NCBI GenBank assembly: GCA_009785335.1
Contig: WQWM01000005.1
Coordinates: 24,597-88,596, forward strand
Length of the DNA: 64,000 nucleotides
From: Oscillospiraceae bacterium
Lineage (GTDB): Bacteria; Bacillota; Clostridia; Oscillospirales; Acutalibacteraceae
Direction: 5' to 3'
Below, piece after piece: positions 1-64,000 of the stretch (positions within the stretch are counted from its first letter, which is position 1; the number at the start of each line of letters is the position of its first letter). The notes beneath the pieces are model-generated. The model was not told the origin of the DNA. It worked only from the letters and a program-made list of their open reading frames with translations, and did not search any database. A program made the position numbers and the translations under genes.

Positions 1-215
1 TCACCGCGAAGCGGCTGGGTTTTTACATCAATCCCCACCTGCACGTCTGCGACGCGCTTTCCTCCCCCAATGACCCACCCCACAAATGCAAGCATTTGCG
101 GGGACCCCGGAGGGGGAAGCCTTGACAACACCTACACAACACATAAAAATCCACCGCGAAGCGGCATAGGTTTTTTTGGTTCTTTTTTTCCAAAAAAAGA
201 ACACGTGAAAAAGGA
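1..215. repeat. Fam-C repeat unit(s), truncated by window edge, ending in GTTC-T7-CC-A7-GAAC palindrome
   Basis: Same sequence as units at 2570-3045 and 4210-4460. Confidence 0.8.
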
Positions 216-221
216 GAGTGC

Positions 222-584
222 ATGTTCGAACAAGATTATGTGATGCGCATGATAGAAGGCATCGCCAAAATGCTGGGGCAGCTGGTGTTTCACAAACAGG
301 CGGACGCTGTGCAGCTGTTTGATCAACATGGCAATGTGACGGAAGAAGGCTTGCTGCTGCAGCGGCTGAAGGATATGCTGGCGTGCGGGCAGGTGAACGA
401 GGCAGAAAATCTGCTGTTTTCGTGGCTGGAAGAAAGCCGCGATCCCGGGATGTTGCCAGTGGCCATTGAGTTTTACCGCACACTGGCTGGCATGAATGAA
501 GCCGAGCTTGCGGCATGTGACTATACCCATGAGGAAATTGCCGAGGGGCTGCAGGCGGTGCAAAAAATGTTTGAAGAAGCGTAA
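222..584 (+). CDS. hypothetical soluble protein (120 aa)
   Basis: Track ORF; ATG shortly after AAAAGGAGAG SD; no family recognised by eye. Confidence 0.55.
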   Translation: MFEQDYVMRMIEGIAKMLGQLVFHKQADAVQLFDQHGNVTEEGLLLQRLKDMLACGQVNEAENLLFSWLEESRDPGMLPVAIEFYRTLAGMNEAELAACDYTHEEIAEGLQAVQKMFEEA

Positions 585-589
585 GTTGG

Positions 590-1135
590 AGGCGTGATAT
601 TTGCGTCGCTCCGCGAAGCGAGATGACGAGTTGCGGACGAGCACAGCTCGCCCCTACGCGTAATGCGGCCAAAGGCCGAACGAGCCCCCAAAAACATTCA
701 CCGCGAAGGGGTGATTTCGATGATGAGTGTGAGAAAAACGGGCGGCAGGTTGCCGCCCCTACACGTGCAACATCTACACATCCCGAAAAAATCCTCGCTT
801 CGCGAAATCCATCCCGGCACTGCGGTGCCACCCCTCCACACTCCACCCCAAAAATGCAAGCTTTTCCGGGGACCCCGGCGGAGGGGAATGCGGATTGCTT
901 TTTCAACTCACGTTAAACGCGCAGCTCAATCGCAGTGCCCAGAATAAAGCACAGCGAAGCGACTGGCTCCCCGCAGGGGTGGTTCTTTTTTTCATCAACC
1001 CCCACCTGCACGTCTGCGACGCGCTTTCCTCCCCCGGCGGGGGAGGCCTTGGCAACACTTACACATTCCTATAAAAATTCACCGCGAAGCGGCTAAAGTT
1101 TTTTGCGCAACTTTTTTTCAAAAAAGTTGCAAAAG
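590..1135. repeat. repeat mosaic (REP hairpin ~739-763, Fam-D ~940-985, Fam-C unit ~985-1130)
   Basis: Module-by-module identity with other intergenic regions. Confidence 0.8.
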
Positions 1136-1146
1136 GAGAACATACG

Positions 1147-2187
1147 ATGAGACGTAATAACTGGACGAAATATGCGCAGGTGCTGCTGGCGGCAATTAGT
1201 ATATTGCTGGTGGCATTGGCTGCAAACGCACACACCCTTGCGCAACAAGAGTGGATGCTGCAAATTGAAGGTATTCCGATTTCACGGCAGCTGTATAGCT
1301 ATTTTGTGGCACAGGCACTGGCTGAAGTTGAGCGCGACGCAAATGGCGTGCCGCTTGACATGGAAGAACTGCGCACTCGCGCTGCTGCACAGGCCATTGC
1401 TTTTGTGGCGCTGAATAGCGAAATGCATAACCAAGGTATCTCGCTTGAGCCATACATGCGCGCCATGATAGCACAACGCACGGCCTTGCTGTGGCGAACG
1501 TTTGGCAACTACTACACTCGTTTGGGCATTGACAAAGAAACCGTGGCACAGGTGCAAAACAGCATTGCTGCACAAGACCGCTTGTTCCGTGCGCTATATG
1601 ACACAAATGGGCTGCGCGAAGTGCCGGAAGAAAGTCTGGAGTCGTTTTTCTATGGCAATTTTGCAGCCATTGACGGACTGCGCTTGCCCTTGCGCGTGAT
1701 TGAAGATGACGGCAGCGAACGCGCCATGACTCAAACCGAACGCGGTATATTAGTAGACACCATGCGTGCCATGGCGGTGGAGGCTAACCGTGAAGGTGGT
1801 CCGCCGCTGTTTATTCTGGCGCAGGAAGAACTGTTCGCAACGACGATGGGCTATGCCATGCCCATTGGCATGGTGCTGCGCCGCGACTTGGATTTGACCA
1901 GCGCAGACTTTGATCGTGTGATGGTGCTTAACACCGAACAGGTGACCGTGCTTGAACTGGACAACGAAGTGATTGTGGCGCACGGCGTGGATATGCGCGC
2001 GAGCAAAGAAGAGTTCTACTATATGTATCGCGCCTATTGCCTGCGCACGATGATGCTGCCCGCTTTTGAAGCCGACCTGCAACTGCTGTTTGCGCAATTC
2101 ACTGCAGATGAGAATGTGGCGGCGATAGAATCGCTGCTGAATGGCTGGAATTTTAGTTTTGGGTTTAGGGGAGTGGCGGAAGAGTAG
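1147..2187 (+). CDS. hypothetical membrane-anchored protein (346 aa)
   Basis: Track ORF; SD AAAAGGAGAA; N-terminal hydrophobic anchor YAQVLLAAISILLVALAANA; no catalytic motif recognised. Confidence 0.55.
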   Translation: MRRNNWTKYAQVLLAAISILLVALAANAHTLAQQEWMLQIEGIPISRQLYSYFVAQALAEVERDANGVPLDMEELRTRAAAQAIAFVALNSEMHNQGISLEPYMRAMIAQRTALLWRTFGNYYTRLGIDKETVAQVQNSIAAQDRLFRALYDTNGLREVPEESLESFFYGNFAAIDGLRLPLRVIEDDGSERAMTQTERGILVDTMRAMAVEANREGGPPLFILAQEELFATTMGYAMPIGMVLRRDLDLTSADFDRVMVLNTEQVTVLELDNEVIVAHGVDMRASKEEFYYMYRAYCLRTMMLPAFEADLQLLFAQFTADENVAAIESLLNGWNFSFGFRGVAEE

Positions 2188-2189
2188 GA

Positions 2190-2570
2190 GATTGCTTCAA
2201 ACAGGTAGCGGGTTGATGCAAACAGGTGGAGAATCCCGGGCGGCTTGCAAGCCGCCCCTACATGCGAAATTGCGTCGCTCCGCGAGCCTTCCTCACCCTC
2301 CCCGAGGTCGGGAGCTCCTTCCAGGGGAAGGAGCCTGGGGGCTTGAGAGGATAGCGACAGCGGAATCAGTGGCGAGATGTAGGGGCGGATGTGAATCCGC
2401 CCGAGCAAAAATAATGGTTTAAGATGTTATCCCGGGCGGCTTGCAAGCCGCCCCTACATGCGAAATTGCGACGTGCGCTCCTCCCCAAAGGAGAGCGGAA
2501 CGAAATGGATGCTCACGGCGCGCCAAAGGCACGCCCTATAGGAATGCGGCCAAAGGCCGAACAAGTCCCC
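2190..2570. repeat. repeat mosaic: REP 2235-2262, Fam-B ~2275-2365, inverted REP doublet 2378-2458
   Basis: CCCGGGCGGCTTGCAAGCCGCCCCTACA occurs twice; TGTAGGGGCGGATGTGAATCCGCCCG in opposite orientation. Confidence 0.85.
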
Positions 2571-3045
2571 TAAAAAATACACCGCGGAGCGGCATGAGGT
2601 TTTTTTGGTTCTTTTTTGCATCAACCCCCACCTGCACGTCTGCGACGCGCTTTCCTCCCCCAATGACCCACCCCAAAAATGCAAGCATTTGCGGGGACCC
2701 CGGAGGGGAGGCCTTGGCAATACCTACTCAGTTCATAAAGATTCCCACGCGAAGCGGCTAGGTTTTTTTGGTTCTTTTTTTGCATCAACCCCCACCTGCC
2801 GCCTGCGACGGCTTTCCTCCCCCGGCGGGGGAGGCCTTGGCAACACCTACACAGTTCATAAAAATCCCCACGCGAAGCGGCTAGGTTTTTTTGGTTCTTT
2901 TTTTGCATCAACCCCCATCTGCCGCCTGCGACGGCTTTCCTCCCCCGGCGGGGGAGGCCTTGGCAACACCTACACAGTTCATAAAAATCCCCACGCGAAG
3001 CGGCTAGGTTTTTTTGGTTCTTTTTTTGCAAAAAAAGAACACAAG
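2570..3045. repeat. tandem array of four Fam-C units (~163 bp then ~122-123 bp period)
   Basis: GGTTTTTTTGGTTCTTTTTTTGCATCAACCCCCA.. restarts near 2598, 2761, 2884, 3006; units 2 and 3 differ at one base as read. Confidence 0.9.
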
Positions 3046-3061
3046 AGAAAAGGAGATCGAC

Positions 3062-3841
3062 ATGAAGAAAAAGGTTTTAACGGCACTGATTTTGCTGGCA
3101 CTGTTCACGGTGGGATTTTTGCTGGGCGTGTTTGTGGTGGCACCGTTATTTAATCGCACCACCGAAACACCACGCGTGCCCACTGCCGACATGCTGCGCT
3201 TTCAAGCAGAGTACGAGGCGCTAAACGGCACACAAAATGCTGCCGGTACCCGCACGATGAAGACGATCGACATACCTGAGTTTAATCTGATTAGCTACAT
3301 CACCCCAGAAGAAATACTGGACATTGCCGACAATGGCACCGGCTTGATTTTCTTCAGTTTTCCGCAGTGCCCGTGGTGCCGCCAAATGGCACCACTGCTC
3401 ATTGACGTAGCCCTTGACATGGGCCTTGATGTCATTCACCACATTGACATGACGACCATACGCACCACGTGGGAACTGCAAGATGGCGTGCCGGTGATGA
3501 CCAATCCCGGGCATCCGTACTATCAAGACTTGCTGGTGGCATTTGAACGCGTGATTGAGCCGCTGCCGCTGAATCCGTTCCACTTGGTGGATGAAGATGG
3601 CGAACGCCACAACACCGAAGAACTGCGCATTTTTGTGCCAACCGTGGTGGCCATTCGCGATGGCCGCATTGTGGATTGGCATGTGTATACCTCCGAGCGG
3701 TCATTCCCAGGCAACGAGGGGAATTATCAGTGGGATGCACTGGATGCTGACGAAACCGCCGAACTGCGCGAGATTTATCAGCGTGTGATTGGCGCGATGA
3801 TTGTGACACCTGATTGCGGGGATAATAGCTTGGGGTGTTAG
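3062..3841 (+). CDS. thioredoxin-fold protein with CPWC motif and N-terminal signal/anchor (259 aa)
   Basis: In-frame ATG (MKKKVLTALILLALF) after AAAAGGAGA SD, inside track ORF 3014..3841 whose 5' extension is repeat-encoded; FSFPQCPWCRQ redox motif. Confidence 0.65.
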   Translation: MKKKVLTALILLALFTVGFLLGVFVVAPLFNRTTETPRVPTADMLRFQAEYEALNGTQNAAGTRTMKTIDIPEFNLISYITPEEILDIADNGTGLIFFSFPQCPWCRQMAPLLIDVALDMGLDVIHHIDMTTIRTTWELQDGVPVMTNPGHPYYQDLLVAFERVIEPLPLNPFHLVDEDGERHNTEELRIFVPTVVAIRDGRIVDWHVYTSERSFPGNEGNYQWDALDADETAELREIYQRVIGAMIVTPDCGDNSLGC

Positions 3842-4465
3842 CCACCTGCGGTGGGGCTCGGCCGCTTCGCTGTGTTCTATTATAGGAAGATAAGACTCAC
3901 GGGCGGCAGGTTGTGAGACCTACAGGCGGGACGGAAATCACGGGCGGCAGGTTGCCGCCCCTACACGCGAGGTCGCGTCGCTCCGCGAGCCTTCCTCACC
4001 CTCCCCGGGGTCGGGAGCTCCTTCCAGGGGAAGGAGCTTGGGGGCTTGAGAGGATAGCGACAGCAAGATTGCAACCCCCACCTGCACGCCTTACGGCATG
4101 CCATCTCCCCCAAGGCGGAGGCTTTGGCACTAGTGCTCCCCCCTGTCGCTACGCGACATCCCCCCTCACGGAGGGGGGCAAGGCGGCTCGCCGAAACATT
4201 CATAAATCGTAAATAATCCACCGCGAAGCGGCTAGGTTTTTTTGGTTCTTTTTTGCATCAACCCCCACCTGCACGTCTGCGACGCGCTTTCCTCCCCCAA
4301 AGGGGGAGGCCTTGGCAACACCTACACATTCCTACAAAAATCCTCGCTCCGCGAACACCACCCTCCACCGAGGGGAATTGAGATTGCTTTTTCAACTCTC
4401 ATATAATCATCCACCGCGAAGCGGCTAAAGTTTTTTGGTTCTTTTTTTCAAAAAAGAACAGAAAA
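3842..4465. repeat. repeat mosaic (Fam-D 3842-3890, REP 3941-3965, Fam-B, Fam-E, two Fam-C units)
   Basis: Module identity with other copies. Confidence 0.8.
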
Positions 4466-4478
4466 GGAGAAGAACAAC

Positions 4479-5708
4479 ATGAAACTACCCAAAGAGATTA
4501 AAAAAATTGTGCTGATGTATTCCGGTGGGCTGGACACATCGGTGATGCTGACGTGGCTGAAAGAGCACTACCCTGGCTGTGAGGTGATTGCTGTGGCCGG
4601 CGATGTTGGCCAAGGCATGGAACTGGAAGGTCTGGAAGAAAAAGCCCTCGCCACCGGCGCCAGCAAACTGTATGTGCTGGATCTGCGCGAAGAATTTGTG
4701 CATGACTTCATTTGGCCAACGCTGAAGGCAGGCGCGCGCTATGAGCGGGAGTATCTGCTGGGCACAGCCTTTGCGCGGCCCGTGATTGCCAAAGGCGTGG
4801 CAGACATCGCACGCAAAGAAGGCGCTGATGCCATTTGCCATGGCTGCACGGGCAAGGGGAATGATCAGGTGCGCTTTGAGCTGACTTTCAAACACTTTTG
4901 CCCCGGCATGCATATCATTGCACCGTGGCGCAGTTGGGAAATCAAGAGCCGCGATGATGCCATTGCCTATGCCGAGGCGCACAATATTCCGCTGAAGATT
5001 AACCGGGACACGAATTATAGCAAAGACAAGAATATCTGGCATCTTTCGCACGAAGGCCTCGACTTAGAAGACCCGGCAAACGAAGCGCCGCTGGGCAAGC
5101 CCGGCTTTTTGGAGCTGGGTGTGCGACCCGAAGATGCGCCGGATACACCGACGTATGTGACGATTGACTTCAAGCAGGGGATTCCTGTCGCCCTTGACGG
5201 CGAAACACTCGATGGCGTGACGCTGATTGAACGATTGAATGCAATCGGCGGGGCAAACGGCGTGGGCATTGACGACTTGGTGGAAAATCGCCTGGTTGGG
5301 ATGAAGAGCCGCGGGGTATATGAAAATCCCGCTGGGCGGATTCTCTATAAAGCTCATGATGTGCTGGAGACGATCACGCTTGACCGCGACACGCAGCACT
5401 ATAAAGAGCTGATTGCTGCGCGCTATGGCGAGTTGGTGTATTTCGGCCAGTGGTATACGCCGCTGCGCGAGGCACTGGATGCCTTTGTGGATTCGACCCA
5501 GCGCAATGTGACGGGCGAAGTGAAAATTAAGCTATATAAGGGCAATATCACCAGCGCGGGTGTGACATCGCCGAACTCGCTGTGGAGCGAAGCTTTTGCG
5601 ACCTTCAACGAAGACGATGTGTATGACCAAGGCGACAGCGCGGGGTTCATTAATCTGTTTGGATTGAGCATGAGGATGCAGGGGATGTTGCGGGAGTTTG
5701 GGGAATAG
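4479..5708 (+). CDS. argG: argininosuccinate synthase
   Basis: 409-aa ORF; YSGGLDTS N-type ATP-pyrophosphatase loop, [14 protein letters not shown], overall ArgG layout; SD AAAAGGAGAAG. Confidence 0.95.
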
Positions 5709-5745
5709 TTGGGCAGTGGCACTCGTTCGACCGTCGTAAAGCTCA

Positions 5746-6055
5746 CGGGCGGCTTGCAAGCCGCCCCTACATGTTGACGCAGCTTACAGCGAAATCATCG
5801 CTCCGCGAGCCTTCCTCAGTCCGACCCGAGGTCGGCCAGCTCCTTCCCAAGGAAGGAGCTAAGGACTTAAGAGGATAACGACAGCACAGCGTGCGGCGGG
5901 ATGTAGGGGCGGCTTGTAAGCCGCCCGAAAGTCTACACTGCCGCCCCTACATGTTGACGCAGCTTACAGCGAAATCATCGCTCCGCGAACCTTCCTCAGT
6001 CCGACCCGAGGTCGGCCAGCTCCTTCCCGAGGAAGGAGCCGAGGTTTAAGACAGC
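5746..6055. repeat. two direct ~105-bp REP-arm+Fam-B composites (5761-5870, 5941-6050) plus REPs 5746-5771, 5902-5927
   Basis: Copies differ at 2-3 positions as read; 180-bp period. Confidence 0.85.
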
Positions 6056-6088
6056 ACATTTTTATAAAAAAGAATCGAGGGTAACGCA

Positions 6089-6727
6089 ATGACAACTTGG
6101 AAAGACGACTTTTTCGCCATGGTGAACAACCGCGTATTCTGCCTGACGTGCCTAGTGGTAGGCATGAGTTTTTTGATCGGCTACACGTTTATTTTGAACC
6201 CGGCGGAACATACCATCAGCATGATTGGCCTGGAACACCCATGGCTGTTTCGGCTGTGGGGATTGGTGGCGGCCATCATTGCCGTGCTAAACAACCGTTA
6301 TATGATGCGACGCTATGACTTTAAGAGCAAATTATGCACAATTGGCATGGTTGTGGGTTGCGTGGGCATTGCGCTTTCGGTGAATATCCCCACAACGGAT
6401 GACTGGGGCTGGCAATTGGTGGGGCACTGGGGCACCGCGATTGTATTCGGTGTGAGCATGGTGCTGCCTGCAAGCCTGCTGTTGCTGCGCGGGGCGATCA
6501 AACAAAAAAGTCGCCGCGCATTGATTGTGTTGGTTGCACTTGTGCCGGTTTCGCTGGGCATGCTGACTTGGCTGTTTATCGACAAAGGCGGCATTGCACA
6601 GCAGGTGATTATGGCGTTTTTAATTGGGGCACTGGCGTTGCTGAATTATACCAAACTGTTTAACGATTGCTTGCCGGAAGATGCTTGCCCTGCGCAAGGT
6701 GAAGCAAAGGAAGCAATTGCCACATAG
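6089..6727 (+). CDS. polytopic membrane protein, unknown function (212 aa)
   Basis: Track ORF with about six hydrophobic segments; no motif recognised. Confidence 0.55.
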   Translation: MTTWKDDFFAMVNNRVFCLTCLVVGMSFLIGYTFILNPAEHTISMIGLEHPWLFRLWGLVAAIIAVLNNRYMMRRYDFKSKLCTIGMVVGCVGIALSVNIPTTDDWGWQLVGHWGTAIVFGVSMVLPASLLLLRGAIKQKSRRALIVLVALVPVSLGMLTWLFIDKGGIAQQVIMAFLIGALALLNYTKLFNDCLPEDACPAQGEAKEAIAT

Positions 6728-6754
6728 AGCAACCCGCAGCCAGAGGCGATGCGC

Positions 6755-6783
6755 TTGACATTGCTCCGTGGTTGTGCTATACT
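6755..6783 (+). promoter_or_regulatory. sigma-70-type promoter (TTGACA-17-TATACT) for GH18-like gene
   Basis: Hexamers read directly, 17-nt spacer. Confidence 0.6.
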
Positions 6784-6817
6784 GTTTATACCTTAAAGAA
6801 ATAGGAGTTCAACGAAA

Positions 6818-8212
6818 ATGTCGACCGAACGTATTATTGCTATCTTGCTTTCCATTGGTCTGCTTGGGGGCTTGCTAGGCTTTGGCATCTTCAGCATTGC
6901 AACTGCCAACACCATGCGCCCCGGCGACAGCATTGAACTGCAGCTTGACGAAGTGCAAACATTTAACAATATCGTGCTGCGGGAACCCGGCGTTGCTTAT
7001 GGACAACCGGGTAATGTCCGTCTGTTCCATATTGAAGCATACCTCGACGGGCAGTGGGAGAAAATCTATGGCAGCGATGTGATTGGCGCGTTTCGCATGT
7101 GCGTGGTTGACGAAGTGCAAGCGTCGGCCATTCGCTTGACGATTGCAGAAACCGCAAGACGCCGCCGCGTGCAAGTGCCTGAGATGGAAGTTGCGCTGCA
7201 AGAGCCCGTGGAGCGGGATGCCCCCTTCCGCGTGGTGGGCTACTTCCATCCAAATGTGTTCATTTATGATGACATTGCGAACTACGCCGACCAGTTTGAC
7301 ACGGTAACCCATGCGATTTACATCGGCAACACACAACTGTTTGCCGACGAAGATGGTCGCCCAACACTGGTGCGCAACGCTGCTTCGCCGCAAAACATCG
7401 CCGATTTGCAAGCCGCAATTGGTGACCGCGACGTGAAGCTTTTCGTATCACTGACTTGCGGCGAGCGCATCAACGGCTTAAACCCGCTGACCGATGACCC
7501 AGAAGACATTGCGCGCCTTGCACAACAGGCCTTTGACATTGCGATGGAACACGGGCTTGCTGGGGTGGAAGTGAACTTTGAAGGCACTTGGGCGAACAGC
7601 CGTGCTCATCGCGCGGGCTATAGCATGTTGATTGAACAGCTCGGCTCCATGCTGCACGAAGTTGGCAAGCAAATCATGGTTTCGGTCATTCCGTCATATC
7701 GCTTTACTGTGCAGGCCCTGGAGACTCTCGACTATATCAACATCATGACCTATGACCACAGCGACACCGAACAGGTGTGGCATTCCACCTATAACGCCAT
7801 GCTGCGCGATATTTATCTGTTGGCTGTGCGCGGCGTGCCGCTGATTGACGCGCAGGGCAATAACCTCACATGTGCATGTGCACACATGCCCTTCCCGCGG
7901 GAAAGACTCAATGGCGGCGTGCCGTTTTATGGCATGGGCAATCTGGGCGGCGTGCGCGAATGGAACAGAACGTTTTCATTCCAGCACATCTATCGCCAAG
8001 CTGACGGCGACTTTAATCCCCACGCTAACTACTGCTTTGTGACGTATTCCTACTACAACGGCCCAACAACCATCCGCGACAAAACAGCTTATATGATGAT
8101 TCATGCGGACATTGGGGGTATTATGATTTGGGCGCTGAACCACGATGTGGAATTTGAGAATGAGCATTCGTTGCTGCGGACGATTCAGAATACGATTGAC
8201 ATGTTTTCGTAG
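6818..8212 (+). CDS. glycoside hydrolase family 18-like TIM-barrel protein with N-terminal anchor and discoidin-like domain
   Basis: 464-aa ORF behind consensus promoter; GH18-like strands (FRVVGYF.., LFVSL.., GLAGVEVNFEG, INIMTYDH, IGGIMIWAL); the DxxDxDxE box reads AGVEVNFE. Confidence 0.6.
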   Translation: MSTERIIAILLSIGLLGGLLGFGIFSIATANTMRPGDSIELQLDEVQTFNNIVLREPGVAYGQPGNVRLFHIEAYLDGQWEKIYGSDVIGAFRMCVVDEVQASAIRLTIAETARRRRVQVPEMEVALQEPVERDAPFRVVGYFHPNVFIYDDIANYADQFDTVTHAIYIGNTQLFADEDGRPTLVRNAASPQNIADLQAAIGDRDVKLFVSLTCGERINGLNPLTDDPEDIARLAQQAFDIAMEHGLAGVEVNFEGTWANSRAHRAGYSMLIEQLGSMLHEVGKQIMVSVIPSYRFTVQALETLDYINIMTYDHSDTEQVWHSTYNAMLRDIYLLAVRGVPLIDAQGNNLTCACAHMPFPRERLNGGVPFYGMGNLGGVREWNRTFSFQHIYRQADGDFNPHANYCFVTYSYYNGPTTIRDKTAYMMIHADIGGIMIWALNHDVEFENEHSLLRTIQNTIDMFS

Positions 8213-8214
8213 GC

Positions 8215-8480
8215 GATTGAGGTAGCACGGCGCTGCAAAGCAACGCCCCTAGCGTGTGTCTTCAAATATCGAAGCGCCTAAAACCAGCATGTAGGGGCGG
8301 CAATGCCACCGAATAATACCTTAAACCAGTATTTTTGTCCGGGCGGATTTGCATCCGCCCCTACATGCTGACGCGGGCGAGATGTAGGCGCAAGTTGCGT
8401 CGCTACGCAAGCCTTCCTCACCCTCCCCGAGGTCGGGAGCTCCTTCCTGAGGAAGGAGCTAAGGATTAGACGGTGAACAA
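8215..8480. repeat. repeat mosaic (degenerate and intact REPs ~8290-8365, Fam-B)
   Basis: Module identity. Confidence 0.75.
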
Positions 8481-8544
8481 CAGCATATTCTATGGGTTCG
8501 CTTGCGGATTGACACAACATTGCGAAAAATTTCAAACAAAACGC

Positions 8545-8573
8545 TTGACAAGCTCACGCAAGTGTGCTATACT
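8545..8573 (+). promoter_or_regulatory. promoter TTGACA-17-TATACT for rpmB
   Basis: Hexamers read directly. Confidence 0.65.
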
Positions 8574-8609
8574 ACAAGTTAGCTGTTCTTTAGCAAAGGA
8601 GGTGCCAAC

Positions 8610-8798
8610 ATGGCAAAATGTGATTATTGCGGCAAAGGCGTGACCTTCGGCATTAAAGTGTCGCACTCCCACCGCCGCTCCAACCGCACGTGGAAGCCCA
8701 ACGTGAAACGCGTGAAGGCTATCGTGAACGGTTCGCCCAAGCGTGTGCATGCTTGCACGCGTTGCCTGCGCAGCGGCAATGTGACCCGCGCGGTTTAG
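8610..8798 (+). CDS. rpmB: 50S ribosomal protein L28
   Basis: 62-aa basic ORF MAKCDYCGKG..SHSHRRSNRTWKPN; consensus promoter and AAGGAGG SD. Confidence 0.95.
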   Translation: MAKCDYCGKGVTFGIKVSHSHRRSNRTWKPNVKRVKAIVNGSPKRVHACTRCLRSGNVTRAV

Positions 8799-9265
8799 CA
8801 CCTGCGGTGCGGCTCCGTCGCTTCGCTGTGTTCTATTACAGCAAGAAAAAGCTTAAGGTAGGGACGTGTTCCCTGCCTTTTGTCACGTCTGCGGTGAGCA
8901 CGGTCGCTTCGCTGTGTTCTATTAATTATAAGCAAGACAATCGCTCTGCGAAGACCACCCCGCGCCTGCGGGCGCAGCCCTCCACACCCACCCCACAAAG
9001 CAGACTTTGCGGGGGCCCCGCGGAGGGAATTGGGGATTAAGGAGAAAACGACAGCGAAACTTTCGGCGGGATGTAGGGGCGGCTTGCAAGCCACCCGCGA
9101 TGACCACTTATGCCAATATTTTTGCCCGGGCGGCAATTTTGCCGCCCCTACAGGCACTGAATAGCCGAAAGCGACAGAAAAAACCTCGCTCCGCGAGCCT
9201 TCCTCACCCCTCGCGGCTCGGGGAGCTCCTTCCAGGGGAAGGAGCTGAGGTTTAAAAGAATAATG
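8799..9265. repeat. repeat mosaic beginning with Fam-D immediately after rpmB stop; REP doublet ~9072-9152; Fam-B
   Basis: Module identity. Confidence 0.8.
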
Positions 9266-9290
9266 ACAGTTGACCAGGAAAGGATAGTGC

Positions 9291-9731
9291 ATGTATCAGA
9301 TCATTCCCTATGCCCCGCAATATCGCGATGACATGATTTTTTGCCTGCTGCTGGCCAAAGATGCGCTGGGCTACGTGCCGCATCTCAATGAAGACCTACT
9401 GAATGTGCAAGCGAACTATTTCGCCCGCGGCGATGCATTTTGGCTGGCCGTGGATAACAACGATCGCGTGATTGGCATGGTGGGTACGCACACGGTTTCG
9501 GCTGACGAGCTATGGCTGAAGCGACTGTATGTCAAACCCAACTGCAAGCGACAGGGCGTCGCTTCGGCTTTGTTGCGCATGGCGGAGGACTTTGCGCGCG
9601 CCAAAGGCATTGCGTGCGTGCATACGCGGTTTAATGATGATTATCATGAAGCAGCAGGGTTTTATCCTGCGATGGGCTTTGTGGCGACCGAGCGCAGCGA
9701 TGGATGTCGGCATTTGGTGAAGCGCGTGTAG
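9291..9731 (+). CDS. GNAT family N-acetyltransferase
   Basis: 146 aa; acetyl-CoA motif A-like KRQGVASALLRMAEDFARAKG. Confidence 0.8.
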   Translation: MYQIIPYAPQYRDDMIFCLLLAKDALGYVPHLNEDLLNVQANYFARGDAFWLAVDNNDRVIGMVGTHTVSADELWLKRLYVKPNCKRQGVASALLRMAEDFARAKGIACVHTRFNDDYHEAAGFYPAMGFVATERSDGCRHLVKRV

Positions 9732-9732
9732 A

Positions 9733-10262
9733 AGCGGCAATTTTGCTGCCCGAGATCTTCATATTACCATGTTTTTATAGCTCGGGTGGCATGAATGCCA
9801 CCCCTACAGGTGCTGAATAGCCGAAAGCAACAGCAAAAACCTCGCTCCGCGAGCCTTCCTCACCCCTCGCGACTCGGGGAGCTCCTTCCAGGGGAAGGAG
9901 CTGAGGCTTAAGAGGATAACAACAGCGGAACTTTGTGTAGGGGCGGCAATTTTGCCGCCCGGGATTCTTCAATCTTACCATATGTTTTATAGCTCGGGTG
10001 GCATGAAGGCCACCCCTACAGGCACTGAATAGCCGAAAGCGACAGAAAAAACCTCGCTCCGCGAGCCTTCCTCACCCCTCGCGGCTCGGGGAGCTCCTTC
10101 CAGGGGAAGGAGCTGAGGCTTAAGAGGATAACAACAGCGGAACTTTGTGTAGGGGCGGCAATTTTGCTGCCCGGGATTCTTCAATCTTACCATATTTTTA
10201 TAGCTCGGGTGGCATGAATGCCGCCCCTACAGGTGCTGAATAGCCAAAAACAACAGCGTTTT
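9733..10262. repeat. ~212-bp composite (REP doublet + Fam-B) in ~2.5 tandem copies
   Basis: Track ORFs 9775..9981 and 9987..10193 are near-identical 68-mers offset by 212 nt. Confidence 0.9.
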
Positions 10263-10273
10263 AGGAGAATGAC

Positions 10274-11332
10274 ATGAGCAAAATTGCACGTATACAACAA
10301 TGCCTGCCCCTGCGCACCGCTGCGCTGATTGAGTGCCCGCTCAATCGGCGGTATCTGACGGGCTTTGTGTCGAGCTATGGCAGCTTGCTGGTGACGCGTG
10401 ACGCTGCTATTTTATTGACCGACAGCCGTTATATCGAAGCGGCGCAGGCGGCGGTAACATCTTGCGCGGTGGAGGAAGTGAAAACCGGGCGGCTGCAGGC
10501 GTTGTGCAAGCTGTATGGCGTGAAAAAGCTATGGCTCGAAGGCTCCGCGACACTGGAACGCGTGCGACAACTGCGCGATGCCCTGCCGGGGGTGTATATT
10601 ACCCCGGGGCGGGTGCTGGACATGCAATTGAACCAACTGCGCATGATAAAATCGAGTGATGAAGTGGAGAAGATAACCGCGGCACAGCGCATTGCTGAGG
10701 CAGCATTCGCGCAGGTGTTGCCAAGCATCGCTGTGGGCATGACCGAGCGCGAGGTTGCGCTTTCGCTTGACTTTGCGATGCTGCACGGTGGTGCCGAGCG
10801 GCTTTCGTTCGACACGATTGTGGCGGCGGGCGTGAATGGTAGCAAGCCGCACGCCGTGCCCGGAGATTACGCGTTGCAGCATGGAGATTTGATTACCATG
10901 GATTTTGGTGCTGTTGTTGATGGCTATCACAGCGACATGACGCGTACCGTTGCGCTGGGCGAGCCCTCGGCGCAGGCACGCGAGATTTATGACGTGGTGC
11001 TGATGGCACAGCAAGCTGCGCTTGAAGCCATTGCGCCTGGTGTTGCCTGCAAAGATGTGGATGCTGCGGCGCGAGAGATCATCAAGGCTGCGGGCTTTGG
11101 CAAAGAATTTCGGCATGGTACTGGCCATGGCGTTGGGCTTGCGGTGCATGAAGAACCGCGCCTTAGCGAGAAATCACGCGATGTGCTGCGCCCCGGCATG
11201 ATGGTGACGGCTGAACCAGGGATTTACTTGCCTGGCGTGTGTGGCGTGCGCATTGAAGACCTCGTTGTGGTGACGGAGGAGGGCTATGTGAATTTAACGG
11301 CGTGTGCGAAGGATTTCTCTGTTCTTTTTTGA
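10274..11332 (+). CDS. M24B family Xaa-Pro aminopeptidase/dipeptidase
   Basis: 352 aa; pita-bread metal ligands in D..DGYHSD.., HGTGHGVGLAVHEEP, EPGIY.., RIED; creatinase-like N-domain. Confidence 0.85.
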   Translation: MSKIARIQQCLPLRTAALIECPLNRRYLTGFVSSYGSLLVTRDAAILLTDSRYIEAAQAAVTSCAVEEVKTGRLQALCKLYGVKKLWLEGSATLERVRQLRDALPGVYITPGRVLDMQLNQLRMIKSSDEVEKITAAQRIAEAAFAQVLPSIAVGMTEREVALSLDFAMLHGGAERLSFDTIVAAGVNGSKPHAVPGDYALQHGDLITMDFGAVVDGYHSDMTRTVALGEPSAQAREIYDVVLMAQQAALEAIAPGVACKDVDAAAREIIKAAGFGKEFRHGTGHGVGLAVHEEPRLSEKSRDVLRPGMMVTAEPGIYLPGVCGVRIEDLVVVTEEGYVNLTACAKDFSVLF

Positions 11333-11870
11333 AAAAAAGAACCAAAAAACTTTAGTCCGCTTCGCGGGGCCCCGGCGGAGGGGAATTAGGGCTTAAACGG
11401 ATAACGGCAGCGGAACTGGTGGCGAGATGCAGGGGCGGATGTGAATCCGCCCGGGCAAAAATATTAGCTCAAGTGGTCATCCCGGGCGGCAAGATTGCCG
11501 CCCCTACAGGCTGACGCAGGCAAACGTGAAATGTGCAAGTCGCGCAGTCGGTTGATAGTCCCCCTCTTTAGAGGGGGAAAGCCGTCGAAGACGGCAAGGG
11601 GGTGCGAATCGCTCCGCGAGAACCACCCCGCGCCTCTGGGCGCACCCCTCCACGGAGGGGAATTGGGGATTATGAGGATAACGGCAGCGTTGATTGTGCT
11701 TTGGGTAGCGAATAGCCGAAAGCAACAGCAAAAACCTCGCTCCGCGAGCCTTCCTCACCCTCCCCGAGGTCGGGAGCTCCTTCCAAGGGAAGGAGCTTGG
11801 GGCTTAAACGGATAACGACAGCGAAACCGGAATAAAGCACAGCGAAGCGACCCAGCCCCACCGCAGGTGG
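11321..11870. repeat. repeat mosaic (A/T palindrome spanning pepP-like stop, REP doublet 11428-11508, Fam-E, Fam-B, Fam-D)
   Basis: Module identity. Confidence 0.8.
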
Positions 11871-11911
11871 CGACGAAAACCCCCACCAGCATCGGCGGGG
11901 GTTGTTATGTT

Positions 11912-13174
11912 TTATTCGTGGTGGTCATCCATGAAGGATTGATAGGTGTCGGGCAGCTCTTCGGCAAAGGGGACGGGCTGCGGTGCGGGAGCAGCCGGGC
12001 GTTCCTCGGCGGAAAGTTCGGCGTTGAGCTCGCTTTCGATGCGCTCGCGCAGACGCTCGTTTTCCTCCAGCAGGGGAGCAAAACGGTCTTTGGATAGGCG
12101 ATAATTCATGCCGGCTTGCAGAGCTGTGAGCTCTTGACGGAAAGTGGTGAGCTGCTGGCGGATGTCGCCGGTGGTTTCGTCAAAGGCGGCAGCGATGGTT
12201 TCGACCTGATTGAGCAGGCTGGCCGACGCTTCATTCACATGGGTGATGTTGCGGCTGGTGGACTCGGAAATGAGCTGCGCGGTTTTCATGTTATTATCTA
12301 CATAAAGGTTTGCATAGTTGAACGAAGACAGCACCATGCCGCGCAACGAGCTTTCTTTGTTGCTGCCGGGCGCGGGAAGCGCTTGCTCGGCCGTTCTCTC
12401 GGCCGTGTTCAGCTGCATGCGCAGATGCTCACATTCGTCACCCAGTTCTTGGTTGTGGTGTTGAAGTGCCTGCAACTGGGCTTGGCATTGCTCGGCCTGC
12501 TGTGACAATGCCTCATAGTCACGCTGCAGAACAGCTCGCGCTTGCTCGGCATCATAAAGCTCGTCTTGTGCGGCATTCAATTGGTCTTGCAGCATTTGCA
12601 CCGCAGCGGTATTATCTTGCGGGATGGGTGCAGCTTTGGCAGCTTGCAGCTCTGCTTGGGTGTTGCTGAGCTCGGCTTGCAGCTTGGCAACTTGCTCGGC
12701 GGATTCCGCCAGTTTGTCGAGGTGATTTTGCAGGCTGTCGATTTGCGGAGCGGGCAGGGCATCACTTTCGCGCAATTCGGCCAGCAAAGACTCACGCGCG
12801 GCTTCTTCTTGCGCGACGCGTTGCTCAAGCTGGGTGATGGTTTGGTCACGCTGGGCCAGTTGACGATCAAGCTCGAAACAACGCGCCTTGAGCGCATTGA
12901 GCTCGGCGGTTTGCGCGGCATCGTTGCCGACCAACGGCGCGTTAGCACTTTGGTTCAGCTGTTCCTCAAGCGTTTGGCATTGGGTGGTGAGTTCGCCTTT
13001 TTCGCGCTCAAGGGTTTTGGCTTGGGTATACCAAGCGTTTTTGGCGGCCTCGAGCTCTTCGATTTGCGAGAGTTGCTCGGCGTGGGCTTGTTGGCGTTGG
13101 CCAATGAAGTTCATGACGTCTTCACGGTCGAAGCCGTGCTTGCCACGGGGACGGAAGGGGAATTCTTGGGGCAT
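11912..13174 (-). CDS. DivIVA-domain coiled-coil protein (420 aa)
   Basis: Start moved to MPQEFPFRPRGKHGFDREDVMNFI (ATG after AGGAGGTCC SD); track ORF 5' extension is repeat-encoded; long Q/E/A/L heptad-rich body. Confidence 0.7.
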   Translation of the reverse strand: MPQEFPFRPRGKHGFDREDVMNFIGQRQQAHAEQLSQIEELEAAKNAWYTQAKTLEREKGELTTQCQTLEEQLNQSANAPLVGNDAAQTAELNALKARCFELDRQLAQRDQTITQLEQRVAQEEAARESLLAELRESDALPAPQIDSLQNHLDKLAESAEQVAKLQAELSNTQAELQAAKAAPIPQDNTAAVQMLQDQLNAAQDELYDAEQARAVLQRDYEALSQQAEQCQAQLQALQHHNQELGDECEHLRMQLNTAERTAEQALPAPGSNKESSLRGMVLSSFNYANLYVDNNMKTAQLISESTSRNITHVNEASASLLNQVETIAAAFDETTGDIRQQLTTFRQELTALQAGMNYRLSKDRFAPLLEENERLRERIESELNAELSAEERPAAPAPQPVPFAEELPDTYQSFMDDHHE

Positions 13175-13227
13175 GGTGGGGGACCTCCTAGGGGATTTTG
13201 ATATTGTATGCATTTTATTTAATTTGA

Positions 13228-13312
13228 AGCTCGCCCCCTCAGTCACGCTACGCGTGCCAGCTCCCCCGCAAACGGTGGAGCCCTTGGCAACAGCCGAAAG
13301 GTTGAGTTGCAC
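13228..13312. repeat. Fam-F module (..GCCAGCTCCCC..GGAGCCCTTGGCAACAGCCGAAAGGTTGAGTT..)
   Basis: Copies also at ~14978-15056, ~42393-42472 and partial in dnaX 18618-18647. Confidence 0.8.
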
Positions 13313-13487
13313 TAGGGCACCCCTTTGGGGATTGAGCGAAACCCCAAACGCAGCAGTGCAATTGTTTAAAGGGCGACTTAGTGTGACTATTATATCATAT
13401 ATTTTGTCACTTGTCTATGGGTTTTGCGAAAAAAAAGCACATTTTGTCCGACGAGTACACAGTTTTTTAAAAAAATTGAAATTTTTG

Positions 13488-13516
13488 TTGACAAAGACGC
13501 GGAGTTATGCTATACT
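13488..13516 (+). promoter_or_regulatory. cassette 1 promoter TTGACA-17-TATACT
   Basis: Same TTTTTGTTGACAA context as cassettes 2 and 3. Confidence 0.65.
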
Positions 13517-13580
13517 ACTTACGTGCGATACTTGATGTTTGAAGGTATCGTAATACATTTTATAAAGGAGAAACAAACCT

Positions 13581-14318
13581 ATGGCGAAGAAAATCTTGGC
13601 GATTGCCCTGTCGCTGGCGTTCGTGTTGACGTTCGGCTTCATGGTAATGGCTGATTACGGCAATGTAAGCATTGTTGCTTCGAGCGGCACCGTAACTGGC
13701 GACACTGGCACTGCTCCAGATGCAGACAGCGAAACTGTTGATGCGGGCACCGAACCTGAAGACAGCGAATCTGTTGACGCAGGCACCGAACCTGAAGACA
13801 GCGAATCTGTTGACGCAGGCACCGAACCTGAAGACAGCGAAACTGCTGCTGAAGGCACCGTAGCTGGCGACAGCGAAACTGCTGCTGAAGGCACCGTAGC
13901 TGGCGACAGCGAAACTGCTGCTGAAGGCACCGAACCTGAAGACAGCGAAACAGGCGACGTGCTCGGCGGTTTCGACACCGAAACCGAAGATGACGAATCT
14001 GAAGTAGGCGGCGGCATCGACACCGAAACCGAAGATGACCAATCTGAAGTAGGCGGCATCGACACCGAAACCGGAGCTGGCGAAACAGAAACTGAAGTAG
14101 CAGACAGCGAAACAGAACTCGATGTGGAAACTGAAGTTTTGGGCGGCATCGACACCGAAACCGACACCGAGACTGAAATTGACACCGAAACTGAAGCAGG
14201 CGGCACAACCGGCGGCCACGATTGGGGCACCTTCCTGCGCGCTTGGGGCTGGAGCACTCTGGCTTCTTGGGTTGTAATGGCTATCACCATCGTTATCGCG
14301 TTCTTCGTAACCCGCTAA
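13581..14318 (+). CDS. secreted, C-terminally anchored acidic-repeat protein (245 aa), cassette 1
   Basis: Signal peptide MAKKILAIALSLAFVLTFGFMVMA; 12-aa D/E/T/S repeats; W-rich box FLRAWGWSTLASWV plus TM ending AFFVTR; own promoter. Confidence 0.75.
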   Translation: MAKKILAIALSLAFVLTFGFMVMADYGNVSIVASSGTVTGDTGTAPDADSETVDAGTEPEDSESVDAGTEPEDSESVDAGTEPEDSETAAEGTVAGDSETAAEGTVAGDSETAAEGTEPEDSETGDVLGGFDTETEDDESEVGGGIDTETEDDQSEVGGIDTETGAGETETEVADSETELDVETEVLGGIDTETDTETEIDTETEAGGTTGGHDWGTFLRAWGWSTLASWVVMAITIVIAFFVTR

Positions 14319-14361
14319 CTAACCGACCACTAACACTTAACTAACTAAGGAGTACACAATT

Positions 14362-14466
14362 ATGAGTACCACATTGAAAACTCTGTTGGGCGTAGTGGCT
14401 GGCATCACAACCGTTGCGGCGATGTTCTTTGTTCCCCGCTTGGTTCTGACATGCATCTTCTGCTAA
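14362..14466 (+). CDS. 34-aa hydrophobic peptide ending LTCIFC (cassette 1 partner)
   Basis: AAGGAG SD 9 nt upstream; MSTTLKTLLGVVAGITTVAAMFFVPRLVLTCIFC; near-identical paralogue at 15477 and fused copy at end of 14610 ORF; terminator follows. Confidence 0.6.
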   Translation: MSTTLKTLLGVVAGITTVAAMFFVPRLVLTCIFC

Positions 14467-14487
14467 ACCCAGACAAAACAACGAAAA

Positions 14488-14517
14488 CTGCGAGCTTTAG
14501 GGCTCGCGGTTTTTTTA
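14488..14517 (+). terminator. intrinsic terminator after cassette 1
   Basis: 8-bp GC stem CTGCGAGC/GCTCGCGG plus T7 run. Confidence 0.75.
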
Positions 14518-14541
14518 TTGCGTTTTGCTTGCAGATTTTTG

Positions 14542-14570
14542 TTGACAAGCCGAGGAAAATATGTTATACT
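14542..14570 (+). promoter_or_regulatory. cassette 2 promoter TTGACA-17-TATACT
   Basis: Hexamers read directly. Confidence 0.65.
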
Positions 14571-14609
14571 ACCTTTGGTGGATTAATATTTAAACTAAGG
14601 AGAATTATT

Positions 14610-14885
14610 ATGACTAAGAAGTTATTGGCAGCCGTGCTGGCGCTGACGATGGTGTTTGCGTTTGGCATGGTGGCAACAGCGGACACCGGTTATTTGTGTG
14701 AATGCCCTGGCGAGGCCCTCTGCATTGAAGCTTGCGATTGCGCCGAAACCGGCGAATGCATTTGCCCAGCACCCGACTGCGGCCGCAATTGGTGGCCAAT
14801 CATTCTGGGTGTGCTCGCAGGCATCGCAACCCTTGCGTCTATGTTTTTCATCACCCGCATTTGGCTGACCTGTATTTTCTGCTAA
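14610..14885 (+). CDS. secreted Cys-rich protein fused to LTCIFC-type anchor (91 aa), cassette 2
   Basis: ATG (MTKKLLAAVLALTMVFAFGMVATA) after AAGGAGAA SD inside track ORF 14451..14885; 10 Cys in CxC-rich ectodomain; C-terminus ILGVLAGIATLASMFFITRIWLTCIFC. Confidence 0.7.
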   Translation: MTKKLLAAVLALTMVFAFGMVATADTGYLCECPGEALCIEACDCAETGECICPAPDCGRNWWPIILGVLAGIATLASMFFITRIWLTCIFC

Positions 14886-14900
14886 ATTTTAACAAACAAA

Positions 14901-14930
14901 ACAGCTTGACCTTCGGGTTGAGCTGTTTTT
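14901..14930 (+). terminator. intrinsic terminator after cassette 2
   Basis: 11-bp stem (two G-U) ACAGCTTGACC/GGTTGAGCTGT, T-run. Confidence 0.7.
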
Positions 14931-14977
14931 ATGTAGTTGATTAACTTGAAAATTATTCTATTTGGATTGTTTTGCTT

Positions 14978-15056
14978 AACCCCCCCGCGCCAGCCTGCGA
15001 CGGCACCGCCCCCCTACAGGGGGCCCTTGGCAACAGCCGAAAGGTCGAGTTTCATC
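14978..15056. repeat. Fam-F module
   Basis: ..CCCCCCTACAGGGGGCCCTTGGCAACAGCCGAAAGGTCGAGTTTC. Confidence 0.75.
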
Positions 15057-15094
15057 CGAATTGGTTAATCCACTCTATTTCCAAGTTTTTTTGG

Positions 15095-15123
15095 TTGACA
15101 AGGCGAACCAAGTGTGTTAAACT
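15095..15123 (+). promoter_or_regulatory. cassette 3 promoter TTGACA-17-TAAACT
   Basis: Hexamers read directly. Confidence 0.55.
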
Positions 15124-15175
15124 TGCACTACGACGCTTTAGTGTTGTAAATTAACGTTGAAGGAGTAGAAAGTTT

Positions 15176-15448
15176 ATGACGAAAAAACTGTTGGCAATTG
15201 CACTTGCCGTGGTGTTTGCGCTTTCGCTTGGCATGGTGGCCGCAGCAAGTGATGGCTATGTTTGTGCATGCCCGCCCGATGCCGACTGCGCCGAGTGCAT
15301 CTGCGTGGATGGCGAGTGTGTTTGCCCGCCTGAGGAAGAAGGACGTAGTCCGTTGCAGTCGTTCCTGCGCAGCTGGGGCTGGAGCTCATTGGGCTCGTGG
15401 GTTGCCATGGCTGCGACCGTTGTGATTGCGTTTTTTGTAACCCGCTAA
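15176..15448 (+). CDS. secreted Cys-rich, C-terminally anchored protein (90 aa), cassette 3
   Basis: Signal peptide MTKKLLAIALAVVFALSLGMVAAA; GYVCACPPDADCAECICVDGECVCP; FLRSWGWSSLGSWV plus TM ending AFFVTR. Confidence 0.7.
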   Translation: MTKKLLAIALAVVFALSLGMVAAASDGYVCACPPDADCAECICVDGECVCPPEEEGRSPLQSFLRSWGWSSLGSWVAMAATVVIAFFVTR

Positions 15449-15476
15449 CCCGATTAAATGATAAGGAGAAAGTAGC

Positions 15477-15581
15477 ATGAATTCAACTTTAACGACCCTG
15501 TTAGGCGTAGCAGCCGGCATCACCACGATTGCAGCAACGTTCTTTATTCCCCGCTTGGTGCTGACCTGCATTTTCTGCTAG
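15477..15581 (+). CDS. 34-aa hydrophobic peptide ending LTCIFC (cassette 3 partner)
   Basis: AAGGAGAA SD 7 nt upstream; MNSTLTTLLGVAAGITTIAATFFIPRLVLTCIFC. Confidence 0.6.
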   Translation: MNSTLTTLLGVAAGITTIAATFFIPRLVLTCIFC

Positions 15582-15582
15582 C

Positions 15583-15630
15583 CGCCACCTGCGGTGGGGC
15601 GTGGTCGCTTCGCTGTGCTTTATTACAGTT
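15583..15630. repeat. Fam-D module (CACCTGCGGTGGGGC..CGCTTCGCTGTGCTTTATTA) abutting a stop codon
   Basis: Starts about 5 nt after the TAG of the 34-aa ORF. Confidence 0.8.
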
Positions 15631-15644
15631 CGCAGAAAACCAAA

Positions 15645-15677
15645 CCAGCTTGATCTTTGATCGGGCTGGTTTTTTTA
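15645..15677 (+). terminator. intrinsic terminator after cassette 3
   Basis: 11-bp stem CCAGCTTGATC/GATCGGGCTGG, T8 run. Confidence 0.75.
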
Positions 15678-15730
15678 TGTCTAAACCCGCGTGGAAATGC
15701 ATATAGTAGCCAAGAAAGCGAGGGGAGCAT

Positions 15731-16138
15731 ATGAGTGACCACGAAACGCGAAAAGCGCATCCCATTGATGAAAAAATCGAGCGCATGCTCAGCCATGCCG
15801 CCCGCGACTTCCGTGGGATGGAAAGATTTGAAGAACCCAAGCACCATCACTCGCGCGGGTGCGGATGCCACGGCTGCGGCGGGCGTTGCCCCAAGTGCTG
15901 CCCAACATGCGCAACCGGGCCAACGGGTCCGCCAGGGCCGCAGGGCTGCCCGGGCACTGCGGGGCCCACTGGAGTGACGGGGCCAACGGGCTCTGGTGCA
16001 GGCATAACCGGACCAACTGGGCCAACTGGCCAGTGCGACCAAGACCACGTGATGCTTGGTGAAGATGATTATCTTGCGCTGAGCGACGACGAAAAGCAGC
16101 ACCCGCAGAAGCATTGGATCGTTTACCCTAATAATTGA
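15731..16138 (+). CDS. collagen-like (GPT/GxY triplet) protein with Cys-rich knot (135 aa)
   Basis: GCGCHGCGGRCPKCCPTC, then about 19 uninterrupted Gxy triplets (GPTGPPGPQGCPGTAGPTGVTGPTG...), then DYLALSDDEK tail. Confidence 0.75.
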   Translation: MSDHETRKAHPIDEKIERMLSHAARDFRGMERFEEPKHHHSRGCGCHGCGGRCPKCCPTCATGPTGPPGPQGCPGTAGPTGVTGPTGSGAGITGPTGPTGQCDQDHVMLGEDDYLALSDDEKQHPQKHWIVYPNN

Positions 16139-16158
16139 CATATAAGGAGTGATTGACT

Positions 16159-16509
16159 ATGGCAAGCGCAGTATCTTATGAGTATCTACAATCGATTCGC
16201 GGAGCAACAGGCGGGGTGGCAACCCTAGGCAACGACGGCAAGGTGCCCGCATCTCAACTTCCGCCATTTCCCCCAAGCACCTACAAAGGCGTTTTTGCCA
16301 CTGCGGGCGACTTGAACACCGCGTATCCCACCGGTAACATCGGCGAGTATGCCTATGTGACGGCAGACGGCATGTATTACTACTGGAACGATGAGCTGGC
16401 ACTTTGGGTGCAAGAGGAAATTGAGGAAAATGACTACCTTGCGTTGAGCGATGCTGCCAAGGCCGCTGTGCCTTACTTGGTTGTGCCGAACACTGTGATC
16501 ACACCATAA
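16159..16509 (+). CDS. tail-fibre-like protein (116 aa)
   Basis: ATG 8 nt after AAGGAGTG SD; ATLGNDGKVPASQLP motif common in Firmicutes phage fibre proteins; DYLALSDAAK tail shared with 15731 ORF. Confidence 0.6.
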   Translation: MASAVSYEYLQSIRGATGGVATLGNDGKVPASQLPPFPPSTYKGVFATAGDLNTAYPTGNIGEYAYVTADGMYYYWNDELALWVQEEIEENDYLALSDAAKAAVPYLVVPNTVITP

Positions 16510-16540
16510 ATTTGATGTTGCTGAAAGGATGAACCGTGCC

Positions 16541-16984
16541 ATGTGTAACGCTGTGTCATATGAATTGCTAATGGAGAAACTGCAAGCACTGACCTTGCAG
16601 CTGGAAGACATTGAAAACCTGGTCACGCAGTCGCCGCCATGGTATATCAACAGCGTTGGATCAACGTTCGCTGGCTGTGGCATTGGGATTATTCGCACAG
16701 GCAACAGCTATAATATCTGGGGCACAGGTTCGTTTAACAGCACGCAAACCTTCAGCGGCGGCAACGCTTACTATTTGGTGCAGCAAGGCCGTGCGGACTA
16801 TTTGGATGCGCTGAGCTTGTATCAAGGGCCGCCCACGGTGTTCACCGTTTGGTTTAGAACCAACAGCGGCGACACCCCGTTGCCGTTATTCTTTGACCAA
16901 ACCGGCATTTATGTGCGCACCGCCAACTCCATGACCAATGTTAGCGGCCCATTTGCCTTCACGGCAACGTTGATGTTGAACTAA
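16541..16984 (+). CDS. beta-rich protein, possible C1q/BclA-C-terminal-like head (147 aa)
   Basis: N-terminus MCNAVSYELL parallels MASAVSYEYL of preceding ORF; short coiled coil then beta-strand-rich sequence; fold assignment is inference; terminator follows. Confidence 0.55.
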   Translation: MCNAVSYELLMEKLQALTLQLEDIENLVTQSPPWYINSVGSTFAGCGIGIIRTGNSYNIWGTGSFNSTQTFSGGNAYYLVQQGRADYLDALSLYQGPPTVFTVWFRTNSGDTPLPLFFDQTGIYVRTANSMTNVSGPFAFTATLMLN

Positions 16985-16994
16985 AGCAACCACG

Positions 16995-17030
16995 AAAACC
17001 CACCTTCGCGTTGCGGGGGTGGGGTTTTTA
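16995..17030 (+). terminator. intrinsic terminator after collagen-like trio
   Basis: AAAACCCACC..GGTGGGGTTTTT hairpin. Confidence 0.7.
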
Positions 17031-17039
17031 ATGCGTAAT

Positions 17040-17400
17040 TCGTAATTGGGGCTTAAGAGATGGACATGTTGTGTAGCTTGCGGGGAGTGATACTCCCCGC
17101 CTAAAACGAACCCTTTATAGGGCGTGCGTAATACGCACGCATGGTCTCGGCGAGTGAGTGCGCGTATCACGCGCACCATATCCCACACACGTTTTAGGCG
17201 GCGCGTATTACGCGGCGCAGAACAATCGCCCTGCGAAGTCATCGCTCCGTGAACACCCCCACTCGTTGCGACGAGAGCCCCCTCTAAAAGAGGGGGCGGG
17301 GGATTAAACGGATAACGACAGCGTGACTTTCGGCTACAAGCCCTGGTCCCCCTCTTTAGAGGGGGATGTCGCCGCAGCGACAGGGGGTGCGGAGCACAAG
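17040..17400. repeat. repeat mosaic with Fam-G hairpins (GYGCGTATTACGCRC type), Fam-E and others
   Basis: GCGTGCGTAATACGCACGC, GTGCGCGTATCACGCGCAC, GCGCGTATTACGCGGCGC read directly. Confidence 0.75.
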
Positions 17401-17442
17401 CTGCAAGCAACAATGAAATCACCACGCCGCCGCAAAAATAAT

Positions 17443-17471
17443 TTGACTTTGTGCAGGGTTTGTTGTATAAT
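17443..17471 (+). promoter_or_regulatory. promoter TTGACT-17-TATAAT for dnaX
   Basis: Hexamers read directly, 38 nt upstream of start. Confidence 0.6.
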
Positions 17472-17508
17472 TAATGTAGGTAATTTTATGCGGGAAAGGC
17501 AACTTGCA

Positions 17509-19200
17509 ATGTATCAAGTATTATACCGCAAATGGCGGTCGCCAACGTTTGGCGATGTGGTTGGACAAGACCACGTGACCACTACGCTGCGCCGCGCACT
17601 GCAAGCGCAGCGGCTTGCGCATGCATATCTATTCACCGGGCCGCGGGGCACAGGCAAAACCTCGTGTGCGCGAATTTTAGCAAAAGCAGTGAACTGCACT
17701 AACCCGCAAGAAGGGGAACCCTGCAACACCTGCGAGCTTTGCATGGGCATTGACAACAACAGTATTCTTGATGTGATTGAAATTGACGCCGCCAGCAACA
17801 ACGGCGTGGATAACATCCGCGACCTGCGCGACGAAACGAACTTTACGCCCACACACGGCAAATATCGCGTGTATATCATCGACGAGGTGCACATGCTTTC
17901 GGCCGGGGCGTTCAACGCGCTGCTGAAAACCCTAGAAGAACCGCCGTCGTATGTGATATTTATTCTGGCGACCACCGAGGTGCACAAGCTGCCGGCCACG
18001 GTGCTGTCGCGCTGCCAACGCTTTGATTTTCACCGCATTTCTGCCGAAGACATTGCTAAACGCCTGCTGCGCGTTACCGAACAAGAGGGTCTTGCGCTGG
18101 AAGAAGGCGCGGCGATGCTGCTTGCCCGCGTGGCAGATGGTGCCATGCGTGATGCTTACTCGCTGCTGGACCGTTGCCGCACGGAAGGCGAGAATATCAC
18201 CACGGCGAGCGTGGCCCGCGCCATCGGCATGGCAGACCGACGATATTTATTCGAACTGTGCGATGCGCTGCTGACTTGTGATATCGGTGCGTGCTTGCAG
18301 TTGATTCATCAGCTATACCACGATGCATGTGAGATGGAGCGACTTTGTGAAGAACTGCTGGTGCACATGCGGAATCTGCTGGTGCTGCGCAGCGTGAAAA
18401 CCCCGCGTGAGTTTTTGCTGTGTACAGATGAAGATCTTGCGTTGTATCAGGCGCAGGCCAAGCTGTGCACCGTGCCGCAGCTGCTGAAGTATATGGAAGT
18501 TCTTGAGCAGACGCAACAAAATCTGCGCCGCAGCACCGACCGCCGCATGGAAATGGAGCTGGGATTGATTCGGTTGTGTACGATGGGGCAGACCCCCACC
18601 GTCGCACCTACGGTGCGCCAGCTCCCCCAAGGGGGAGCCCTTGGCAAAGATGCAACTCCCGCAAAACCACAGCCTAGCTCCGAGCAAGTTCCTGCGTCAT
18701 ACGAAACCCCAGCTGCCGCAAAAGAGGAAACCCCGGGCGGATTTGCATCCGCCCCTACAGAAAGTGCGCAGCCGAAGCCGCCAGAACAACCCTCGCTCCG
18801 CGAACCTTCCTCAGTCCGCCCCGAGGGCGGCCAGCTCCTTCCCGAGGAAGGAGCCAAGGCTTTAGCGGCAAGCGACAGCACACCTTCCCCTGACCACGCA
18901 ACAGGTGATCGATTATTCGCCGAGTGGGGCATGGTGCTGGCAAAGCTGGGTGAGACGAATCCTGGGTTGGCGGGGATTTTGCAAGGCTCGAGTGCGGTGA
19001 CGCGCGGTGAACATATACTGATTAAAAGCACCAACCCTGCGTTTGAGGCTTTCATTCGCCAACCGAACCAAGCAGGCAGCCTGAAACAGGCTATTTATGA
19101 CGTGAGTGACCGCAAGGTGAAGCTGGGTATCTTCAAGGGTGATGCTGCGCCGCCGAAAGACCCCCTTGCGGAATTGGCTGCGCGGGCGGAGAAGTTGTAG
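17509..19200 (+). CDS. dnaX: DNA polymerase III subunit gamma/tau
   Basis: Start at MYQVLYRKWRSPTFGDVVGQ; Walker A GPRGTGKTS, Walker B IIDEVHML, SRCQRF; 5' part of track ORF 17323.. is repeat-encoded; own promoter. Confidence 0.9.
   Translation: MYQVLYRKWRSPTFGDVVGQDHVTTTLRRALQAQRLAHAYLFTGPRGTGKTSCARILAKAVNCTNPQEGEPCNTCELCMGIDNNSILDVIEIDAASNNGVDNIRDLRDETNFTPTHGKYRVYIIDEVHMLSAGAFNALLKTLEEPPSYVIFILATTEVHKLPATVLSRCQRFDFHRISAEDIAKRLLRVTEQEGLALEEGAAMLLARVADGAMRDAYSLLDRCRTEGENITTASVARAIGMADRRYLFELCDALLTCDIGACLQLIHQLYHDACEMERLCEELLVHMRNLLVLRSVKTPREFLLCTDEDLALYQAQAKLCTVPQLLKYMEVLEQTQQNLRRSTDRRMEMELGLIRLCTMGQTPTVAPTVRQLPQGGALGKDATPAKPQPSSEQVPASYETPAAAKEETPGGFASAPTESAQPKPPEQPSLREPSSVRPEGGQLLPEEGAKALAASDSTPSPDHATGDRLFAEWGMVLAKLGETNPGLAGILQGSSAVTRGEHILIKSTNPAFEAFIRQPNQAGSLKQAIYDVSDRKVKLGIFKGDAAPPKDPLAELAARAEKL
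18618..18879. repeat. three repeat modules inside dnaX coding sequence (Fam-F 18618-18647, REP 18732-18759, Fam-B 18793-18879)
   Basis: Verified codon by codon against the track translation (..LPQGGALGK.., ..PGGFASAPT.., ..SLREPSSVRPEGGQLLPEEGAKALAASDS..). Confidence 0.85.
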
Positions 19201-19230
19201 GTTTTGATGATGATGATGCGGATGAATTTT

Positions 19231-19316
19231 GTGCTCCGGCACCCCTCCCTCAATCCGCGCGACGCGGCCAGCTCCCTCTACAAGAGGGAGCCAAGGATTA
19301 AGGATATAACGACAGC
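19231..19316. repeat. Fam-B variant
   Basis: Similar to 38912-38990. Confidence 0.7.
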
Positions 19317-19334
19317 ATAGTTTAAGGTGATACC

Positions 19335-19826
19335 ATGAATTTAAGCCCTGCGAATTGCACGAATTGTCAGGCTCCGCTGGAGGTTGCAAACCCAGCGGCG
19401 TTGTGCACGTTTTGTCGCACACCCTATGTGGATAACTCCACAACTGCATCTATCCCTGCACAAAAAGAAGATTTTTTGCTTGTGGATGGCGTGTTGCTAC
19501 GTTATCAGGGCGATGATGCGGTGGTGGTGATTCCCGGTGAGGCAACCACGATTGGCCCGGCAGCCTTTGCAGGCAATGAACGACTGCGGCATGTGATTCT
19601 CCCCGAAAGCGTGATGGAAATTGAAGCCGATGCCTTTGCGGATTGCCCCAAGCTGTGCCATGTGACGATGGATGAAAATGGCTGGAATTACTTTTTTGCG
19701 CATTTTCCGCACAGCGAAGAGGGTGCCAAGCGGCTTGTATGGCAGGCAGATGGCAGATGCACGCACTGTGGTGGAAAGATTGCGCGTATACGTAGGAAAT
19801 GTAAGCAATGTTATATATCATGTTAG
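19335..19826 (+). CDS. BspA-type leucine-rich-repeat protein with terminal zinc ribbons (163 aa)
   Basis: CTNCQ..CTFC and CTHCGG..CKQC ribbons; IPGEATTIGPAAFAGNERLRHVILPESVMEIEADAFADCPKL repeats. Confidence 0.6.
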   Translation: MNLSPANCTNCQAPLEVANPAALCTFCRTPYVDNSTTASIPAQKEDFLLVDGVLLRYQGDDAVVVIPGEATTIGPAAFAGNERLRHVILPESVMEIEADAFADCPKLCHVTMDENGWNYFFAHFPHSEEGAKRLVWQADGRCTHCGGKIARIRRKCKQCYISC

Positions 19827-19850
19827 CGAATGTGTAAACAAAAAGCTCGC

Positions 19851-19936
19851 AATCGCTCGCGAGCCTTCCTCAGACCGCACGGCGCGGCCAGCTCCTTCCG
19901 GAGGAAAGAGCTGAGGTTTAAAAGGATCAACCGACA
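19851..19936. repeat. Fam-B module
   Basis: TCGCTCGCGAGCCTTCCTCAG..CCAGCTCCTTCCGGAGGAAAGAGC. Confidence 0.75.
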
Positions 19937-19978
19937 GTTAAATCTTTCACATAATTCTTTATCAAGGAGTAATCAACC

Positions 19979-20344
19979 ATGAAAGCACGTTTACCCAAAG
20001 AATACGCAGGCGGCGGCCAAGCGGCCATGATGAAACAACTGCAAAAAATGCAAGACGACATGGCTGCTGCACAACAACAGGTAGAGGAGTCTACCTTTAG
20101 CGCAAGCGTGGGCGGCGGCACTGTGACCGCCGAATGCAGCGGCAAACAACAGCTGATGAGCATTAAAATTGACCCCGAAGTGATTGATCCCGAAGAAGCT
20201 GAGATGCTGGAGGATCTGGTGCTTGCAGCGGTGAATGAAGCACTGAGCAAAGCTGCTGCTGCCATGGATGGTGCGATGTCACAGGCGCAGGGCGGCATGG
20301 CGGGCATGCTTGGTGGCATGGGGCTGCCGGGAATGGGCTTATAA
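19979..20344 (+). CDS. ybaB: YbaB/EbfC family nucleoid-associated protein
   Basis: 121 aa; MMKQLQKMQ..GGGTVTAECSGKQQLMSIKIDPEVIDPEE pattern; canonical dnaX-ybaB-recR context. Confidence 0.9.
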   Translation: MKARLPKEYAGGGQAAMMKQLQKMQDDMAAAQQQVEESTFSASVGGGTVTAECSGKQQLMSIKIDPEVIDPEEAEMLEDLVLAAVNEALSKAAAAMDGAMSQAQGGMAGMLGGMGLPGMGL

Positions 20345-20348
20345 TAAA

Positions 20349-20720
20349 ATGAGGGACACCTTTCAGTTTCAATTTCAATCCATGCTCCTACTGCTCTTCA
20401 GCATTGGTATGCTAGGCTGGGGCATTGTGCTTGCTTTGCGTTATCATCGGCTTAAACGCGGTGGCAGACGCGCAACTGCAGCAATCAAAAGCATAGACCC
20501 GCGCTATCGCAGTACGGCTATCACCATCACGTGGAAAGATGACCAAGGACAACAGCGTGAGCAAGAAATCACGATAGCATCATCATATCATGTGGGCGAG
20601 GGTGTTGACATTTACTATGATGATGTGCGTGCCATGCTAACGGAAAGCAAGATGTTCTACGGGATTATCGCTTTCAGTACGTTTTTTGTTGCACTGGCTT
20701 TGATGTTGCTGGTGTTTTAG
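20349..20720 (+). CDS. small two-TM membrane protein (DUF3592-like), 123 aa
   Basis: ATG 4 nt after ybaB stop inside track ORF 20268..20720; TM - beta-rich middle - TM layout. Confidence 0.5.
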   Translation: MRDTFQFQFQSMLLLLFSIGMLGWGIVLALRYHRLKRGGRRATAAIKSIDPRYRSTAITITWKDDQGQQREQEITIASSYHVGEGVDIYYDDVRAMLTESKMFYGIIAFSTFFVALALMLLVF

Positions 20721-20744
20721 GGAAGAGCTTAAAAAGGACGCTGT

Positions 20745-21190
20745 TCCCTGCATGCACCCCAACTCGTTGCGACGAGAGCCCCCTCTTTTAGAGGGGGCGG
20801 AGGCTTAGACGGCAAGGGGATGCGAATCGCTCCGCGAGCCTTCCTCAGTCACGCGCGACGCGTGCCAGCTCCTTCCAGAGGAAGGAGCTAAGGCTTAGAC
20901 GGTTAACAACAGCGAAACGTTCGGCGAGATGTAGGGGCGGCTTGCAAGCCGCCCGAGCAAAAATATTGGCTTAAGATGTTATCACGGGCGGATGTAAATC
21001 CGCCCCTACATGCTGACACAGGCAACAGTGAAATCATCGCTCCGCGAGCCTTCCTCAGTCACACCCGAGGTGTGCCAGCTCCTTCTAAAAGAAGGAGCCA
21101 AGGATTAGACGGTGAACAACAGCGAAATCATAAGAAACAAGCCCCATTCCCCTCCGTGGAGGGGTGCGCCCGCAGGCGCGGGGTGGTTTT
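20745..21190. repeat. repeat mosaic (Fam-E, two Fam-B, REP doublet 20930-21010)
   Basis: Module identity. Confidence 0.8.
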
Positions 21191-21210
21191 CAACACAACA
21201 TAGGAGAACC

Positions 21211-21810
21211 ATGGAACAACAGATCGCACCTTTGGCCAAGCTGGCCGAACAATTTGGCAAGCTGCCCGGCATTGGCCGCAAAACCGCACAGCGGCTGGCT
21301 TATCATACCCTGAACATGCCGCAGGCGCAGGCCGAGGAGTTCGCTGACGCGATTTTGCACGCACGAGATGTGGTGCGCCGCTGTGCGCTGTGCTGCGATC
21401 TCACTGACCACGACCTGTGCGCTGTGTGCCGCGCCGCCAACCGAGATAGCAGCATCATTTGTGTGGTGGAAGACCCGCGCGATGTGATGGCCATTGAGCG
21501 CACACGGGAATACAAAGGCATGTATCACGTGCTGCACGGGGTAATCTCGCCGCTGCATGGTGTGGGACCTGAAGCGTTGTGTGTGAAAGAATTGCTTGCG
21601 CGCTTTGAGTCAGGCTTGGTGAAAGAAGTGATTATGGCGCAAAATCCCACGGTGGAAGGTGAAGCAACGGCGATGTATTTGTCGCGATTGCTTAAGCCGT
21701 TGGGTGTGCAGGTGAGCCGCCTTGCCTATGGCGTGCCGGTTGGTGCAGACTTGGAATATGCCGATGAGGTGACCCTTGCCCGGGCCCTAGAAGGCCGCCG
21801 AGAGCTGTGA
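21211..21810 (+). CDS. recR: recombination protein RecR
   Basis: Start [11 protein letters not shown] after TAGGAGAA SD; Hh[13 protein letters not shown]4 finger [16 protein letters not shown], Toprim [14 protein letters not shown]. Confidence 0.95.
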
Positions 21811-22068
21811 GTGGATTACGATGCAACTTTTTTGAAAAAAAGTTGCGCAAAAAGCTTCATACCGCTATGCGGAAGTTATTTGGGTTATTCACAGAAAAGA
21901 TAATCACTTTACAGGGTGTTATGCACAGGGGTCGATTGGGTGTGTGGGCATAACTTGATATTCTGCACATGGGTGAGTTTTGTGCGAGCGCTTGATAACC
22001 CTAAGGTTGCGGGGTTTTGCACCGAGTTAACAGCATATACTAAGACTACGATAAATAGATAGAATGGA

Positions 22069-22299
22069 ATGAAGGAAATGAGCTACAAGGAACAGTTAGT
22101 ACAGCTAGCACACGACGTGCCAGATAATCTTGCGATGGCTATTTTCACGATGCTAAAAAATAACCTTATGATTTTGGAAGAAGTTCAAGACCAAGCGTTT
22201 TGTCTAGCATTAGATGAAACTTATGAAAAAAGCCTAGATAAAGGGGATCCTATTTCGCTAGAAGAATATGCAGCACAATTGGGGGTTGTGCTGGAATGA
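22069..22299 (+). CDS. putative antitoxin (76 aa)
   Basis: Small acidic ORF whose TGA overlaps the ATG of the RelE/ParE-like gene (ATGA); AT-rich by eye. Confidence 0.55.
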   Translation: MKEMSYKEQLVQLAHDVPDNLAMAIFTMLKNNLMILEEVQDQAFCLALDETYEKSLDKGDPISLEEYAAQLGVVLE

Positions 22300-22532
22300 A
22301 CGTAAAAATAGATAAAGATGCCAGAAAATTTATTGATAAACAACCACCGAAAAATCAGATACGCATGCTGCAAGCAATTTTTGCACTACCAAAGGGAGAT
22401 ATTTGTCCCTTGGCAGGGAAAGATGGTATATATCGCTTGCGAGTTGGTGGTTATCGTATCACATTTTGTTATGACGATGAAAGTACAATACTTATCCGCA
22501 CAGCGGGCAACCGCGGCGATGTATATAAATAA
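22296..22532 (+). CDS. type II toxin, RelE/ParE superfamily (78 aa)
   Basis: YRLRVGGYRITFCYDDESTILIRTAGNRGDVYK matches the usual RelE/ParE C-terminal pattern. Confidence 0.75.
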   Translation: MNVKIDKDARKFIDKQPPKNQIRMLQAIFALPKGDICPLAGKDGIYRLRVGGYRITFCYDDESTILIRTAGNRGDVYK

Positions 22533-22556
22533 TCAAATTTATTTGGGGGTATTCAC

Positions 22557-23672
22557 ATGAAATTCACTTGCTCGGTAGCAGCACTTTCGGAAGCATGCCA
22601 ATGCGTGCAACGCGCCATTTCAGGCAAAACCACCATTCCCGCGCTGGAAGGGATTTATATCCGTGCAGCAAAGGGTGAGTTGGAACTGACCGGCTATGAC
22701 CTGGAAGTGGGCATGCAAACACGAATTCAAGCCAATGTGGCCGAAGAAGGTTCCATTGTGTTAAATGCCAAGGTGCTTTGTGAAATTTTGCGCAAACTGC
22801 CCACCGAAACACTGCAACTGGAATGCGACAGCCGCTATCTGGCCAGCATTACGGCAGGCGAAAGCCGTTATCGCATCAATGGCATGAGCACGGAGGAATA
22901 TCCTGAATTACCGTCGATCACCGGCGGGGTGCCGCTGCCGCTGCCGCTGGGCACGCTGCGCGACATGATTAAGCAAACGATTTTTGCCGTGGCCATCAAC
23001 CAAGATGCAAAGCCCATTCACACGGGTGTGAAGTTTGAGTTGGTGCCGGGTGAGCTGCGCTTGGTTGCCATTGATGGATTCCGGCTGGCGATTCGCAAAG
23101 AAGCGATTGACTACCAAGGGGATGAGCTGAACTTTGTGGTGCCGCCCAAGGCATTGCATGAGCTGATGAAAATCAATGGTGATGATGCAGAAGAGGTGTC
23201 GGTTGCGGTTGGGCGCCGCCACATTGTGTTTGATGTGGGCAGCATTCACATGGTGTCGCGCTTGCTGGACGGTGAATTTATGCAATATCAAGCGGCGATT
23301 CCCACTGCGGCGAAAACCGAAACCACAACAGACGTGCGTGAGCTCATTGGTGTGGTGGATCGTATCTCGCTGATTATTGCGGAGAAAATTCGCAGCCCGA
23401 TTCGCTGTGAAATTCAGCCTGCGCAGGGGCGGCTGGAGTTCAGCTGCGCCACCGGTGTGGGCACTGCGCGCGACAGCGTGGCGGCCAGTATTACTGGTGA
23501 AGCGTTTGAAGTGGGCTTTAACAACCGCTTTTTGCTTGATGCGCTGAAGGCTTGCGATACCGACCAAGTGCGTGTGAACTTCAACGGCCCGGTGCAACCG
23601 GTGGTGATGCTGCCGACGGAGGGTGAGGCGTTTCTCTACATGGTGCTGCCGGTGCGGTTGAAGAGTGAGTAG
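22557..23672 (+). CDS. dnaN: DNA polymerase III beta sliding clamp
   Basis: 371 aa; colinear by eye with DnaN (SGKTTIPALEGIYI.., GYDLEVG.., RLLDGEFMQY.., LPVRL end); G+C like housekeeping genes. Confidence 0.9.
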   Translation: MKFTCSVAALSEACQCVQRAISGKTTIPALEGIYIRAAKGELELTGYDLEVGMQTRIQANVAEEGSIVLNAKVLCEILRKLPTETLQLECDSRYLASITAGESRYRINGMSTEEYPELPSITGGVPLPLPLGTLRDMIKQTIFAVAINQDAKPIHTGVKFELVPGELRLVAIDGFRLAIRKEAIDYQGDELNFVVPPKALHELMKINGDDAEEVSVAVGRRHIVFDVGSIHMVSRLLDGEFMQYQAAIPTAAKTETTTDVRELIGVVDRISLIIAEKIRSPIRCEIQPAQGRLEFSCATGVGTARDSVAASITGEAFEVGFNNRFLLDALKACDTDQVRVNFNGPVQPVVMLPTEGEAFLYMVLPVRLKSE

Positions 23673-23692
23673 GGCTGGAAAGGATGTGCGTC

Positions 23693-24721
23693 ATGAGCTT
23701 TACGTTCATTGACTTATTTGCAGGTATTGGTGGTTTCCATCAGGCGGCTGTTGTGCTTGGTGGAAATTGTGTGTTTGCCTGTGAAATTGACACGGAAGCA
23801 AGAAGAGCATATGTGGAAAACTACGGATTAGAGCCACATGGTGACGTTATGAAAATTAACGCAAATGAAATTCCGTACCATGATATTTTGTTTGCGGGCT
23901 TTCCTTGCCAGCCATTTAGTATCATTGGTAATCGTTTGGGTTTTGACGATATTCGTGGGACACTGTTTTTTGAAATCACAAGAATTTTGAAAGCTAAAAA
24001 GCCAAAGATGTTCTTGCTTGAAAATGTAAAGCAATTGAGTCGGCATGACAACGGAAAAACATTGCAGACTATAATAGCTGCCTTAGAGGAAATTGGGTAT
24101 AGCGTTCAATGGAAAATCCTTAATGCGCTTGATTATGGGTTGCCACAAAAGAGAGAAAGAACATTGATAGTTGGTTTTCTAGACCATTCTGTTGAATTCT
24201 CGTTTCCTCAACCAATTGGTACTGGTTGTTTAAACGATATATTAGAAAATGATGATGATGTTCACGAGAAATATTTCGCAAGTCAACGCATTGTTGAAAA
24301 GCGACAGCAAATGCATCAAAGCGATCATGATATGAGCATATGGCATGAAAACAAAAGTGGAAATATCACTAGCTATCCTTACTCATGCGCATTGCGTGCT
24401 GGTGCTTCATACAACTACTTGCTTGTGAATGGAAAGCGGCGCTTGACTCCGCGAGAAATGCTTAGACTGCAAGGATTTCCTGATACATTCAAGATAGTGT
24501 GCAATGATGGACAGACAAGAAAACAAGCAGGAAACGCAGTGCCGGTGAATGTGGTTAAAGCCATGTTAAAGGAGATGTTGCATGCACAGACCGAAGCTTC
24601 GAGACAACAAAGGGAAAGCACCGTTCGAGTTGTATCCACTCGGACAAATTCCAAACGCTGCCATAATAGAGATCAGCAAATGGATGACATATCATTTCGC
24701 CATAGGAAAGTCAGATATTAA
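23693..24721 (+). CDS. DNA (cytosine-5)-methyltransferase
   Basis: Motifs I FIDLFAGIGGF, IV GFPCQPFS, VI ENV, VIII QKRERTLIVGF, IX RLTPREMLRLQGFP, X GNAVPVNV; architecture like M.HhaI-class enzymes; specificity not deducible. Confidence 0.9.
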   Translation: MSFTFIDLFAGIGGFHQAAVVLGGNCVFACEIDTEARRAYVENYGLEPHGDVMKINANEIPYHDILFAGFPCQPFSIIGNRLGFDDIRGTLFFEITRILKAKKPKMFLLENVKQLSRHDNGKTLQTIIAALEEIGYSVQWKILNALDYGLPQKRERTLIVGFLDHSVEFSFPQPIGTGCLNDILENDDDVHEKYFASQRIVEKRQQMHQSDHDMSIWHENKSGNITSYPYSCALRAGASYNYLLVNGKRRLTPREMLRLQGFPDTFKIVCNDGQTRKQAGNAVPVNVVKAMLKEMLHAQTEASRQQRESTVRVVSTRTNSKRCHNRDQQMDDISFRHRKVRY

Positions 24722-25319
24722 TGGCGAAGATTGGGGTGATATTTTTTCAAAGGCAATTGATGGTCAACATCTTGGGAAACCCGTTGGCTTAGCTGATGTT
24801 GTGCACGAGGGGATGGCGTGGTCTGTAAAGTCTGTGAAAATGACTAAGCCGCATGAGAGAAAGAAAGCAAGAGTTATTTCTGGACGATGCTCACCAGACT
24901 ATTCTTATGGTATTTCAAATCCGCACGAAGACATTCAGCAAACAGGAACTGCTGTGCTTTCTATTTACAACGAACGGATTAATATAGCCAAAGACTTGTA
25001 TGAGCCGCTACGTACCGTTATTTTGGTGCGTGACTTCAATGCGCTTGAATTTTCTCTTTTTGAGCATGATACTGTTCGTTTTGTCACATCGGAATATGTG
25101 TGGAAAGCGAATAAGAATAGCAACTTAGAAGGTTATCACGTTGAAACCGGCCGTCATTGTTTTACATGGCAGCCGCATGGCTCTCAATTCACCGTACTAT
25201 ATGACATCCCGGCATATGCATGCAAATTCAAAATCAAGCGTCCAGCTGTGTTTGATGCCGATGAAACTTTGCGACAAATTGGTTTTGACGAGAGCTGGGT
25301 TGTGGTTATGAGTACATAA
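24582..25319 (+). CDS. putative type II restriction endonuclease (245 aa), cognate of the m5C methyltransferase
   Basis: AAAGGAG SD 6 nt before ATG; overlaps MTase 3' end; possible PD..(S/E)xK-like LADVV..AWSVKSVK; AT-rich; call by position plus motif (inference). Confidence 0.55.
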   Translation: MHRPKLRDNKGKAPFELYPLGQIPNAAIIEISKWMTYHFAIGKSDINGEDWGDIFSKAIDGQHLGKPVGLADVVHEGMAWSVKSVKMTKPHERKKARVISGRCSPDYSYGISNPHEDIQQTGTAVLSIYNERINIAKDLYEPLRTVILVRDFNALEFSLFEHDTVRFVTSEYVWKANKNSNLEGYHVETGRHCFTWQPHGSQFTVLYDIPAYACKFKIKRPAVFDADETLRQIGFDESWVVVMST

Positions 25320-25323
25320 GACA

Positions 25324-25355
25324 AGGCGGCTACATATCGTAGCCGCTTGTTTTAT
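25324..25355. terminator. hairpin between convergent REase and TraX genes (bidirectional terminator candidate)
   Basis: GCGGCTAC-ATATC-GTAGCCGC stem-loop followed by TTGTTTTAT. Confidence 0.6.
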
Positions 25356-25360
25356 ATTTG

Positions 25361-26188
25361 CTAGAACCCAAACACGCTAAAGCTGGTGAAGCCAGTGATG
25401 AGCGCGACAATGGCAATCAAAGCCAGGTGCGCAGGATAGAAGCCGTAGAATAGCCATTTTGAACGCTTGCCGCGTTCGCCATTGAAGTTTTTGATGAGCA
25501 GCGCAGCAATGCCACAAAACACTGGGAAGAACAGCGATGAGATGATTACATTTGTGTTGCCCAGCATGCCATAAAGCATGTCGCGCTGTGCTTGAGCGAA
25601 CTCGGCGGACATCATGGGGCCGTCGGCATAGAGGTAAGGCGTGACAGCAAGAATACCCCACACGGAAAAAGCAGCAATGACTAACCACAGCCCGCCAGCC
25701 ACAATACCGGGCACCAGCCGCCGTGCAGTTTCGTTTTTGATCACATGATACAACAGCACCACAATGGGGGCAAAGAATAGCCAATCGAAAAACAGTGCCA
25801 TGGGAATGGATACGATCACGAAGATGAGGACAAAGACTACTTTGAGGGCTGCTTTGTGTTTGAGTTTGTCATAGATGAACAGCAACAACAAGCTGACGAT
25901 GATGGCGAACATGATGTTGAAGCGGAATAGTCCCAACGATAGCATATAGAAGGGGATGGCGATGGTGCCGAAGATGGCCAGCCGAAGGATGTATCGCTTG
26001 AGATTGGACGTGTGCTTGTAGCCCTCGACGACAAAGTAGCCCAGAATGGGGAACGCCAGCCCACCGGCGGCATACATGGGGATGAGCAACCACAGGGGCA
26101 AGATATCTTGCCATGGATAAAGCGCATGGTGCAAGAACATGCCAATCATGGCGATCCATTTGAGTTGGTGTGCGTTGAATTTGAACAT
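25361..26188 (-). CDS. TraX family membrane protein (acyltransferase-like), copy 1
   Basis: 275 aa polytopic; MFKFNAHQLKWIAMIGMFLHH...VVEGYKHTSNLKRYILRL typical TraX N-terminus. Confidence 0.8.
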   Translation of the reverse strand: MFKFNAHQLKWIAMIGMFLHHALYPWQDILPLWLLIPMYAAGGLAFPILGYFVVEGYKHTSNLKRYILRLAIFGTIAIPFYMLSLGLFRFNIMFAIIVSLLLLFIYDKLKHKAALKVVFVLIFVIVSIPMALFFDWLFFAPIVVLLYHVIKNETARRLVPGIVAGGLWLVIAAFSVWGILAVTPYLYADGPMMSAEFAQAQRDMLYGMLGNTNVIISSLFFPVFCGIAALLIKNFNGERGKRSKWLFYGFYPAHLALIAIVALITGFTSFSVFGF

Positions 26189-26955
26189 AGATTATTTTTC
26201 CTTTCAGTTTGATAGTACCAAATCTCCACCGTTACACAGAACACAACGGTTGGAATCATGACAGTCAGCATCGGAGAAATCCGACCTTCGCCTTGCCAGA
26301 GCCCTGGAAAATTAGAGGCGACATGCATAATGAAAACAGGCACAAGAGAATGATATTTTTTAAAGAGCATCACAAACGCACGGTGCATGAAAAACCAGTT
26401 GACCAGCAACAACATAAAGGTGATATCCCACAGGGGTATGCCGCCTACTAATCGCGATGGAATGTGCGCTAAGGCAAACAACACTGCCCCCAGATTGATG
26501 GCCCAAGCATCGTTTTTGACTAAGCCATATAATCTGGTTTGAATGAAACCGACAAAGCTGATATATTCTCGCACAGCCCAAAGCATCACATTGGCTAACG
26601 CAAATAGGAAAGAACCTAAGGCGTTTAATATCCAGCCGCCTGTGATGCCTGGCACAACCCTGCTAAACAAAAAAATGGGTGCAAATAACAACCCAAGGCC
26701 AATTGCCGAAAGAAGCTTTTGCTTGTGCAGACCGATGGAAGCGAGGCTTTGTTTTCTGAACTTAACGATCGCAACCACAATTAAAATATCAATCACGCAG
26801 GTGATAGCAATGATAAGGTGCCAATCCTCTAAAATCTGCCCAGACCCGCCAGAGAAATGTGAATAGCTTAAACTCACCGCAAAATCGCGTAAGATGAAGT
26901 ATGCAAAATAGGCCAGTGCGATGATGGCATCTTTTTTGCTGTGCATAGCGGTCAT
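26146..26955 (-). CDS. CPBP family intramembrane metalloprotease (CAAX protease/Abi-type)
   Basis: Start at MTAMHSKK (GAAAGG SD); motif 1 variant VREYISFVGF, motif 2 VLFALAH, motif 3 HVASN; polytopic. Confidence 0.7.
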   Translation of the reverse strand: MTAMHSKKDAIIALAYFAYFILRDFAVSLSYSHFSGGSGQILEDWHLIIAITCVIDILIVVAIVKFRKQSLASIGLHKQKLLSAIGLGLLFAPIFLFSRVVPGITGGWILNALGSFLFALANVMLWAVREYISFVGFIQTRLYGLVKNDAWAINLGAVLFALAHIPSRLVGGIPLWDITFMLLLVNWFFMHRAFVMLFKKYHSLVPVFIMHVASNFPGLWQGEGRISPMLTVMIPTVVFCVTVEIWYYQTERKNNLCSNSTHTNSNGSP

Positions 26956-26969
26956 AAGCGTCAACCTTT

Positions 26970-27773
26970 CTAGACGAATGCGCGAATGAGCAACATGCCC
27001 AACCACAGCACCACAAAATGCACGGGATAAATAACATAAAACAGCCATTTCATGGTTTTGCTGCGCTTGCCACGCTCGCCGCTATAGCGCGTGAGCAGGA
27101 AGGCTGCAATCACAATGCCGATTTGGAAGGTCATCTGCACGGGCGAAAATTGGTAGTTCATCAATCGGGGCAGATTTACACCAGCCTCGGCAAACTGTGC
27201 TGCCAGCTCTGGTGTAGTCATTGCGGAGGTGAAGAAGCCGATGATCGTAAATATCACTGCGGCAAACACAGGCGGCACCACGCGGCGTGCGGTTTCGTTT
27301 TTGATGATGTGCGCCATGAGCACCATGGCCACGCCCACGAAGTACCATTCTAAGATAACAAGAGACAGCGGCGCAATGACGAGCACGAACAGGAGCCAAA
27401 ACAACACTTTGCTTTTCATTTTGTCATACATCGTGAGCACCAGCAAGCTTGCCACGATGTTAAACATGATGTTGAAGAAGGGATATAGCATGGGATTGCC
27501 GCCGCCCATGGGGATGGTAAGGACAAGGATGTGGAAGGGCAGCGCAAGCAGCCCAAACAACAGCACACGCAAGATGTATCGCTTGTGGTTGGAGGTATGC
27601 TTATAGCCTTCGGCGACGAAATAGGCCATGATGGGGAAGGTGAGGCCGCCGGCGATATACATGGGGAAGGCGAGCCAAATGGGGATGATTTCCCACCAGG
27701 CGATGACCATGTGGCTGGTGATCATGCCGATGACGGCCATGAGTTTGAGTTGGTTGGCGTTGAGTTTGAACAT
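26970..27773 (-). CDS. TraX family membrane protein, copy 2
   Basis: Start MFKLNANQLKLMAVIGM; roughly half identical by eye to copy 1 (FVAEGYKHTSNHKRYILRV, IKNETARR, GERGKRSK shared). Confidence 0.8.
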   Translation of the reverse strand: MFKLNANQLKLMAVIGMITSHMVIAWWEIIPIWLAFPMYIAGGLTFPIMAYFVAEGYKHTSNHKRYILRVLLFGLLALPFHILVLTIPMGGGNPMLYPFFNIMFNIVASLLVLTMYDKMKSKVLFWLLFVLVIAPLSLVILEWYFVGVAMVLMAHIIKNETARRVVPPVFAAVIFTIIGFFTSAMTTPELAAQFAEAGVNLPRLMNYQFSPVQMTFQIGIVIAAFLLTRYSGERGKRSKTMKWLFYVIYPVHFVVLWLGMLLIRAFV

Positions 27774-27983
27774 GAATGTAATTTCCTTTCGGTCATTGAT
27801 TATACATATAGTATAACGCACCTGCGGTGAGCAGTTCGCGCATATAAGTTTGATTAGCGCAAACTATGATGCACGCGTTATAGTATGTACCTAGTATAAC
27901 GCAAACTGGAGGGTTTTGCTAGCGATTTTGGGTGGAACTTTCGCAACTGGCGGTTGCGGGGCGGGGGAATGTGCGTAGACAAG

Positions 27984-28068
27984 TCGCTTCGCGAGCCTTC
28001 CTCAGTCGCACCCGAGGTGCGCCAGCTCCTTCCAGGGGAAGGAGCTAAGGCTTAAGAGGATGACGACA
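27984..28068. repeat. Fam-B module between mini-protein array and TraX operon
   Basis: TCGCTTCGCGAGCCTTCCTCAGTCGCACCCGAGGTGCGCCAGCTCCTTCCAGGGGAAGGAGC. Confidence 0.8.
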
Positions 28069-28080
28069 ATAAAATTTTAA

Positions 28081-28108
28081 CAGGCGGCTACGATAATGTA
28101 GCCGCCTG
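28081..28108 (-). terminator. terminator after mini-protein array
   Basis: CAGGCGGCTAC-GATAAT-GTAGCCGCCTG; T/A-rich run downstream on minus strand. Confidence 0.65.
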
Positions 28109-28124
28109 TGGGTTATTGTGTTGG

Positions 28125-28295
28125 TTAGCTGAGAAACCATTGAATTAAACTGACGAAGCTATAGAGCGCAAAGGCGGCGGGAACGATCAAAATAGACCAA
28201 AATGGCAGGTAAAAATGAAGACCTATGTTAAGCATTAGCCCAAAGAAGAACGTTGAAAAAGCAGCCAAAGCTGAACCGATGATAATCCATTGCAT
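28125..28295 (-). CDS. mini-membrane protein, class B (56 aa), array gene 6
   Basis: SD AGGAGG, 12 nt after gene 5 stop; MQWIIIGSALAAFSTFFFGLMLNIGLHFYLPFWSILIVPAAFALYSFVSLIQWFLS; hairpin terminator follows. Confidence 0.6.
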   Translation of the reverse strand: MQWIIIGSALAAFSTFFFGLMLNIGLHFYLPFWSILIVPAAFALYSFVSLIQWFLS

Positions 28296-28307
28296 AAGCG
28301 GTACCTC

Positions 28308-28460
28308 CTAATAAAAGATAGCGGAAATGAGCCACATGAGCAAGATGGCCAGCAGGGGAATGAGCGCAGCAATGGTGGCGATGGTGAACCCCCAACCTGC
28401 AACTGTGTTGCCGAGGTAGAAATGACCGTGGGCGATGAAGCCGAGACCAAGAGCTAGCAT
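28308..28460 (-). CDS. mini-membrane protein, class A (50 aa), array gene 5
   Basis: SD GAAAGGA; MLALGLGFIAHGHFYLGNTVAGWGFTIATIAALIPLLAILLMWLISAIFY. Confidence 0.6.
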   Translation of the reverse strand: MLALGLGFIAHGHFYLGNTVAGWGFTIATIAALIPLLAILLMWLISAIFY

Positions 28461-28488
28461 TCCGAGATCATCCTTTCTGTTGGTGTGG

Positions 28489-28656
28489 TTAGCGGAAGAT
28501 GCGCACCAGACTGAAGGTGCCGAAAATGAACAGGGCAGTAGATAATAAGGAAAGGAGGGCTGGGGTGATGTTGGGCGTATGTCCTATCTGAATAAAAACA
28601 AAAAATGTGCCAATGGCTGCAATAAAGGAACCAAGTGAAATTAAAATTGGGTGCAT
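28489..28656 (-). CDS. mini-membrane protein, class B (55 aa), array gene 4
   Basis: SD GGAAGGAAAA; MHPILISLGSFIAAIGTFFVFIQIGHTPNITPALLSLLSTALFIFGTFSLVRIFR. Confidence 0.6.
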   Translation of the reverse strand: MHPILISLGSFIAAIGTFFVFIQIGHTPNITPALLSLLSTALFIFGTFSLVRIFR

Positions 28657-28693
28657 ATTAGTTTTTCCTTCCTGTTGTGTCTGTGAGGGCTAG

Positions 28694-28873
28694 TTAGCTG
28701 AAAATCCACCGCCAAAAAAAGTGAAAAAGTATGCCGAAACCAGCAATCGCAGCGGAGACAAGCCAAATAAAATATGCGGTGAAAGGACCAAGCAAAGCAG
28801 TGTTTTGAAAGCTCAAACTCGACAAGAACAAGACAGAGGCTAAGATAAGTGAGCTGATAGAGATAAAATTCAT
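28694..28873 (-). CDS. mini-membrane protein, class C (59 aa), array gene 3
   Basis: SD GAAAGGA; MNFISISSLILASVLFLSSLSFQNTALLGPFTAYFIWLVSAAIAGFGILFHFFWRWIFS. Confidence 0.55.
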   Translation of the reverse strand: MNFISISSLILASVLFLSSLSFQNTALLGPFTAYFIWLVSAAIAGFGILFHFFWRWIFS

Positions 28874-28903
28874 GCAATCAAATCCTTTCTGTTTATGTGC
28901 AGG

Positions 28904-29068
28904 TTAGAAGAAAATCCATCGACCTAAATTGAACATGCCGTAAATAAACATGGCAACAGACAACAAAAACGGAGGGGCGGTGAAGAAGTTGGGCGCATGT
29001 CCCATCATAACAAAAGCGAAGAATGCGCCAATGGCTGTGGCAAACGAACCAATTATAATCCAAAGCAT
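28904..29068 (-). CDS. mini-membrane protein, class B (54 aa), array gene 2
   Basis: SD AAGGAGGAG 5 nt upstream, 12 nt after gene 1 stop; MLWIIIGSFATAIGAFFAFVMMGHAPNFFTAPPFLLSVAMFIYGMFNLGRWIFF. Confidence 0.6.
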   Translation of the reverse strand: MLWIIIGSFATAIGAFFAFVMMGHAPNFFTAPPFLLSVAMFIYGMFNLGRWIFF

Positions 29069-29080
29069 ATTTACTCCTCC

Positions 29081-29266
29081 TTACCAAAAAATAGTGAAAA
29101 GTAGACCTATCAACAACAAAAGTAGCGGTACAAGCAGCACGGCCACAGTGGCAAGGGAAAAAATCCAGCCGCCAACCGAGTTGCCTAGAGAAAAATGACC
29201 AAAGGCCACCAGCCCAAGACCTGCGGGGATGAGCAAGAGCACAGGAAAAATCGAATCTACTAGCAT
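29081..29266 (-). CDS. mini-membrane protein, class A (61 aa), array gene 1
   Basis: Track ORF; SD AAAGGA 8 nt upstream; MLVDSIFPVLLLIPAGLGLVAFGHFSLGNSVGGWIFSLATVAVLLVPLLLLLIGLLFTIFW. Confidence 0.65.
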   Translation of the reverse strand: MLVDSIFPVLLLIPAGLGLVAFGHFSLGNSVGGWIFSLATVAVLLVPLLLLLIGLLFTIFW

Positions 29267-29384
29267 ATGACCAGTCCTTTCGGCATAATATTACGAGCGT
29301 GTGACCGATATGTTACTAATCTGTCGCGCGGATGGAAGAAATTCCTCACATTATAGTGAAGTAAATTAAGTAATAGTTTTATTC

Positions 29385-29540
29385 GCTCACCACCCTCACC
29401 CCTCGCGACTCGGGGAGCTCCCTCCCAAGGAGGGAGCGTGGGCTTGCAGCCGAATGTTACGATGTCGTTATATCCTTAATCCTCCGCTCCCTCTTCTAGA
29501 GGGAGCTCCCCGAGCCGCGAGGGGTGAGGGTGGTGAATTT
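29385..29540. repeat. ~150-bp inverted pair of Fam-B-variant modules (large palindrome)
   Basis: CACCACCCTCACCCCTCGCGACTCGGGGAGCTCCCTC .. GAGGGAGCTCCCCGAGCCGCGAGGGGTGAGGGTGGTG. Confidence 0.8.
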
Positions 29541-29600
29541 AAGCGTCGTTGAAAATGTCAAAATATAAAAAAATGGGCGGATAAAAATCCACCCATAGAC

Positions 29601-30968
29601 TTAATTTATCAAATATGGCGCGCCGGACACGAAATCCATGGGGTTGAGGGCCGTGCGCGAGCCGTCGGCGTTGAAGCGATCAACTTGGAAGTGCAGGTGC
29701 GGGCCTGTGGAATTGCCGGTATTGCCCATCATACCCAGATGTTGACCGGCGGAGATGGGCATGTCGCGCCGCAAGCCGGGCGCAAACGACCGCAGATGCA
29801 TATATACCGTTTGGATGCGGCCATTGGCGGGGGCAAAGTGGCCGTGGTAGATGACCACATAGTTGCCCATGCTGGCGTTGAAGCCAAACGCTGCCACCAC
29901 GCCGCACAATGCGGCATGAATGGTCCAGTTGGGTGCCCAGTTGTTGGCGATGGAGACATCTACCCCGCGGTGCACGCGGCCGCCACGGAAGGGCTCGCTT
30001 GCACCAAAACGGCTGGTGATGCGTGCGCCGTGGTGGGGGAAGGGCCAAACCATTTGCCCGGTGTTTTGCACGCTGCCGATTTCACCGGCTTGAATGCGTT
30101 GGTTGATGATGGCGTTGATATCACGCTGGGCTTGTTCCATGGCATTTTGTTCACGCCGGATCATTTCCTCGACATCGCGGCGATTGCGGCCAATGCTGTT
30201 GATAATGCCTTGAATTTCGTTGCGGATTTCGTTGATGCGCTGGATTTCTTCGTCGAGCACGGCTTGTTCTTCGCGCTGGCGCAGCAGGCTTTGTGTGACG
30301 GCAAAGGTGTCGTCTTGTAGCTGTTCGCGCTGCGCTTGCAGGCGCTGTTGTTCTTCACGCAGTTGCTGTTGCAGCACGGCCATGTGCGCCATTTCGTCTT
30401 CCAGGTCTTCGCGCAGTTGGGCATCGGACTCGGCCTGGCGGGTGATGAACTCCGTGACGGTGAGGATGCCAGAGAGGTCTTCACTGGCCAGCAGCAATTG
30501 CAGATTGCTGACAGGCCCATTGATGTATTGCTGGCGCAGGCGTTGCATCAGCAGCTCTTGCATGGCATGGATTTGCTCAGTGCGTTCTTGCGTTTCGGCA
30601 TACAGCAGGTCGATTTGTTCCTGGCTTTCTTCAATGCCTGCGTTTAGCTCACGAATGCGGGCGTTGAGGTCATCAATTTGTGCGGTGAGTGCGTTGACTT
30701 CAACTTGGATGAGATTGATTTTTTCCTGCACGGCTTGCACTTCAGCATCCAAAGCGGGCAGCAGGGCTTCTTGGCTGGCTTGTTGGGCGCGCAGGTTGGT
30801 TACCTCGGTGCGTTGTTCGTCGATGCGGCGTTGAATCTGCTGCATTTCGTTGCGGATTTCGCGTTCGGTGCGGGCAGAGGGAAACACGGTGGTGGTGAAA
30901 AGCAGGGTGAGTGTGAGAATAATAGAAATGGCGCGCTTGGGAAGTCCCCCCCTGTCGCGTTGCGACAT
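29601..30968 (-). CDS. M23 family metallopeptidase with long coiled-coil N-domain (EnvC/PcsB-like FtsEX partner)
   Basis: C-terminal HRGVD and GPHLHFQV LytM motifs; about 300-aa Q/E/L coiled coil; anchor AISIILTLTLLFTTTVF; directly downstream of ftsX. Start uncertain (30968, 30989 or upstream) because the 5' region is repeat DNA. Confidence 0.85.
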   Translation of the reverse strand: MSQRDRGGLPKRAISIILTLTLLFTTTVFPSARTEREIRNEMQQIQRRIDEQRTEVTNLRAQQASQEALLPALDAEVQAVQEKINLIQVEVNALTAQIDDLNARIRELNAGIEESQEQIDLLYAETQERTEQIHAMQELLMQRLRQQYINGPVSNLQLLLASEDLSGILTVTEFITRQAESDAQLREDLEDEMAHMAVLQQQLREEQQRLQAQREQLQDDTFAVTQSLLRQREEQAVLDEEIQRINEIRNEIQGIINSIGRNRRDVEEMIRREQNAMEQAQRDINAIINQRIQAGEIGSVQNTGQMVWPFPHHGARITSRFGASEPFRGGRVHRGVDVSIANNWAPNWTIHAALCGVVAAFGFNASMGNYVVIYHGHFAPANGRIQTVYMHLRSFAPGLRRDMPISAGQHLGMMGNTGNSTGPHLHFQVDRFNADGSRTALNPMDFVSGAPYLIN

Positions 30969-31075
30969 CCCCCCTACAGGGGGGACCATGGCAAAGCCGC
31001 GACGTTTGATTTTCGCCAGAGACCCCCCTGTAGGGGGGCAAGTGCCGTCAAGGACGGCACGGGGGGGTGGCAACC
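30935..31075. repeat. Fam-E-type palindromic modules between ftsX and the M23 peptidase body
   Basis: CCCCCCTGTCGCGTTGCGACATCCCCCCTACAGGGGGG.. read directly. Confidence 0.7.
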
Positions 31076-32010
31076 TACGCTTGAGTTTCAGTTTCATAGA
31101 CATTCTCCTTGAGGTAGCGCGTGATGGACAGCATGGAACCGCCACCACCGGTGAGCAGACCAAGACCAAAAAACACGATGAGCAACAACGGCAGTTGTGC
31201 CAGCAGCGAAAGTGGTGTGAAAGTGGGCAACAGCACGCTCAGCAGAGAGCCAAGCAGACGAGCCACGCCGAAGAAATAGACCAAGCAAACAATACCCAAT
31301 GCAATGGCAGAGCCCGCAAAGCCGATAATCAGCCCTTCGACCAAAAAAGGCCAGCGAATGAACGCCGGAGCAGCACCAACGCTTTTCATCACCTTGATTT
31401 CTTGCTGGCGGGTGAACATGGTGGTTTGCACGGTGCTGGAAATGATGAAAATCGACACTAACAGCAGCACGATAATCAATGCGCCGCCCACGATGAGGAA
31501 CGCACGCTCGATGGTGGCCAGTTGCTGCGCCACGCCTTGCATGTGCCCCACGGATGTGATGGCTTGGTCGAAATCTTCCAGCTGGCGAACGGTGGCGTTG
31601 AAGTATTCTAGTTGCTGGCTTGCGGGGCTGATTTCAAAGCTGGGGGGCAGGAAATCTTCGCGGGCGCCGTCCAGCAGGCGAAAATCGTCGGCATAAGTGA
31701 CACGCATGTGTTCGAGGGCTTCGGCCTGCGACACATAGCGCACCTCGCGTACATTATCCAGTGTGGCAATACGGCGTTCAAGATCGTTGCGTTGGTTTTC
31801 TTCTAGTCCCGGCACGAGAAACACGCGGATGACATTGCGTGAACTGAAGTCTTGAAAGGCACGGTTGAAGTCGCTGGCGGTGAGAAAAACTAGGCCGATG
31901 AGCATTAAACAACTAACCAACACCAGCACAGAGGCCATGCTCATGGTGCGGTTGGACGAGATATTGCGAAAGCCCATGCGGGTTAAATATCCGCGGCCGT
32001 GTTTTGCCAT
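31075..32010 (-). CDS. ftsX: cell-division ABC transporter permease FtsX
   Basis: Start MAKHGRGYLTRMGFRNISSNR; 1 TM, extracellular loop, 3 TM layout; track ORF 5' extension is a REP. Confidence 0.85.
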   Translation of the reverse strand: MAKHGRGYLTRMGFRNISSNRTMSMASVLVLVSCLMLIGLVFLTASDFNRAFQDFSSRNVIRVFLVPGLEENQRNDLERRIATLDNVREVRYVSQAEALEHMRVTYADDFRLLDGAREDFLPPSFEISPASQQLEYFNATVRQLEDFDQAITSVGHMQGVAQQLATIERAFLIVGGALIIVLLLVSIFIISSTVQTTMFTRQQEIKVMKSVGAAPAFIRWPFLVEGLIIGFAGSAIALGIVCLVYFFGVARLLGSLLSVLLPTFTPLSLLAQLPLLLIVFFGLGLLTGGGGSMLSITRYLKENVYETETQA

Positions 32011-32070
32011 GGGGGTCTCCTTGTGATGGTGAAGTATAGGAATAAAACTTAATGTATCAGATTTTGAGGT

Positions 32071-32098
32071 CCCGGGCGGATTTACATCCGCCCCTACA
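32071..32098. repeat. REP hairpin flanking RAYT-1 (3' side)
   Basis: CCCGGGCGGATTTACATCCGCCCCTACA. Confidence 0.9.
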
Positions 32099-32167
32099 GG
32101 TGGAGATTTTTTCAAATTTGGTGAATTTGTCAATTTGAAGACGTTCCCTGCAAGGTGGAGGGCGATT

Positions 32168-32641
32168 TTATATGAAATAAAACCTATCTTTTTCCCATGT
32201 TGCGGGGTTTTTGAAAATATATTCTTCTATGCATCGTCGTTCATCATCGTCATGCAGGATATTATCAAAGAAAGAACGCTGCCAAAGTGAAAACCCAATT
32301 CTTCGCGTAACTGCGGCTTTATACGCACGGACAATAGAGGAAAGGTCGGGCGGATTCATATCCGCTCCTACAGGTTGTGGCTTGTTTAAGCTGATGATAA
32401 AGTGAGCATGGTTAGGCATGATGATAGATGCTCCTAAGTCAACATTGAGCATAGATGCGGTTTTGCGCAACTCGTCTTGAGCGACCTTGCCATATTCACT
32501 TAACTGCATTTTACCGTCTATCACTTGGCCAAACATCATCTCGCCATTTTTCACACATATGGTAACAAAATATATACCAGTGCGAGAATAGTCGTATCCA
32601 CGGAGCCGCAAAGAGTTTTTTCGAATGCGATCATTTTTCAT
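32168..32641 (-). CDS. REP-associated tyrosine transposase (RAYT, IS200/IS605-type Y1 HUH), copy 1
   Basis: 157 aa; HUH PNHAHFII; WQRSFFDNIL..EEYIFKNPATW tyrosine region; flanked by inverted REPs and carries one REP in frame. Confidence 0.85.
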   Translation of the reverse strand: MKNDRIRKNSLRLRGYDYSRTGIYFVTICVKNGEMMFGQVIDGKMQLSEYGKVAQDELRKTASMLNVDLGASIIMPNHAHFIISLNKPQPVGADMNPPDLSSIVRAYKAAVTRRIGFSLWQRSFFDNILHDDDERRCIEEYIFKNPATWEKDRFYFI

Positions 32642-32661
32642 GACTTTCCTCGTGTACAGGC

Positions 32662-32688
32662 TGTAGGGGCGGGTGTTAACCCGCCCGG
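32662..32688. repeat. REP hairpin flanking RAYT-1 (5' side, inverted)
   Basis: TGTAGGGGCGGGTGTTAACCCGCCCGG. Confidence 0.9.
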
Positions 32689-32713
32689 AGTGTGAAAAAA
32701 CAACAACTTGAAT

Positions 32714-33466
32714 TTACCCCACACGGCGTTCGAAGTTATAGGCTGGGATGGGTGTGGTGTGGCGGCGCACAGGTTGCGGCGGCACGAGGGTTGGGGCTTG
32801 GCGCAGGCCGCCGTCGGCAGTGACGATGCCGTTATCCAGAATAATGATGCGTTTGTTGTATTGCCGCACGAGCTCGTGGGCATGGGTAACCATGACGATG
32901 GTGGTGCCTTGCTCGTTGAGTTGCACGAAGAGATCAAGCAATTCGCGGCTCATGCGGGGGTCGATGTTGCCGGTGGGTTCGTCGGCAATAATGAGGTCGG
33001 GATTGTTGGCCAATGCGCGGGCGATGGCCACGCGCTGTTGCTCGCCGCCCGAAAGCTCGCTGGGTTTGCTGTGTGCCTTGTGGCTAAGCCCAACCAGCTG
33101 CAGCAGATAGGCCACGCGCTCACGGATGGCGCGCTCGCGCCTGCCCACCACGCGCATGGCAAAGGCAATGTTGTCGTATACGTTCATCGTGGCGATGAGG
33201 CGGAAATCTTGAAAGACCATGCCCAGTTGACGGCGATAGTGCGGAATTTGCTTGCGGCTGAGGTTATTGAGCTCATAGCGGCCCACACGCACGGTGCCGC
33301 CGGTGGGGATTTCCTCATGCAGCAACAGCTTGAGGAAGGTGCTTTTGCCTGCGCCCGAAGAGCCCACCACAAACACGAATTCACGCGGGGCTATGGTGAG
33401 GTTGACCCCACGCAGTGCCTTGGTGCCGTTGGGATATTCTTTTGTGACCTCGCGGAACTCTATCAT
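32714..33466 (-). CDS. ftsE: cell-division ATP-binding protein FtsE
   Basis: Start MIEFREV after GGAG SD; Walker A GSSGAGKST, signature LSGGEQQRVAIARA, Walker B LIIADEPTG. Confidence 0.9.
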   Translation of the reverse strand: MIEFREVTKEYPNGTKALRGVNLTIAPREFVFVVGSSGAGKSTFLKLLLHEEIPTGGTVRVGRYELNNLSRKQIPHYRRQLGMVFQDFRLIATMNVYDNIAFAMRVVGRRERAIRERVAYLLQLVGLSHKAHSKPSELSGGEQQRVAIARALANNPDLIIADEPTGNIDPRMSRELLDLFVQLNEQGTTIVMVTHAHELVRQYNKRIIILDNGIVTADGGLRQAPTLVPPQPVRRHTTPIPAYNFERRVG

Positions 33467-33629
33467 GCTAAACACTCCTCTGTTAAACTGCTATGCGCCA
33501 GCGCGGTAAATCTATACAACTTTTGCAAGATAAAGGAAAAAAGCGCGGCAAAATTTACCGAACCCCTAAAATGGGCGAAAGACGCATCACTGCGTCTTTC
33601 GAAAAAAATCGGATATTTGGATTAAATAG

Positions 33630-33790
33630 GATGTGTCTTCAAATGCACAAGTTGCACAAAACTGGACATTATCGTCAGCAGGTAGGGGCGGCAATCTTGC
33701 CGCCCGAAAACCTTAATGTTGCCATCTTTGTTATAGCCCGGGCGGCAAAATTGCCGCCCCTACAGGTTGATCGCTTATTTGAAGACAGTC
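33630..33790. mobile_element. MITE/REPIN-like composite: GTGTCTTCAAAT..ATTTGAAGACA termini around an inverted REP doublet (33682-33764)
   Basis: Same architecture as 42098-42269 and 45129-45284. Confidence 0.7.
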
Positions 33791-33799
33791 TCTACAAGG

Positions 33800-34075
33800 C
33801 TACTTTAGCCGAACTGCGGTGCCCCAAACCATGATTTGCACGCCGGTTTCGGAAGCTTCTTTGTCGTAGTATACGCGGATGATGGCATCGGCACCCATGG
33901 CTTGGGCTTTGGCGATCATGCTGTTGTTGGCGCGCTCCACGCCTTCTTCAATGATCTTGCCGATTTGCTCGGTGCGCAGTGTGAGTTTGAACGGTGGCAC
34001 ACCCACGCCGGTGACGAGGCCCAGTGCTTCGTCAATGTCACGGCCGGGCACGAAATCAGTGTTGGTGATTAACAT
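33800..34075 (-). CDS. YbjQ/UPF0145 family protein
   Basis: 91 aa; MLITNTDFVPGRDI..GADAIIRVYYD pattern. Confidence 0.8.
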   Translation of the reverse strand: MLITNTDFVPGRDIDEALGLVTGVGVPPFKLTLRTEQIGKIIEEGVERANNSMIAKAQAMGADAIIRVYYDKEASETGVQIMVWGTAVRLK

Positions 34076-34086
34076 AGCGATTCTCC

Positions 34087-35172
34087 TTAATAGCGAATTG
34101 GCCGTGCGTCGAGATATTTCTTGACCATGAGTGCCACTTTGAACACAATGGCATCGTCGAACTCACGCAGGTCAAGCCCAGTGAGCTTTTTGATTTTCTC
34201 CAAGCGATACACCAAGGTGTTGCGGTGTACGAACAAGCGGCGTGAGGTTTCGCTCACATTGAGGTTGTTCTCGAAGAATTTTTGGATGGTGAATAGAGTT
34301 TCTTCGTCTAGGCTATCGATGGTGCCGCGCTTGAAGACCTCTTGCAGGAACATGCCGCACAAACGCTTGGGCAGTTGGTAGATCAAGCGGGCAATGCCGA
34401 GGTAATCGTAGCTGATGATTTTCTTTTCGGTGTCAAACACCTTGCCCACTTCAAGGCTCACTTGGGCTTCTTTGAAGGAAGCAGCGAGGTCTTGAATGGT
34501 GGAAACGGTGGTGCCGATGCCAATGTGCGGCTGGGTTTCATATTGTGGGCTAACGGCGTCGGCGATGGAGCGCGCGAGCTTTTCTAGGTCGCGGCCTTCC
34601 ATGTCGGAGCGCAATTCTTTAACCAAGGCGATGTCGGTTTCGCTGATGTTGATGACGAAATCCTTGGCTTTGTCTGGAAACAGCGTTTGCGTGGCGGAAT
34701 ATACGCCTTCGGTGTTGCCATCCACACTGCGGATGAGCAGCACGGCGCGAGGCACTTCGTTGTTGAAGTGCAGTTCACGCGTGCGCAGGTAGATGTCGCC
34801 GGGCAGGATGTTATCGAGGATAACATTTTTGATGAAGTTCAGGCGGTCGTAGCGTTCGCCGGCGAATTCTTCCACGCAGCTGAGCGCCGCTGCACAAAAG
34901 GCTGCGCTTTGCAGGGCATGGTCATCGTCACCTTGCACAAACAAGGCCATGGAGGTGCCGCTTTGGTTGTCGACGCGGCAAAAGGCATTTGCGCCAACGA
35001 TGAGCGGTTCGCTGGTGAGAAACACAGCAGAGAGATTCTCTTTGCGTGTTTCACCCACACGGCTGGAATCACTGCAGGCGAAGACATTGCCTTCTTCGTC
35101 CACGGTGCCGATGCAGCGTTTTGCGGTTTCAGCCAATCTGGGCAACATGCCTTGATAAAGTCGGTTTGACAT
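34087..35172 (-). CDS. PucR/CdaR family transcriptional regulator
   Basis: 361 aa; C-terminal PucR HTH NLNVSETSRRLFVHRNTLVYRLEKIKKLTGLD. Confidence 0.8.
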   Translation of the reverse strand: MSNRLYQGMLPRLAETAKRCIGTVDEEGNVFACSDSSRVGETRKENLSAVFLTSEPLIVGANAFCRVDNQSGTSMALFVQGDDDHALQSAAFCAAALSCVEEFAGERYDRLNFIKNVILDNILPGDIYLRTRELHFNNEVPRAVLLIRSVDGNTEGVYSATQTLFPDKAKDFVINISETDIALVKELRSDMEGRDLEKLARSIADAVSPQYETQPHIGIGTTVSTIQDLAASFKEAQVSLEVGKVFDTEKKIISYDYLGIARLIYQLPKRLCGMFLQEVFKRGTIDSLDEETLFTIQKFFENNLNVSETSRRLFVHRNTLVYRLEKIKKLTGLDLREFDDAIVFKVALMVKKYLDARPIRY

Positions 35173-35454
35173 AGATGCAAACTCTCCTTAATGTCATGAA
35201 GTAGCGATATATAGGTCTGTGGCGGGAATTTTGCGTTGATGCGCTGCCGAAATATGTCAAAACAGCAGTCGCGCGGACGTTAGTACATCCATTATACTAT
35301 AGATGGATCCAAATTGCAAGCCTTTTTTACAAAAAAATTCAATTTGTTTGTGCAATATGTCCAGCCAGCGGTTTAATGCGTGGAAACAGAAGGGGTATAT
35401 AGGGCGATGGATAGAGGCGGGTGACATAGAAGAAGTGTGGCGCAAGAATATTCT

Positions 35455-35542
35455 AAGATTCGGGGGACTATTCTACCCCTGCGGTGCGTATTACGCACCG
35501 CCTTTAGACATATACGGTAGGGCGCACGTGATACGTGCGCAT
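35455..35542. repeat. Fam-G hairpins downstream of RAYT-2
   Basis: GGTGCGTATTACGCACC and GCGCACGTGATACGTGCGC. Confidence 0.7.
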
Positions 35543-35944
35543 TCACATATAAAACTTGTCTTCTTGCCAGCGCGTTGGATTTTCTTGTACATAACGTTTT
35601 GCAGCATGAAAATAATTGGCAGTTGTGATTGCGCTGATGTGTGCGCCATCTTGCCAAAGCGAAAACCCGATGGTTTTTGTTACGGCAGATTTCAGTTGCA
35701 GTATAACGCGGCTGGGTTGAGGATTTTTTTGAAAGTTCATGAAATGCAGCAAGATATGCACGTGGTTTGGCATAATGATATAACAATCCAAGGCGATGGA
35801 AGGATATGCGGTTTCGATTCTCTCTACGCTGCGCCGCACAACTTTGCCGTAGTCAGAAAGCAACATTTTATTATGTTGGATTTTGCCGAGCATCGGTTGT
35901 TTATCCTTCACGCAGAATGTTATAAAATATACTCCGTTGTGCAT
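35543..35944 (-). CDS. RAYT-type Y1 transposase, copy 2 (N-terminally short, diverged)
   Basis: 133 aa; HUH PNHVHILL; ..KRYVQENPTRWQEDKFYM; lacks about 20 N-terminal residues present in copies 1/3; flanked by GYGCGTATTACGCRC hairpins. Confidence 0.65.
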   Translation of the reverse strand: MHNGVYFITFCVKDKQPMLGKIQHNKMLLSDYGKVVRRSVERIETAYPSIALDCYIIMPNHVHILLHFMNFQKNPQPSRVILQLKSAVTKTIGFSLWQDGAHISAITTANYFHAAKRYVQENPTRWQEDKFYM

Positions 35945-35949
35945 ACAAT

Positions 35950-36035
35950 TTTACCTCTGTCGTGGGCGCGTATTACGCGCGCTTTTCGGTGTATGTCGTA
36001 AAGGCGGGACGTATTACGTCCCGTGTTTCCCATAG
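35950..36035. repeat. Fam-G hairpins upstream of RAYT-2
   Basis: GGCGCGTATTACGCGCGC and GGGACGTATTACGTCCC. Confidence 0.7.
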
Positions 36036-36039
36036 CAAG

Positions 36040-37635
36040 TTACCCTTCCAGCTTGTTCCAGTTGCCGCCTGCACGGCGTTGCGCCAACAAAGCGGTGACG
36101 GCCAGCTGCGTTTCGTATTTCGCCAAGGCTGCGGCGTGCAATTTGCAATATTCGCAGTGTTCGCGGTTGAGCATGCAGCAACCGCAACGCGGGCAGGCGG
36201 TTTCGCTGCGGGTGGGCACAGGTTCACCGGCTTCGGCGGCTTTTTCCTCGCGCAGGTCTTTGATGGTGTTGCCGCTGCGGGCGAGATAGGCGTAGACCTC
36301 TTCGGTGGGCATGAAGGCAACCCAGCTTGGCGAATGCTTCACCGGCAGGCCGCCTTGCCTGCGGATTTTGATGTTCACGAGGAGGATTAGCAGATAAGCG
36401 AGCATCAGTCCAATGAGCCCGGCGATGACGAAGGGCTGCGCCACAGGTGGTTCAGTGCTGGTGGTTTCGAAGACAAAGGTGGTGTTGTCACCTGCAGCCA
36501 AGGCAGTGATTTCCCATTCGATTTCGCTGACTTGCACGCCTTCGGGCTGCAAATGCAGCACAGCGCGTTCGGCGGCGGGCAAGGCGTAGTTAGTGAACGC
36601 AATGTTGTAGTTGACATAATCGCCGGGGCGCACATAGCGTCTGGCGAGATAGCCAAAGGCGTCGGCGTCAATGTTGCCGTGTACAGCGGGTTCATCGGTG
36701 TGCACGCGGAAGGAAAGTGTGAGCAAATCGCCGGGGGCCAGTTCGCCAATGTTCCAGATGATGTCGGTGTATATGTTATATCCGTCGTCGGGTTCGATGT
36801 AGTTGAAATCGGGGCGGGCGTTATATGCGGTGCTGGTGGTGCCGCGCGCGAGGATGGTGCCTTCGGGCACAGCCTGACGGAAGGTAAAGTTTTGCAGCGG
36901 GTTCACGCTGGTGCTGACAAGTTCGATGGTGTGGTATTGATAATGACTGCGCCGCACGGGGATGGTGACGAAAGATTGCGAGAGCAGGTGCAGATTGTCG
37001 TCGAATTCAAAGGTTTGCGTGAGGACGACATTGAAGGTTTCGGGCTGATGTTGGCGCAGGCTGAGCGGTTGCACTAAGTTAAATTGCAACAAGGCAACCA
37101 GTGCTAAGGCGGCACAGACGATACCTGCGCCATTGATGATGAGCGACCGACCGAACCATTTTAGGCCACAGCCAAAGGGTTTGCAGATGTTGACAGCCAG
37201 CCAGAGCAAGGGGAATGCAAGCCCGAGCCCCAGCACAAACAGCAGCACCCAGATGTTGCCCGAAAGCAGCGATGCCGGGTCGTCGAAATCCACATAGCGC
37301 AGCATGCTAGGCATGAAATTCTCCATGAAGTCGCCGTCGGCGATAGCGGACAGGATGGCATGCACGGCAAGAGGAATGCCCAACAGGCCCAGCGGCGCAA
37401 AGATTTCCAGATACATACGCAATTTGGCCATGGGCGTGCTGAACAGCGCGGATTTTGCGCGGTCTAGGCGCAGGCTGAAGGCGGTGCTGGCCAGCTCCAC
37501 GTGGTCGGCTTCGTTGGTCAGGCGTTCTTCAATGCGATAAAACTGGATGTTGACGCCGCACTTGGGGCAGGCGGGTTTCCAGTCGGTTAGTTTCAGTTTT
37601 AAGTTACACGCCGGATTGGGGCAGTAAGTTGCCAT
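36040..37635 (-). CDS. membrane protein with N- and C-terminal zinc ribbons and extracytoplasmic DUF11-like repeat
   Basis: Start MATYCPNPACN after AAGGAGTG SD; CPNPAC..CPKC and CPRCG..CEYC; several TMs; LAPGDLLTLSFRV beta-sandwich-like segment. Confidence 0.6.
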   Translation of the reverse strand: MATYCPNPACNLKLKLTDWKPACPKCGVNIQFYRIEERLTNEADHVELASTAFSLRLDRAKSALFSTPMAKLRMYLEIFAPLGLLGIPLAVHAILSAIADGDFMENFMPSMLRYVDFDDPASLLSGNIWVLLFVLGLGLAFPLLWLAVNICKPFGCGLKWFGRSLIINGAGIVCAALALVALLQFNLVQPLSLRQHQPETFNVVLTQTFEFDDNLHLLSQSFVTIPVRRSHYQYHTIELVSTSVNPLQNFTFRQAVPEGTILARGTTSTAYNARPDFNYIEPDDGYNIYTDIIWNIGELAPGDLLTLSFRVHTDEPAVHGNIDADAFGYLARRYVRPGDYVNYNIAFTNYALPAAERAVLHLQPEGVQVSEIEWEITALAAGDNTTFVFETTSTEPPVAQPFVIAGLIGLMLAYLLILLVNIKIRRQGGLPVKHSPSWVAFMPTEEVYAYLARSGNTIKDLREEKAAEAGEPVPTRSETACPRCGCCMLNREHCEYCKLHAAALAKYETQLAVTALLAQRRAGGNWNKLEG

Positions 37636-37839
37636 GATATCCACTCCTTACACCTGCGGTGAGCAAGCTGCTTTGCTTGATCTAATCGCCTGACGTCAAA
37701 CTCTAATAATGTTTAGTCTATTATATCACATAACGCACAAAAAAAGCAAGAAATTTCTTTCATAATTCATAAAAATTTTGCGATACGGGCGCGTTTGCGC
37801 GCGGCTTTGAAAAAACATAGACAATTTGTAAAATTAGCG

Positions 37840-37868
37840 TTGCATCGTTGATGAAAATAGTGTATAAT
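37840..37868 (+). promoter_or_regulatory. promoter TTGCAT-17-TATAAT for 37907 ORF
   Basis: Hexamers read directly. Confidence 0.5.
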
Positions 37869-37906
37869 GAAAGGGTGAAAAAAACGCATGGTGAAGGAGA
37901 TACCAC

Positions 37907-38881
37907 ATGAACTGTCAGTATTGTTTAACCCCAATGGGCAACGGAAAGTTTTGCCCCAGCTGCGGCGCGTCGTCGTCGGCTGCATCATCGCCCCCTGCAT
38001 TTGAGCCTGCACAACCCGAGCAACCACCCGCATGGAACAACGACCCACGCAACGTGAACGTGAACCAGCAACCTGCCTTTGACCAACCGCAACCCGCTTG
38101 GCAAGCGCAACAACCCATGCAACAGCAACCTGCTTGGCAACCGGTGCCTGTGCCGAAACGCCGCCCATTCTATGCGCGGTGGTGGTTTTGGGTGCTGGTG
38201 GTGATCGGCGTGTTATTTGTGATTGGCGTTGTTGTGGGCGGCGGCGAAGGCCTGAGCGAACAAGAACTGGTTGGCCGCTGGGGCTGGGACGAAAATACCA
38301 GCTGGACGTATCAATTTGATGCTGACGGCACGGGTTCGCGTACCCACAATGCTGGCCGGGAACGTTTCTATTGGAGCGTGAGTGGCCGCACATTGCGCAT
38401 TGAGTCGCAAACCAACCGAAACTTGCAGTTTAACAGACGCATTGAACGCTGGACGATGCGCTATAACAATGGCGAACTTTCGCTGAGCTTAGAAGGTACG
38501 ACGTATCGATACATACGCATGGGCGGCGGCGGTGCTAACGTGATTGATGCTGAGCCGACTGTTCCGGCAGAGACAACACCCGCACCAGCAACTGTGACGG
38601 CTGCACAAGTGGTCGGCACTTGGAACTGGGATGAGCACCCCACCTGGCAATATTTCTTTGCGCCGAACGGCGAGGGAACGCGCGGCGGCGGCGGTGCATC
38701 GGTGGAAGAGTTCGCATGGGAAGTGGAAAATGGCGTGCTGTTTATCAACAGCATTGATGGCAGAGCACTGCAATTTGGCGTGGCGAATGAAGAGTGGTCG
38801 GTGCGCATTGCAGACGGTGCGATGACGCTGCGCAGCCGGCAGGCGCAAAACATGGAGTATACTTATTTGCGGGCGGAGTAG
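37907..38881 (+). CDS. zinc-ribbon / PQ-rich / single-TM protein with duplicated extracellular domain
   Basis: MNCQYCLTPMGNGKFCPSCG; Q/P-rich linker; TM WWFWVLVVIGVLFVIGVVV; two GxWxWDE..W.Y.F..(D/N)G.G.R repeats. Confidence 0.6.
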   Translation: MNCQYCLTPMGNGKFCPSCGASSSAASSPPAFEPAQPEQPPAWNNDPRNVNVNQQPAFDQPQPAWQAQQPMQQQPAWQPVPVPKRRPFYARWWFWVLVVIGVLFVIGVVVGGGEGLSEQELVGRWGWDENTSWTYQFDADGTGSRTHNAGRERFYWSVSGRTLRIESQTNRNLQFNRRIERWTMRYNNGELSLSLEGTTYRYIRMGGGGANVIDAEPTVPAETTPAPATVTAAQVVGTWNWDEHPTWQYFFAPNGEGTRGGGGASVEEFAWEVENGVLFINSIDGRALQFGVANEEWSVRIADGAMTLRSRQAQNMEYTYLRAE

Positions 38882-38911
38882 GCTTTGCGCAATGCAGCGA
38901 GCAGCGGAATA

Positions 38912-39075
38912 TGTGCTCCGCACCCCTCCCTCACCCCGCGCGACGCGGGGAGCTCCCTCTACAAGAGGGAGCTGAGGCTTGCTTTTTCAACTTATATCAA
39001 TCAGCAGTGCCTGTAATAGGACATAGCGAAGCGGGAAAAGTTTTTTGCGCAACTTTTTTTCAAAAAAGTTGCAAG
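38912..39075. repeat. Fam-B variant plus Fam-C end with GCAAC-T7-C-A6-GTTGC palindrome
   Basis: Palindrome ends 11 nt before the SGNH hydrolase ATG. Confidence 0.75.
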
Positions 39076-39083
39076 GAGTTCAC

Positions 39084-40004
39084 ATGAAAAAATGGCTTAG
39101 CATATTGCTGTGCGTGGCATTACTATGCGGCGTGTTTGCTGTTGCGGCTTTCAGTCGCAATTGCCCGTGCACGCAAGATGAATATCCCGATGAGCGGCCA
39201 CTGATGGTTGTGCTGGGCGATAGCATTGCCGCAGGCTGGGGTGTGGCGCAGCATGAAAGCGCGGCGGAGATGTTCGCGCGGCAGCATGGCTACCGTCGCG
39301 TGAACTTTGCCTATGCGGGCAATATGTCGCATCGGTTGCGCAATGCTGTGACTTCTGATGAAACGCTGCAAGATTACGTCAGCCGTGCCGAAGTGATTCT
39401 CATCAGCATTGGCGGCAATGATTTCATGCTGGCGGGCAGCTATGGCGACTTGGTGGGCCATGTGATGGATGCGATGCTGCAAGGTGATTTCAGGTTTATG
39501 CAGCCGATGTTGGCTGCTCTTGAGGAAAACTTCGCTGCGATTATCACGCAGGTGCGTGCGCTGAATCCTGATGCCACGGTAATTGTGCAGACGATGTTTA
39601 ACCCCGCGCCGGCGGTGCCTGCGCTATATCGTGCGGCGGGCGTGGCCATTGGTGCGCTCAACGATGTGATGCATGCACAGCATGCGCTTGACCCGGATGC
39701 TTTCGTCATTGCTTGTGTGTACACGGCATTTGCCGGGCGCATTGGTGTGGCACAGCTGGATTTGATTCACCCCAACGCGCGTGGACATCGTGTGATTGTG
39801 CAAGTGCTGGATAATGCCTACCTGAGTACACAGGCGGAAATTCCGCAGTCGTCTTGGTGCGTGTTTACGCGCACGATGCTGCGGCCTGTGCTGTGGCTAG
39901 TGGATGTGCTGGTGATTCAGCTTGGCTTGCGGTTGCTGTGGCCGTTGCTGGGCGGCGGGGCAATGCGGCTGGTGGATGCGATTGTAAATCGATTGATTTT
40001 TTGA
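39084..40004 (+). CDS. SGNH/GDSL hydrolase family protein, secreted
   Basis: Start MKKWLSILLCVALLCGVFAVAA; blocks VVLGDSIAAGWG, GGNDF, DLIHPNARGH; C-terminal hydrophobic tail. Confidence 0.75.
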   Translation: MKKWLSILLCVALLCGVFAVAAFSRNCPCTQDEYPDERPLMVVLGDSIAAGWGVAQHESAAEMFARQHGYRRVNFAYAGNMSHRLRNAVTSDETLQDYVSRAEVILISIGGNDFMLAGSYGDLVGHVMDAMLQGDFRFMQPMLAALEENFAAIITQVRALNPDATVIVQTMFNPAPAVPALYRAAGVAIGALNDVMHAQHALDPDAFVIACVYTAFAGRIGVAQLDLIHPNARGHRVIVQVLDNAYLSTQAEIPQSSWCVFTRTMLRPVLWLVDVLVIQLGLRLLWPLLGGGAMRLVDAIVNRLIF

Positions 40005-40021
40005 AGCTAGAATATATAGTT

Positions 40022-40048
40022 CCGGGCGGATGTTGCATCCGCCCCTAC
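40022..40048. repeat. REP hairpin
   Basis: CCGGGCGGATGTTGCATCCGCCCCTACA. Confidence 0.85.
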
Positions 40049-40105
40049 ATGTTGCGGGTTGATGCAACGTTTCGGAAAACAATCCACTCGAACTTCAATT
40101 AAACA

Positions 40106-40135
40106 CCCCCGTCACGATTTGTGACGGGGGTTTGT
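40106..40135. terminator. hairpin between convergent SGNH-hydrolase and CapA genes
   Basis: CCCCCGTCAC-GATTT-GTGACGGGGG then TTTGTGTT. Confidence 0.6.
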
Positions 40136-40184
40136 GTTATTTTCATGCAAGGCAAGCGAAGCAGCGGAGCTCCACCGCAGGTGG

Positions 40185-41456
40185 TTAGCGAGGAATGACT
40201 GGCGCGAGGGGTTGGCCGTCGAATCCGCCGACGATACGCATCAAGTGCGAGTGGGCGTTGCGGCCGCGTGTGCGCAGATAGGCCGGGGTGACGAACTCGG
40301 GCAACTCGCCGTTGATAATCGGCAGCAGGGCAATGCGATTGGGGGCACCCAAGGTGTTGCCGGTGCGGTCGCGCATGATATAGATAGGCAGCACATCGGC
40401 TTCGCCCAGCACGATGGTGCCGTCGGGGTAGCGGCGCACATTGGCGGTGACCAGCTTGGTGTACTGCGTGCGAGAATCCGGTGGGGTCAGGCGGGTTTGG
40501 TCGGCCAGGAAATTGCCCAGCGAGTAGATAATCAGTCCACGGCTGCCGTCTTCACGGGTGTGCCACTCAATGGGTTGCGGTGTGTGCGAATGATGCCCCA
40601 TGATGATGTCTGCACCGGCTTCGCTGAGCGCGCGGGCAAAGCGCGCCTGTGCTACGGTGGGTTGGTTGACGTACTCCGCGCCCCAGTGCAGCGATACAAT
40701 AATCACTTCGGCGCCGTGTGCCCGCAGGTTGTTCATGTCTGCGACCATGGCGGGAACGCCGTTGGTGACATCGTAGAAGTTAAAGCGGCGGGTGGCGAAG
40801 GTGTGCTGGTGTGCGGTGAGCAGGCTGTCGAGGCCATTGAGGCTTTCGGTGTAGGCGATGATGCCCACCTGCACGCCGTGGACATCGATGACCGAGGGTG
40901 TGTTAAACTGTGCTTCGCTGGAGTACATGCCGGTTGAGGATAACCCTGCGCGGCGGAAGTTATCGACCGTGGCGACGATGCCGGGGAAGCCGCGGTCAAC
41001 CGTGTGGTTGTTGGCGGCGATGAGGTGGTTAAAGCCAGCGTAATCTAGGGCTTCGAGCACCTCGAAGGGCACGTTAAAGCGCGGCCAGGTGGAGATGCGC
41101 GTGTTGTTGCCATAGGCATCCACCGGGGTTTCCATGTTGATGATGTTGAGGTCGCCTTCGCGGATGAAGGGTGCGATGTCACGCAGGAAGGGGCGGAAGT
41201 CGTAGGTGTTGTAGCCCGCTTCGTTTTGACCAACGCGTGCGGCAGCAATGGGGCCGCTGTGCATGAGTGCGTCGCCCGCGAACTGAATGCGGATGTCTAC
41301 CGGTTGTGGTGGAGGTTCGGTGACGGGTTCGGTGGTGGCGTGCGGGACGTAGTCACGCGGGGGGGCGTTGTTGTCGGTGTTGAGCACAAAAAACAGCGTA
41401 AGTGCGATCAACAGTGCGGCCAAGCCGGCCAACAAAGCGATGAGAAACTTTTTCAT
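40185..41456 (-). CDS. CapA family (poly-gamma-glutamate synthesis-type) metallophosphatase
   Basis: Start MKKFLIALLAGLAALLIAL; FAGDALMH.., SLHWGAEY, IMGHHSHTPQPIEW. Confidence 0.8.
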   Translation of the reverse strand: MKKFLIALLAGLAALLIALTLFFVLNTDNNAPPRDYVPHATTEPVTEPPPQPVDIRIQFAGDALMHSGPIAAARVGQNEAGYNTYDFRPFLRDIAPFIREGDLNIINMETPVDAYGNNTRISTWPRFNVPFEVLEALDYAGFNHLIAANNHTVDRGFPGIVATVDNFRRAGLSSTGMYSSEAQFNTPSVIDVHGVQVGIIAYTESLNGLDSLLTAHQHTFATRRFNFYDVTNGVPAMVADMNNLRAHGAEVIIVSLHWGAEYVNQPTVAQARFARALSEAGADIIMGHHSHTPQPIEWHTREDGSRGLIIYSLGNFLADQTRLTPPDSRTQYTKLVTANVRRYPDGTIVLGEADVLPIYIMRDRTGNTLGAPNRIALLPIINGELPEFVTPAYLRTRGRNAHSHLMRIVGGFDGQPLAPVIPR

Positions 41457-41525
41457 GGGGGCTCCTTTGCGCGGGATTTGTTTATAGTATGGGTGGTAAC
41501 AGTGGAAATATTGGGTTAATTGCAA

Positions 41526-41661
41526 TCACCGCGAAGATGGTGTGCGGGTTTGGTCGCTCCGCGAACCTTCCTCACCCCTCGCGGCTCGGGGAGCTCCTTC
41601 CTCAGGAAGGAGCTGGCACGCCTCGGGCGTGACTGAGGAAGGTTCGCGGAGCGAGACCAGT
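41526..41661. repeat. full-length palindromic Fam-B element (23-bp perfect terminal inverted arms)
   Basis: GGTCGCTCCGCGAACCTTCCTCA .. TGAGGAAGGTTCGCGGAGCGAGACC. Confidence 0.85.
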
Positions 41662-42084
41662 TTAAAACGCATGCTCAATCCATTGTATGGCCGCAACTTG
41701 CCCGTTGGGTGCGGTTTCGATGGCAATGACGTCGAAGCGGCTAGGCAGATGAACTGCGTGATGCTGCAAATATGCTTCAGCGGCAGCATGCAATTTTCGT
41801 TGCTTGGCGGGTGTGACGGACTCCGCGCCGCCAACGCGTGCGCCAACCTTGCGCAGTTTGACTTCCACAAACACGAGGCAGTGCTCATTTTGGGCGATGA
41901 GGTCGATCTCGCCCAGACGGGTGCGGAAGTTGCGGGCGATGATGGCATAGCCATGTTGCGCTAAGTGGGCGGCGGCAATATCCTCGCCGAAATTACCGCG
42001 GGCTTGCTTAGTGCACAGCGAAGCGACTTGCCCGCCGCTAGGCGCGCCGAAATTACCGGAGGATTGTTTTGGTGTGGTTGGCAT
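41662..42084 (-). CDS. YraN family (UPF0102) endonuclease-like protein
   Basis: GEDIAAAHLAQHGYAIIARNFRTRLGEIDLIAQNEHCLVFVEVK; start not certain. Confidence 0.7.
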   Translation of the reverse strand: MPTTPKQSSGNFGAPSGGQVASLCTKQARGNFGEDIAAAHLAQHGYAIIARNFRTRLGEIDLIAQNEHCLVFVEVKLRKVGARVGGAESVTPAKQRKLHAAAEAYLQHHAVHLPSRFDVIAIETAPNGQVAAIQWIEHAF

Positions 42085-42097
42085 TTATTCTCCTAGA

Positions 42098-42269
42098 GTG
42101 TGTCTTCAAATAGGCATATTCGCAAAACTTGAAGATAACTGCAACCTGTAGGGGCGGCAATTTTGCCGCCCGGGTTATAAAAAACATGACACCAGTTGAG
42201 GTTTCGGGCGGCAAAATTGCCGCCCCTACATGCTGATTTTAAGCATTTCGTATATTTGAAGACACGCCC
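42098..42269. mobile_element. MITE/REPIN-like composite with ~14-16-bp termini (GTGTGTCTTCAAAT / ATTTGAAGACACGCCC) and inverted REP doublet 42147-42230
   Basis: Read directly; followed by further modules to ~42480 including Fam-F. Confidence 0.75.
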
Positions 42270-42492
42270 TCGAGTGTGTCTTACAAAGATATAGCGTGCG
42301 ATAAGCGGCACTGCAAAGCAACGCCCTACAGGGAATGGGGCCAAAGGCCCTTGTTTCCCGCAGTCCTCGAATCAAAAAAACTTGATATACCAACCCCTCA
42401 GTCACCGCTTTCGCGGTGCCAGCTCCCCTACAGGGGAGCCCTTGGCAACAGCCGAAAGGTTGAGTTTCGTCAGGATCTCTCCTCCTACGCGC

Positions 42493-42708
42493 CTATTGGT
42501 TTACCGATGGATTGTCTGTGCGGCCAACAAGGTAGTCGATGGATACGTCGAAATAATCGGCAAGGGCGATGAGTTTATCATAGCCCGGCTTTTTGTTTGC
42601 GTATTCGTAAATTTGATAGGCGCTTTCGGCGATGCCTAGACCATCAGCAACGTTGCGCTGGGTTAGATTGCGTTCTTTGCGAAGCTGCCTGAGGCGTTGT
42701 GCGTGCAT
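42493..42708 (-). CDS. XRE family HTH transcriptional regulator (71 aa)
   Basis: Start MHAQRLRQLRKERNLTQRNVADGLGIAESAYQIYE; ..DYFDVSIDYLVGRTD. Confidence 0.8.
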   Translation of the reverse strand: MHAQRLRQLRKERNLTQRNVADGLGIAESAYQIYEYANKKPGYDKLIALADYFDVSIDYLVGRTDNPSVNQ

Positions 42709-42742
42709 TAAAGTAGACCTTTCAAAAAAATTGAAAAAACAC

Positions 42743-42771
42743 TTGACACCAAATATTTTATGTGCTATAAT
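42743..42771 (+). promoter_or_regulatory. perfect consensus promoter TTGACA-17-TATAAT, divergent from XRE gene
   Basis: Hexamers read directly; lies in the XRE gene upstream region (likely operator region). Confidence 0.65.
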
Positions 42772-42804
42772 ACACATACAATTTTTGGTGAAAAGGAGAG
42801 CAGT

Positions 42805-42954
42805 ATGCTTGTTGACATCACAAAAGAAGAACTGAACGAAATGCTCGCACAGTGCACAACCGAAGCACTCAACGAATGGCTAGACACCTGCACCAACGAA
42901 GAGCTCGCCATGCTGGTGTGCGTGGCACGAACATTGCGCAAAAGCCGCAACTAA
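42805..42954 (+). CDS. hypothetical 49-aa protein divergent from XRE gene
   Basis: Perfect TTGACA-17-TATAAT promoter and AAAAGGAGAG SD; MLVDITKEELNEMLAQCTTEALNEWLDTCTNEELAMLVCVARTLRKSRN. Confidence 0.4.
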   Translation: MLVDITKEELNEMLAQCTTEALNEWLDTCTNEELAMLVCVARTLRKSRN

Positions 42955-43322
42955 CGCGTGAAGAAAATCAGGAACAGGAAATATAGGTCAAAGGGAATCC
43001 AGATGATATTCCAGCCCATGCGCAGCACCGCACGGGTAGCACTGATTTGCCTTGCGCGGCGCATGTTTATCGTAAGCACAATGAACACCACGCAAACGGC
43101 AAGCGAAGCCAACAGCAGCACAACGCCCAGCGCCGTGGCGTTGTCAACCATCAGACGCATGTAAGTGGAATAGTCGAATTCCGTGATGGCAGAAAGGTCA
43201 GCGCGGCTGAATAGGCGGGAGTAATACAAAATAATCGCACCCACCAGCCCAAAGTCAATCCAGTCGATGATATTGTAGATCTTCTTCAGGTCGATATCGC
43301 GAGAGAGTGGGGTTTGCTCCAA
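42951..43322 (-). CDS. hypothetical three-TM membrane protein (123 aa)
   Basis: Track ORF, hydrophobic segments; no motif recognised. Confidence 0.45.
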   Translation of the reverse strand: MEQTPLSRDIDLKKIYNIIDWIDFGLVGAIILYYSRLFSRADLSAITEFDYSTYMRLMVDNATALGVVLLLASLAVCVVFIVLTINMRRARQISATRAVLRMGWNIIWIPFDLYFLFLIFFTR

Positions 43323-43427
43323 GTTGGTGCCCTCTTTTCGTTAATATAATCTTAGTATAGCACAAGCGAGTGGGCGCAACCAGCGATTTTGGGCGGCAAT
43401 TGTGCAACCATGGGTTGCGAGCGGGCG

Positions 43428-44276
43428 TTAGTGTGACACTTCCACGGTATAATAACGCGCCACACAGCTGGGCATGTTGAGGAAGGAATAAAATGCCAAG
43501 GCGTATTCGTTGGGGTTTTCTGAGTTCGCCAAAAATGCGTTGAGGTTGTCCATGCTGTCGAAGGTGCACAGGTCCAGCCAGGTTTCGCCGTCGCGCAGCT
43601 GCTGCCACGAGATGAAGCCCGGTTGCTTGGAAATGTGTTCGTCGTGCAGAGTTTTGGCAGCCTGCAAAAATTCGGCCACGTCAGCGGATTTTTTGAGCTT
43701 GAAGGTGCAGTGGAAGATGGCGTTCATGTGGGGGATTCCTTTCGGGGGGGTTAATTTGCGTAGGGATGGTGGAACATAGTAGCGGTCATTCGCCCAGGTT
43801 TGTGGATTGTTTTCGATGTAACGAGAAATATGCCAATATTCTGCTTTGCTGCGGATAATGCGGTCATGGAAAGAGCGTTGCCACATGGAAAAACCAATTT
43901 GTTTGGTGACGTATGACTTGAAATTCCGCACGAAATATTGTAGGGGCGACCGTCCTCGGTCGCCCGCTTGGGGCAATAACCTAATTATCGCGTGGATGTG
44001 GTTAGGCATTATGATATATTTGTCGATGCGAACATATGGATGATGCTCGTGGTAGTACAATAATGCATTGTTTGCGATTTCACCGATTTTGGATAGCTGA
44101 ACATGTGCTTCAATAGTGGCGTCTTCATGCGGGCGACCGAGGACGGTCGCCCCTACAATAATTTTACCCAGCATTTCGTGCATGTCCTTCACACAAAACG
44201 TGACGAAATAACACCCCGCCTGTGCATAGTCAAAATGAGTAAGGCGATTTTGCTGGCGGGTGGTTAGTTCCTTCAT
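43428..44276 (-). CDS. RAYT-type Y1 transposase, copy 3, read through in frame into a ~99-aa ABM-like alpha+beta domain
   Basis: ATG overlaps stop of upstream GDPD gene (ATGA); HUH PNHIHAII; WQRSFHDRIIR..SRYIENNPQTW; no stop where copies 1/2 end; downstream MNAIFHCTFKL.. domain has its own SD-like GAAAGGA. Confidence 0.7.
   Translation of the reverse strand: MKELTTRQQNRLTHFDYAQAGCYFVTFCVKDMHEMLGKIIVGATVLGRPHEDATIEAHVQLSKIGEIANNALLYYHEHHPYVRIDKYIIMPNHIHAIIRLLPQAGDRGRSPLQYFVRNFKSYVTKQIGFSMWQRSFHDRIIRSKAEYWHISRYIENNPQTWANDRYYVPPSLRKLTPPKGIPHMNAIFHCTFKLKKSADVAEFLQAAKTLHDEHISKQPGFISWQQLRDGETWLDLCTFDSMDNLNAFLANSENPNEYALAFYSFLNMPSCVARYYTVEVSH
43939..43966. repeat. Fam-H REP (TGTAGGGGCGACC-N6-GGTCGCCCG) inside RAYT-3 ORF
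   Basis: Encodes ..PQAGDRGRSPLQ.. in frame. Confidence 0.85.
44130..44157. repeat. Fam-H REP, inverted copy, inside RAYT-3 ORF
   Basis: Encodes ..VGATVLGRP.. in frame. Confidence 0.85.
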
Positions 44277-45016
44277 GCACAACAAATCCCCATGGCAAGT
44301 GCAGGTTCATCGGTGATGACGGCGTGTGCGCCCCAGTTGCGCAGGGCGGTGATGGCGTGCTCTTGGTTAACGGTCCATGGGTTGACCATGATGCCCGCTG
44401 CGTTGCACTCGGCGATGAAATTCCCGCTGCACAAGGTGATAAAGGGATGCAGCGCGGCTAAGCCGTGCTTTTTGGCGAACGTGGCGGGGCAATCCATGAT
44501 TTCCTCGCACATGTCGGGGTCTTCCATGGCATAAAGAAATGCTACGCGGGTGGTGGGGTCTTCGGCTAGGCAGCCTTGCAGCATCTCCATGTCAAACGAC
44601 GACACCAGCAAGTTGCTGAACACGCCGCACTCTTTGGCCAGTTGCACCACAGCGGCCGCAGCGGCTTTGGAACCGTTGGGTTCTTCTTTGATCTCCACGT
44701 TGATTAGCGGAAGGTCGTGGCACAGGGCGAAGAATTCCCGCAGGGTGGGGATTTTCGTGCCGGAGAATTCGGGCGAAAACCAGCTGCCATAGTCATATTG
44801 CATCAGCTGGTCGTAGGTCATTTCGCAAACGAGACCGGTGCCGGTTGAGGTGCGGTCAATGGTGTCGTCGTGAATGACGACCAGCACGCCATCGGCGGTG
44901 ATGTGCACGTCGTTTTCAAAGCCGTGCACGCCGTAGGCGAGGGCGCGTTCAAATGCGGGCAGGGTGTTTTCGGGGGCTTCGAGGTTGGCGCCGCGGTGGG
45001 CGATGACGAGAGGCAT
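44273..45016 (-). CDS. glycerophosphodiester phosphodiesterase
   Basis: 247 aa; VIAHRGANLEAPENTLPAF, FENDVH, VIHDDTIDRT. Confidence 0.9.
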   Translation of the reverse strand: MPLVIAHRGANLEAPENTLPAFERALAYGVHGFENDVHITADGVLVVIHDDTIDRTSTGTGLVCEMTYDQLMQYDYGSWFSPEFSGTKIPTLREFFALCHDLPLINVEIKEEPNGSKAAAAAVVQLAKECGVFSNLLVSSFDMEMLQGCLAEDPTTRVAFLYAMEDPDMCEEIMDCPATFAKKHGLAALHPFITLCSGNFIAECNAAGIMVNPWTVNQEHAITALRNWGAHAVITDEPALAMGICCA

Positions 45017-45128
45017 AAAAATTCTCCTAAATAAATTGTTTTGTTGTTAAATATTGTAGCATATTGTGGGGGGGCTTGTCAAGAGGGGATGTAATGATAG
45101 GGATGGATTTTTATCCACCCCTAGGGCG

Positions 45129-45284
45129 TGTCTTCAAATAGTCAACCTGCCTATCGTCAGCATGTAGGGGCGGCAGTGATGCCGCCCGAAAGTTTAATGT
45201 TGCTTTTATAGCGGGCAGATTCACATCCGCCCCTACAGGTGGTGATTTTCTTCAAATTTGTGCAATGCGCTGATTTGAAGACAC
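45129..45284. mobile_element. MITE/REPIN-like composite (GTGTCTTCAAAT .. ATTTGAAGACAC) with REP doublet 45163-45237
   Basis: Read directly. Confidence 0.7.
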
Positions 45285-45300
45285 AACCGATGAGAATGCA

Positions 45301-46299
45301 CTATATCGCCTTCAAAATCTCCATAAACAGCTTCTCGCGCTGCTTATACATCTGCACATTGGTTAAGATGGTCACGGCGGTTTTGGCTTGTTTATCAAAG
45401 GCGAGCATGCTGGCAAAACCATCGGTGTTGCCGCCATGGTAATAGATAGACGGTTGCTTGAAGTCAATCCACCAGCCCAGACCCATGTCACTGTGCTTAT
45501 TCTTCATGTCATAACGCTGGTGGCAAAGTGCCAAACAGGAGGGCGATTCTTCGATGTTAAGGCGGGCAAACTCCAGCATATCTTCTGCGCAAGAGGTGAA
45601 ATTCCCCGCAGGTGAGGTGTAATTGTTGGGGTCGGCGTTCCAAACGCCAACATCGCGGTGATGGACGTCGTGGCCGGTGAGCATATTCTTTGCGCCATTG
45701 CCCACGCAGGTGTTGGGTAGCTTGAGGTCTTGGACGATAAACTGTGTCATGGCATCGGCATAGCTCATGCCCGCAGCGCGCCCAACCGCGCAACCCAGCA
45801 ATGACATGCCAAAGTTAGAATACGCCCACTTGTAGTCTTTGTCCTCAAGCTGTTGCGCTTTTGCGGTGGTGATGAGCTTGTCAAAGTCCATCCCAAGCAA
45901 ATCCAATGCAGAGGCGGACTTGCCGGTGATTTGCTTCCACACCAAGCTACGAACTTCTTTTTGGGTCATGGGCAACGTGGAGCGATAGCCTGCGGTGTGC
46001 AAGGCGAGGCGCAGCAGCGTGGGGTAATATTGATCGTCGCCCAGCTCGGGAATATACTTGGCGACGGATTCATCGAGCGACATTGCGCCGGATTCTATAT
46101 ACTTGGCCAGCAGCGATGTGGTGAACGTTTTGCCAACTGACCCGATTTCGTAGCCATAGCTTTCGTAGGGGATTTCGCCTGTGGCATCGAACAGCTTGCA
46201 TGTGGTTTTGCCATCTTGTAGCACGCCGATGGTCATGTTCATGTTTGGTTTTTTCTTGAATGCGCTTTGAATTAACGCCTGTGCGGTTTCGTTGAGCAT
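45301..46299 (-). CDS. serine hydrolase, beta-lactamase/PBP-like (class C fold)
   Basis: Start MLNETAQALI; SxxK (SVGK) and YxN (YSN) motifs; track 5' extension is repeat DNA. Confidence 0.8.
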   Translation of the reverse strand: MLNETAQALIQSAFKKKPNMNMTIGVLQDGKTTCKLFDATGEIPYESYGYEIGSVGKTFTTSLLAKYIESGAMSLDESVAKYIPELGDDQYYPTLLRLALHTAGYRSTLPMTQKEVRSLVWKQITGKSASALDLLGMDFDKLITTAKAQQLEDKDYKWAYSNFGMSLLGCAVGRAAGMSYADAMTQFIVQDLKLPNTCVGNGAKNMLTGHDVHHRDVGVWNADPNNYTSPAGNFTSCAEDMLEFARLNIEESPSCLALCHQRYDMKNKHSDMGLGWWIDFKQPSIYYHGGNTDGFASMLAFDKQAKTAVTILTNVQMYKQREKLFMEILKAI

Positions 46300-46309
46300 G
46301 TGGTGATCT

Positions 46310-46520
46310 CGCTTTCTTTTGGTAGGTTGTAGGGGCGACCTGTGGTCGCCCGCAGATTTTGATGATAGCACGGCGCTGCAAAGCAACGCCCTACAGGAAA
46401 TGCGCCAAAGGCGCTGACGAGCAAACATAGCTACATAAAGTTTCTTTGTCGTTATCCTCTTAAGCCTCAGTCCCCCTCTTTAGAGGGGGATGTCCCGCAG
46501 GACAGGGGGTGCGGTGATTA
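46310..46520. repeat. repeat mosaic incl. Fam-H REP 46329-46352 and Fam-E
   Basis: TGTAGGGGCGACCTGTGGTCGCCCG; CCCCCTCTTTAGAGGGGG. Confidence 0.75.
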
Positions 46521-46979
46521 CCCCACAACCGCCCAACCCACGCCGCGCATGAGCCATGGCGGAAACCGATCCTCGTCTACGTTGAGGTCGGCCACGCGCA
46601 GGCGCAGGTGATAACTGGCAAGGGGGCCGCGTTCGCCGCCGAGCATGGTGGTGAAGGTGTAGCCCCACAAATGCAGCTTGGTTTCGCCGGCAATGTGCCG
46701 CGCGCACATGAGCCAATATGGCTGGCCGTAGGGCAGAAATTCGCGTTGCAGCCGCTCGGCCTCACGCGAAAACGCACGCAGCACGGCAGGGGAGTATAAC
46801 TGGATGAACCGCGTGTCGCCGAAGTCAACGGCCATGTATACTGTGGCTTGGCCGCATGGCAGCGTTGCCGGAATGTAGCGCACTTCGCGTGCCAGCTGCT
46901 CGCCTGTATATTGCGTTTGCGGGGTGGTGAATGGGATGAGCTGAAACAGCATGGCGATGAGGGATACGATCAGTTGCAT
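46518..46979 (-). CDS. hypothetical secreted/anchored protein (153 aa)
   Basis: Track ORF with hydrophobic N-terminus; no motif recognised. Confidence 0.45.
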   Translation of the reverse strand: MQLIVSLIAMLFQLIPFTTPQTQYTGEQLAREVRYIPATLPCGQATVYMAVDFGDTRFIQLYSPAVLRAFSREAERLQREFLPYGQPYWLMCARHIAGETKLHLWGYTFTTMLGGERGPLASYHLRLRVADLNVDEDRFPPWLMRGVGWAVVG

Positions 46980-47045
46980 GGGGGCTCCTTTGCTGTGGGG
47001 TTGATTCGCGTGGGCGAAAATGGAACGGCGGGGGCAAGCCTCGCC

Positions 47046-47180
47046 CTGGGCGTGTCTTCAAATGCGCGAGTTGCACCAAAAAGACGTTATCGTCAACATG
47101 TAGGGGCGGCAATTTTGCCGCCCGAGTAAAAATACTGGCTTAAGTGGTCATCGCGGGCGGCAAAATTGCCGCCCCTACAG
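47046..47180. repeat. half composite (left terminus GTGTCTTCAAAT) with REP doublet 47099-47179
   Basis: Read directly. Confidence 0.75.
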
Positions 47181-47194
47181 GTTGGATATGGTTT

Positions 47195-47311
47195 CTACCA
47201 ATAAATCATCATCACGATCAAATACAATGCTACGATTGGAATCATAATTAATGCCAGAGGTATGGTGATGGGCAGGGTAATGATCATTAAAATCACTTGC
47301 CAAATCGTCAT
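47195..47311 (-). CDS. possible 38-aa hydrophobic peptide downstream of prmA
   Basis: ATG 2 nt after prmA stop, AGGAGG SD inside prmA 3' end; MTIWQVILMIITLPITIPLALIMIPIVALYLIVMMIYW. Confidence 0.3.
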   Translation of the reverse strand: MTIWQVILMIITLPITIPLALIMIPIVALYLIVMMIYW

Positions 47312-47313
47312 AG

Positions 47314-48255
47314 CTAAATCCTCCTAGTATGTTGTTCAGGCTGCGCCGCCAAGCACACCCAGCCTTCTTCCTCGTGCTGCGCGGCGACAGCAAAGCCCGC
47401 AGCCGCCAATGCCACCTGCACATCGCCCGTTCGGGTGTCGATGATACCGCTACTGAGCCACACGCCGCCGGGCGCAAGCAAGTCGCTCACCTGTGGGGCC
47501 AGCGCGATGATCGCGTCGGCCACAATGTTGCTGACAATCACATCAAAGCGACCAGTGATGTGCTGGGCTAAATCGCCCTGCAAAAACTGCACCTGCGGCG
47601 GCGCAAGACCGTTGCGGGCGGCGTTTTCCTGTGCATTTTGCACGGCAGCGGGGTCGATATCTACCCCAATTGCGCCACTAGCACCTAACAACGCACTCGC
47701 AATGGCAAGAATACCCGAGCCGCAGCCGACGTCTAGCACGGTGCAGGCGGGCGTGATATGTTGCTCCAAGGCTTGCAGGCACAGGCGCGTGGTGGCGTGG
47801 CTGCCCGAGCCAAAGGCCACACCGGGGTCGAGCAAGAGAACCGCACGGCCTTCGGGGTTAACTTGTGCTTGCCATGTGGGTTGAATGAGCAATTTTTCGC
47901 CGATTGGCAGCGGGTGAAAGTAGGCTTTCCAGTTGTTCTCCCAGTCTTCATTGCGGCAATCTTGCGTGGCGATTTCGTGCGGGATGCCCGCGGCGGTGCA
48001 GCGTTCGCTCAGCCATGCGGCGGCCTCGGCAGGGTTGACCTGCGCAGGCAGATATACGTGCACAAAGCCCTGCGAGCGATCTTGCTGCAAGAGGGTTTCG
48101 TCAATCATTTGCATGCCGGTGATGGCTTGCACGTCGGCTTCCATGTCGCGGTAGTCCTCGACGTAAATGCCGTGCGACACCACCATGTGGGCGATGTCGG
48201 CTGCGGTGTCGATGTGTTGCGCGGGGACGGTTAGGGTGAGTTGGGTGAAATGCAT
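47314..48255 (-). CDS. prmA: ribosomal protein L11 methyltransferase
   Basis: Start MHFTQLTLTVPAQHID; FHPLPIGEKLLIQP.., SAM motif VLDVGCGSGILAIA; track 5' extension is repeat-encoded. Confidence 0.9.
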   Translation of the reverse strand: MHFTQLTLTVPAQHIDTAADIAHMVVSHGIYVEDYRDMEADVQAITGMQMIDETLLQQDRSQGFVHVYLPAQVNPAEAAAWLSERCTAAGIPHEIATQDCRNEDWENNWKAYFHPLPIGEKLLIQPTWQAQVNPEGRAVLLLDPGVAFGSGSHATTRLCLQALEQHITPACTVLDVGCGSGILAIASALLGASGAIGVDIDPAAVQNAQENAARNGLAPPQVQFLQGDLAQHITGRFDVIVSNIVADAIIALAPQVSDLLAPGGVWLSSGIIDTRTGDVQVALAAAGFAVAAQHEEEGWVCLAAQPEQHTRRI

Positions 48256-48259
48256 GGGT

Positions 48260-48460
48260 GGCTCCTTTTGAAACCACCCCGTCGCAGCAAGCTGCGCCAC
48301 CCCTCCACGGAGGGGAATTGTCAACGTTGTGCTGGGGGTGGGTAATTCCCCTCCGCCGGGGTCCCCGAAAATGCTTGCATTTTTTGGGGTAGGCTTTGGA
48401 GGGGTGCCCCGAAGGGGCGGGGTGGTGTTCGCGGAGCGATAAAAATGCTCACGCTCATTC
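48260..48460. repeat. repeat mosaic upstream of prmA
   Basis: Shares CCCCTCCACGGAGGGGAATTG.. and GGGGTCCCCGAAAATGCTTGCATTTTT.. modules with 8945-9060, 11620-11690, Fam-C. Confidence 0.7.
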
Positions 48461-48465
48461 ACTCC

Positions 48466-48843
48466 CTACTCAGGGCAAATACAGAAAGGGTGCCCTGCTG
48501 GGTCAAGCATTACGCGATAAGCATCTGAAAACTGTATCGGCGAAAGAACCGCGCCGCAAGATAGTGCGTGTGCAACGCCATGTTCAACGTTTTCAACAAA
48601 GAAATCCAAATGCGCCATTTGTTGTTGTTGCCCTGATGCAGCAGGCCACGCAGGACGCACATAATTTTCTTCATATTGTAAAATCATTTGAAATGGCATG
48701 CCATCATCAGGGTCATAGAATAAGACGCTATTGATGGTATACTTGCGTTTTTTCCAGCCCAGTAGTTTTTCATAGAAATCAGCAAGTTCATCAGGATTGT
48801 CCGTATCCAATACAACACCCAATTTAGTTAGTTTCAAGCTCAT
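48466..48843 (-). CDS. VOC (glyoxalase/bleomycin-resistance) family protein
   Basis: 125 aa; paired beta-alpha-beta-beta-beta pattern, ..AHLDFFVENVE.., DPAGHPFCI. Confidence 0.7.
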   Translation of the reverse strand: MSLKLTKLGVVLDTDNPDELADFYEKLLGWKKRKYTINSVLFYDPDDGMPFQMILQYEENYVRPAWPAASGQQQQMAHLDFFVENVEHGVAHALSCGAVLSPIQFSDAYRVMLDPAGHPFCICPE

Positions 48844-48908
48844 AACCTAACCTCCAGAAATATGAATGTGAGGGTGGGGGCGAAAGTGCAAATTCTAGGC
48901 GGTTGTCA

Positions 48909-50114
48909 TCACCCCACCAATCCATCCACCATGCGCAGATGCTCAAGATACATCGGCAGAATATCGTCCATCGTGCGGCCAAGCCCGATGATGGAGCCAT
49001 GGTCGCCGCGCACCGTGGGCATCACATACCACTGCCCGGGAATAGGCAGTTGAGGGAACCCACCATCCGGCACTTGCACGTGCGGATGATTAAACGGACG
49101 CGTGGCCGAAATGGTGTTGACCAAGCCGTCATTGGCGCGCCAGGCCGCAGTGATGCCTCCTGCGGGATAGGTGAAATTGCCGATTTGCATGCCCAGCAGA
49201 CGAGATGGTGCGGCCATATCATTGGTGGGGCGGCCGTTTTCGGTGCCGTCCACGGCAAAGGAAAAATAGAACGTATTGGACACGGGCCGAGTGATGGCAT
49301 TGAGTGCTTGTGCGCCCGGCAGGGTTAAGTCCGCAAAGGCGTTGTTGGCATCTTCTGCTGCGTCCAAGAAGTCCACAAAGCTGCTCATGCCGGGGATGTT
49401 AATGCCCAGCGCACGCATGGCGGCGTCAATCTGTGCTTGTGGCAATGCAGCCGCCACGGTGGAGATCAACGGGTCAGCCTCCAACATCACCAGCAGGCTC
49501 ACGCCGTTGTGCGGGGTAGCGATGGTGGTGATACTGTGCACCCAATCTGCCTGGCCGCCTGCAAACAGCGGTGAGATTTCCTCGCCGGTTTCGCGTGCGT
49601 GTGCTTGTTCTTCGGGGCAGCCATGTTGCAGCAGGCCTGCGAGGGCGCGGATGGTGTTGCCGCCAAAGCTGTGGCCAATCAGATTGACTTTTTGCAGGTG
49701 GCCATTGCTGTCAGGCTCGCCCCAGCCGGGCACCATGGGTGGGTAGTATGCCACGCCAAAACGGTCGATGCCGTGGCGATAGGCATGCGCATAGCCGTAG
49801 TCTACTTGCGTGCCGGTGAGCTGGGCAAACAGTTCAGCTGCACGGTCACGCGCGGAGCCCGAGGGACTGACCGTTGGCGCATGGATGGTGAAGCCTTCGG
49901 TGCGCAGTTCGGCAAGCAAATCGCCTGCTGTGCCGCCCCAGTAGGCCACGGGGATGCCGCTATCTTCGCCGAAGCCGTTGAGACCATGCACGAACACCCA
50001 AGGGTGTGGAGTGGGTTCGCCGCGGGGTGTGGTGGTGCCGCCATTGCAGGCGGGCAGCGCGAACAGTGCAAGCAGCAATGCGGCTGCAAGTGTGATGGTG
50101 AAAAATCGTTTCAT
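48909..50114 (-). CDS. secreted alpha/beta-hydrolase lipase/esterase (lipoprotein)
   Basis: Lipobox LFALPAC; nucleophile elbow GHSFGG; 401 aa. Confidence 0.75.
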   Translation of the reverse strand: MKRFFTITLAAALLLALFALPACNGGTTTPRGEPTPHPWVFVHGLNGFGEDSGIPVAYWGGTAGDLLAELRTEGFTIHAPTVSPSGSARDRAAELFAQLTGTQVDYGYAHAYRHGIDRFGVAYYPPMVPGWGEPDSNGHLQKVNLIGHSFGGNTIRALAGLLQHGCPEEQAHARETGEEISPLFAGGQADWVHSITTIATPHNGVSLLVMLEADPLISTVAAALPQAQIDAAMRALGINIPGMSSFVDFLDAAEDANNAFADLTLPGAQALNAITRPVSNTFYFSFAVDGTENGRPTNDMAAPSRLLGMQIGNFTYPAGGITAAWRANDGLVNTISATRPFNHPHVQVPDGGFPQLPIPGQWYVMPTVRGDHGSIIGLGRTMDDILPMYLEHLRMVDGLVG

Positions 50115-50179
50115 GGGTAACCCTCCCTATATTATGTATATAGTATAGCGCATTTTTGGGGGAATTGCAAGAGAAAGTT

Positions 50180-50500
50180 GCGGGGGCTTATGGTTTCGGG
50201 CGGCGTAATCGCCGCCCCTACAGGTAGATATTATCTGCAACGGTATATAAAGCCGCAACATGTAGGGGCGGCAATCATGCCGCCCGGACTATAACATTAT
50301 AGCAACATTAAGCTTTCGGGCGGATTCACATCCGCCCCTACATGCTGACGATAGACATGCTGACTATTTGAAGCTACGCCCTACCGGGATTGGAGCAAAG
50401 CTCCTTGCGGGTTTGTGCGGCGTTGAGGAAAAGTTCCCACGGCCTCGGGCCGCATTCTTGTAGGGCGCGGCTTTGCCCCGCCGCTGCGCAAAAATCAACG
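50180..50500. repeat. repeat mosaic with three REPs (50196-50222, 50261-50287, 50316-50342)
   Basis: Read directly. Confidence 0.8.
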
Positions 50501-50526
50501 AAGCTCATGCATCGTTGATAAAAAAC

Positions 50527-50555
50527 TTGACTTTTCACGCCAAGTCTAGTATAAT
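50527..50555 (+). promoter_or_regulatory. promoter TTGACT-17-TATAAT for surface-protein gene
   Basis: Hexamers read directly. Confidence 0.6.
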
Positions 50556-50603
50556 ATATTTGGCGAATTACTTAATTTTAATGTTGAGAGAGGTTTTACA
50601 CAC

Positions 50604-52454
50604 ATGAACATGAAAAAACTATTGGCGACCCTGTTGGCAGTGTTTATGCTCGCCGCTGGCGCAGTGGCTGTGCTGAGCAGCGCGGCGGCTAGCGAACCCG
50701 ATTACTCATTCTTCCCGGAATGCTACACAGATGATGACATTTGTCACGACTGCGTGCAATGCTTTGAGTTTTATTTTGCCTATTATCCAGCCTATTTTGT
50801 GTCTATGCTTGCGACGAGCGCGTACGACCGTTCTTTCCTGTTCATTGATGCCGCAGCATATGCAGCTTATTTTGAAGTGATTGATGCGATGGATGATGGT
50901 GGTGGGATTTTTAATTATTTCGATACAGCGCTAGAATACCTGCGCTTTATGGCCGCGCTTGCAGAGCAACACATGCTGCCGCTGGCGATTGAGACTGACG
51001 TTGAACGGTGGCGTACGAGTCTTCTTGCTGACCTCTACGAATACGAACTTGCTGACTCATTCGCTCCGATGGCGCAACATTTTAATCCCATACAGGACCT
51101 GTTTAATCAAGGTGAGTTGGAAGAAGCATTGATTGCTTCCGTAGCACTGAACGATGCGCTTGTGGCAGATTTGGTGAATCAAGGCATTGATGTGCCCAAC
51201 TGGCTGCGCAGCACGCCGAGCGCCTACTCCTTCTTCCCAGGTTGCGGCATTTGCCTTGATTGCATCGATTGTCACAAGTTTGCGTTCATTTATTACCAAG
51301 CCTATCACGCGTTCATTGGCGGCGAAGTCGTCGACAGTTCGTTTATTGACGGCGAAGCTGCTGACTCTTTCTGGGCTGCTGTAGAAGCAGCAAATGAGAA
51401 CTTGACTTCTTTAGCATTCCTCAGGGCGATTGAAGCACTTGCTAGGCAATACATCCTGCCGCATGCGATTGACTTTGGAGTTGAATATATCCGCTTTGAA
51501 TTTCTTCAAAATTTCTATTTCTCCACTGGTTTTTCAGATGAACTGATAGCCGAATTGCTCAATATACTGACCGAAGCAGGGCTAGAGGATCCCGCTACGC
51601 CAGAGGAATGGGAGCTAGTTGCATCGCTTCAAGCAAGCAAAAGTGATGCCTTGATGGCGTATTTGGCCGCTCAAGGCACTGAGGTGCGTGAGTGGTTGCG
51701 CAGCACGCCGGCCACCCAGCCGCAATACGCCATCAGCCTAACTCCGAATGCAGATCATGTGTTCCCATCAGCACAGGTGGGCTATGGTGCCATAGAGCCG
51801 CTGATTGTTGAAGTGCACAACACAGGCAGTGTGCCAACAGGCAATCTTTTTATTAACGTTTCGCCTTTGGGTTTGTTTTCGCACACTTTTAGCGTGGCTA
51901 GCATTGCTGTGGGCGGCGTCGCTAGCTTCAATGTTTTTCCGAGTGAAGGGCTTGCTCCTGGCACGCACACGGCGACTGTCGGGGTTTATCGCGCTGAGCC
52001 ATTAGGCGGCTTCGTCTTTATGGCGGAGTTTAATGTAAGCTTCACGGTAACTGCAACTGAAACCACCACTGAAGTAGAGACAACGACTGAAGTAACCACG
52101 ACTGTGGCAGATACTACAACAGTTGCGGAAACCACAACTACCGAGGCTGAAACTACGACTGTAGCAGAAACAACCACTGAAGCTACAACAACGGAAGTTA
52201 CCACCACGACAACAGAAGCCACGACGACTACAACGGTAACAACAACTGAAACCACTACTACAGTGGCAACTACAGAGGCTACGACCACCACAACAGCAAC
52301 AACCGAAGCGACTACTACAACGCAAGCCACCACAACAACGCCTTGCGAAGGCAACAGAACGGCCAATGTGTTGGGCATCATCGGCATCATCGCGCTGGTG
52401 ATCATCAACCTTTTTGCCATCTTCGGCTTTGTGCGCATTTTGATTAACATGTAA
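50604..52454 (+). CDS. cell-surface protein with duplicated Cys-rich/helical module, Ig-like domain, Thr/Glu-rich stalk and C-terminal TM
   Basis: Signal peptide; two SFFP.C..C.DC..C modules; long TTE/ATT repeats; GIIGIIALVIINLFAIFGFV anchor; consensus promoter, terminator. Confidence 0.7.
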   Translation: MNMKKLLATLLAVFMLAAGAVAVLSSAAASEPDYSFFPECYTDDDICHDCVQCFEFYFAYYPAYFVSMLATSAYDRSFLFIDAAAYAAYFEVIDAMDDGGGIFNYFDTALEYLRFMAALAEQHMLPLAIETDVERWRTSLLADLYEYELADSFAPMAQHFNPIQDLFNQGELEEALIASVALNDALVADLVNQGIDVPNWLRSTPSAYSFFPGCGICLDCIDCHKFAFIYYQAYHAFIGGEVVDSSFIDGEAADSFWAAVEAANENLTSLAFLRAIEALARQYILPHAIDFGVEYIRFEFLQNFYFSTGFSDELIAELLNILTEAGLEDPATPEEWELVASLQASKSDALMAYLAAQGTEVREWLRSTPATQPQYAISLTPNADHVFPSAQVGYGAIEPLIVEVHNTGSVPTGNLFINVSPLGLFSHTFSVASIAVGGVASFNVFPSEGLAPGTHTATVGVYRAEPLGGFVFMAEFNVSFTVTATETTTEVETTTEVTTTVADTTTVAETTTTEAETTTVAETTTEATTTEVTTTTTEATTTTTVTTTETTTTVATTEATTTTTATTEATTTTQATTTTPCEGNRTANVLGIIGIIALVIINLFAIFGFVRILINM

Positions 52455-52471
52455 TCGTGCAATAAACCCAA

Positions 52472-52497
52472 CGCCCCTCTTCGGAGGGGTGTTTTTC
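52472..52497 (+). terminator. intrinsic terminator after surface-protein gene
   Basis: CGCCCCTC-TTCG-GAGGGGTG plus T5. Confidence 0.75.
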
Positions 52498-52524
52498 ATT
52501 GCCGCACGTGCATACACATGTCCC

Positions 52525-54543
52525 ATGAAAACAATTGCATTGATAGGCAACCCCAACAGCGGCAAAACCACGCTGTTCAACGCGCTCACCGGTCAGCGGC
52601 AGTTTGTGGGCAACTGGCCGGGCGTGACCGTGCAGGTGAAACAGGGCAAACTGCGCGGGCAAAACGATATGCTGCTGCTAGACTTGCCCGGGATTTATTC
52701 ACTAACCCCGCTTGCGCCCGAAGAAACCGTGGCCTGTGATGCCTTGGTGAATCACCCGCCGGATGTTATTCTTAACATTGTGGATGGCACGAACTTGCAG
52801 CGCAATCTCTACCTGACCATGCAGTTGCTGGGGTTGGGTGTGCCTGTGATTGTAGCCGTGAATTGCGCGGATGTGTTGCGCAAACGCGGGGATATATTTT
52901 CGGCGGCGGTGCTTGCGCGCGAACTGGGCTGCCCTGTGGTGGAGATCAGCGCGCTGCGTGGTAGCGGACTGGATAAACTTGCAGGGGAATTGCGGGCGGA
53001 TTTGCATCTGCCCCTACAGGTGTTCAGACATGAAAGCATCGCCGCGACTTATGCCCAAATTGAACGCATCACCGCCCGGTGCATGCGTCAAAGCAGCAAG
53101 CCAAACATGACCGAGCGCATGGATAACATTGTGCTGAATCGGTGGCTTGCGTTGCCGCTGTTTGTGCTGGTGATGACGGGTGTGTACTATCTTGCGGCGG
53201 CGGGGCCGGGTGCGTGGCTGGGCGGCTGGGTAGAAGGTGCAATCGCCGCGCTGGGGCAGACGATGCCCAACACATGGCTCGGCTCGCTGGTGCAAGAGGG
53301 CGTGCTCGGCGGGGCGGGCATGCTGCTGGGTTTTGTGCCGCAGTTGATGATGGTATTTCTGTGTTTGAGTGTGCTGGAAGCCAGTGGATATCTATCTCGT
53401 GTGGCGTTTTTGCTGGATGCAGCACTGCGCAAATTCGGGCTTTCGGGCAAGTGCTTCATGCCCATGCTTCTCGCCACGGGTTGCAGCGTGCCCGCGATTT
53501 TAGCCACACGCGCCATTGATTGTCCACGCCAGCGTCGTGCGGTGGCTGCCACATGCAGCTTTCTGCCTTGCAGCGCAAAGTTGCCCATCATTGCGCTGAT
53601 GGCAAATGGCGTGTTCGGCGGTGCGTGGTGGCTTGCGCCGTTGATGTACTTCATCGGCGCGGCGGCGATGCTGTTTAGCGCGAGATGCGTTACTTTTTTT
53701 GAAAAAAAAGTAACCAAAAAAACGTTAGCCGCTTCGCGGGGGAATCTTTATGAACTGAGTAGGTATTGCCAAGGCCTCCCCTCCGGGGTCCCCGCAAATG
53801 CTTGCATTTGTGGGGTGGGTCATTGGGGGAGGAAAGCGCGTCGCAGACGTGCAGGTGGGGGTTGCAATCGTTTAGCCGCTTCGCGAGGGATATTTAATGA
53901 GTGTGCAAAAAGCAACTCTTATTCCTCTTCGTGGAGGGGGAGCGCCATCGCCTCGCCCGCGAGCCATAATAGAACACCGCGAAGCGAGGAGCCCCACCGC
54001 AGGTGGCCCCTCTGTGAGGAGGGGTGTCGCGCAGTGGCAGGGGGGAGTCATGACTTCATCTTAGAAATGCCGCAATATCGCTTGCCGAGCGGGCGGGATA
54101 TTGCGCGCAGTGCGTGGCGGCGCACGATGGAGTTTGTGAAAAAAGCCGGCAGCGTCATTGTGCTGTCCGGCGTGTTTGTGTGGCTGCTGGGTGGCGTGTT
54201 GCAGCCTGTGGGCGGCGCAATCGCTTGGCTGTTTGTGCCGCTTGGCTTTGGTTTTTGGCAAGCGGCCGTGGCGACATTAACAGCATTCGTCGCAAAAGAA
54301 AATGCCGTGGCCACGTTGGGCGTGTTGGGTGCGGCGGCGATGTTCAGCCCTGCCAGTGCGATGTCGTTTTTGCTATTTAATCTGCTGAGCATGCCTTGTG
54401 TGGCAGCGGTGGCGGCACTGCGGCGTGAGCTAGGTAGCACAAAGCGGACGTTGTTTGCTGTGGGCTGGCAGTTTGCGGTGGCGTATGTGGCGGCAGGTTG
54501 TGTTTATTGGGCGCTTGGAAATATGCACGTTTTTCCGCATTGA
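52525..54543 (+). CDS. feoB: ferrous iron transporter FeoB (carrying ~123 repeat-derived codons in frame)
   Basis: Start MKTIALIGNPNSGKTTLFNALTG (G1), DLPG (G3), NCAD (G4); polytopic C-domain; ..EMPQYRLP gate motif after the insertion. Confidence 0.85.
   Translation: MKTIALIGNPNSGKTTLFNALTGQRQFVGNWPGVTVQVKQGKLRGQNDMLLLDLPGIYSLTPLAPEETVACDALVNHPPDVILNIVDGTNLQRNLYLTMQLLGLGVPVIVAVNCADVLRKRGDIFSAAVLARELGCPVVEISALRGSGLDKLAGELRADLHLPLQVFRHESIAATYAQIERITARCMRQSSKPNMTERMDNIVLNRWLALPLFVLVMTGVYYLAAAGPGAWLGGWVEGAIAALGQTMPNTWLGSLVQEGVLGGAGMLLGFVPQLMMVFLCLSVLEASGYLSRVAFLLDAALRKFGLSGKCFMPMLLATGCSVPAILATRAIDCPRQRRAVAATCSFLPCSAKLPIIALMANGVFGGAWWLAPLMYFIGAAAMLFSARCVTFFEKKVTKKTLAASRGNLYELSRYCQGLPSGVPANACICGVGHWGRKARRRRAGGGCNRLAASRGIFNECAKSNSYSSSWRGSAIASPASHNRTPRSEEPHRRWPLCEEGCRAVAGGSHDFILEMPQYRLPSGRDIARSAWRRTMEFVKKAGSVIVLSGVFVWLLGGVLQPVGGAIAWLFVPLGFGFWQAAVATLTAFVAKENAVATLGVLGAAAMFSPASAMSFLLFNLLSMPCVAAVAALRRELGSTKRTLFAVGWQFAVAYVAAGCVYWALGNMHVFPH
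52992..53018. repeat. REP hairpin (one mismatch) in frame inside feoB
   Basis: GCGGGCGGATTTGCATCTGCCCCTACA encodes ..LRADLHLPLQ.. Confidence 0.8.
53685..54050. repeat. ~370-bp block of Fam-C/Fam-D/Fam-E repeat modules in frame inside feoB
   Basis: GTTAC-T7-G-A8-GTAAC palindrome, AGCCGCTTCGCGGGG, GGGGTCCCCGCAAATGCTTGCATTTGTGGGG, CCCACCGCAGGTGG etc., all intergenic repeat sequences elsewhere. Confidence 0.85.
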
Positions 54544-54568
54544 CAACAATGAAAATTTATGATATAAT
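54540..54568 (+). promoter_or_regulatory. promoter TTGACA-17-TATAAT for GPH-like transporter gene
   Basis: -35 overlaps feoB stop codon. Confidence 0.6.
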
Positions 54569-54627
54569 TGTAGAAGACTCTTGATGACCTAGCCAATAAA
54601 GCCCCGAAATAGAAAAGGAGACGCTGC

Positions 54628-56310
54628 ATGGACGATCGAGATTTATTGCCAGTAGAGGAATCAACTGTTGAAGTTGATCCGCGCTGGCACACGCGCACGG
54701 CAGATAAGTTTGCGCGAAAACTCAAGGTGAATGATGATGGCCGGGAGGAGCTACAGCAATTATTAACCAATCCCGTAGTGTGGGCTAGGGGCGAAGAATT
54801 GCCCGATGGCCACCTTGCCCCGTGGGAAAAACTCACCTTTGGGTTGGGCCATTTTTTTGCAATCGCTTCAGGCGGATTTGATCGCCGCGACCAGCTTTGG
54901 CGCTTTACCTTCAATGTCAATCCCAATTATATCACCATGAGTGGTTTTATTCTTTCTATCGTTGATGCCATCAATGACTTTTTCATTGGTCAGTTCATGG
55001 ATCGCCGCCCGTTTCAAGACAAAACTTACCGTAAAATCATACGTACTATGCATGTCATTGGTTCGTTCATGGGCCTTTTTTGGATGTTGGACATGGGCTT
55101 CACCCCCATTCAGCGTGTGGTAATGTTTACCATCGCGCAGGCACTTCTGGACGCAGCGAACACAGTTGCTGGCATATCGCGCCAAAAGTTCCTTGTTGGC
55201 ATTACGCCGTTTTCATCCGAGCGTTCTAAAATTTGGACGTGGCAAGAAACCGGCGGGCAATTCGGTTGGCCCATTGGCAACTTGCCCAGCTGGATCATGG
55301 GTTTTGCGCGCGATCGCCAAGTTTGGACAGACTATCGAATTTTCACGCGTGGATATATGATTACGTTGCCGCTTCGGCTGGCCAGCGGCATTGTGAACAC
55401 CTTTGCCCGCAACCGGGTTGATGTGTGGAAAAAAATGGAAGACGAGAGAGCGTTGCGGGCCAGCGAGGGCAAAGAAGAAGAAAAACTCAGCTTTTTGCAA
55501 ACGATGCGTGCAATCAGACACAATAAATTTCTGCTATATAATACAGTGCAAGGTTTTATCCGAATCTTTATTCCCGGCGTTGATGAATACCCGATTTATC
55601 GCTTCTTAGTGCCAGATGTTAACTTGTTTGGTCGACAATTTAGAGCCGAAACCATTCCCCCCGTACGAAACCAAATTTCCGGCACGCCAATGACGTTTAT
55701 GCTGCCCTTCATGGACACAATCGTTAAGCGAATGGGTGGTGCGCGCAGATTCCAGATTATTAGTAGCAGCATCATGTCTGGTGGATTTGTGGCGAAGTAT
55801 TTGATGGGTTACAATGGTGCTGCGGCGATTATCACCATTTTTGCGGTGGATATTTTCTCTCAAAACTTGGGCATGTTAACCGGTTTTTCCAATCGAATCA
55901 TGGAGTTTGAATTCCTAGACTATGTGGAATATAAAACCGGCCAGCGCACCGAAGGGCTGAACACGACCTTCCACGCATTTGTTAACACGGTAATCAAACG
56001 AAACATTGGCAGCTTCACCGACAACTTCTTTCAGGCTTGGACGCAAATCTATCAGATTGACGTGATGGACCCAAATGCTGTGGCACCCGAGCGTTTTCGT
56101 CGCTGGGCTTGGTTGCTGTTTACGCTGGCCCCGGCTTTCGATAATCTGATGACCGTCATCAATCGCTCGTTGCTGAAATATGACCCGAAAGACCGAATCA
56201 TCATTGAAGCAGAGCTTAAGCGTCGTCGCGATCTAGTGGAGCAAGCCAAGCAAGAGCTGAATGCAACACAAGAACAAGAAGAAACTGTGTCCACCGGCGT
56301 GGATAAGTAG
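54628..56310 (+). CDS. MFS transporter, glycoside-pentoside-hexuronide (GPH)-like
   Basis: 560 aa; DAINDFFIGQFMDRRP matches the GPH D..DP..G...DR loop; 12 hydrophobic segments; long N- and C-terminal tails. Confidence 0.65.
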   Translation: MDDRDLLPVEESTVEVDPRWHTRTADKFARKLKVNDDGREELQQLLTNPVVWARGEELPDGHLAPWEKLTFGLGHFFAIASGGFDRRDQLWRFTFNVNPNYITMSGFILSIVDAINDFFIGQFMDRRPFQDKTYRKIIRTMHVIGSFMGLFWMLDMGFTPIQRVVMFTIAQALLDAANTVAGISRQKFLVGITPFSSERSKIWTWQETGGQFGWPIGNLPSWIMGFARDRQVWTDYRIFTRGYMITLPLRLASGIVNTFARNRVDVWKKMEDERALRASEGKEEEKLSFLQTMRAIRHNKFLLYNTVQGFIRIFIPGVDEYPIYRFLVPDVNLFGRQFRAETIPPVRNQISGTPMTFMLPFMDTIVKRMGGARRFQIISSSIMSGGFVAKYLMGYNGAAAIITIFAVDIFSQNLGMLTGFSNRIMEFEFLDYVEYKTGQRTEGLNTTFHAFVNTVIKRNIGSFTDNFFQAWTQIYQIDVMDPNAVAPERFRRWAWLLFTLAPAFDNLMTVINRSLLKYDPKDRIIIEAELKRRRDLVEQAKQELNATQEQEETVSTGVDK

Positions 56311-56320
56311 AATAAGCCCA

Positions 56321-56350
56321 AAAAAGCCACCCGCTTTGGGTGGCTTTCTT
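56321..56350. terminator. bidirectional terminator between convergent transporter and XRE genes
   Basis: A5-GCCACCC-GCTTT-GGGTGGC-T3. Confidence 0.7.
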
Positions 56351-56363
56351 TGAACTTGCAGGT

Positions 56364-57038
56364 TTAATGCTCCGCTGGTCTACTGTCAATAATATACTCA
56401 ACATGGCCCTTGTTTTCCGCAAAGCCGATGGATTCCATCAACTTGTTCTCTTTGCCGCTGACTGCCGTGTAGCTGATGAAATAGATGCCGAGTTTGTTCA
56501 ACTCCTCAACGGCCATCACCCCCATTTGTTTGGCGATACCATAGGGGTCATTTTCAATTACGCCGCCGCATTCGTAGCGATTGTCCACCTGCAAGTCAAG
56601 CGCGAGGTAAAAGATAGAGATGATTGCGTCCAGTCCATCGTGCAGTACGGTTAATAGACCAACCAACTCGCTGCCAATGAATGCGCCGATCATGAGATCT
56701 GCATGCGCAAGCGGCTTGGCAGCGATTTGTTTGTCATAACATTGCGCTTCATATAGCCCGTTGCGCGCGTAAAACCGCCAAAGCTGGTCGATAGAGATGT
56801 TGGAATTAATTCGCAGCTTAACGTCATCTGGGTTCAGCTTTGCCTTGAACAGTTTGTTGATGGACACGCCGAAATATTCCGCGATGGATGGGATGAGTTG
56901 TAGGTCTGGCGCGGTGATATTGTTCTCCCATTTGCTAACGGATTGATAGGTGATGCCGAGGTGCTCAGCAAGCTGCTCTTGTGTCACGCCTTTTTCGGCG
57001 CGAAGCTGCTTAATGTTTTCGCCGATGTTAAATGTCAT
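56364..57038 (-). CDS. XRE-family HTH regulator with C-terminal acetyltransferase-like domain
   Basis: Start MTFNIGENIKQLRAEKGVTQEQLAEHLGITYQSVSKWE after AGGAGGAA SD; C-domain assignment is inference. Confidence 0.7.
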   Translation of the reverse strand: MTFNIGENIKQLRAEKGVTQEQLAEHLGITYQSVSKWENNITAPDLQLIPSIAEYFGVSINKLFKAKLNPDDVKLRINSNISIDQLWRFYARNGLYEAQCYDKQIAAKPLAHADLMIGAFIGSELVGLLTVLHDGLDAIISIFYLALDLQVDNRYECGGVIENDPYGIAKQMGVMAVEELNKLGIYFISYTAVSGKENKLMESIGFAENKGHVEYIIDSRPAEH

Positions 57039-57174
57039 GGATGGGTTCCTCCTTGTGTGTTTTCGCATCGCGCGATGCAAGTTCTATTTTACAGCTTCGG
57101 AGCACGGCTTGCAATAACGCATTCGGTGACCTCAACTAACGCAACACGTGCAGACCAAGCAGCCTGCACGTGTT

Positions 57175-57705
57175 TTATTGCGCCAGTTCTGCCAGAAATC
57201 GCTTTACCGCACGTCGCCCTCTAAGGTGAATCCCCTGCTTGGGCGGCGGCAGTTCGCTCATCCATGCCAAGATGCGGCGGCGTTTGCGCTTGGGCCAACT
57301 CCAAATATAGCAGAGGAATGATAGGTCGATTTTCTCGTGGCAGCCTTCGGTCATGTCGGGCCGTGTTTTGCCGTAATATTTCGCCCAGCGTTTGAGCACG
57401 CCAAACAAACAGGTGAAGCGATTGATGTCGAGGAAAATCACGGTGTCGGCTTGGTCAAGCTGTTTGCTGCCGTCGAATATCCACGCGGGTTGCTCGGCGG
57501 CGGCTTGGATGGCTTGGTCGCGGTCGGGATTCAACACCCAGCCGGGCTGCCAATATAGGGTGTCGATGTGCACCACGGGCAAGTCGAGGTGCTCGTCTAA
57601 TGTGCGGGCGAGTGTGCTTTTTCCGCTGCCGCTGTTGCCCATGATGAGGATGCGGCACCTGCGATGCAGCGCCGTCGCTTCGCTGTGCCCTATCCTAGTT
57701 GACAT
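57175..57705 (-). CDS. P-loop NTPase/kinase (topology-modulation FlaR-like), copy 1
   Basis: Walker A GNSGSGKST; start ATG after GGAGAG SD; first ~17 codons lie in a Fam-D repeat. Confidence 0.7.
   Translation of the reverse strand: MSTRIGHSEATALHRRCRILIMGNSGSGKSTLARTLDEHLDLPVVHIDTLYWQPGWVLNPDRDQAIQAAAEQPAWIFDGSKQLDQADTVIFLDINRFTCLFGVLKRWAKYYGKTRPDMTEGCHEKIDLSFLCYIWSWPKRKRRRILAWMSELPPPKQGIHLRGRRAVKRFLAELAQ
57645..57700. repeat. Fam-D module inside the 5' coding end of P-loop kinase copy 1
   Basis: CACCTGCGATGCAGCGCCGTCGCTTCGCTGTGCCCTAT. Confidence 0.7.
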
Positions 57706-57762
57706 GTCAATCACTCTCCGCCGATAGATTTAACTGTACACAGAACAAACCCCGCCTCGAAT

Positions 57763-58401
57763 TTACTGCGGGTTCGCTGCCCGAAACGCTGAATACGACG
57801 CGTAAGGCTCGTTCGTTTGCAGCCATTCTTCCAACCACATTCTTGCGCTTCTGTGTCTCGCTGGGTCAAGGCTGTAAAAGTCATTTATGCGCTCAAGGTT
57901 GAAAGTGAAAAGTAAGTATGGGTTGGGCAGCATAACGCTTTCATGTACCATTTCGTAGCCCAGCGTTTGAAAATGCAAATACTCTGCTTGAGCTGCTTGA
58001 TAAAAATCAGCAAACGAAACATCAAAATGTTTAATTAGGCTAAAAGTAAGCGGTTCATTTAATTCGTATCCACCAGGAAACCCACGTGTAAACTCACCCA
58101 TCTCTTCCCTTGAAGCGAGATTAATAAATGGTGACGATAATCTATAAAATCCCTCTTTGAACTGGCGTTCGAATCCCAGCCCGAGATCATCGCCCCTTTC
58201 AACAATATATTCATCTGGAAAACTTAGCTGTACATCATCCACATTGACTGTAGTGGTTTGGGTTGTTGTAATTTCAATTTGATGAACTATGGTTGTCGTG
58301 ATTTCGATTTCCGTCGCATTATAAAATTCAGAACTGCTACATCCAGCCAAAATAGCGAAAATAAACGCACCTAGAAAACAAATAATTAATTTTCTTAACA
58401 T
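57763..58401 (-). CDS. lipoprotein, unknown function (212 aa)
   Basis: Lipobox FAILAGC; AT-rich relative to neighbours by eye. Confidence 0.6.
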   Translation of the reverse strand: MLRKLIICFLGAFIFAILAGCSSSEFYNATEIEITTTIVHQIEITTTQTTTVNVDDVQLSFPDEYIVERGDDLGLGFERQFKEGFYRLSSPFINLASREEMGEFTRGFPGGYELNEPLTFSLIKHFDVSFADFYQAAQAEYLHFQTLGYEMVHESVMLPNPYLLFTFNLERINDFYSLDPARHRSARMWLEEWLQTNEPYASYSAFRAANPQ

Positions 58402-58458
58402 AATTTTCCTCTCTAAGGCATCCACCATTGGTTATTGCTTGCGGTAAAGAACGCAGTA

Positions 58459-58998
58459 TCAAAATCCGGGTTGAACATCTAGATTTAGCTGTGCCAAAAA
58501 CGCCTTCACCTCGCGCCTGTTTTTGAGGATAATCACGCGCTTGTGGGGCGCAAGGCTTGCCAGCCAAACGAGCTTGTCGTTATATTTGGGCTTTCGGGGT
58601 GCAAGCCACAAAAAGCGCAAGAAAAACAAATTGAGTTTCTCGTGGCAGCCCTCTGTCATACATGGGCGAGGTTTGTTGCAATGCGTCACGCAGCGTTTGA
58701 GCACGCGCCACACACGGATGCCGCGCCCCAAGTCCAAAAAAATCACGGTATCTGCTCGCGCAGCGCGTGCGTCGCGCGTGGCTTTGTTGTAGCCCTCAAA
58801 CACCCATGCGGGCTCGGCAATCATGGCGGCGTGCATGGCATAGACCTCGTCAAGCGGGCGTTCCACCCAGTTGGGCATCCACCAAATTGTATCCCAGTGC
58901 ACCACAGGCAGGTTGAGGCACTCGCCCAACTGCCGAGCGAGTGTGCTCTTGCCGCTGCCGCTATAGCCCATAATCATGATGCGTTGGCCGAGGTGCAT
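58459..58998 (-). CDS. P-loop NTPase/kinase (FlaR-like), copy 2
   Basis: Start MHLGQRIMIMGYSGSGKSTLA; paralogue of 57175 ORF (TEGCHEK.., VIFLD shared). Confidence 0.7.
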   Translation of the reverse strand: MHLGQRIMIMGYSGSGKSTLARQLGECLNLPVVHWDTIWWMPNWVERPLDEVYAMHAAMIAEPAWVFEGYNKATRDARAARADTVIFLDLGRGIRVWRVLKRCVTHCNKPRPCMTEGCHEKLNLFFLRFLWLAPRKPKYNDKLVWLASLAPHKRVIILKNRREVKAFLAQLNLDVQPGF

Positions 58999-59032
58999 GA
59001 TGTTGTTCCTTTCGGGATTCGTGTGTAGGTTC

Positions 59033-59096
59033 GGCAATCTGCCGCCCGTGCTAAAATTTTCCGGGCGGCTACTAGCCGCCCCTACACGCGGGGGTC
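59033..59096. repeat. REP doublet (one degenerate)
   Basis: CCGGGCGGCTACTAGCCGCCCCTACA. Confidence 0.75.
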
Positions 59097-59123
59097 GCGG
59101 GTTGCAGAGTTTCGCATCTCGAA

Positions 59124-59810
59124 TCACACAACCAACTTCGGCACAAACCCCAGCGCATCGGCCGAAACAATGTCGTAGCGCGTGCCGTTGCGCTCGCCCA
59201 CGAAAGCTCGCTTGGCTGCGCTGCCGTGCAGGTGACCGTAATAACACCTTGCAACGCCCTCTTCTTGCAACACGCTGTCGATTTCCTCGCACACGCGGTC
59301 TTGCGTGATGGGGGGATAGTGCAAAAACACACACAGATTATCGCTAAGTTTTTTGCCCGCTTGAATGGACGTGCGCAGCCGACCTGCCTCGCGTGCGAGC
59401 ACTTTGGCGTCGTGCGGCTCATCGCTGTCGAAAAACCAGCCGCGGCTGCCGCAAATGGCCATGCCCTCGGCTGCGATGGCGTTGTTGTGCAGCAGCACCA
59501 GGCTGGTGAGCCCATGCGCTGCCCAGAGGTCTTCAATTTTGCGACGGGTGCAAAACCAGTAGTCATGGTTGCCCTTCATGATCACTTTTGTGCGGCCGGG
59601 CAGGTTGTGCAGAAACTGAAAGTCTGGCAGGGCTTGTTCAAGCGTCATGCCCCAGCTGATGTCGCCCGGCAGCACGATGGTGTCGTCGTCACGTACGAGC
59701 TTGCGCCAGTTGGCCTCAAGACGCTGGGCATGGTTATCCCAACCGGGGAAGATATCCATCGGCTTTGCGGTGCCAAAGGAGAGATGGGTGTCGGCGATGG
59801 TGTAAATCAT
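59124..59810 (-). CDS. metallophosphoesterase
   Basis: Start MIYTIADTHLSFG; GDISWG, GNHDYW, GHLH motifs. Confidence 0.8.
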   Translation of the reverse strand: MIYTIADTHLSFGTAKPMDIFPGWDNHAQRLEANWRKLVRDDDTIVLPGDISWGMTLEQALPDFQFLHNLPGRTKVIMKGNHDYWFCTRRKIEDLWAAHGLTSLVLLHNNAIAAEGMAICGSRGWFFDSDEPHDAKVLAREAGRLRTSIQAGKKLSDNLCVFLHYPPITQDRVCEEIDSVLQEEGVARCYYGHLHGSAAKRAFVGERNGTRYDIVSADALGFVPKLVV

Positions 59811-59811
59811 G

Positions 59812-60138
59812 TTAGCGAGCCACCAGCCGCCAGATGATTTCAATCGGGAGCCAAAGCGGCAGCAAAAGTACGAGAGCAAGAATCAGCACAGCAGAGAGAA
59901 ACAGATCCAATATATTGAACAACCAGTTCGGCAACGTGCTCACCATCCAATCGATAATGGGTCGCAAAAATTCGAGAAAACGCTCCATTGGACTTGGGCT
60001 GCGCGAATCCACCGTCGGACTTTGATAAAGCCCGTGCTGTGCAGTTGCTGCCGCAGGGGCTTGCTGCGCGCTCGCAGCCACGGCAAACACGCCACCCAAC
60101 AGCAGCACTGCCAAAACAATGCTAAGACATTTCTTCAT
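59812..60138 (-). CDS. small secreted/anchored protein (108 aa)
   Basis: Start MKKCLSIVLAVLLLGGVFAVAASA; C-terminal hydrophobic W/L-rich segment. Confidence 0.55.
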   Translation of the reverse strand: MKKCLSIVLAVLLLGGVFAVAASAQQAPAAATAQHGLYQSPTVDSRSPSPMERFLEFLRPIIDWMVSTLPNWLFNILDLFLSAVLILALVLLLPLWLPIEIIWRLVAR

Positions 60139-60232
60139 ATTAAACAGACCTCTCTTCAGCTTGATATGCTTATTATAGCACAAATTTTGTGCCAATGCAA
60201 GTTACAATGTTGTAACTATTTGCAAATTTTGC

Positions 60233-60261
60233 TTGACGGCGTGACGATTATGTGTTATACT
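60233..60261 (+). promoter_or_regulatory. promoter TTGACG-17-TATACT for 60339 ORF
   Basis: Hexamers read directly. Confidence 0.5.
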
Positions 60262-60338
60262 TATGACGGTTGTATGAAACTGAGTTTGATGGCCGCAGCC
60301 TTCAAGCCGCAAACACATAGATTAAAAGGAGAAACCAC

Positions 60339-60704
60339 ATGAAAAAACTGCTTGCGATACTCTTGGCGCTCAGCCTGCTGGCGAGCATCGGCATGGTGGC
60401 GGCAATGGCCAACTACCACGGTGTGCTTTGCGATTGCGACTATAATGTCGATGGCATGCTTTGCGAATGCGACCCTTGGCCGAATCCGGACCCAGACCCC
60501 AACAACCACGACCCGGGCCGCCAACCAGAACTGACCGTGGGCTGGTGGCGTGCAATTTTTGATGCCATCACGGACCCGCTGGGCACCGTGCGTGATGTCT
60601 CGTACACCGTGCGCGACTTTATTGTGTATACGATTCCCACCATACAGGATGTGTTCCGTTTTATTGGCAATGCCTTTGCTTGGATTGGCGGCCTGTTTAG
60701 CTAA
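60339..60704 (+). CDS. secreted Cys-rich protein, paralogue of cassette 2/3 proteins (121 aa)
   Basis: MKKLLAILLALSLLASIGMVAAMA; GVLCDCDYNVDGMLCECDPWP; W-rich box TVGWWRAIF; promoter TTGACG-17-TATACT. Confidence 0.65.
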   Translation: MKKLLAILLALSLLASIGMVAAMANYHGVLCDCDYNVDGMLCECDPWPNPDPDPNNHDPGRQPELTVGWWRAIFDAITDPLGTVRDVSYTVRDFIVYTIPTIQDVFRFIGNAFAWIGGLFS

Positions 60705-60783
60705 ACAACTGTTGCGATGCCCCCTCGTTTGAGGTGGGCATTTTTGGCTTGGGATGTTGCGCTAGACAAAGGGAGGGCTTTGT

Positions 60784-61770
60784 ATGAGGAAACTAGTGGC
60801 CATGCTGCTGGTGGTTTTGCTGCTGGCGGGTTTTGCGTTGGTCGTGCAAGCTGCACAAGAGGATGAGTTTGCTGCGGTGATTGCTGCGGTGCATGCCTTC
60901 AATCAAACACATGGCGGACAAGGGGAGTTGCAGGCAGAAATTCAGGGTTTTCCCGACTTCGCTTGGGTTGCGATTACTGGTGATGTGACCAGTGCCACGC
61001 GGGGCATTCAGCTGCCTCATGCACGTATTCGCTGGCAGGCTCGCCTGCACGGCAACTCGGCTGCTGGCGAAGCATTGATCACGGCGTACAATCTTGAGAT
61101 TGCACAAGGAGCTGATATTCTCACAAACGGCATTGCCGTACGTATGCTTGAGAATGAAACTTACGGTAGGTTAACGATGTGGGACGGCAAAATAGTTGGC
61201 GACATATACTCTGACCGTTGGATTTTGGCGCAAGGTGGCAATATTGCTGGCAGTTTGTTTGGTGGCCGCAGTGTGACGATTACAGGTGACGCAGTGGTGA
61301 ATGCTTATCAGGTTGTATTGTTTCGGGGTAGTTTTGAGGTGGAAGATAACGCGACTGTCTACATAGAAAATGTTGACGCGTTGCGCAACCGGCAAGTTTT
61401 GATTAAGCCGACTGCCACCACAAATTTTGAAGACCGCTTAACGGATTATATTCGCGCAGAAATTTTGGGCAATGCTGGTTGGATCCAATGGGTGACCAAA
61501 ACAATTGTGGGTAATGTGATCATCGAAGGGAACCAGCGGGTTGGTCCAACCACATTGGTTATTCCGGCCGATTCGTCGTTAGTTATTACTGGGAATCTTT
61601 ATCTTTACGGCGACGGCACGTTGGTGCTTGATGGCACGTTGCATGTTCAAGGTCGCGTGGTTTGGCGCGGATTAGCTAACGTTTCCGGTTCACGCTTATG
61701 GCAGTTGCAACCCGCATGGATACAATTCATCTTGCGATGGATATTCTTCGGCTGGATTTGGATGAGTTAG
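60784..61770 (+). CDS. secreted protein, possibly beta-helical, W-rich hydrophobic C-terminus (328 aa)
   Basis: Signal peptide MRKLVAMLLVVLLLAGFALVVQA; C-terminus WIQFILRWIFFGWIWMS. Confidence 0.55.
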   Translation: MRKLVAMLLVVLLLAGFALVVQAAQEDEFAAVIAAVHAFNQTHGGQGELQAEIQGFPDFAWVAITGDVTSATRGIQLPHARIRWQARLHGNSAAGEALITAYNLEIAQGADILTNGIAVRMLENETYGRLTMWDGKIVGDIYSDRWILAQGGNIAGSLFGGRSVTITGDAVVNAYQVVLFRGSFEVEDNATVYIENVDALRNRQVLIKPTATTNFEDRLTDYIRAEILGNAGWIQWVTKTIVGNVIIEGNQRVGPTTLVIPADSSLVITGNLYLYGDGTLVLDGTLHVQGRVVWRGLANVSGSRLWQLQPAWIQFILRWIFFGWIWMS

Positions 61771-61804
61771 TCGGATGGATATGCGACGATAGAAAGACTT
61801 TGTT

Positions 61805-62494
61805 ATGAAAAAACTAGTGGCTGTGCTGCTGGTGGTTGTGCTGCTGGCGGGCATGGTTGCAGTGCCTGCGTTTGCGCAAGAAGCGGATGCACAATACGGC
61901 TGGCCCAGTGATGTTGAACTGCATATATCGATGAACACGGGTGGTTTTGTTTCCATCCGTTGGCCACGTTTTACAGAAACGACGATTGACGGCGTTGGTC
62001 AACAAAACGGCCTGTTTCGGCAGTTACAACAAGGACTCGCGGCAGACATTTATCCCCAGCAGCCGTTGTTGTGGGAAGTGATTGCAGATGGGCAAATTCT
62101 AACGGCTTGCACAGAGATAGGTTCAAACGAACAGTTGCCCTGGCGCGTTAGGCATGGTCCACAGGCGCACCGCGATTTTTTAGACATTCAGCGGTTCACT
62201 GCGCGTGGGGAACGCCCTTGGAGTGGCGAATTAGAAGTCCGCTTGACGGTGACTGCGCGTTGCACCAACAGCGGTGAGATCGTATCGCGCACGGGTAGTA
62301 TTACGACGGAGTTTCGAGCCAACCCCGGACCACCCACGCAATGGGATTTGTTCGTTTATGGTTTTCGGCGTTTTTTTTTGGGAACGATCTGGTCTTTATT
62401 ACGTGGCGCAGGTTTTTTGCTAATCGGGGTTTATTATTTTTTGTTTGTTCTGCCGATTTTGATTTTGCGTTGGTTATTTCATCACATCACGTAG
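61805..62494 (+). CDS. secreted protein with C-terminal TM (229 aa)
   Basis: Signal peptide MKKLVAVLLVVVLLAGMVAVPAFA; C-terminal GFLLIGVYYFLFVLPILILRW. Confidence 0.55.
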   Translation: MKKLVAVLLVVVLLAGMVAVPAFAQEADAQYGWPSDVELHISMNTGGFVSIRWPRFTETTIDGVGQQNGLFRQLQQGLAADIYPQQPLLWEVIADGQILTACTEIGSNEQLPWRVRHGPQAHRDFLDIQRFTARGERPWSGELEVRLTVTARCTNSGEIVSRTGSITTEFRANPGPPTQWDLFVYGFRRFFLGTIWSLLRGAGFLLIGVYYFLFVLPILILRWLFHHIT

Positions 62495-62537
62495 AAAGAA
62501 TTTGTGACTATAATATAAATGATAAAGGAGAATTCTC

Positions 62538-62780
62538 ATGAAAAAATGTCTTAGCATTTTGTTGGTGTTTGCGCTGCTGTTTGGCGTGGGTGCGGTGAGT
62601 GCATCGGCGGTGCAGCCTGCTCAATTGCAGTGCGCCAACGCAGAACCCTACAACACAACCATTGACCGCCCCGAAGACCCGGACACGTTTAACTGGTTGC
62701 GCGTGATTCTCATCACTGTGTTGGCTGTGGTCGTTGTGGCTGTTGCGGGGTTTGGCCTTTGGTATTTCCTGGCTGACTAA
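62538..62780 (+). CDS. small secreted, C-terminally anchored protein (80 aa)
   Basis: MKKCLSILLVFALLFGVGAVSASA; FNWLRVILITVLAVVVVAVAGFGLWYF; terminator follows. Confidence 0.6.
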   Translation: MKKCLSILLVFALLFGVGAVSASAVQPAQLQCANAEPYNTTIDRPEDPDTFNWLRVILITVLAVVVVAVAGFGLWYFLAD

Positions 62781-62794
62781 GAAATAAACAGCTT

Positions 62795-62826
62795 CCCCCT
62801 CTCGCTTGAGAGGGGATTTTTTTATT
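62795..62826 (+). terminator. intrinsic terminator after 62538 ORF
   Basis: CCCCTCTC-GCTT-GAGAGGGG plus T7. Confidence 0.75.
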
Positions 62827-62931
62827 TCCGCAACTGTTAGTTGCGCAATTGCTACCCAAAGATGCTAGATTCGCTCGCTTGATTTTGCTATACTGTTAAC
62901 AATCTATAAAGAAAGCAAAAGGAGCGTTTTC

Positions 62932-64000
62932 ATGAAAAAATTTCTTAGCATCTTGTTGGTTTGTGCATTGCTGCTTGGCGGCAGCACAATTGCAACTGCG
63001 GCAGTGAGCCCCGAAGCTCATGACCACATCCTCAGTGAGCTGGCACGTGCGCGCATTCCGAATGCCGCTGTTGCTGTTATTCAGGGCGGCGAATTGTCGT
63101 ACATCCTCCATGGCGATACACAGCACGACACGCTGTTTCAAATCGGCTCGATTGCGAAGAGCATGACGGGCTTTGGTGTGTTGCTGCTGGAGGACATGGG
63201 ACTGTTGACGGTGTATGATTCGGTCAGTCAGCACTTGCCATGGTTTAACGTACGCTACAATGGTGCACCGGTAGATTTGACCATCTACAACCTTTTGCAC
63301 CACACAAGCGGGTTCACCAGCGACGAACGACGTTTTCCGACGGTTGTAGTGGAGACAAAAGATGCGATGATCGCGCAGTTGGATGGCATTGAGCTTGCAT
63401 TTTATCCTTCATCAGATTTCACCTACGGCAACGTGAACTATATTCTGCTGGGCTTTATCATTGAATCGGTGAGCGGGCAAACTTATGACCAGTTCATGAC
63501 GCAAGAGGTGTTTCATCCGCTGGGCTTGTATAACACGTTCACCAACGCGGTTAACGCACATGCCACAGGCAGAGTGGCGGGCGGCCATCGGCTTGGGTTT
63601 TTGCGCGCAAGGCCTTTCGACGCGGCTTTTCCAGCCCTAACCATGCCAACAGGCGGCATATATGCTAGCATCGCTGACATGGCACGCTGGACAGGCATTC
63701 ACTTTGGCACCATTGCGGTGTCGGAACAGTTCCAGCGGGTCGTGCAACGTTCGCACATCCATCATCATGTGACAGATGCGCCATTTGAAGGGCATGAAGA
63801 TCCTTGGGGTGCTATCATTCATTATGGTGCAGGCTGGTTTTCTTATGAGTCTGGAAGCCCATCTGCAAACATCGGGCATGCTGGTAGCACATTTGCGTAT
63901 TCCTCTGACTTGATGATGTTCCCAGACCGCGACATGGCTGTGGTGGTTCTTGCCAATTTGAGAACAAATCTGCCTTGGGCACCGATGGTTGCAGATGCCT
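62932..64000 (+). CDS. serine hydrolase, beta-lactamase/PBP-like (3' end outside window)
   Basis: Not in ORF track (no stop in window); ATG after AAAAGGAG SD; MKKFLSILLVCALLLGG signal peptide; SxxK (SIAK), YGN. Confidence 0.75.
   Translation, partial: MKKFLSILLVCALLLGGSTIATAAVSPEAHDHILSELARARIPNAAVAVIQGGELSYILHGDTQHDTLFQIGSIAKSMTGFGVLLLEDMGLLTVYDSVSQHLPWFNVRYNGAPVDLTIYNLLHHTSGFTSDERRFPTVVVETKDAMIAQLDGIELAFYPSSDFTYGNVNYILLGFIIESVSGQTYDQFMTQEVFHPLGLYNTFTNAVNAHATGRVAGGHRLGFLRARPFDAAFPALTMPTGGIYASIADMARWTGIHFGTIAVSEQFQRVVQRSHIHHHVTDAPFEGHEDPWGAIIHYGAGWFSYESGSPSANIGHAGSTFAYSSDLMMFPDRDMAVVVLANLRTNLPWAPMVADA

Follow-up and report, generated by a model that had tools for sequence, protein, structure and literature searches.

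To our knowledge, pilin acetylation on conjugative plasmids is the sole characterised activity of the TraX family; chromosomal TraX genes are widespread in Firmicutes, and we know of no biochemical function for any of them. The acyltransferases of the TmAT superfamily (the AT3 proteins OatA, OafA and OafB, and HGSNAT) carry acyl groups across the membrane to extracytoplasmic acceptors, and TraX is described as the most divergent member, of borderline membership, lacking the broken ninth helix and the tenth helix of the fold (PMC12423673). That article, citing Maneewannakul 1995, gives the substrate of F TraX as F-pilin, a small membrane protein with two helices. In E. faecalis, teixobactin, an antibiotic that acts on the cell wall, induces chromosomal TraX genes (PMC6506618). 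Our literature search returned no further papers on TraX in envelope stress, and no paper connecting TraX with CPBP. The idea that TraX is the missing Firmicutes lipoprotein N-acetyltransferase was rejected, because the Bacillus enzyme is LhaT/DUF1405, which uses acetyl-heptaprenylglycerol (PMC12345273).

Two further described systems are also relevant. LnsAB of Staphylococcus aureus is a two-component lipoprotein N-acyltransferase with a CPBP-like component, LnsB, and is the sole precedent for pairing of a CPBP-fold membrane protein with an acyltransferase (PMC7387801). LytTR Regulatory Systems consist of a LytTR regulator and a DUF3021 membrane inhibitor, and drive downstream membrane-protein genes (PMC6193735).

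Organization of the TraX1-CPBP-TraX2 locus

The window (the whole stretch of DNA that was analysed, 64,000 nucleotides) derives from a termite-gut Oscillospiraceae MAG. Two TraX genes flanking a CPBP gene lie between an ftsE-ftsX-M23 peptidase operon and dnaN, a rearrangement-prone chromosomal spot, with the following features:

26970-27773, minus strand: TraX1, TraX-family (TmAT superfamily) polytopic membrane protein, 267 aa from ATG
26146-26955, minus strand: CPBP / Rce1-like intramembrane glutamic-protease family protein, 269 aa, in an exchangeable middle slot
25361-26188, minus strand: TraX2, second TraX-family protein, 275 aa
27799-27806, minus strand: putative trio promoter, an extended -10-like box (TGTATAAT) some 25 nt ahead of the start of TraX1
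25326-25348, no strand: bidirectional hairpin terminator common to TraX2 and a convergent restriction-enzyme candidate

The earlier note had described this trio as three minus-strand ORFs at the same coordinates, with a 14-nt gap between TraX1 and CPBP (26956-26969) and a 43-nt overlap between CPBP and TraX2 (26146-26188), and both junctions proved exact. The longest TraX1 ORF starts with a GTG at 27821; a ribosome-binding site, GAAAGGA, is located at 27784-27790. The longest CPBP ORF starts at 27048, and the ATG at 26955 is preceded by an AAAGG ribosome-binding site, agrees with public gene callers (P0001), and is the position at which homologue N-termini align. The -10-like box was read by eye and was not reported by a consensus scan; a trio promoter may lie there, and the three genes are probably co-transcribed. 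A search of Rfam did not reveal any RNA family anywhere in the window.

All three genes are under purifying selection, as are two of the neighbouring mini-proteins described below, m5 and m6 (dN/dS 0.09-0.16 versus orthologues). The gene order TraX1-CPBP-TraX2 also occurs in an independent, diverged contig (L014).

The TraX pair

TraX1 and TraX2 match PF05857 over nearly the full profile length, with 75 and 81 bits, respectively (Pfam cut-off 25), and CPBP matches PF02517 (Rce1-like) at residues 115-216 with 33.3 bits (cut-off 22.4). The family assignments made earlier thus passed a profile-HMM check for all three proteins. The proposed paralogy of the TraX proteins was likewise confirmed, as was the tight operon structure; because TraX1 and TraX2 are 46% identical, they are regarded as old paralogues. 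TraX1 has orthologues in three syntenic relatives, L091, L093 and L096 (85-87% identity, dN/dS 0.10-0.12), and its GC3 of 0.735 resembles that of native genes. For TraX2, 591 relatives were found, the nearest in termite-gut Oscillospiraceae and Defluviitaleaceae.

We counted 7-9 hydrophobic segments in the TraX proteins. AF2 modelled the 275 aa of TraX2 as an all-helical protein with 13 elements (pLDDT 93.6). When this model was compared with the PDB by Foldseek, there was no match at E ≤ 0.001 and no solved TmAT structure was recovered, and a TraX profile search of PDB sequences gave no significant match. In addition to this lack of structural match to solved TmAT proteins, the window TraX proteins have no fused SGNH-type partner domain. 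Ten residues (H21, E55, Y57, T60, R69, E153, R156, R157, R239 and H254) are invariant in a 50-sequence alignment including both window paralogues, and constitute a candidate catalytic set.

Like F-plasmid TraX and IncP TrbP, the window proteins belong to PF05857 and are polytopic (~9 helices) without a soluble domain, but they are chromosomal, belong to a Gram-positive organism, occur as a paralogue pair or in arrays, and are not accompanied by conjugation or pilin genes. Gene lists for the window region and 12 related loci contained no tra/trb, relaxase, coupling-protein or pilin genes. TraX arrays without CPBP are common, including three consecutive TraX genes in L094 and L101, TraX-TraX in L100, and TraX-HIT-TraX in L098, and solo TraX genes are present in L097, L099 and L102. 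Across loci, the gene between two TraX genes encodes a CPBP, DUF2807, hydrolase, HIT or 123-aa membrane protein. In termite-gut Clostridia, TraX genes thus form expanded tandem arrays unrelated to conjugation.

Exchange of the gene between TraX1 and TraX2

Relatives of the window share the backbone ftsE-ftsX-M23-minis-TraX1-X-TraX2-dnaN, where "minis" denotes mini-protein genes and X a variable gene. An orthologous TraX1/TraX2 pair is kept in 4/5 syntenic relatives (84-87% identity); in the fifth, L105, TraX2 is truncated to a remnant. X is DUF2807 in L091/L092 and L096, and an alpha/beta-hydrolase in L093, and the middle slot has been lost in one relative. The TraX-CPBP-TraX arrangement is therefore not a conserved module. 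Homology detected by blastn ends at the TraX1 stop codon; it restarts at the ribosome-binding site of TraX2, 12-19 nt ahead of the ATG. The GC3 of the middle gene is below that of both flanks throughout (0.50 versus 0.74/0.69 in the window, 0.39-0.72 versus 0.69-0.84 elsewhere). Judged from these sequence comparisons, the slot that CPBP occupies is exchangeable and the TraX genes on either side are conserved, and such a TraX pair can act as a docking site for the exchange of accessory envelope genes.

In L093, an unrelated canonical CPBP (23% identity) is located after TraX2. Two unrelated CPBP lineages have thus landed beside the TraX pair, in the window and in L093, which hints at an affinity between TraX and CPBP genes that purely passive cargo would not be expected to show.

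The CPBP protein and its subfamily

The window CPBP belongs to a subfamily of 41 clusters among 5.8 billion proteins, seen only in termite-gut metagenomes. It shares with Rce1 and the CPBP/Abi proteins of bacteriocin immunity the PF02517 domain, motif 2 (FxxxH), motif 3 (HxxxN/D; HxxxN here) and the first glutamate of motif 1, and differs from them in the rest of motif 1 and in the lack of a bacteriocin locus. Residues E130, F160, H164, H211 and N215 are invariant across 21 subfamily sequences including the window protein. Instead of the canonical EExxxR, motif 1 of the subfamily reads RE(D/Y)IxFVG...QTR: E130 is kept, the canonical Arg position is Val, and a conserved QTR follows seven residues on. 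At position 131 the window protein has Tyr, whereas no less than 90% of the 21 aligned sequences have Asp. Because of this Tyr, together with a diverged N-terminus and a read-through C-terminus, the window CPBP may be catalytically altered. Its AF2 model has a pLDDT of 81; a Foldseek search of the PDB gave no significant match and did not recover Rce1 (4CAD), and a profile search of PDB sequences likewise gave no significant match.

Several measures set CPBP apart from the flanking TraX genes. Its GC3 is 0.50, versus 0.69-0.74 for the flanks. The window and L014 CPBP alleles are 66% identical (dN 0.25, dS 1.9), versus 86-87% for the flanking TraX genes (dN 0.09, dS 0.9-1.0), a 2-3-fold difference in both rates. 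A tblastn search of a plasmid collection with CPBP gave no match at all.

To describe the gene neighborhoods of the subfamily, we used the 21 loci in which 1.5 kb or more of sequence flanks the gene on each side. A TraX gene was found beside CPBP in 1/21 of these well-flanked loci, and a LytTR gene in 6/21, so that the neighborhood comparison does not bear out TraX-CPBP co-occurrence. The nearest CPBP relatives have a gene for a two-helix PF13239 "2TM" protein directly upstream, and one is a 2TM-CPBP fusion. A complete LytTR-DUF3021-2TM-CPBP cassette is present in L013, L017, L019 and L040, and in L034 the 2TM gene alone precedes CPBP on a contig that ends before any LytTR or DUF3021 gene. Like the genes driven by LytTR Regulatory Systems, these relatives lie directly behind LytTR-DUF3021(-2TM), whereas the window CPBP is embedded in a TraX operon, and no LytTR, DUF3021 or PF13239 2TM gene is present in the window. 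The rare termite-gut CPBP is a nomadic single gene outside this locus.

TraX genes lie within 3.5 kb of CPBP in 3 loci (5 genes), including L040 and L019, and none lies farther away (259 kb covered within that distance and 216 kb beyond it), which hints at a non-random TraX-CPBP affinity, in counts too small for significance and with two of the loci perhaps orthologous. In L040, a LytTR gene and a membrane-protein gene with a weak DUF6608 match precede a TraX-X-TraX block.

LnsB, a CPBP-fold membrane protein that takes part in N-acyl transfer, has in common with the window CPBP only the pairing of such a protein with an acyltransferase, a putative one in the case of TraX. However, LnsA is an NlpC/P60 protein rather than a TraX protein, the lns genes are non-contiguous, and LnsB lacks the catalytic motifs, most of which the window CPBP keeps. 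No NlpC/P60 gene of the LnsA type was present in the locus gene lists.

The mini-protein array

Upstream of the trio lies an array of mini-protein genes, with the following features:

28125-29266, minus strand: mini-protein array, six ORFs of 50-61 aa, very hydrophobic, a separate neighbouring unit
29081-29266, minus strand: m1 (type B)
28904-29068, minus strand: m2 (type A)
28694-28873, minus strand: m3 (type A')
28489-28656, minus strand: m4 (type A)
28308-28460, minus strand: m5 (type B)
28125-28295, minus strand: m6 (type A)
28080-28109, minus strand: 13-bp-stem hairpin followed by a T-rich run, directly after m6, putative mini-protein terminator
27983-28074, no strand: REP-like dispersed repeat of ~90 nt, family D1, between the mini-proteins and the trio
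29387-29536, no strand: inverted pair of related REP-like repeats, I2, between the M23 terminator and the first mini-protein
29573-29596: M23 terminator

The description of these ORFs as genes for proteins with two hydrophobic segments stands: they are real, lineage-restricted genes, and m5 and m6 have dN/dS of 0.10-0.16 versus L093. The array reads B A A' A B A, and hhalign detected no relation between its two types, A and B, nor between the mini-proteins and PF13239-type 2TM proteins. No credible family match came from Pfam or NCBIfam. Profile searching across 5.8 billion proteins yielded nothing outside the clade itself, and when type B was run with HMMER over all 1.84 billion representatives, 4 proteins were returned. 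Charged residues are nearly absent from the mini-proteins, as are leaders and cleavage motifs altogether, and as leaderless uncharged membrane proteins they differ from the products of bacteriocin loci with Abi/CPBP immunity. Because their few positive charges sit at the C-terminus, both termini are suggested to face the cytoplasm, unlike those of F-pilin.

The earlier note had regarded the mini-proteins as plausible substrates or partners of the trio, and comparison of the relatives argues against this link. Mini-proteins B and A are found upstream of the TraX genes in 5/5 syntenic genomes, with every middle-gene variant and also where TraX2 is lost. The B-A pair after the M23 gene is conserved in L091, L093, L096 and L105. 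In L096 a TA module separates the mini-proteins from TraX1, in L105 the B-A pair is duplicated along with the 3' end of the M23 gene, and in both rearranged loci the mini-proteins remain beside that 3' end. Nine other TraX blocks had no comparable hydrophobic mini-ORFs next to them. Since the mini-proteins are confined to this clade, their co-occurrence with TraX is inseparable from synteny. Conserved co-occurrence of the trio with small-peptide genes was thus largely absent, and the mini-proteins, with a putative terminator of their own, probably form a transcription unit separate from the trio. The idea of a two-helix partner survives, in changed form, for the CPBP relatives, through their coupling or fusion to PF13239, to which the mini-proteins are unrelated. 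The CPBP subfamily with its recurrent 2TM partner is a cleaner CPBP-substrate lead than the window mini-proteins.

Neighbouring restriction-modification and toxin-antitoxin genes

Two further insertions adjoin the trio:

23684-25319, plus strand: strain-specific insertion, C5 cytosine methylase (23684-24721) and restriction-enzyme candidate (24582/24684-25319), convergent with the trio
22069-22532, plus strand: small two-gene pair, 76-aa ORF and 78-aa weak ParE/Gp49-like ORF, strain-specific insertion upstream of dnaN

The methylase of the R-M system mentioned in the earlier note was confirmed (PF00145, 299 bits; PADLOC MTase_II). Its partner gave no family match, and the match of the ParE/Gp49-like ORF is weak (20.5 bits, below the cut-off of 23). 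The R-M genes (GC3 0.36-0.37) are absent in L091, L093, L096 and L105, in which dnaN, TA genes or others follow TraX2, and the TA-like pair (GC3 0.29-0.36) is absent in L093. In L096 this region holds two gene pairs, one with a SocA/Panacea domain and one other small pair. PADLOC, including its Abi models, gave no match for TraX1, CPBP or TraX2, and matched only the neighbouring methylase. No bacteriocin gene, C39 exporter, double-glycine peptide or ABC transporter for export or processing was present in the gene lists around the trio.

Composition and distribution mark the R-M and TA genes as insertions of low GC3, specific to the strain and incidental to the trio. The "defence island" framing rests on these insertions, and it was not upheld because they are absent in relatives and compositionally foreign (GC3 0.29-0.37), and because PADLOC returned nothing for the trio. 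An apparent module built from neighbours (mini-proteins, R-M and TA genes) thus breaks down under comparative analysis.

Proposed function of the locus

With moderate confidence, we favour a native pair of TraX acyltransferases for envelope tailoring, which carries an exchangeable accessory gene. The trio would be a single operon of polytopic membrane proteins, and its conserved native part would be the anciently duplicated TraX pair, divergent TmAT members that keep the subfamily invariant residues. This pair would acetylate or otherwise acylate an acceptor in the cell envelope, and would have no role in conjugation. The envelope acceptor is suggested by the classing of TraX as a TmAT member; since we know of no function for a chromosomal Firmicutes TraX, the activity is an extrapolation from what TraX does on the F plasmid and from the TmAT superfamily. 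The slot between the TraX genes would hold horizontally acquired, exchangeable cargo, in this genome a CPBP of the Rce1/Abi type. CPBP is most likely a self-contained accessory envelope factor, in membrane-peptide processing or immunity, which would borrow the TraX operon promoter. The four natural "alleles" of the operon (window, L091, L093 and L096) provide an entry to the substrates of Gram-positive TraX proteins.

A rather unlikely alternative is that the locus is dedicated to the maturation of membrane peptides or to immunity, with the mini-proteins as substrates N-acetylated by TraX and processed by CPBP. The constant presence of B and A mini-proteins under purifying selection upstream of TraX, the action of F TraX on a small two-helix membrane protein (PMC12423673), and the coupling or fusion of CPBP relatives to the two-helix PF13239 protein are consistent with it. 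The mini-proteins, however, are divided from the trio by the hairpin terminator, the REP-like element and a separate promoter-like site, and persist with DUF2807 or hydrolase in the slot and without TraX2. The TA module of L096, the B-A and M23-end duplication of L105, and the nine TraX blocks lacking such ORFs also argue against it, as do the absence of relation to PF13239, the missing leader and cleavage motif, the C-terminal charges unlike those of F-pilin, and a co-occurrence not separable from synteny. We likewise doubt that the trio is an obligate multi-component acyltransferase, in which TraX1 and TraX2 form a hetero-oligomer, the middle gene encodes a specificity or substrate-presenting subunit, and swaps re-target the enzyme. 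The order of two diverged paralogues conserved across four genomes would fit such a complex, as would the tight translational coupling of the middle gene to the TraX genes, the recurrence of TraX-X-TraX with five kinds of X, the recruitment of two unrelated CPBP lineages, and the precedent of CPBP-fold LnsB in an acyl-transfer system (PMC7387801). Yet the middle genes share no fold or location (cytoplasmic HIT, DUF2807 of the PF10988 adhesin-head type, short hydrolase, polytopic CPBP), arrays without a middle gene (L094, L100, L101) and single TraX genes (L097, L099, L102, L105) exist, and the lower middle-gene GC3 fits recent cargo over co-evolved subunits. A more speculative version, which we consider improbable, is modular and re-targetable extracytoplasmic acyl transfer by TraX1-X-TraX2: a TraX heteromer would serve as conduit, the middle gene would pick or present the acceptor, and the CPBP version would act on two-helix proteins such as the B/A minis, a parallel to the acetylation of F-pilin and to LnsB. 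If true, middle-gene exchange would reflect an arms race in the termite gut, fought at the cell surface and involving bacteriocins or phage receptors.

Two readings based on the gene neighborhood and the family name are weaker. That the trio, the R-M genes and the TA genes together make up an anti-phage defence or abortive-infection island, with CPBP in the role of "Abi", appears very unlikely. The trio does have as neighbours a Type II-like methylase, its partner ORF and a small TA-like pair, and the gene pairs in L096 suggest that the spot attracts such elements, but PADLOC matched no trio protein, the R-M and TA genes are foreign and absent in syntenic relatives while the TraX pair is older, CPBP has no match in the plasmid collection, and plasmid TraX relatives are <30% identical. 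Least credible, to the point of near exclusion, is a conjugative-element remnant with TraX as pilin acetylase: the family name and a weak match to TrbP of NCBIfam (28.7 bits versus a cut-off of 206) are all that favour it, against the lack of conjugation genes in the window region and related loci, a chromosomal position conserved between housekeeping operons, and the expansion of the family into tandem arrays in Gram-positive genomes. The plasmid-borne TraX relatives found by tblastn are mostly on non-mobilizable Firmicutes megaplasmids, and one of them adjoins a TCS and a BceAB-like ABC module.

TraX and CPBP genes in the window

The trio consists of three minus-strand genes, TraX1, a middle gene encoding a CPBP protein, and TraX2. 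The ORF table reproduced exactly the layout, coordinates, 14-nt gap and 43-nt overlap described in the earlier note, and a profile-HMM check bore out its family calls, with all three proteins passing the Pfam cut-offs.

Trio genes
26970-27773, minus, TraX1 (PF05857, 75 bits; cut-off 25)
26146-26955, minus, CPBP, middle gene (PF02517, Rce1-like/CPBP, 33.3 bits; cut-off 22.4)
25361-26188, minus, TraX2 (PF05857, 81 bits; cut-off 25)

NCBIfam added only a weak match to TrbP, and neither Foldseek nor a search of PDB sequences found a significant hit for CPBP or TraX. The CPBP start was assigned to the ATG at 26955, because it is preceded by AAAGG, is used by public gene callers, and is where the N-termini of homologues align; the public gene-caller protein P0001 is 100% identical to the window CPBP and has the same start. 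It is encoded on a contig of 138 kb whose annotation is an Oscillospiraceae MAG. Both TraX paralogues keep H21, E55, Y57, R69, E153, R156, R157, R239 and H254, which are invariant across 50 homologues. The CPBP keeps E130, F160, H164, H211 and N215, and has a Tyr at the position of the near-invariant Asp131.

The TraX pair is conserved and the middle gene is exchanged

A search with TraX2 returned 591 relatives. The best 120 of these are 43-100% identical, and the source-named entries among them are MAGs annotated as Oscillospiraceae or Defluviitaleaceae. Context look-ups revealed a syntenic backbone (ybjQ-ftsE-ftsX-M23 ... dnaN-recR-ybaB-dnaX) in five loci. The arrangement of the TraX genes in the window and in related loci (L numbers) is as follows.

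Arrangement of TraX genes
Window: TraX1-CPBP-TraX2
L091/L092: TraX1-DUF2807-TraX2
L096: TraX1-DUF2807-TraX2
L093: TraX1-alpha/beta-hydrolase-TraX2-CPBP'
L105: TraX1, then a TraX2 remnant
L094, L101: three tandem TraX genes
L100: TraX-TraX
L098: TraX-HIT-TraX
L097, L099, L102: solo TraX genes

In a neighbour-joining tree, the TraX1 clade lies apart from the TraX2 clade, and orthologues are 84-87% identical versus 46% for the TraX1 and TraX2 paralogues; TraX thus duplicated long ago, and the order of the genes has been conserved. The second CPBP of L093 (CPBP') has the canonical motifs EELMFRR, FGVAH and HVLIN, and is only 23% identical to the window CPBP, and thus is an independent acquisition.

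Comparison of the window with L091, L093 and L096 by blastn showed 80-84% DNA identity along TraX1 up to its stop codon, no similarity over the middle gene, and a restart of identity 1-19 nt before the TraX2 ATG. The window owes its 43-nt overlap to a CPBP frame that stays open, out of phase with TraX2, across the TraX2 ribosome-binding site and start codon; in L014, a second locus with a CPBP in this slot, the CPBP stop lies 21 nt before TraX2. In all five loci compared, the middle gene had a lower GC3 than either flank.

GC3 of the middle gene and its flanks
Window: middle 0.50; flanks 0.735, 0.685
L014: middle 0.65; flanks 0.80, 0.795
L091: middle 0.58; flanks 0.71, 0.79
L096: middle 0.72; flanks 0.84, 0.81
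L093: middle 0.39; flanks 0.72, 0.69

Between the window and L014, the CPBP proteins are 66% identical (dN 0.25, dS ~1.9), versus 86-87% for the flanking TraX segments (dN 0.09, dS 0.9-1.0), with a dN/dS of ~0.1 for both. The blastn breaks, the GC3 dips and the divergence of CPBP thus mark the TraX pair as the conserved native element, and CPBP as functional yet exchangeable cargo. The trio belongs to known families, of which it is a new member; it combines a conserved TraX pair with exchangeable cargo and is not a conserved three-part system. The observation in the earlier note stands, and its interpretation does so in part; no tie of the trio to mini-proteins or defence could be demonstrated.

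Within the backbone, dnaN adjoins recR-ybaB-(LRR_5 protein)-dnaX and not dnaA (window 17323-23672; L093 8630-13118), an arrangement conserved among the syntenic relatives.

Distribution and neighbours of the CPBP subfamily

This is a small CPBP subfamily, with 41 clusters in a set of 5.8 billion proteins; the window CPBP had no match among plasmids. Scans of genome and metagenome collections yielded 8 + 80 loci; from the related MAG isolate names and the metagenome contigs, we take the samples to be from termite gut. ORFs were called in all CPBP loci and searched with HMMs built in this analysis. TraX was found near CPBP in only 4 of 82 unique loci (window, L014, L040, L019). Of 21 loci flanked on each side by 1.5 kb or more, only the window has TraX, and 6 have LytTR. 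All-against-all clustering of the neighbours found no widely conserved CPBP partner. LytTR regulators, DUF3021 membrane proteins and ABC ATPases turned up most often beside CPBP; LytTR Regulatory Systems are recognised by the combination of LytTR with DUF3021 (PMC6193735).

The closest relatives of the window CPBP are preceded by a gene for a PF13239 2TM protein of ~108 aa, whose stop overlaps the CPBP start codon. The order is LytTR-DUF3021-2TM-CPBP in L040, L019 and L017; in L034, where the contig ends just upstream, the 2TM-CPBP part alone is visible. L013 encodes 2TM and CPBP as a single in-frame fusion, a Rosetta-stone link suggesting that members of this CPBP subfamily act together with a two-helix membrane protein. 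Other close homologues stand alone among unrelated housekeeping genes.

2TM (PF13239) features associated with CPBP
L040, 9279-9605: 2TM gene directly 5' of CPBP
L017, 1261-1584: 2TM gene directly 5' of CPBP
L019, 2599-3102: 2TM gene directly 5' of CPBP
L034, 1273-1611: 2TM gene directly 5' of CPBP
L013, 9269-10807: in-frame 2TM + CPBP fusion (protein P0004)

An ftsE-ftsX-M23 operon like the one beside the window locus also occurs in a Defluviitaleaceae MAG (L004, 325-4488), where a member of the CPBP subfamily (61% identity) is located ~540 nt upstream of it. The proximity may be chance or may point to a weak connection with FtsEX-M23.

Mini-proteins and transcription units

Upstream of the trio, on the same minus strand, are six very hydrophobic ORFs of 50-61 aa (28125-29266; mini-proteins m1-m6), in the order B A A' A B A. 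Types A (starting MxWIIIGS) and B (core GLGxxxxGHFxxGNxVxGW) are unrelated, and both contain two hydrophobic segments and hardly any charged residues. The intervening features are listed below.

Features between the M23-peptidase gene and the end of the trio
29601, minus, end of the M23-peptidase gene (sequence reading)
29596-29573, minus, hairpin with T-run after the M23-peptidase gene
29387-29536, inverted pair of REP-like repeats between this hairpin and the mini-protein genes
28109-28080, minus, 13-bp-stem hairpin after the mini-protein genes
27983-28074, REP-like copy between the 13-bp-stem hairpin and the trio
27806-27799, minus, extended -10-like TGTATAAT upstream of TraX1
27773, minus, TraX1 ATG, preceded by a GAAAGGA ribosome-binding site
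25326-25348, bidirectional hairpin after TraX2, common to the convergent restriction-enzyme candidate

Judging by the order of hairpins, repeats, -10-like box and ribosome-binding site on the minus strand, the trio would form one transcription unit and the mini-proteins another.

L091, L093 and L096 each carry a B-A pair behind the M23 gene, and window m5-m6 are orthologous to the L093 pair (84-89% identity, dN/dS 0.10-0.16); the mini-proteins are thus real genes. They are also confined to the window's clade: a type A profile search found the clade's own sequences only, and a full scan of 1.84 billion representatives with type B found four proteins. L105 contains a chimeric 51-aa ORF (5739-5894), which fuses the first 17 TraX2 codons with another, diverged copy of the M23 3' end, and so directly documents duplication and deletion at this locus. 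A B-A pair follows this duplicated M23 3' end too, and hence the mini-proteins track the M23 3' flank. They are independent of which middle gene is present. The proposal that they are partners or substrates of the trio is not upheld, since they accompany every middle gene and no comparable hydrophobic mini-ORFs were found beside nine other TraX blocks.

Restriction-modification and toxin-antitoxin genes

The C5 methylase assignment is solid. Its partner ORF (24582-25319, plus), the presumed restriction enzyme, matched no Pfam or PADLOC family, and overlaps the methylase 3' end by 140 nt as the longest ORF or 38 nt as the public gene call. The ParE-like match was below threshold. These R-M/TA genes have a GC3 of 0.29-0.37 versus 0.62-0.74 in native genes, and are absent from L091, L093 and L105; L096 has a different small gene pair in their place. 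They are strain-specific insertions in a plastic region. Their foreign GC3 and patchy occurrence, and the absence of any PADLOC defence model matching the trio, speak against the suggested defence module.

In L096, the stretch separating the mini-proteins from TraX1 has gained a SocA/Panacea-domain gene and another small gene, for a 146-aa partner (4305-5193), which shows that this spot repeatedly captures small mobile two-gene modules.

Possible roles of TraX and CPBP

The transmembrane acyltransferase superfamily includes TraX as a divergent member, and the one activity characterised for it is to acetylate F-pilin at its N-terminus (PMC12423673). In E. faecalis, the cell-wall antibiotic teixobactin induces chromosomal TraX genes (PMC6506618). 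A distant TraX on a Bacillus megaplasmid is placed after a two-component system and a BceAB-like ABC module, and the TraX arrays of L094 and L098 lie behind GntR-ABC modules. We propose that the TraX pair may tailor an envelope component by acyl or acetyl transfer, and that CPBP, under the same promoter, may be an accessory membrane-peptide-processing or immunity-type factor.

TraX and the middle gene might instead form a true multi-component enzyme, which we keep as a minority possibility because LnsAB demonstrates that acyl transfer can involve a CPBP-fold protein (PMC7387801). The varied kinds of middle gene, and the TraX arrays lacking one, argue against an obligate partnership. Our literature search found no paper connecting TraX with CPBP. 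Useful leads are the middle-gene variants that nature provides as a series, and the coupling of 2TM to CPBP among relatives. TraX was also considered as a lipoprotein N-acetylase of Firmicutes, and rejected, as the Bacillus enzyme belongs to another family, LhaT/DUF1405 (PMC12345273).

Repeats and other features

ARAGORN called an 88-nt 'tRNA-Stop' with anticodon TTA at 11538-11625 (plus). Rfam at gathering thresholds found no tRNA and no other RNA family in the whole window, and the call is probably a false positive, the alternative being a suppressor tRNA.

Dispersed intergenic two-hairpin REP/MITE-like repeats of ~60-90 nt occur on both sides of the mini-protein array, and one copy (18792-18883) lies inside the annotated dnaX ORF (17488-19200). 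A 157-aa ORF between ftsE and ftsX (32168-32641, minus) has a weak match to IS200-like Y1 transposases (22.9 bits, cut-off 23); the same site holds a Band_7 gene in two relatives and no gene in two. GC-rich 'CGGGCGG...CCGCCCCTACA' hairpins flank this ORF and are scattered through the window, which may represent a REP/RAYT-type association.

Repeat copies
18792-18883, 20826-20917, 21036-21127, 27983-28074: REP/MITE-like copies
19244-19301, 19864-19921, 29387-29445 / 29478-29536, and L091 4674-4756: related copies
32061-32098, 32335-32372, 32661-32699, 33727-33770, 18722-18759, 20973-21010: GC-rich hairpin repeats

Follow-up and report, generated by a model that had tools for sequence, protein, structure and literature searches.

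The window, by which we mean the whole stretch of 64,000 nucleotides analyzed, is DNA of an Oscillospiraceae MAG and carries on its minus strand six back-to-back open reading frames (ORFs) that encode peptides of 50-61 aa and span positions 28125-29266. All six had been claimed in an original prediction made from the letters alone, and all were found at the coordinates and on the strand it gave. The genes are numbered 1 to 6 in the order in which they are read. Features of the locus, by position in the window, are these:

25361-26188, minus strand: second TraX-family protein, a downstream neighbor in the right flank
26146-27048, minus strand: CPBP/Rce1-like protein, a downstream neighbor in the right flank
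26970-27821, minus strand: TraX-family protein, the downstream neighbor and conserved right flank of the proposed hotspot
27929-28074, no strand assigned: second copy of the REP-like repeat, between the cluster terminator and the TraX gene
28080-28109, minus strand: strong intrinsic terminator with a 13-bp stem, after gene 6, closing the six-gene unit
28125-28295, minus strand: gene 6, class B, 56 aa (MCL2445758.1), 12 nt past gene 5
28308-28460, minus strand: gene 5, class A in a short form, 50 aa (MCL2445759.1)
28489-28656, minus strand: gene 4, class B, 55 aa (MCL2445760.1), a solo B that no A directly precedes
28694-28873, minus strand: gene 3, "class C", an orphan two-helix ORF of 59 aa, called from ORF and SD
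28904-29068, minus strand: gene 2, class B, 54 aa (MCL2445761.1), called from ORF and SD
29081-29266, minus strand: gene 1, class A, 61 aa (MCL2445762.1, FWD06_03220), called from ORF and SD
29350-29355, minus strand: TATAAT box ~85 nt 5' of gene 1, read from the sequence
29384-29536, no strand assigned: GC-rich palindromic REP/MITE-like element with 59-nt arms that are 86% complementary, between the M23 terminator and gene 1
29573-29596, minus strand: intrinsic terminator of the M23 gene
29601-31169, minus strand: coiled-coil M23 peptidase, the upstream neighbor and conserved left flank of the proposed hotspot
31075-32133, minus strand: ftsX, which precedes the M23 peptidase gene

Each ORF has, as predicted, a purine-rich SD of its own 5-10 nt 5' of its ATG. 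The intergenic spacers, in gene order from 1 to 6, measure 12, 30, 37, 28 and 12 nt, so that the two spacers lying between a class A gene and the class B gene behind it are exactly 12 nt each, again as claimed. The SD of gene 2 (TAAGGAGG) abuts the stop of gene 1, and gene 2 starts 12 nt past that stop. No site resembling a promoter was called upstream of gene 1, where the TATAAT box at 29350-29355 is the one -10-like element; it lacks a good -35, and no recognizable -35 was seen for the window's cluster. The terminator stem 3' of gene 6 is also kept behind the orthologous class B gene of a related locus, L001, and both REP-like elements are missing at the corresponding L001 site. A scan of the window with Rfam returned no riboswitch or sRNA match.

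The cluster occupies a site between the ftsX-M23 genes and the TraX/CPBP genes. The M23 protein, whose probable true start at 30953 gives a product of 450 aa, is of the coiled-coil EnvC/PcsB-like type and lies within an ftsEX operon; it is not an endolysin. A scan of GTDB genomes with the M23 protein found nothing, and no other record has its exact product.

Five of the genes have NCBI annotations as hypothetical proteins; gene 3 was skipped by both the NCBI and the ENA gene callers and is unannotated. The original prediction regarded the ORFs as real, separately translated genes and named conservation and dN/dS in related genomes as a check. That check was run, and it bears the claim out. The frames are kept, and dN/dS for three orthologous pairs compared with sister genomes is 0.16 (gene 5), 0.10 (gene 6) and 0.22, a total range of 0.10-0.22 that is comparable to the 0.04-0.15 of the flanking M23 and TraX genes and dnaN. 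Substitutions at codon positions 1, 2 and 3 number 4, 2 and 10 in gene 5 and 10, 4 and 21 in gene 6. In every one of the genes the annotated frame has the highest codon score among the six possible frames, gene 3 scoring lowest of the set and leading its alternative frames weakly. Because the frames are kept in relatives, with these dN/dS values and an excess of third-position substitutions, the pattern of the cluster lies far beyond chance, and at least five of the six ORFs are shown by cross-genome comparison to be protein-coding genes under purifying selection. A view of some or all of the ORFs as non-coding, chance frames in AT-rich intergenic DNA, could appeal to gene 3, with its want of a homologue, its omission by two gene callers and its marginal coding score; it deserves hardly any credence, given that genes 1, 2, 4, 5 and 6 match cross-genome profiles at dN/dS well below 1, that third-position changes are in excess, that every gene has its SD, and that promoters and terminators accompany the genes in relatives.

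The sorting of the six genes into classes A, B and C was evaluated with hidden Markov models (HMMs) built solely from sequences of other genomes, and it holds. Genes 1 and 5 score 58-60 bits against this foreign-only class A model (gene 1, 58.5 bits), and genes 2, 4 and 6 score 40.8, 32.5 and 67 bits against the class B model, the best of 3600 shuffled controls reaching 12.8 bits. Genes 1 and 5 are 48% identical; genes 2 and 4 are 53% identical, and the GH.PN turn ascribed to both is present in both. The conserved motif of class A reads AGLGLxxFGHFSLGNxxxGWIF, and class B has a strongly conserved N-terminus, MxW[IV]xxG, and C-terminus, RWIF[NS]. The A-B cassette family was defined by the pattern GLG-x4-G-[HFY]-[FI]-S-x-G-[NH]-x3-GW in A, followed 11-18 nt later by a class B gene (MxW..G... 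G.FSL.RWIF). This describes genes 1-2 and genes 5-6 of the window, the related loci L001, L003, L005 and L008, and, in a fused form, L013. The possibility that A and B are distant homologues of each other was considered and rejected, with an hhalign probability of 0.5% and cross-profile scores of about 0 bits.

Gene 3 belongs with neither class. With the foreign-only class B HMM its score is -0.1 bits, and with a profile of all ten B sequences it is 4.6 bits, a score reached by 52 of 2000 shuffles. Its interpretation as a diverged B or a frameshifted copy was rejected after profile, pairwise-shuffle and DNA comparisons that show only two short matches, the likeness to the A/B family being confined to the SD region and the last ~19 nt. 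No homologue of gene 3 was found anywhere, and the sole other contig that could supply strain-level variants is 100% identical to the window. To the extent these comparisons can detect, gene 3 is unrelated to A or B and "C" is a fair label; that it is a coding gene is plausible.

AlphaFold2 models gene 1 as a helical hairpin (helices at residues 2-27 and 31-60, turn at 28-30; pLDDT 86.5) and the class B gene 2 likewise (helices at 2-21 and 31-53; pLDDT 77), which agrees with hydropathy and with the two hydrophobic helices and short turn originally proposed. The peptides have GRAVY values of 1.3-1.9, 0-2 charges, 0-2 Lys plus Arg residues and a pI mostly of 5-8.5; within class A there are 0-1 basic residues and GRAVY is 1.4-1.9. 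All begin straight with helix 1 and are without leader, Cys or charged C-terminal tail, so the description of them as barely charged and leaderless is borne out by composition. The further suggestion that they are integral mini-proteins and not classical bacteriocins is one with which fold and charge are consistent.

That the peptides fit no described family was confirmed by searches of Pfam, NCBIfam, PHROGs and PADLOC, by PDB sequence searches and by Foldseek. No scan of Pfam, NCBIfam, PHROGs or PADLOC reached significance, whether run with the six peptides, with relatives of them or with class consensus sequences; the anti-phage defense models of PADLOC, searched with these peptides, both TraX proteins and the CPBP protein, had no match at E<=0.05, and no bacteriocin or immunity family in Pfam or NCBIfam matched at E<=10. 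Foldseek against PDB with both models, together with the PDB sequence searches, returned just generic helical hairpins at E>1, the top but non-significant match of the class A model being V-ATPase subunit e. Sub-threshold matches to Phage_holin_3_6 were seen for three of the 11 B proteins (best E 0.22), PHROGs held no significant holin match, and a search for phage, plasmid and virus relatives gave no matches. An exhaustive class A profile search added just three proteins at E<=0.001, all of them short class A-like peptides. The class A pattern had a single chance match in GTDB genomes, inside an unrelated Sphingomonas gene, and this was discarded.

The TM2 domain (PF05154) was also tried and rejected. 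It resembles A in being a two-helix hairpin of ~50 residues, and its model closes helix 1 with a G-x-H-x-FYLG-like motif. PF05154 is the top Pfam match of gene 5 and its near-identical orthologue P0003 only, at 13.7 and 15.6 bits against a gathering threshold of 27.9; gene 1, P0009, P0010 and P0011 have no match to it, and the class A consensus scores 9.4 bits. The gene 1 model does show two transmembrane helices with a short linker, a feature that is generic and not diagnostic of TM2. Measured against the collections searched, families A and B are previously undescribed.

Relatives occur in just four other metagenomic lineages, so that the family as a whole comprises five. All seven class A genes found have a class B gene 11-18 nt downstream: the gap is 12 nt in the window (twice), L003 and L008, 11 nt in L001 and 18 nt in L005, and the stop of A is embedded in, or adjoins, the SD of B. 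The orthologue of gene 5 is P0003, at 10001-10153 of L001 (87% identity), and that of gene 6 is P0008, at 10165-10335 of L001 (84% identity). Close orthologues elsewhere are limited to this second unit, genes 5 and 6; the first unit has only distant counterparts, gene 1 sharing 48-55% identity with class A of L003 and L008. The original prediction took the two A-B pairs for a duplicated two-gene unit. The repeated unit is real, but it does not reflect a recent local duplication, since the window's two units are deep paralogues (48% and about 30% identity). Judged from its recurrence in four other lineages, the A-B unit is an old conserved bicistron.

No A was found that lacks a downstream B, while at least four B genes occur solo, and these solo genes imply that A:B stoichiometry is not obligatory. 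In L003 and L008 a solo B begins 24-36 nt past the stop of the M23 gene with no terminator between, and is therefore probably co-transcribed with ftsX-M23. A second A-B locus (L005, L013) lies 76 kb away in a different, DUF1540-linked context, with no link to ftsEX and no TraX or CPBP gene nearby, which suggests that the pair works independently of its neighbors. At L013, behind its own promoter, is a natural in-frame A::B fusion in which half of A is gone and nearly all of B is kept. Near-consensus sigma-70 promoters (TTGAC[AT]-17-TATA[AC]T) and terminators flank the cassettes of L001, L005, L008 (two) and L013.

Cassette content varies sharply among congeneric genomes whose flanking genes are 81-96% identical. 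Between such flanks the A types are only 48-55% identical, and cassette dS is 1.6, against 0.36 for the adjacent TraX gene. In L003 a recombination scar, in which the 5' end of TraX is fused to the 3' end of M23, adjoins the cassette. One sample, ERZ27257300, is the source of both the window organism and the L008 organism, which carry different cassette sets. The source samples are ENA ERZ27257297-300 and the JGI Ga0123355 and Ga0123356 series, and a search of the literature for the sample accessions found no paper. In the window and in L001, L003 and L008, TraX genes of the same orientation come directly after the cassettes. The only ABC genes near cassettes are of the division type, ftsE and ftsX with the FtsX_ECD domain; no exporter gene was found within ~10 kb to either side in L001, within 8 kb upstream in L003 or within 1.8 kb upstream, to the contig end, in L008, and no T4SS genes lie near the cassettes.

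The reading we prefer, with a probability of roughly 0.45, is that the locus encodes genuine, separately translated helical-hairpin membrane micro-proteins, falling into two lineage-restricted families and the orphan C, and that A and B form a cognate complex. A and B would be inserted co-translationally as hairpins in the producer's own cytoplasmic membrane, and one coupled bicistron would supply them in fixed proportion for assembly into an A:B hetero-oligomer. A may pack through a Gly/Ala/Ser-rich helix face carrying the motif G-L-G-x4-G-x4-G-x4-G-W, and B through its conserved MxW...G.FSL.RWIF termini and Gly/Ala/Ser-rich helix faces, with additional B paralogues possibly serving as alternative partners. 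The unit is best pictured as a self-contained cassette, in relatives with its own strong sigma-70-type promoter and terminator, and its site as a probable recombination-prone hotspot between ftsEX-M23 and the TraX/CPBP envelope genes, where copy number and allele vary from one sister species to another. The six-gene operon of this genome would have arisen by the joining of two old cassettes with a solo B and the orphan C. As to function, we think an exported toxin less likely than a membrane complex that is not secreted and has an accessory or modulatory role, in the form of a proteolipid-like pair of small subunits.

Deep allele divergence combined with variable content is not what housekeeping accessory subunits usually show; it is commoner in antagonism or addiction modules. 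The solo B genes, the missing -35 of the window's cluster and the confinement of the family to five metagenomic lineages also count against the preferred reading. It is possible, if doubtful, that A is a membrane-active hairpin effector (an intramembrane addiction-module toxin, or an unusually uncharged leaderless bacteriocin) and that B is a small membrane protein serving as its cognate antitoxin or immunity factor; solo B genes would then be immunity orphans, and the CPBP (Abi-like) protein encoded downstream would add immunity. Such a cassette would explain why A is always accompanied by B when at least four B genes stand solo, and why B outnumbers A and is more variable, with a hypervariable loop and conserved termini; old alleles that differ among congeneric genomes, and between two organisms sharing one sample, the scar beside the L003 cassette, the strong stand-alone promoters and the retention of B over A in the L013 fusion point the same way. 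CPBP/Abi proteins give bacteriocin immunity, and a gene of this family is close by. Yet A is uncharged and highly hydrophobic, neither amphipathic nor cationic, and without leader or Cys; no ABC exporter, PH-domain or DUF95-type gene occurs in the regions read around cassettes; no bacteriocin, immunity or holin family matches; the most conserved part of the system is A's own motif; and orthologues are under ordinary purifying selection. We know of no protein-protein membrane toxin-antitoxin pair of this kind. A fuller version, rather unlikely in our estimation, makes A-B an undescribed two-hairpin antagonism or addiction module in which A is an uncharged effector, B an intramembrane protector and solo B an acquired immunity, with exchange at the hotspot by homologous recombination among co-resident congeneric Oscillospiraceae.

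The neighbors on either side invite two other explanations. On the right, A and B might serve the neighboring TraX-type acyltransferases and CPBP protein as substrates, or as partners. They would then undergo N-terminal acylation or processing in the manner of F-pilin, and the locus would be a chromosomal pathway of protein acylation or maturation. The TraX family is known to acetylate a protein substrate, F-pilin (PMC12423673), N-acylation of lipoproteins in S. aureus requires the CPBP-like LnsB (PMC7387801), TraX genes adjoin the cassettes on the same strand at four loci, and the termini of B are strongly conserved. We nevertheless consider this improbable, with a terminator, and in relatives a separate promoter, between the cassettes and TraX, a second A-B locus lacking both neighbors, no propilin-type signal leader or cleavage site and no T4SS genes; the shared recombination hotspot alone may account for the adjacency. 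On the left, the peptides might act with the M23 hydrolase as holin/antiholin-like or autolysis-control peptides, or as small membrane cofactors of an FtsEX-M23 complex. FtsEX-hydrolase complexes do have small membrane cofactors, such as SweC/SweD in B. subtilis, and this precedent, the probable co-transcription of solo B genes with ftsX-M23 in L003 and L008 and the weak Phage_holin_3_6 matches speak for the idea. It is quite improbable all the same: charged C-terminal tail, phage context and significant holin match are all absent, a terminator separates M23 from the cassettes in the window and L001, the M23 protein is of the EnvC/PcsB-like kind and no endolysin, and the second locus has no ftsEX linkage.

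Small hydrophobic proteins are the least annotated share of bacterial proteomes; here one of six genes was unannotated and none had a family. The locus presents a computationally well-supported pair of new micro-protein families, always together as a translationally coupled A-B unit. If the preferred accessory complex is correct, a paired-hairpin type is added to the repertoire of small membrane proteins, and if A and B are instead toxin and protector, or substrates of TraX/CPBP, they represent a new minimal membrane module. The reach of the finding is limited at present to a handful of uncultured gut Oscillospiraceae.

Among known systems, leaderless and two-peptide bacteriocin loci (class IIb, L50- and DD14-type) resemble A-B in their adjacent, co-transcribed leaderless genes, Gly-rich helix motifs, strong promoter, hypervariable locus, orphan B-type genes and nearby CPBP gene. 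The bacteriocins known so far dissolve in water, are cationic and amphipathic, and have dedicated exporters in their loci (PMC6131525, PMC10376788); A and B are uncharged and predicted to cross the membrane as hairpins along their full length, no family matches them, and the regions read around the cassettes contain no exporter gene. A further comparison is with type I toxins and class II holins, which are small hydrophobic membrane peptides often encoded in variable chromosomal cassettes. Type I toxins, however, have one helix, a polar or charged tail and an overlapping antisense or cis RNA antitoxin, where A and B have two predicted helices and no tail and Rfam finds nothing in the window; class II holins have two to three helices, a charged tail and a phage lysis context, and A and B have neither the tail nor the context. 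F-pilin (TraA) is, as predicted for A and B, a small two-helix inner-membrane protein, and has a TraX-family gene near; propilin, in contrast, has a long leader cleaved before acetylation and belongs to a T4SS operon, and A and B share neither these features nor its sequence. A and B can also be likened to small bacterial membrane proteins such as CydX, KdpF, AcrZ and MgrB, which are accessory or regulatory (PMC12648545), and to two-helix proteolipids such as V-ATPase subunit e: all, like A and B, are shorter than ~60 aa, almost uncharged, membrane-embedded (predicted, for A and B) and free of any enzymatic domain. Of the characterized bacterial examples, most have one helix, share an operon with the complex they serve and show no cassette-type variation; A and B, unrelated in sequence to CydX-type or proteolipid subunits, appear instead as two hairpin proteins encoded by a stand-alone bicistron.

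The cluster is as the original prediction described it: six minus-strand ORFs follow one another in head-to-tail order at 28125-29266, all with an ATG start and a purine-rich SD ahead of it. The window belongs to a 138-kb contig from an Oscillospiraceae MAG, in which g1, g2, g4, g5 and g6 appear at NCBI as hypothetical proteins MCL2445762 to MCL2445758; g3 is uncalled in both the NCBI and ENA annotation.

Mini-protein genes and neighboring signals (window positions)
29573-29596: terminator of the upstream M23 gene
29384-29536: GC-rich palindromic repeat element just upstream of the cluster
29350-29355: TATAAT ahead of g1, without an acceptable -35
29081-29266, minus strand: g1, 61 aa, class A
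28904-29068, minus strand: g2, 54 aa, class B
28694-28873, minus strand: g3, 59 aa, class C (orphan)
28489-28656, minus strand: g4, 55 aa, class B
28308-28460, minus strand: g5, 50 aa, class A
28125-28295, minus strand: g6, 56 aa, class B
28080-28109: terminator with a 13-bp stem, 3' of g6

Intergenic spacers from g1 to g6 measure 12, 30, 37, 28 and 12 nt, the 12-nt A-B spacers matching the prediction, and in both A-B pairs of the window A's stop codon merges with B's SD (TAAGGAGG and TAGGAGG). The region 5' of g1 shows no good promoter. The cassettes (A-B gene pairs) of relatives have a near-consensus TTGAC[AT]-17-TATA[AC]T promoter 25-35 nt 5' of the SD and a terminator of their own. A is followed without exception by a translationally linked B, and the A-B unit is autonomous and cassette-like.

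Relatives, sought in about 5.8 billion protein clusters and, exhaustively with HMMER, in 1.84 billion representatives, are very sparse; a metagenome DNA-pattern scan added one further lineage. Their loci, in other metagenomic contigs, are arranged as follows.

Loci of relatives
L001/L002: single A-B pair, in the syntenic position
L005-L007: second A-B pair of the L001 contig, 76 kb from the first
L003/L004/L010: order B, TraX, A-B
L008/L009/L011: order B, A-B, B
L013: A::B fusion

The second locus (L005, L013) adjoins a DUF1540 gene, and no TraX, CPBP or ftsX gene was found near it. At L013 (Ga0209755_10000377, 5974-6231), a natural in-frame fusion of 85 aa, with its own promoter (TTGACT-17-TATAAT), joins class A helix 1 and a GHFSVGN turn to almost all of B. 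Searches of phage, plasmid and IMG/VR sequences returned zero relatives. The only GTDB match to the class A pattern, at 4044-4148 of Sphingomonas MAG contig JAPJRE010000260.1, is out of frame within a larger unrelated gene and was judged a chance match; GTDB species representatives therefore lack the family.

Profiles built from foreign sequences alone, for which the top score among 3600 shuffled controls was 12.8 bits, assign g1 (58.5 bits) and g5 (60.3 bits) to class A and g2 (40.8), g4 (32.5) and g6 (66.5) to class B. The orphan g3 matches neither profile; its 4.6 bits against a profile made from all ten B sequences are reached by 52 of 2000 shuffles. Classes A and B have no detectable relation to each other. 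In orthologous pairs, dN/dS is 0.16 (g5 vs L001_a), 0.10 (g6 vs L001_b) and 0.22 (L003_s1 vs L008_s1), a range similar to the 0.04-0.15 of flanking M23, TraX and dnaN. Substitutions at codon positions 1/2/3 number 4/2/10 and 10/4/21, with free divergence in non-coding flanks, and in 6/6 genes the annotated frame outranks the other five by codon score, g3 being weakest. Because of these profile matches, signs of selection and codon scores, five genes are regarded as established, and g3 as a plausible gene.

The mini-genes encode uncharged hairpin peptides. AlphaFold2, given small family alignments, models class A as helices 2-27 and 31-60 around the turn G28-N29-S30 (pLDDT 86.5) and class B as helices 2-21 and 31-53 around a nine-residue loop (pLDDT 77). 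GRAVY is 1.3-1.9, charged residues number zero to two, and no Cys, signal peptide or double-glycine leader was found. Class A is conserved around its turn (AGLGLxx[FY]G[HFY][FI]Sx G[NH]xxxGWIF) and variable in its N-terminal extension and C-terminal half; class B is conserved at its start (MxW[IV]xxG[SA]..AA.G) and finish (G.FSL.RWIF[NS]), its loop varying in length and sequence. Pfam, NCBIfam, PHROGs, PADLOC, PDB sequences and Foldseek against PDB gave no significant match. A resemblance to the TM2 domain (FYLG motif) is confined to g5 (13.7 bits) and its orthologue (15.6 bits), below the cut-off of 27.9; the remaining four class A members do not match and the consensus of the class reaches 9.4 bits, so the proteins were not filed there. 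They are two new micro-protein families of very narrow distribution and paired architecture, and the earlier reading of the cluster is upheld by profiles, dN/dS, models and database searches alike.

At the main locus, a conserved ftsE-ftsX-M23 peptidase operon lies on one side and a TraX/CPBP (Rce1-like)/TraX set on the other, with dnaN near. Four syntenic genomes are congeneric and about equidistant, with flank amino-acid identities of 91-95% (DnaN), 81-84% (M23) and 85-96% (TraX) and neighbor-gene dS of 0.36-1.1. No two have the same interval content: six genes in the window, A-B in L001, B/TraX/A-B in L003, and B/A-B/B in L008, whose contig comes from the same sample as the window contig (ERZ27257300). 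In L003 and L008 no terminator stands between the M23 stop and the solo B that comes after it. The g5-g6 pair is ordinarily orthologous to that of L001 (87% and 84%), whereas class A genes of other cassettes share only 48-55% identity at saturated dS, and L003_s3 vs L008_s2 has a dS of 1.6 against 0.36 for the adjacent TraX. Because of this divergence, the cassettes are taken to be old alleles or paralogues, differentially retained or exchanged, rather than fast-evolving orthologues. Of the duplicated two-gene unit proposed originally, the repeated A-B pair stands, as a cassette that is old and conserved and did not arise by local duplication. Directly 5' of the A-B cassette in L003 (7739-7894; also L010, 4153-4308), a 51-codon ORF combines 17 residues of the TraX N-terminus with about 34 of the M23 C-terminus, a scar of recombination between the two cassette-flanking genes.

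Downstream membrane-enzyme genes run TraX-CPBP-TraX in the window (25361-27821) and L008, and TraX-alpha/beta hydrolase-TraX-CPBP in L001 (10491-13468); L003 has TraX alone. In the CPBP of the window, read by eye, FxxxH and HxxxN are kept and motif 1 has RE for the usual EE. A conserved element of about 45 nt with a short hairpin, CCGCAACC-N3-5-GTTGC-N6-10-CCACCCAAAATCGCT(G/A)G, precedes the first TraX gene in 4/4 genomes (window 27915-27960, minus strand; L001 10388-10432; L003 about 6815-6860; L008 about 2455-2500). It is more conserved than the intergenic DNA around it and may act as a TraX regulatory site or leader. Between dnaN and the TraX/CPBP set, a C-5 cytosine DNA methylase gene (23684-24721, plus strand) and an overlapping 245-aa ORF without family match (together 23684-25319) are probably an inserted restriction-modification unit; both are missing in L001, where CPBP directly precedes dnaN.

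GC-rich palindromic REP/MITE-like intergenic repeats of several families occupy many window sites (e.g., 2281-2350, 9192-9261, 19858-19927, 27929-28074, 29384-29536, 38919-38988, 41560-41629), among them a 70-nt unit in at least 14 copies and a 40-nt hairpin, CGGGCGG...CCGCCCCTACAGGT, in 15. Two copies bracket the mini-gene cluster; the same sites in sister L001 lack them. Between ftsX and the next gene, a 157-aa ORF (32168-32641, minus strand) resembles REP-associated tyrosine transposases (NF047646, 49 bits, E 6e-13, below the 80-bit cut-off; Pfam Y1_Tnp, E 1e-4), has 40-nt hairpin copies beside it (32062-32101 and 32336-32375), and may drive REP proliferation. Tandem 36-nt (12-codon) and related 42-45-nt repeats at 13685-14116, rich in GAA/GAC/ACC, are presumably an acidic repeat region within a large ORF.

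The coupled bicistron, the fusion, small-residue helix faces, extreme hydrophobicity and absence of an exporter gene from the regions read around the cassettes lead us to favor, tentatively (probability about 0.45), a reading in which A and B would remain in the producing cell's membrane as a cognate A:B hetero-oligomer; we lean toward an accessory or modulatory role for such a complex. A toxin/protector or bacteriocin/immunity cassette, which would fit B occurring alone when A never does, the variability at a hotspot, old alleles in co-resident congeners, strong promoters and the nearby CPBP gene, is nonetheless unlikely for peptides without charge, amphipathicity, exporter or family match. 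TraX acetylates F-pilin (PMC12423673) and the CPBP-like LnsB takes part in N-acylation (PMC7387801), analogies by which A and B could be substrates or partners of the neighboring TraX/CPBP proteins; this reading, weakened by the second locus with neither gene, is quite improbable. We give very little weight to holin-like peptides or FtsEX-M23 cofactors, and hardly any to non-coding ORFs, an explanation that concerns essentially g3. The existence of the paired mini-genes is well supported, with intriguing cassette dynamics and a tiny taxonomic reach, and the A and B families fall into a known kind, the bacterial small membrane proteins.

Follow-up and report, generated by a model that had tools for sequence, protein, structure and literature searches.

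Escherichia coli BIMEs and pneumococcal BOX elements are described as extragenic repeats that carry at most small ORFs. The mosaic repeats of an Oscillospiraceae bacterium of the class Clostridia resemble them in being modular arrays of a few short hairpin units, variable in order and number and concentrated between genes, and differ from them in that one array lies within the reading frame of a polytopic transporter, FeoB. Intragenic GTAG REPs are documented, and the REP clusters surveyed encode up to 43–82 residues (Di Nocera et al. 2013, PMC3733652). In-frame RPEs in Rickettsia genes are documented as well, as recounted after Ogata et al. 2000 in PMC10969869, which also mentions BOX. Intragenic REPs and Rickettsia RPEs having already been described, the repeat nest in feoB is an unusually large case of a known phenomenon. 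Its gain of ~107 codons tops the maximum reported in the GTAG REP survey (PMC3733652), and the host is neither a proteobacterium nor Opitutus. The locus lies in a 64,000-nt stretch of contig WQWM01000005.1 (the window), 16% of which is occupied by mosaic intergenic repeats; sister loci carry 0.2–2%.

The likeness to the Rickettsia RPEs, as far as the account in PMC10969869 portrays them, is one of mode of action, and family membership is not claimed because host, GC content and unit structure differ. In both cases selfish repeats of ~100–150 nt lie in frame in unrelated, still-functional genes, have intergenic copies too and possess an intrinsic open frame. The feoB repeats show this behaviour in full, with intergenic and intragenic copies, in frame and stop-free, in a host gene under purifying selection. 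Set against that same account, the feoB repeats are presumably unrelated in sequence to RPEs, they inhabit a free-living anaerobe of the gut, they pile up as several different units at a single site, and the insert peptide has no sign of cross-species conservation.

The feoB reading frame is unbroken from either start, 52489 (GTG) or 52525 (ATG), to 54543. The gene, its enlarged linker and the motif that follows the linker are as follows.
52525–54543, plus strand: feoB coding sequence, 672 aa, intact, all invariant residues kept (ORF list, Pfam, orthologue alignments).
53680–54054, plus strand: linker enlarged to 125 codons, with the helix ..AAAMLFS before it and the Core-CFeoB motif behind it (orthologue alignment, pLDDT).
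54055–54087, plus strand: the ELPxYxxP motif of Core CFeoB in the form FILEMPQYRLP, at which conserved sequence restarts (orthologue alignments).
The product has the N-terminal GTPase domain of FeoB with its G1–G5 motifs, and a membrane part with two Gate domains and FeoB_C / Core CFeoB (ELPxYxxP) between them. Pfam places FeoB_N at residues 4–154 (E 1.9e-57) and Gate in two stretches, the best being 269–361. FeoB_C profile positions 26–54 match residues 506–534 and nothing matches before position 26, so that the insert splits FeoB_C and displaces its first half. The GNPNSGKT, DLPG, NxxD and SAL motifs of the G domain sit in invariant columns of the orthologue alignments, and NFeoB structures match the product in a PDB sequence search (E 4.7e-47); the PDB copy searched held N-terminal domains only and no full-length FeoB structure. 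The E. coli counterpart of the ELPxYxxP region is 477-IMRGEATPFVMELPVYHVPH-496, and Core CFeoB is a proposed metal-binding region (PMC11920956). The insert adjoins this region, a position that counts against reading it as tolerated. None of the called neighbours of feoB is feoA, in the window locus and in sister loci alike. The first-pass annotation was thus right about the missing feoA, but its absence is no sign of decay; judging from these loci, it is a feature of the clade.

In orthologues the linker measures 14–19 codons (42–57 nt; 29 distinct short linkers in ~30 orthologues), and the net gain is ~107 codons relative to the nearest sisters without an insert, whose linker has 18 codons. 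An earlier estimate of ~123 codons at 53685–54050 is therefore essentially right, the orthologue alignment delimiting 125 codons at 53680–54054. The loop had also been called basic and Cys-rich, which its composition bears out (22 K+R, 8 Cys and 4 His in 125 residues); short linkers average 3.8 K+R and 0.14 D+E. Loop charges alternate along the protein such that the expanded linker falls inside. In the AlphaFold model (mean pLDDT 80.8, pTM 0.78) the core reaches 85–97, and residues 422–498, most of the insert, stay below 50 without predicted secondary structure. By the positive-inside rule, a reading of topology from charge bias, the loop is probably cytoplasmic; it is probably also largely disordered, and for these reasons would be tolerated. 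Two features of the nucleic acid count against a tolerated insert. A weak terminator-like hairpin with a T7 run lies on the sense strand at 53676–53700, and the linker RNA is strongly folded (−155.6 kcal/mol, z = −3.6), a degree of structure by which expression could drop.

The segment 53689–54047 consists of copies, in antisense orientation, of the genome's intergenic mosaic repeats, and each module recurs elsewhere in the window. The claim that intergenic repeat DNA runs in frame through feoB thus holds for every module. The modules, in order, are as follows.
53689–53714, plus strand: perfect hairpin of 12 bp around a 2-base loop, GTTAC-T7 / A7-GTAAC, which translates as ..VTFFEKKVT.. (inverted repeat, T/A hairpin census).
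53725–53871, plus strand: mosaic unit E1, 147 nt (49 codons), in antisense orientation, 96.9% identical to rc(2622–2781) and 90.5% to rc(33–199).
53872–53965, plus strand: second unit, opening with the mini-hairpin TTAGCCGCTTCGCGAGGG (local alignment to rc(4350–4430)).
53966–54007, plus strand: Fam-D module (..ATAATAGAACACCGCGAAGCG..CCCCACCGCAGGTGGC), 41/44 columns identical to rc(3841–3884).
54007–54047, plus strand: Fam-E module (CCCCTCTGTGAGGAGGGGTGTCGCGCAGTGGCAGGGGGGAG), 35/41 identical to rc(4136–4177), also in L006.
The E1 alignments cover 53693–53864, and that of the second unit 53870–53945. E1 contains a mini-hairpin, GCCGCTTCGCGG (53728–53739), and a hairpin, CCCCGCAAATGC/GCATTTGTGGGG (53790–53815). 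The intergenic Fam-D copy at 3841–3884 sits right after the stop codon of a gene ending at 3841. A 29-nt direct repeat occurs at 53725 and 53872 (spacing 147). As to the marks of a MITE, neither the insert nor the 147-nt unit is bounded by terminal inverted repeats, this direct repeat and internal hairpins being all that was found, and the empty-site sequence is too diverged for target-site duplications to be scored. The 147-nt window-specific unit, at 97% identity to an intergenic copy, may be recent. The REP census finds no copy of the GGGCGG..CCGCCCCTAC type within 53680–54054. The large insert is made not of REPs but of other mosaic units, namely the T/A hairpin, the GCGAAGC mini-hairpin, E1, Fam-D and Fam-E, in which it departs from the GTAG REP systems; only the element at 52993–53019 is a REP.

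Expanded linkers occur at the same site in relatives, with 28 codons (84 nt) at loci L001/L012, 54 codons (162 nt) at L006/L013 and 125 codons (375 nt) in the window, all in frame and stop-free. L002 and L014 are insert-free sisters. The hairpin at 53689–53714 has a T7-G-A8 core that the L006 and L001 genes repeat without a difference. Between L006 and the window, the 5′ module agrees in 52/54 columns (96%), the second mini-hairpin module, which corresponds to the first ~47 nt of the second unit, in 39/47, and Fam-E in 33/39; E1 is missing from the L006 linker. The insert is thus not one lineage-private event but a nest whose 5′ hairpin and 3′ Fam-E modules recur in species L006 and whose T7-G-A8 core recurs in L001. 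The shared modules are 83–96% identical between window and L006, against 58% at third codon positions, a degree of conservation not accounted for if they were simply neutral passengers. Where they differ, most differences replace a residue (A/T, G/W, N/D), and the peptide therefore bears no sign of constraint. In the gene tree, the five closest FeoBs, including all three insert-bearing genes, form one clade (bootstrap 1.0), which fits a single origin as well as recurrent insertion at the same site. Occurrence of the segment in orthologues of repeat-poor relatives had been proposed as a refutation. In part this is what is seen, shorter homologous inserts existing in two sisters. Such same-site inserts argue for age and tolerance, not against the repeat origin. 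Genome and metagenome scans found no second full copy of the insert in a conspecific genome. The contig of L045, a locus with 93% DNA identity, stops at codon 40.

The earlier reading that no stop interrupts the repeat segment is confirmed, the feoB frame having none. Stops per frame number 8/0/4 on the sense strand and 4/2/2 on the antisense strand, and the feoB frame alone is open (1/6). Among 366-nt windows drawn from the repeat-rich blocks of the window, 4.35% are stop-free, and the figure is 0.45% for the insert after mononucleotide shuffling; the chance of a stop-free sequence with a length that is a multiple of 3 is roughly 1.5%. Removal of stops from the feoB copy of E1 was considered and rejected, because the intergenic copy at 2622–2781 is already open in the frame equivalent to that of feoB. 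A coding design like that of RPEs, with mosaic units generally multiples of three, is likewise rejected; intergenic unit periods are 123, 150, 164/165 and 193 nt, and the 147-nt feoB unit thus looks filtered, not designed.

Purifying selection on the rest of feoB is the same as in insert-free sisters, with dN/dS of ~0.1. Outside the linker, at dS of 0.8–1.0, the window gene gives 0.108, 0.096, 0.142 and 0.122 against L002, L006, L014 and L001, and the insert-free pair L002–L014 gives 0.147; such long-term values are blind to a very recent loss of function. At 202 near-invariant columns, the window gene deviates 9 times and its nearest relatives 13, 13 and 10 times. Lineage-unique amino-acid changes show no excess (15 in the window; 15, 28 and 30 in relatives). 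The repeats had been described as purely intergenic elsewhere, which does not hold. In dnaX, in-frame repeat modules occur that are common to its nearest relatives, and the two RAYT genes of the window also carry in-frame repeats.

Together, these data suggest that feoB is probably a functional ferrous-iron transporter gene, in which a short basic linker joining the two membrane halves has turned into a nest for the selfish repeats of the lineage. The first-pass annotation had left the choice between a tolerated loop and a dead gene. The tolerated loop is favoured, because selection equals that in insert-free sisters, two further species have homologous in-frame inserts at this position, dnaX also holds in-frame repeats and the modelled core is intact; the dead gene is not. 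Death of the gene could still be a late event, if a small old insert was tolerated and the additions of 147 nt and ~90 nt killed function too recently for decay to appear. The 96.9% identity of E1 to the 2622–2781 copy suggests that its arrival was recent, dN/dS averages over a long history, and the neighbouring Core-CFeoB motif, the terminator-like site, weak as it is, and the strong RNA structure all offer ways to do harm. Such recent inactivation is nevertheless unlikely. Both added pieces are in frame and stop-free, for which the joint chance is roughly 2%, lineage-unique changes are not in excess, near-invariant residues are not lost, dnaX tolerates a similar insert, and the linker is a permissive site, variable in length and sequence in all orthologues. 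Quite unlikely, too, is a gain of function by the insert or its hairpin module, either as a Cys/His-rich basic cytoplasmic loop that binds a metal or a partner, or as a cis-acting RNA or DNA hairpin. The 8 Cys, 4 His and 22 K+R in 125 residues beside a putative metal-binding region are compatible with the former. For the latter speak the T7-G-A8 core identical in three species, the 52/54 match of the 5′ module against 58% at third positions, and U_UUU_UUU and A_AAA_AAA heptamers that stand in frame 0 of each of the three genes. Against a gain of function, most differences of the window modules from those of L006 alter the amino acid, the sisters L002 and L014 manage without an insert, most of the insert is of low confidence in the model, and gene conversion from other copies or repeated insertion can account for the conservation. 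Taken separately, there is a slim chance that the GTTAC-T7-G-A8-GTAAC and GCGAAGC mini-hairpin module is kept for a cis-acting role within the coding sequence. Possible roles are a slippage or frameshift site (yielding a truncated NFeoB-Gate1), an RNA structure that tunes translation, and a protected landing pad that seeds insertions.

Explanations that take the insert out of the protein or out of the genome fare worse. The sequence comes from a short-read metagenome assembly (ERZ27257300 k141_2398878, feoB at ~111.1–113.2 kb) of a very repeat-rich genome, and a MEGAHIT contig might misthread repeats through feoB. This is very improbable, as it requires two chimeric joins back to one gene, strand and frame, and no exact match between the linker and other parts of the window exceeds 83 nt, which is shorter than k = 141. 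Moreover, the exact protein is recorded on 2 contigs, and independent assemblies from other samples (L001/L012 and L006/L013) place homologous inserts there too. Removal before the mature protein, as an intron or intein, is scarcely conceivable, being suggested by nothing but the size of the insert and its place within a conserved gene. Over the whole window no Rfam family, group I and II introns included, reaches the gathering threshold, Pfam detects neither an intein nor a Hint domain, and intein or intron removal is rejected on these grounds. The same Rfam search rules out known introns, riboswitches and sRNAs in the insert. The junctions ..SA|RCV.. and ..SHD|FIL.. have no His-Asn end and no Cys, Ser or Thr at +1, and the sequence is composed of intergenic repeats.

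If the linker has been a nest for tolerated repeats, its growth may be pictured in steps. The T7-G-A8 hairpin and mini-hairpin unit would have entered the linker first. In the window lineage, a massive expansion would then have added the 147-nt unit and ~90 nt more beside this first unit. Survivors would be those additions with a length that is a multiple of three and without stops in the feoB frame, presumably because FeoB is needed. The larger, non-REP units may have spread by transposition, recombination or gene conversion between copies, all of which are possible. On this account, three species with 84, 162 and 375 nt at a single codon position would record the stepwise, frame-filtered growth of the nest. 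A polytopic transporter would thus tolerate at least four stacked types of repeat unit, ~107 residues in all, without detectable relaxation of selection. Two linkers of FeoB appear permissive, one ahead of ELPxYxxP and one behind the G domain, and may be useful for the engineering of tags. For annotation, the case is a warning that repeat-filled ORFs are not pseudogenes by default.

The second permissive site holds a repeat of another kind, and the window encodes candidate enzymes for its mobility.
52993–53019, plus strand: GTAG-type REP (CGGGCGGATTTGCATCTGCCCCTACAG), 27 nt, in frame as ..RADLHLPLQ.., 26/27 identical to copies at 18734, 8340 and 32073.
32168–32641, minus strand: RAYT (REP-associated tyrosine transposase) of 157 aa; HUH motif NHAHFII, Tyr motif YIFKNP (NF047646, Y1_Tnp, REP census).
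43428–44285, minus strand: second RAYT-like ORF (NF047646 E 2.2e-14; BLASTP E 5e-33).
A further REP had been noticed at 52992–53018, and the census bears it out one position downstream, at 26/27 identity to family copies. It sits in the variable linker that follows the G domain, with one C>T change in its stem; L002, with a perfect copy, and L001 carry it at identical codons. Neither set of feoB repeats is therefore private to this genome, modules of the large insert recurring in L006 and L001. The REP may be an older passenger of a similar kind to the insert, and REPs were probably moved by the window-encoded RAYT transposases. As in described GTAG REP/REPIN-RAYT systems, the elements are short GC-rich imperfect palindromes with a GTAG tag (..CCCCTAC on the plus strand here), numerous (40 copies in 64 kb, that in feoB included) and often in inverted doublets, and REPs lie inside known genes, among them a replication gene, in flexible linkers. 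The consensus GGGCGG-N-CCGCCCCTAC, with compensatory variants of the inner stem, describes the 40 copies, in keeping with GTAG REPs, which are 20–40 nt long and carry GTAG at one end. At least 11 minus/plus pairs stand ~50–60 nt apart (e.g. 9073/9128, 33682/33740, 42148/42206 and 47100/47155), the many inverted doublets by which REPINs are recognized. The RAYT at 32168–32641 lies, as is typical, between inverted REPs (32663–32686 and 32074–32097) and likely mobilises the family. Unlike the described RAYTs, those of the window score under curated cutoffs; the first reaches E 5.7e-13 and 49 bits against its best hit, NCBIfam NF047646 (equivalog cutoff of 80), and 22.9 bits against Pfam Y1_Tnp (cutoff 23). 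Such systems have mainly been studied in Proteobacteria, and a REP/RAYT system with a 16% repeat load is here found in a termite-gut lineage of Clostridia. The second RAYT-like ORF is 38% identical to the first and itself holds two REPs of another subtype, at 43940–43965 and 44131–44156.

Repeat DNA that is mostly intergenic in the window interrupts the linker of FeoB, a ferrous-iron transporter of 672 residues, without closing the reading frame. In an alignment with 10 orthologues, conservation ends at ..AAAMLFS and restarts at FILEMPQYRLP, which bears out the in-frame insertion described in the first-pass annotation. Linkers extracted from ∼40 related loci out of genome and metagenome scans are 42–57 nt long in 29 distinct sequences (mean 16.5 residues, with 3.8 K+R and 0.14 D+E). 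The window linker covers 375 nt (53680–54054), ∼107 codons more than the 18 codons present in the closest sisters that lack an insert, and the insert peptide contains 22 K+R, 8 D+E, 8 Cys and 4 His. By blastn against the window, 53693–53864 is an opposite-strand copy of an element at 33–199 (90.5%) and 2622–2781 (96.9%), with shorter versions at 985–1135, 2800–3045 and 4240–4340. Three further modules follow:

53870–53945, matching the reverse complement of 4350–4430
53965–54007, matching the reverse complement of 3841–3884 (41/44 columns)
54006–54047, matching the reverse complement of 4136–4177 (35/41)

Within the linker, positions 53725 and 53872 carry a 29-nt direct repeat (TTAGCCGCTTCGCG..) that delimits a 147-nt unit, E1, and perfect or near-perfect hairpins lie at 53689–53714 and 53790–53815. 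The length of 147 nt (49 codons) is not general to the repeat family, since intergenic units have periods of 123, 150, 164/165 and 193 nt. Eight E1 copies exist outside feoB, all on the plus strand and clustered in the first 12 kb; at 2580–3045, ahead of the gene starting at 3062, three E1-type units stand in tandem (periods 165, 123 and 123 nt).

The feoB frame is the sole stop-free frame of the insert (8/0/4 stops in the sense frames, 4/2/2 in the antisense ones). Stop-free 366-nt windows amount to 4.35% within the repeat-rich blocks, any strand and phase counted, and to 0.45% in mononucleotide shuffles of the insert. With a length divisible by three as a further requirement, a random repeat chunk would leave feoB open in ∼1.5% of cases. 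The frame that feoB uses is already free of stops in the intergenic copy 2622–2781, so that E1 needed no removal of stops; a filter would have acted on which insertions survived in feoB. That stop-free stretches do arise in window repeats is illustrated by two long ORFs consisting almost wholly of repeat DNA, 8795–9292 (−) and 28–906 (−), both probably spurious.

The feoB ORF runs from 52489 (GTG) or 52525 (ATG, MKTIAL..) to 54543 with no interruption. Pfam assigns it to FeoB, with FeoB_N at residues 4–154 (E 1.9e-57) and Gate in two stretches; FeoB_C (residues 506–534) is matched only from profile position 26 on, and thus something splits this region. The protein is recorded on a MEGAHIT metagenome contig (ENA ERZ27257300 k141_2398878, 138,122 bp), and two contigs in all carry the identical protein. 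Its closest relatives are metagenome-derived, uncultured Oscillospiraceae; among them are several MAGs named Lab288, Co191 and Cf509, names that belong to termite-gut studies.

Two options had been left for this gene, a tolerated basic/Cys-rich loop or functional death despite the open frame. With the linker left out, Nei–Gojobori dN/dS of the window gene is 0.108 against sister locus L002, 0.096 against L006, 0.142 against L014 and 0.122 against L001 (dS 0.8–1.0), and that of the insert-free pair L002–L014 is 0.147. In a 50-sequence alignment, 9 of 202 near-invariant columns depart from consensus in the window protein (13, 13 and 10 in the nearest relatives), and the amino-acid changes unique to one lineage are 15 for the window, 15 for L002, 28 for L001 and 30 for L014. 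Neither count is in excess, and so there is no sign of relaxed constraint. Collectively, dN/dS and unique changes as in the insert-free sisters favour the tolerated loop and speak against a dead gene, although a very recent inactivation may have taken place. Overall, feoB is quite probably a functional gene that tolerates its repeat loop. A weak terminator-like site, as well as strongly structured RNA (z = −3.6), could lower its expression.

Only ∼30 nt separate the feoB start from the end of a terminator-like hairpin that belongs to the upstream gene. The ∼18 nt preceding the ATG (52507–52527; GCATACACATGTCCC-ATG) are kept in L002, L001 and L045, with no obvious Shine–Dalgarno sequence. Between the Lip_C gene and feoB, 50604–52454 (+) encodes a 616-aa Thr-rich protein, without Pfam or NCBIfam matches and with an internal duplication (51153–51218 and 51645–51710); L002 has a 342-aa counterpart, and L001 and L045 lack any gene there.

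The PDB copy searched contains no full-length FeoB structure. K+R residues by loop number 4 before TM1, 0 between TM1 and TM2, 4 after TM2, 2 at 331–337, 0 at 363–369 and 7 after the linker. Loop charges thereby alternate and the linker is strongly basic in all orthologues; the positive-inside rule would place it in the cytoplasm. It lies between both Gate halves, immediately N-terminal to the E. coli Core-CFeoB peptide 477-IMRGEATPFVMELPVYHVPH-496 (PMC11920956). AlphaFold2 (50 sequences; mean pLDDT 80.8, pTM 0.78) models a core mostly at 85–97 and a helix at 370–416 that extends from the membrane helix into the insert, over its first ∼30 residues; positions 422–498 score <50 and have no secondary structure.

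Two other species carry inserts at exactly the same linker position, each backed by two records, and all three inserts are stop-free and in frame. The L001/L012 linker (84 nt; AKFAAFFEKKAPAGCKSFRCALSESKQN) contains GCTGC-T7-G-A8-GCCCCTGCGGGG. The 162-nt linker of L006/L013 (MAG Co191P1bin34, GCA_009786735.1) opens as in the window, with T7-G-A8-GTAACC-A7 and the mini-hairpin module, and likewise ends with the Fam-E module. The window linker looks like the L006 framework to which the 147-nt E1 unit and ∼90 nt including the Fam-D module would have been added. A neighbour-joining FeoB tree (290 gap-free core columns) groups the window with L002, L006 and L014 (bootstrap 0.93), branching within the group not being resolved, with L001 as sister (1.0). 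Since L002 and L014 have no insert, one ancient insertion followed by losses and repeated hits at a single hot spot are both possible histories. The ‘empty’ 54-nt linkers themselves look REP-derived (L014 GGGCGGCCGAGGACGGCCGCCCCTGC, L002 GGACGCGCAATGCGCGCCCCTAC). Between the window and L006, shared linker modules are 83–96% identical and third codon positions only 58%; the T7-G-A8 core is identical (18/18) across the three species. This conservation could reflect gene conversion, repeated insertion or a function in cis. U_UUU_UUU and A_AAA_AAA heptamers (window 53691–53711; L006 and L001 linkers) are zero-frame in all three insert-bearing species, and frameshifting by −1 on the U run brings in a UGA immediately.

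A REP (GTAG-type repetitive extragenic palindrome) lies farther upstream in feoB, at 52993–53019 (CGGGCGGATTTGCATCTGCCCCTACAG), with 26/27 bases as in copies at 18734, 8340 and 32073. A pattern search finds 40 GGGCGG-N-CCGCCCCTAC copies in the window, many as inverted doublets, with inner stems varying in a compensatory way; their tag CTAC is GTAG on the opposite strand. In L001 (25/27) and in L002, where it is perfect, the feoB REP occupies these very codons; it is therefore an old, shared in-frame passenger of the variable post-G-domain linker. At this site L014 has a different REP pair and ten additional codons. Two ORFs resemble REP-associated tyrosine transposases (RAYTs):

32168–32641 (−), 157 aa, with NHAHFII and YIFKNP motifs; NCBIfam ‘REP-associated tyrosine transposase’ is the best match
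43428–44285 (−), RAYT-like, 38% identical to the first

The first scores E 5.7e-13 and 49 bits (equivalog cutoff 80), falls narrowly under the Pfam Y1_Tnp cutoff (22.9 versus 23 bits) and is flanked by inverted REPs (32663–32686 and 32074–32097). Both ORFs include REP sequences within their own reading frame. That of the first (32344–32371, REP-like, ..PQPVGADMNPPDL..) sits between the HUH and Tyr motifs; the second contains two inverted REPs of subtype GGGCGACCGAGGACGGTCGCCCCTAC, which resembles the L014 feoB linker; compared with the first ORF, the second has a 15-residue insertion where one of these REPs lies. By analogy with the RAYT literature (PMC3733652, PMC5581495), these RAYTs would be the movers of the REPs.

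Repeats also enter dnaX (17509–19200, +), a gene generally essential in bacteria; thus, the lineage clearly tolerates in-frame repeats. Its variable linker after domain III contains a REP (18735–18758, read ..PGGFASAPT..) and a module read ..SLREPSSVRPEGGQLLPEEGAKAL.. that ∼15 intergenic copies match. The repeats (18592–18647 and 18732–18882) are shared with none but the two closest DnaX proteins, one of which carries an in-frame, inverted pair of REPs. In the nearest MAG, L048, the dnaX contig stops at residue 392, just ahead of the variable linker, in what looks like an assembly break at repeats. Window self-comparison yields 62 repeat blocks (10.1 kb, 16%), and the window repeat library covers 0.2–2.0% of sister loci L001, L002, L013, L014, L048 and L049. 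This far smaller load indicates an expansion specific to the window's lineage. The sole match in L002, and the strongest in L001, lies inside feoB. Two pairs of diverged paralogous genes (25361–26188/26970–27821 and 57175–57714/58459–59334), outside the mosaic repeat families, explain some single-copy ‘repeat’ blocks.

In-frame selfish repeats have been described for Rickettsia RPEs, and a review covers them for MITEs in general (PMC10969869). Intragenic GTAG REPs often occur in replication and repair genes, with flexible linkers suggested as their location, and catalogued clusters encode up to 43–82 residues (PMC3733652); RAYT group 1 is reported from Clostridia (PMC5581495). The feoB insert is a further instance of this known kind, in-frame selfish repeats. 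It differs from the catalogued cases in being larger, in combining several unit types, in affecting a membrane transporter and in forming an interspecies series at one site.

Elsewhere in the window, T6–7/A6–7 hairpins at 183–198, 1112–1125, 3021–3036, 4442–4455 and 39054–39067 precede the ribosome-binding sites of genes on the plus strand by 10–20 nt. Compensatory variation marks the hairpin flanks (GTTC/GAAC, GCAAC/GTTGC). A CCGCGAAGCGG mini-hairpin and a T run come before each hairpin, and the U run could also pair with the AAAAGGAGA Shine–Dalgarno region. A T/A hairpin in the other orientation (11325–11338) overlaps the end of an M24 peptidase gene (10274–11332): the TGA stop and the codons for the terminal ..SVLF fall within the hairpin and its loop.
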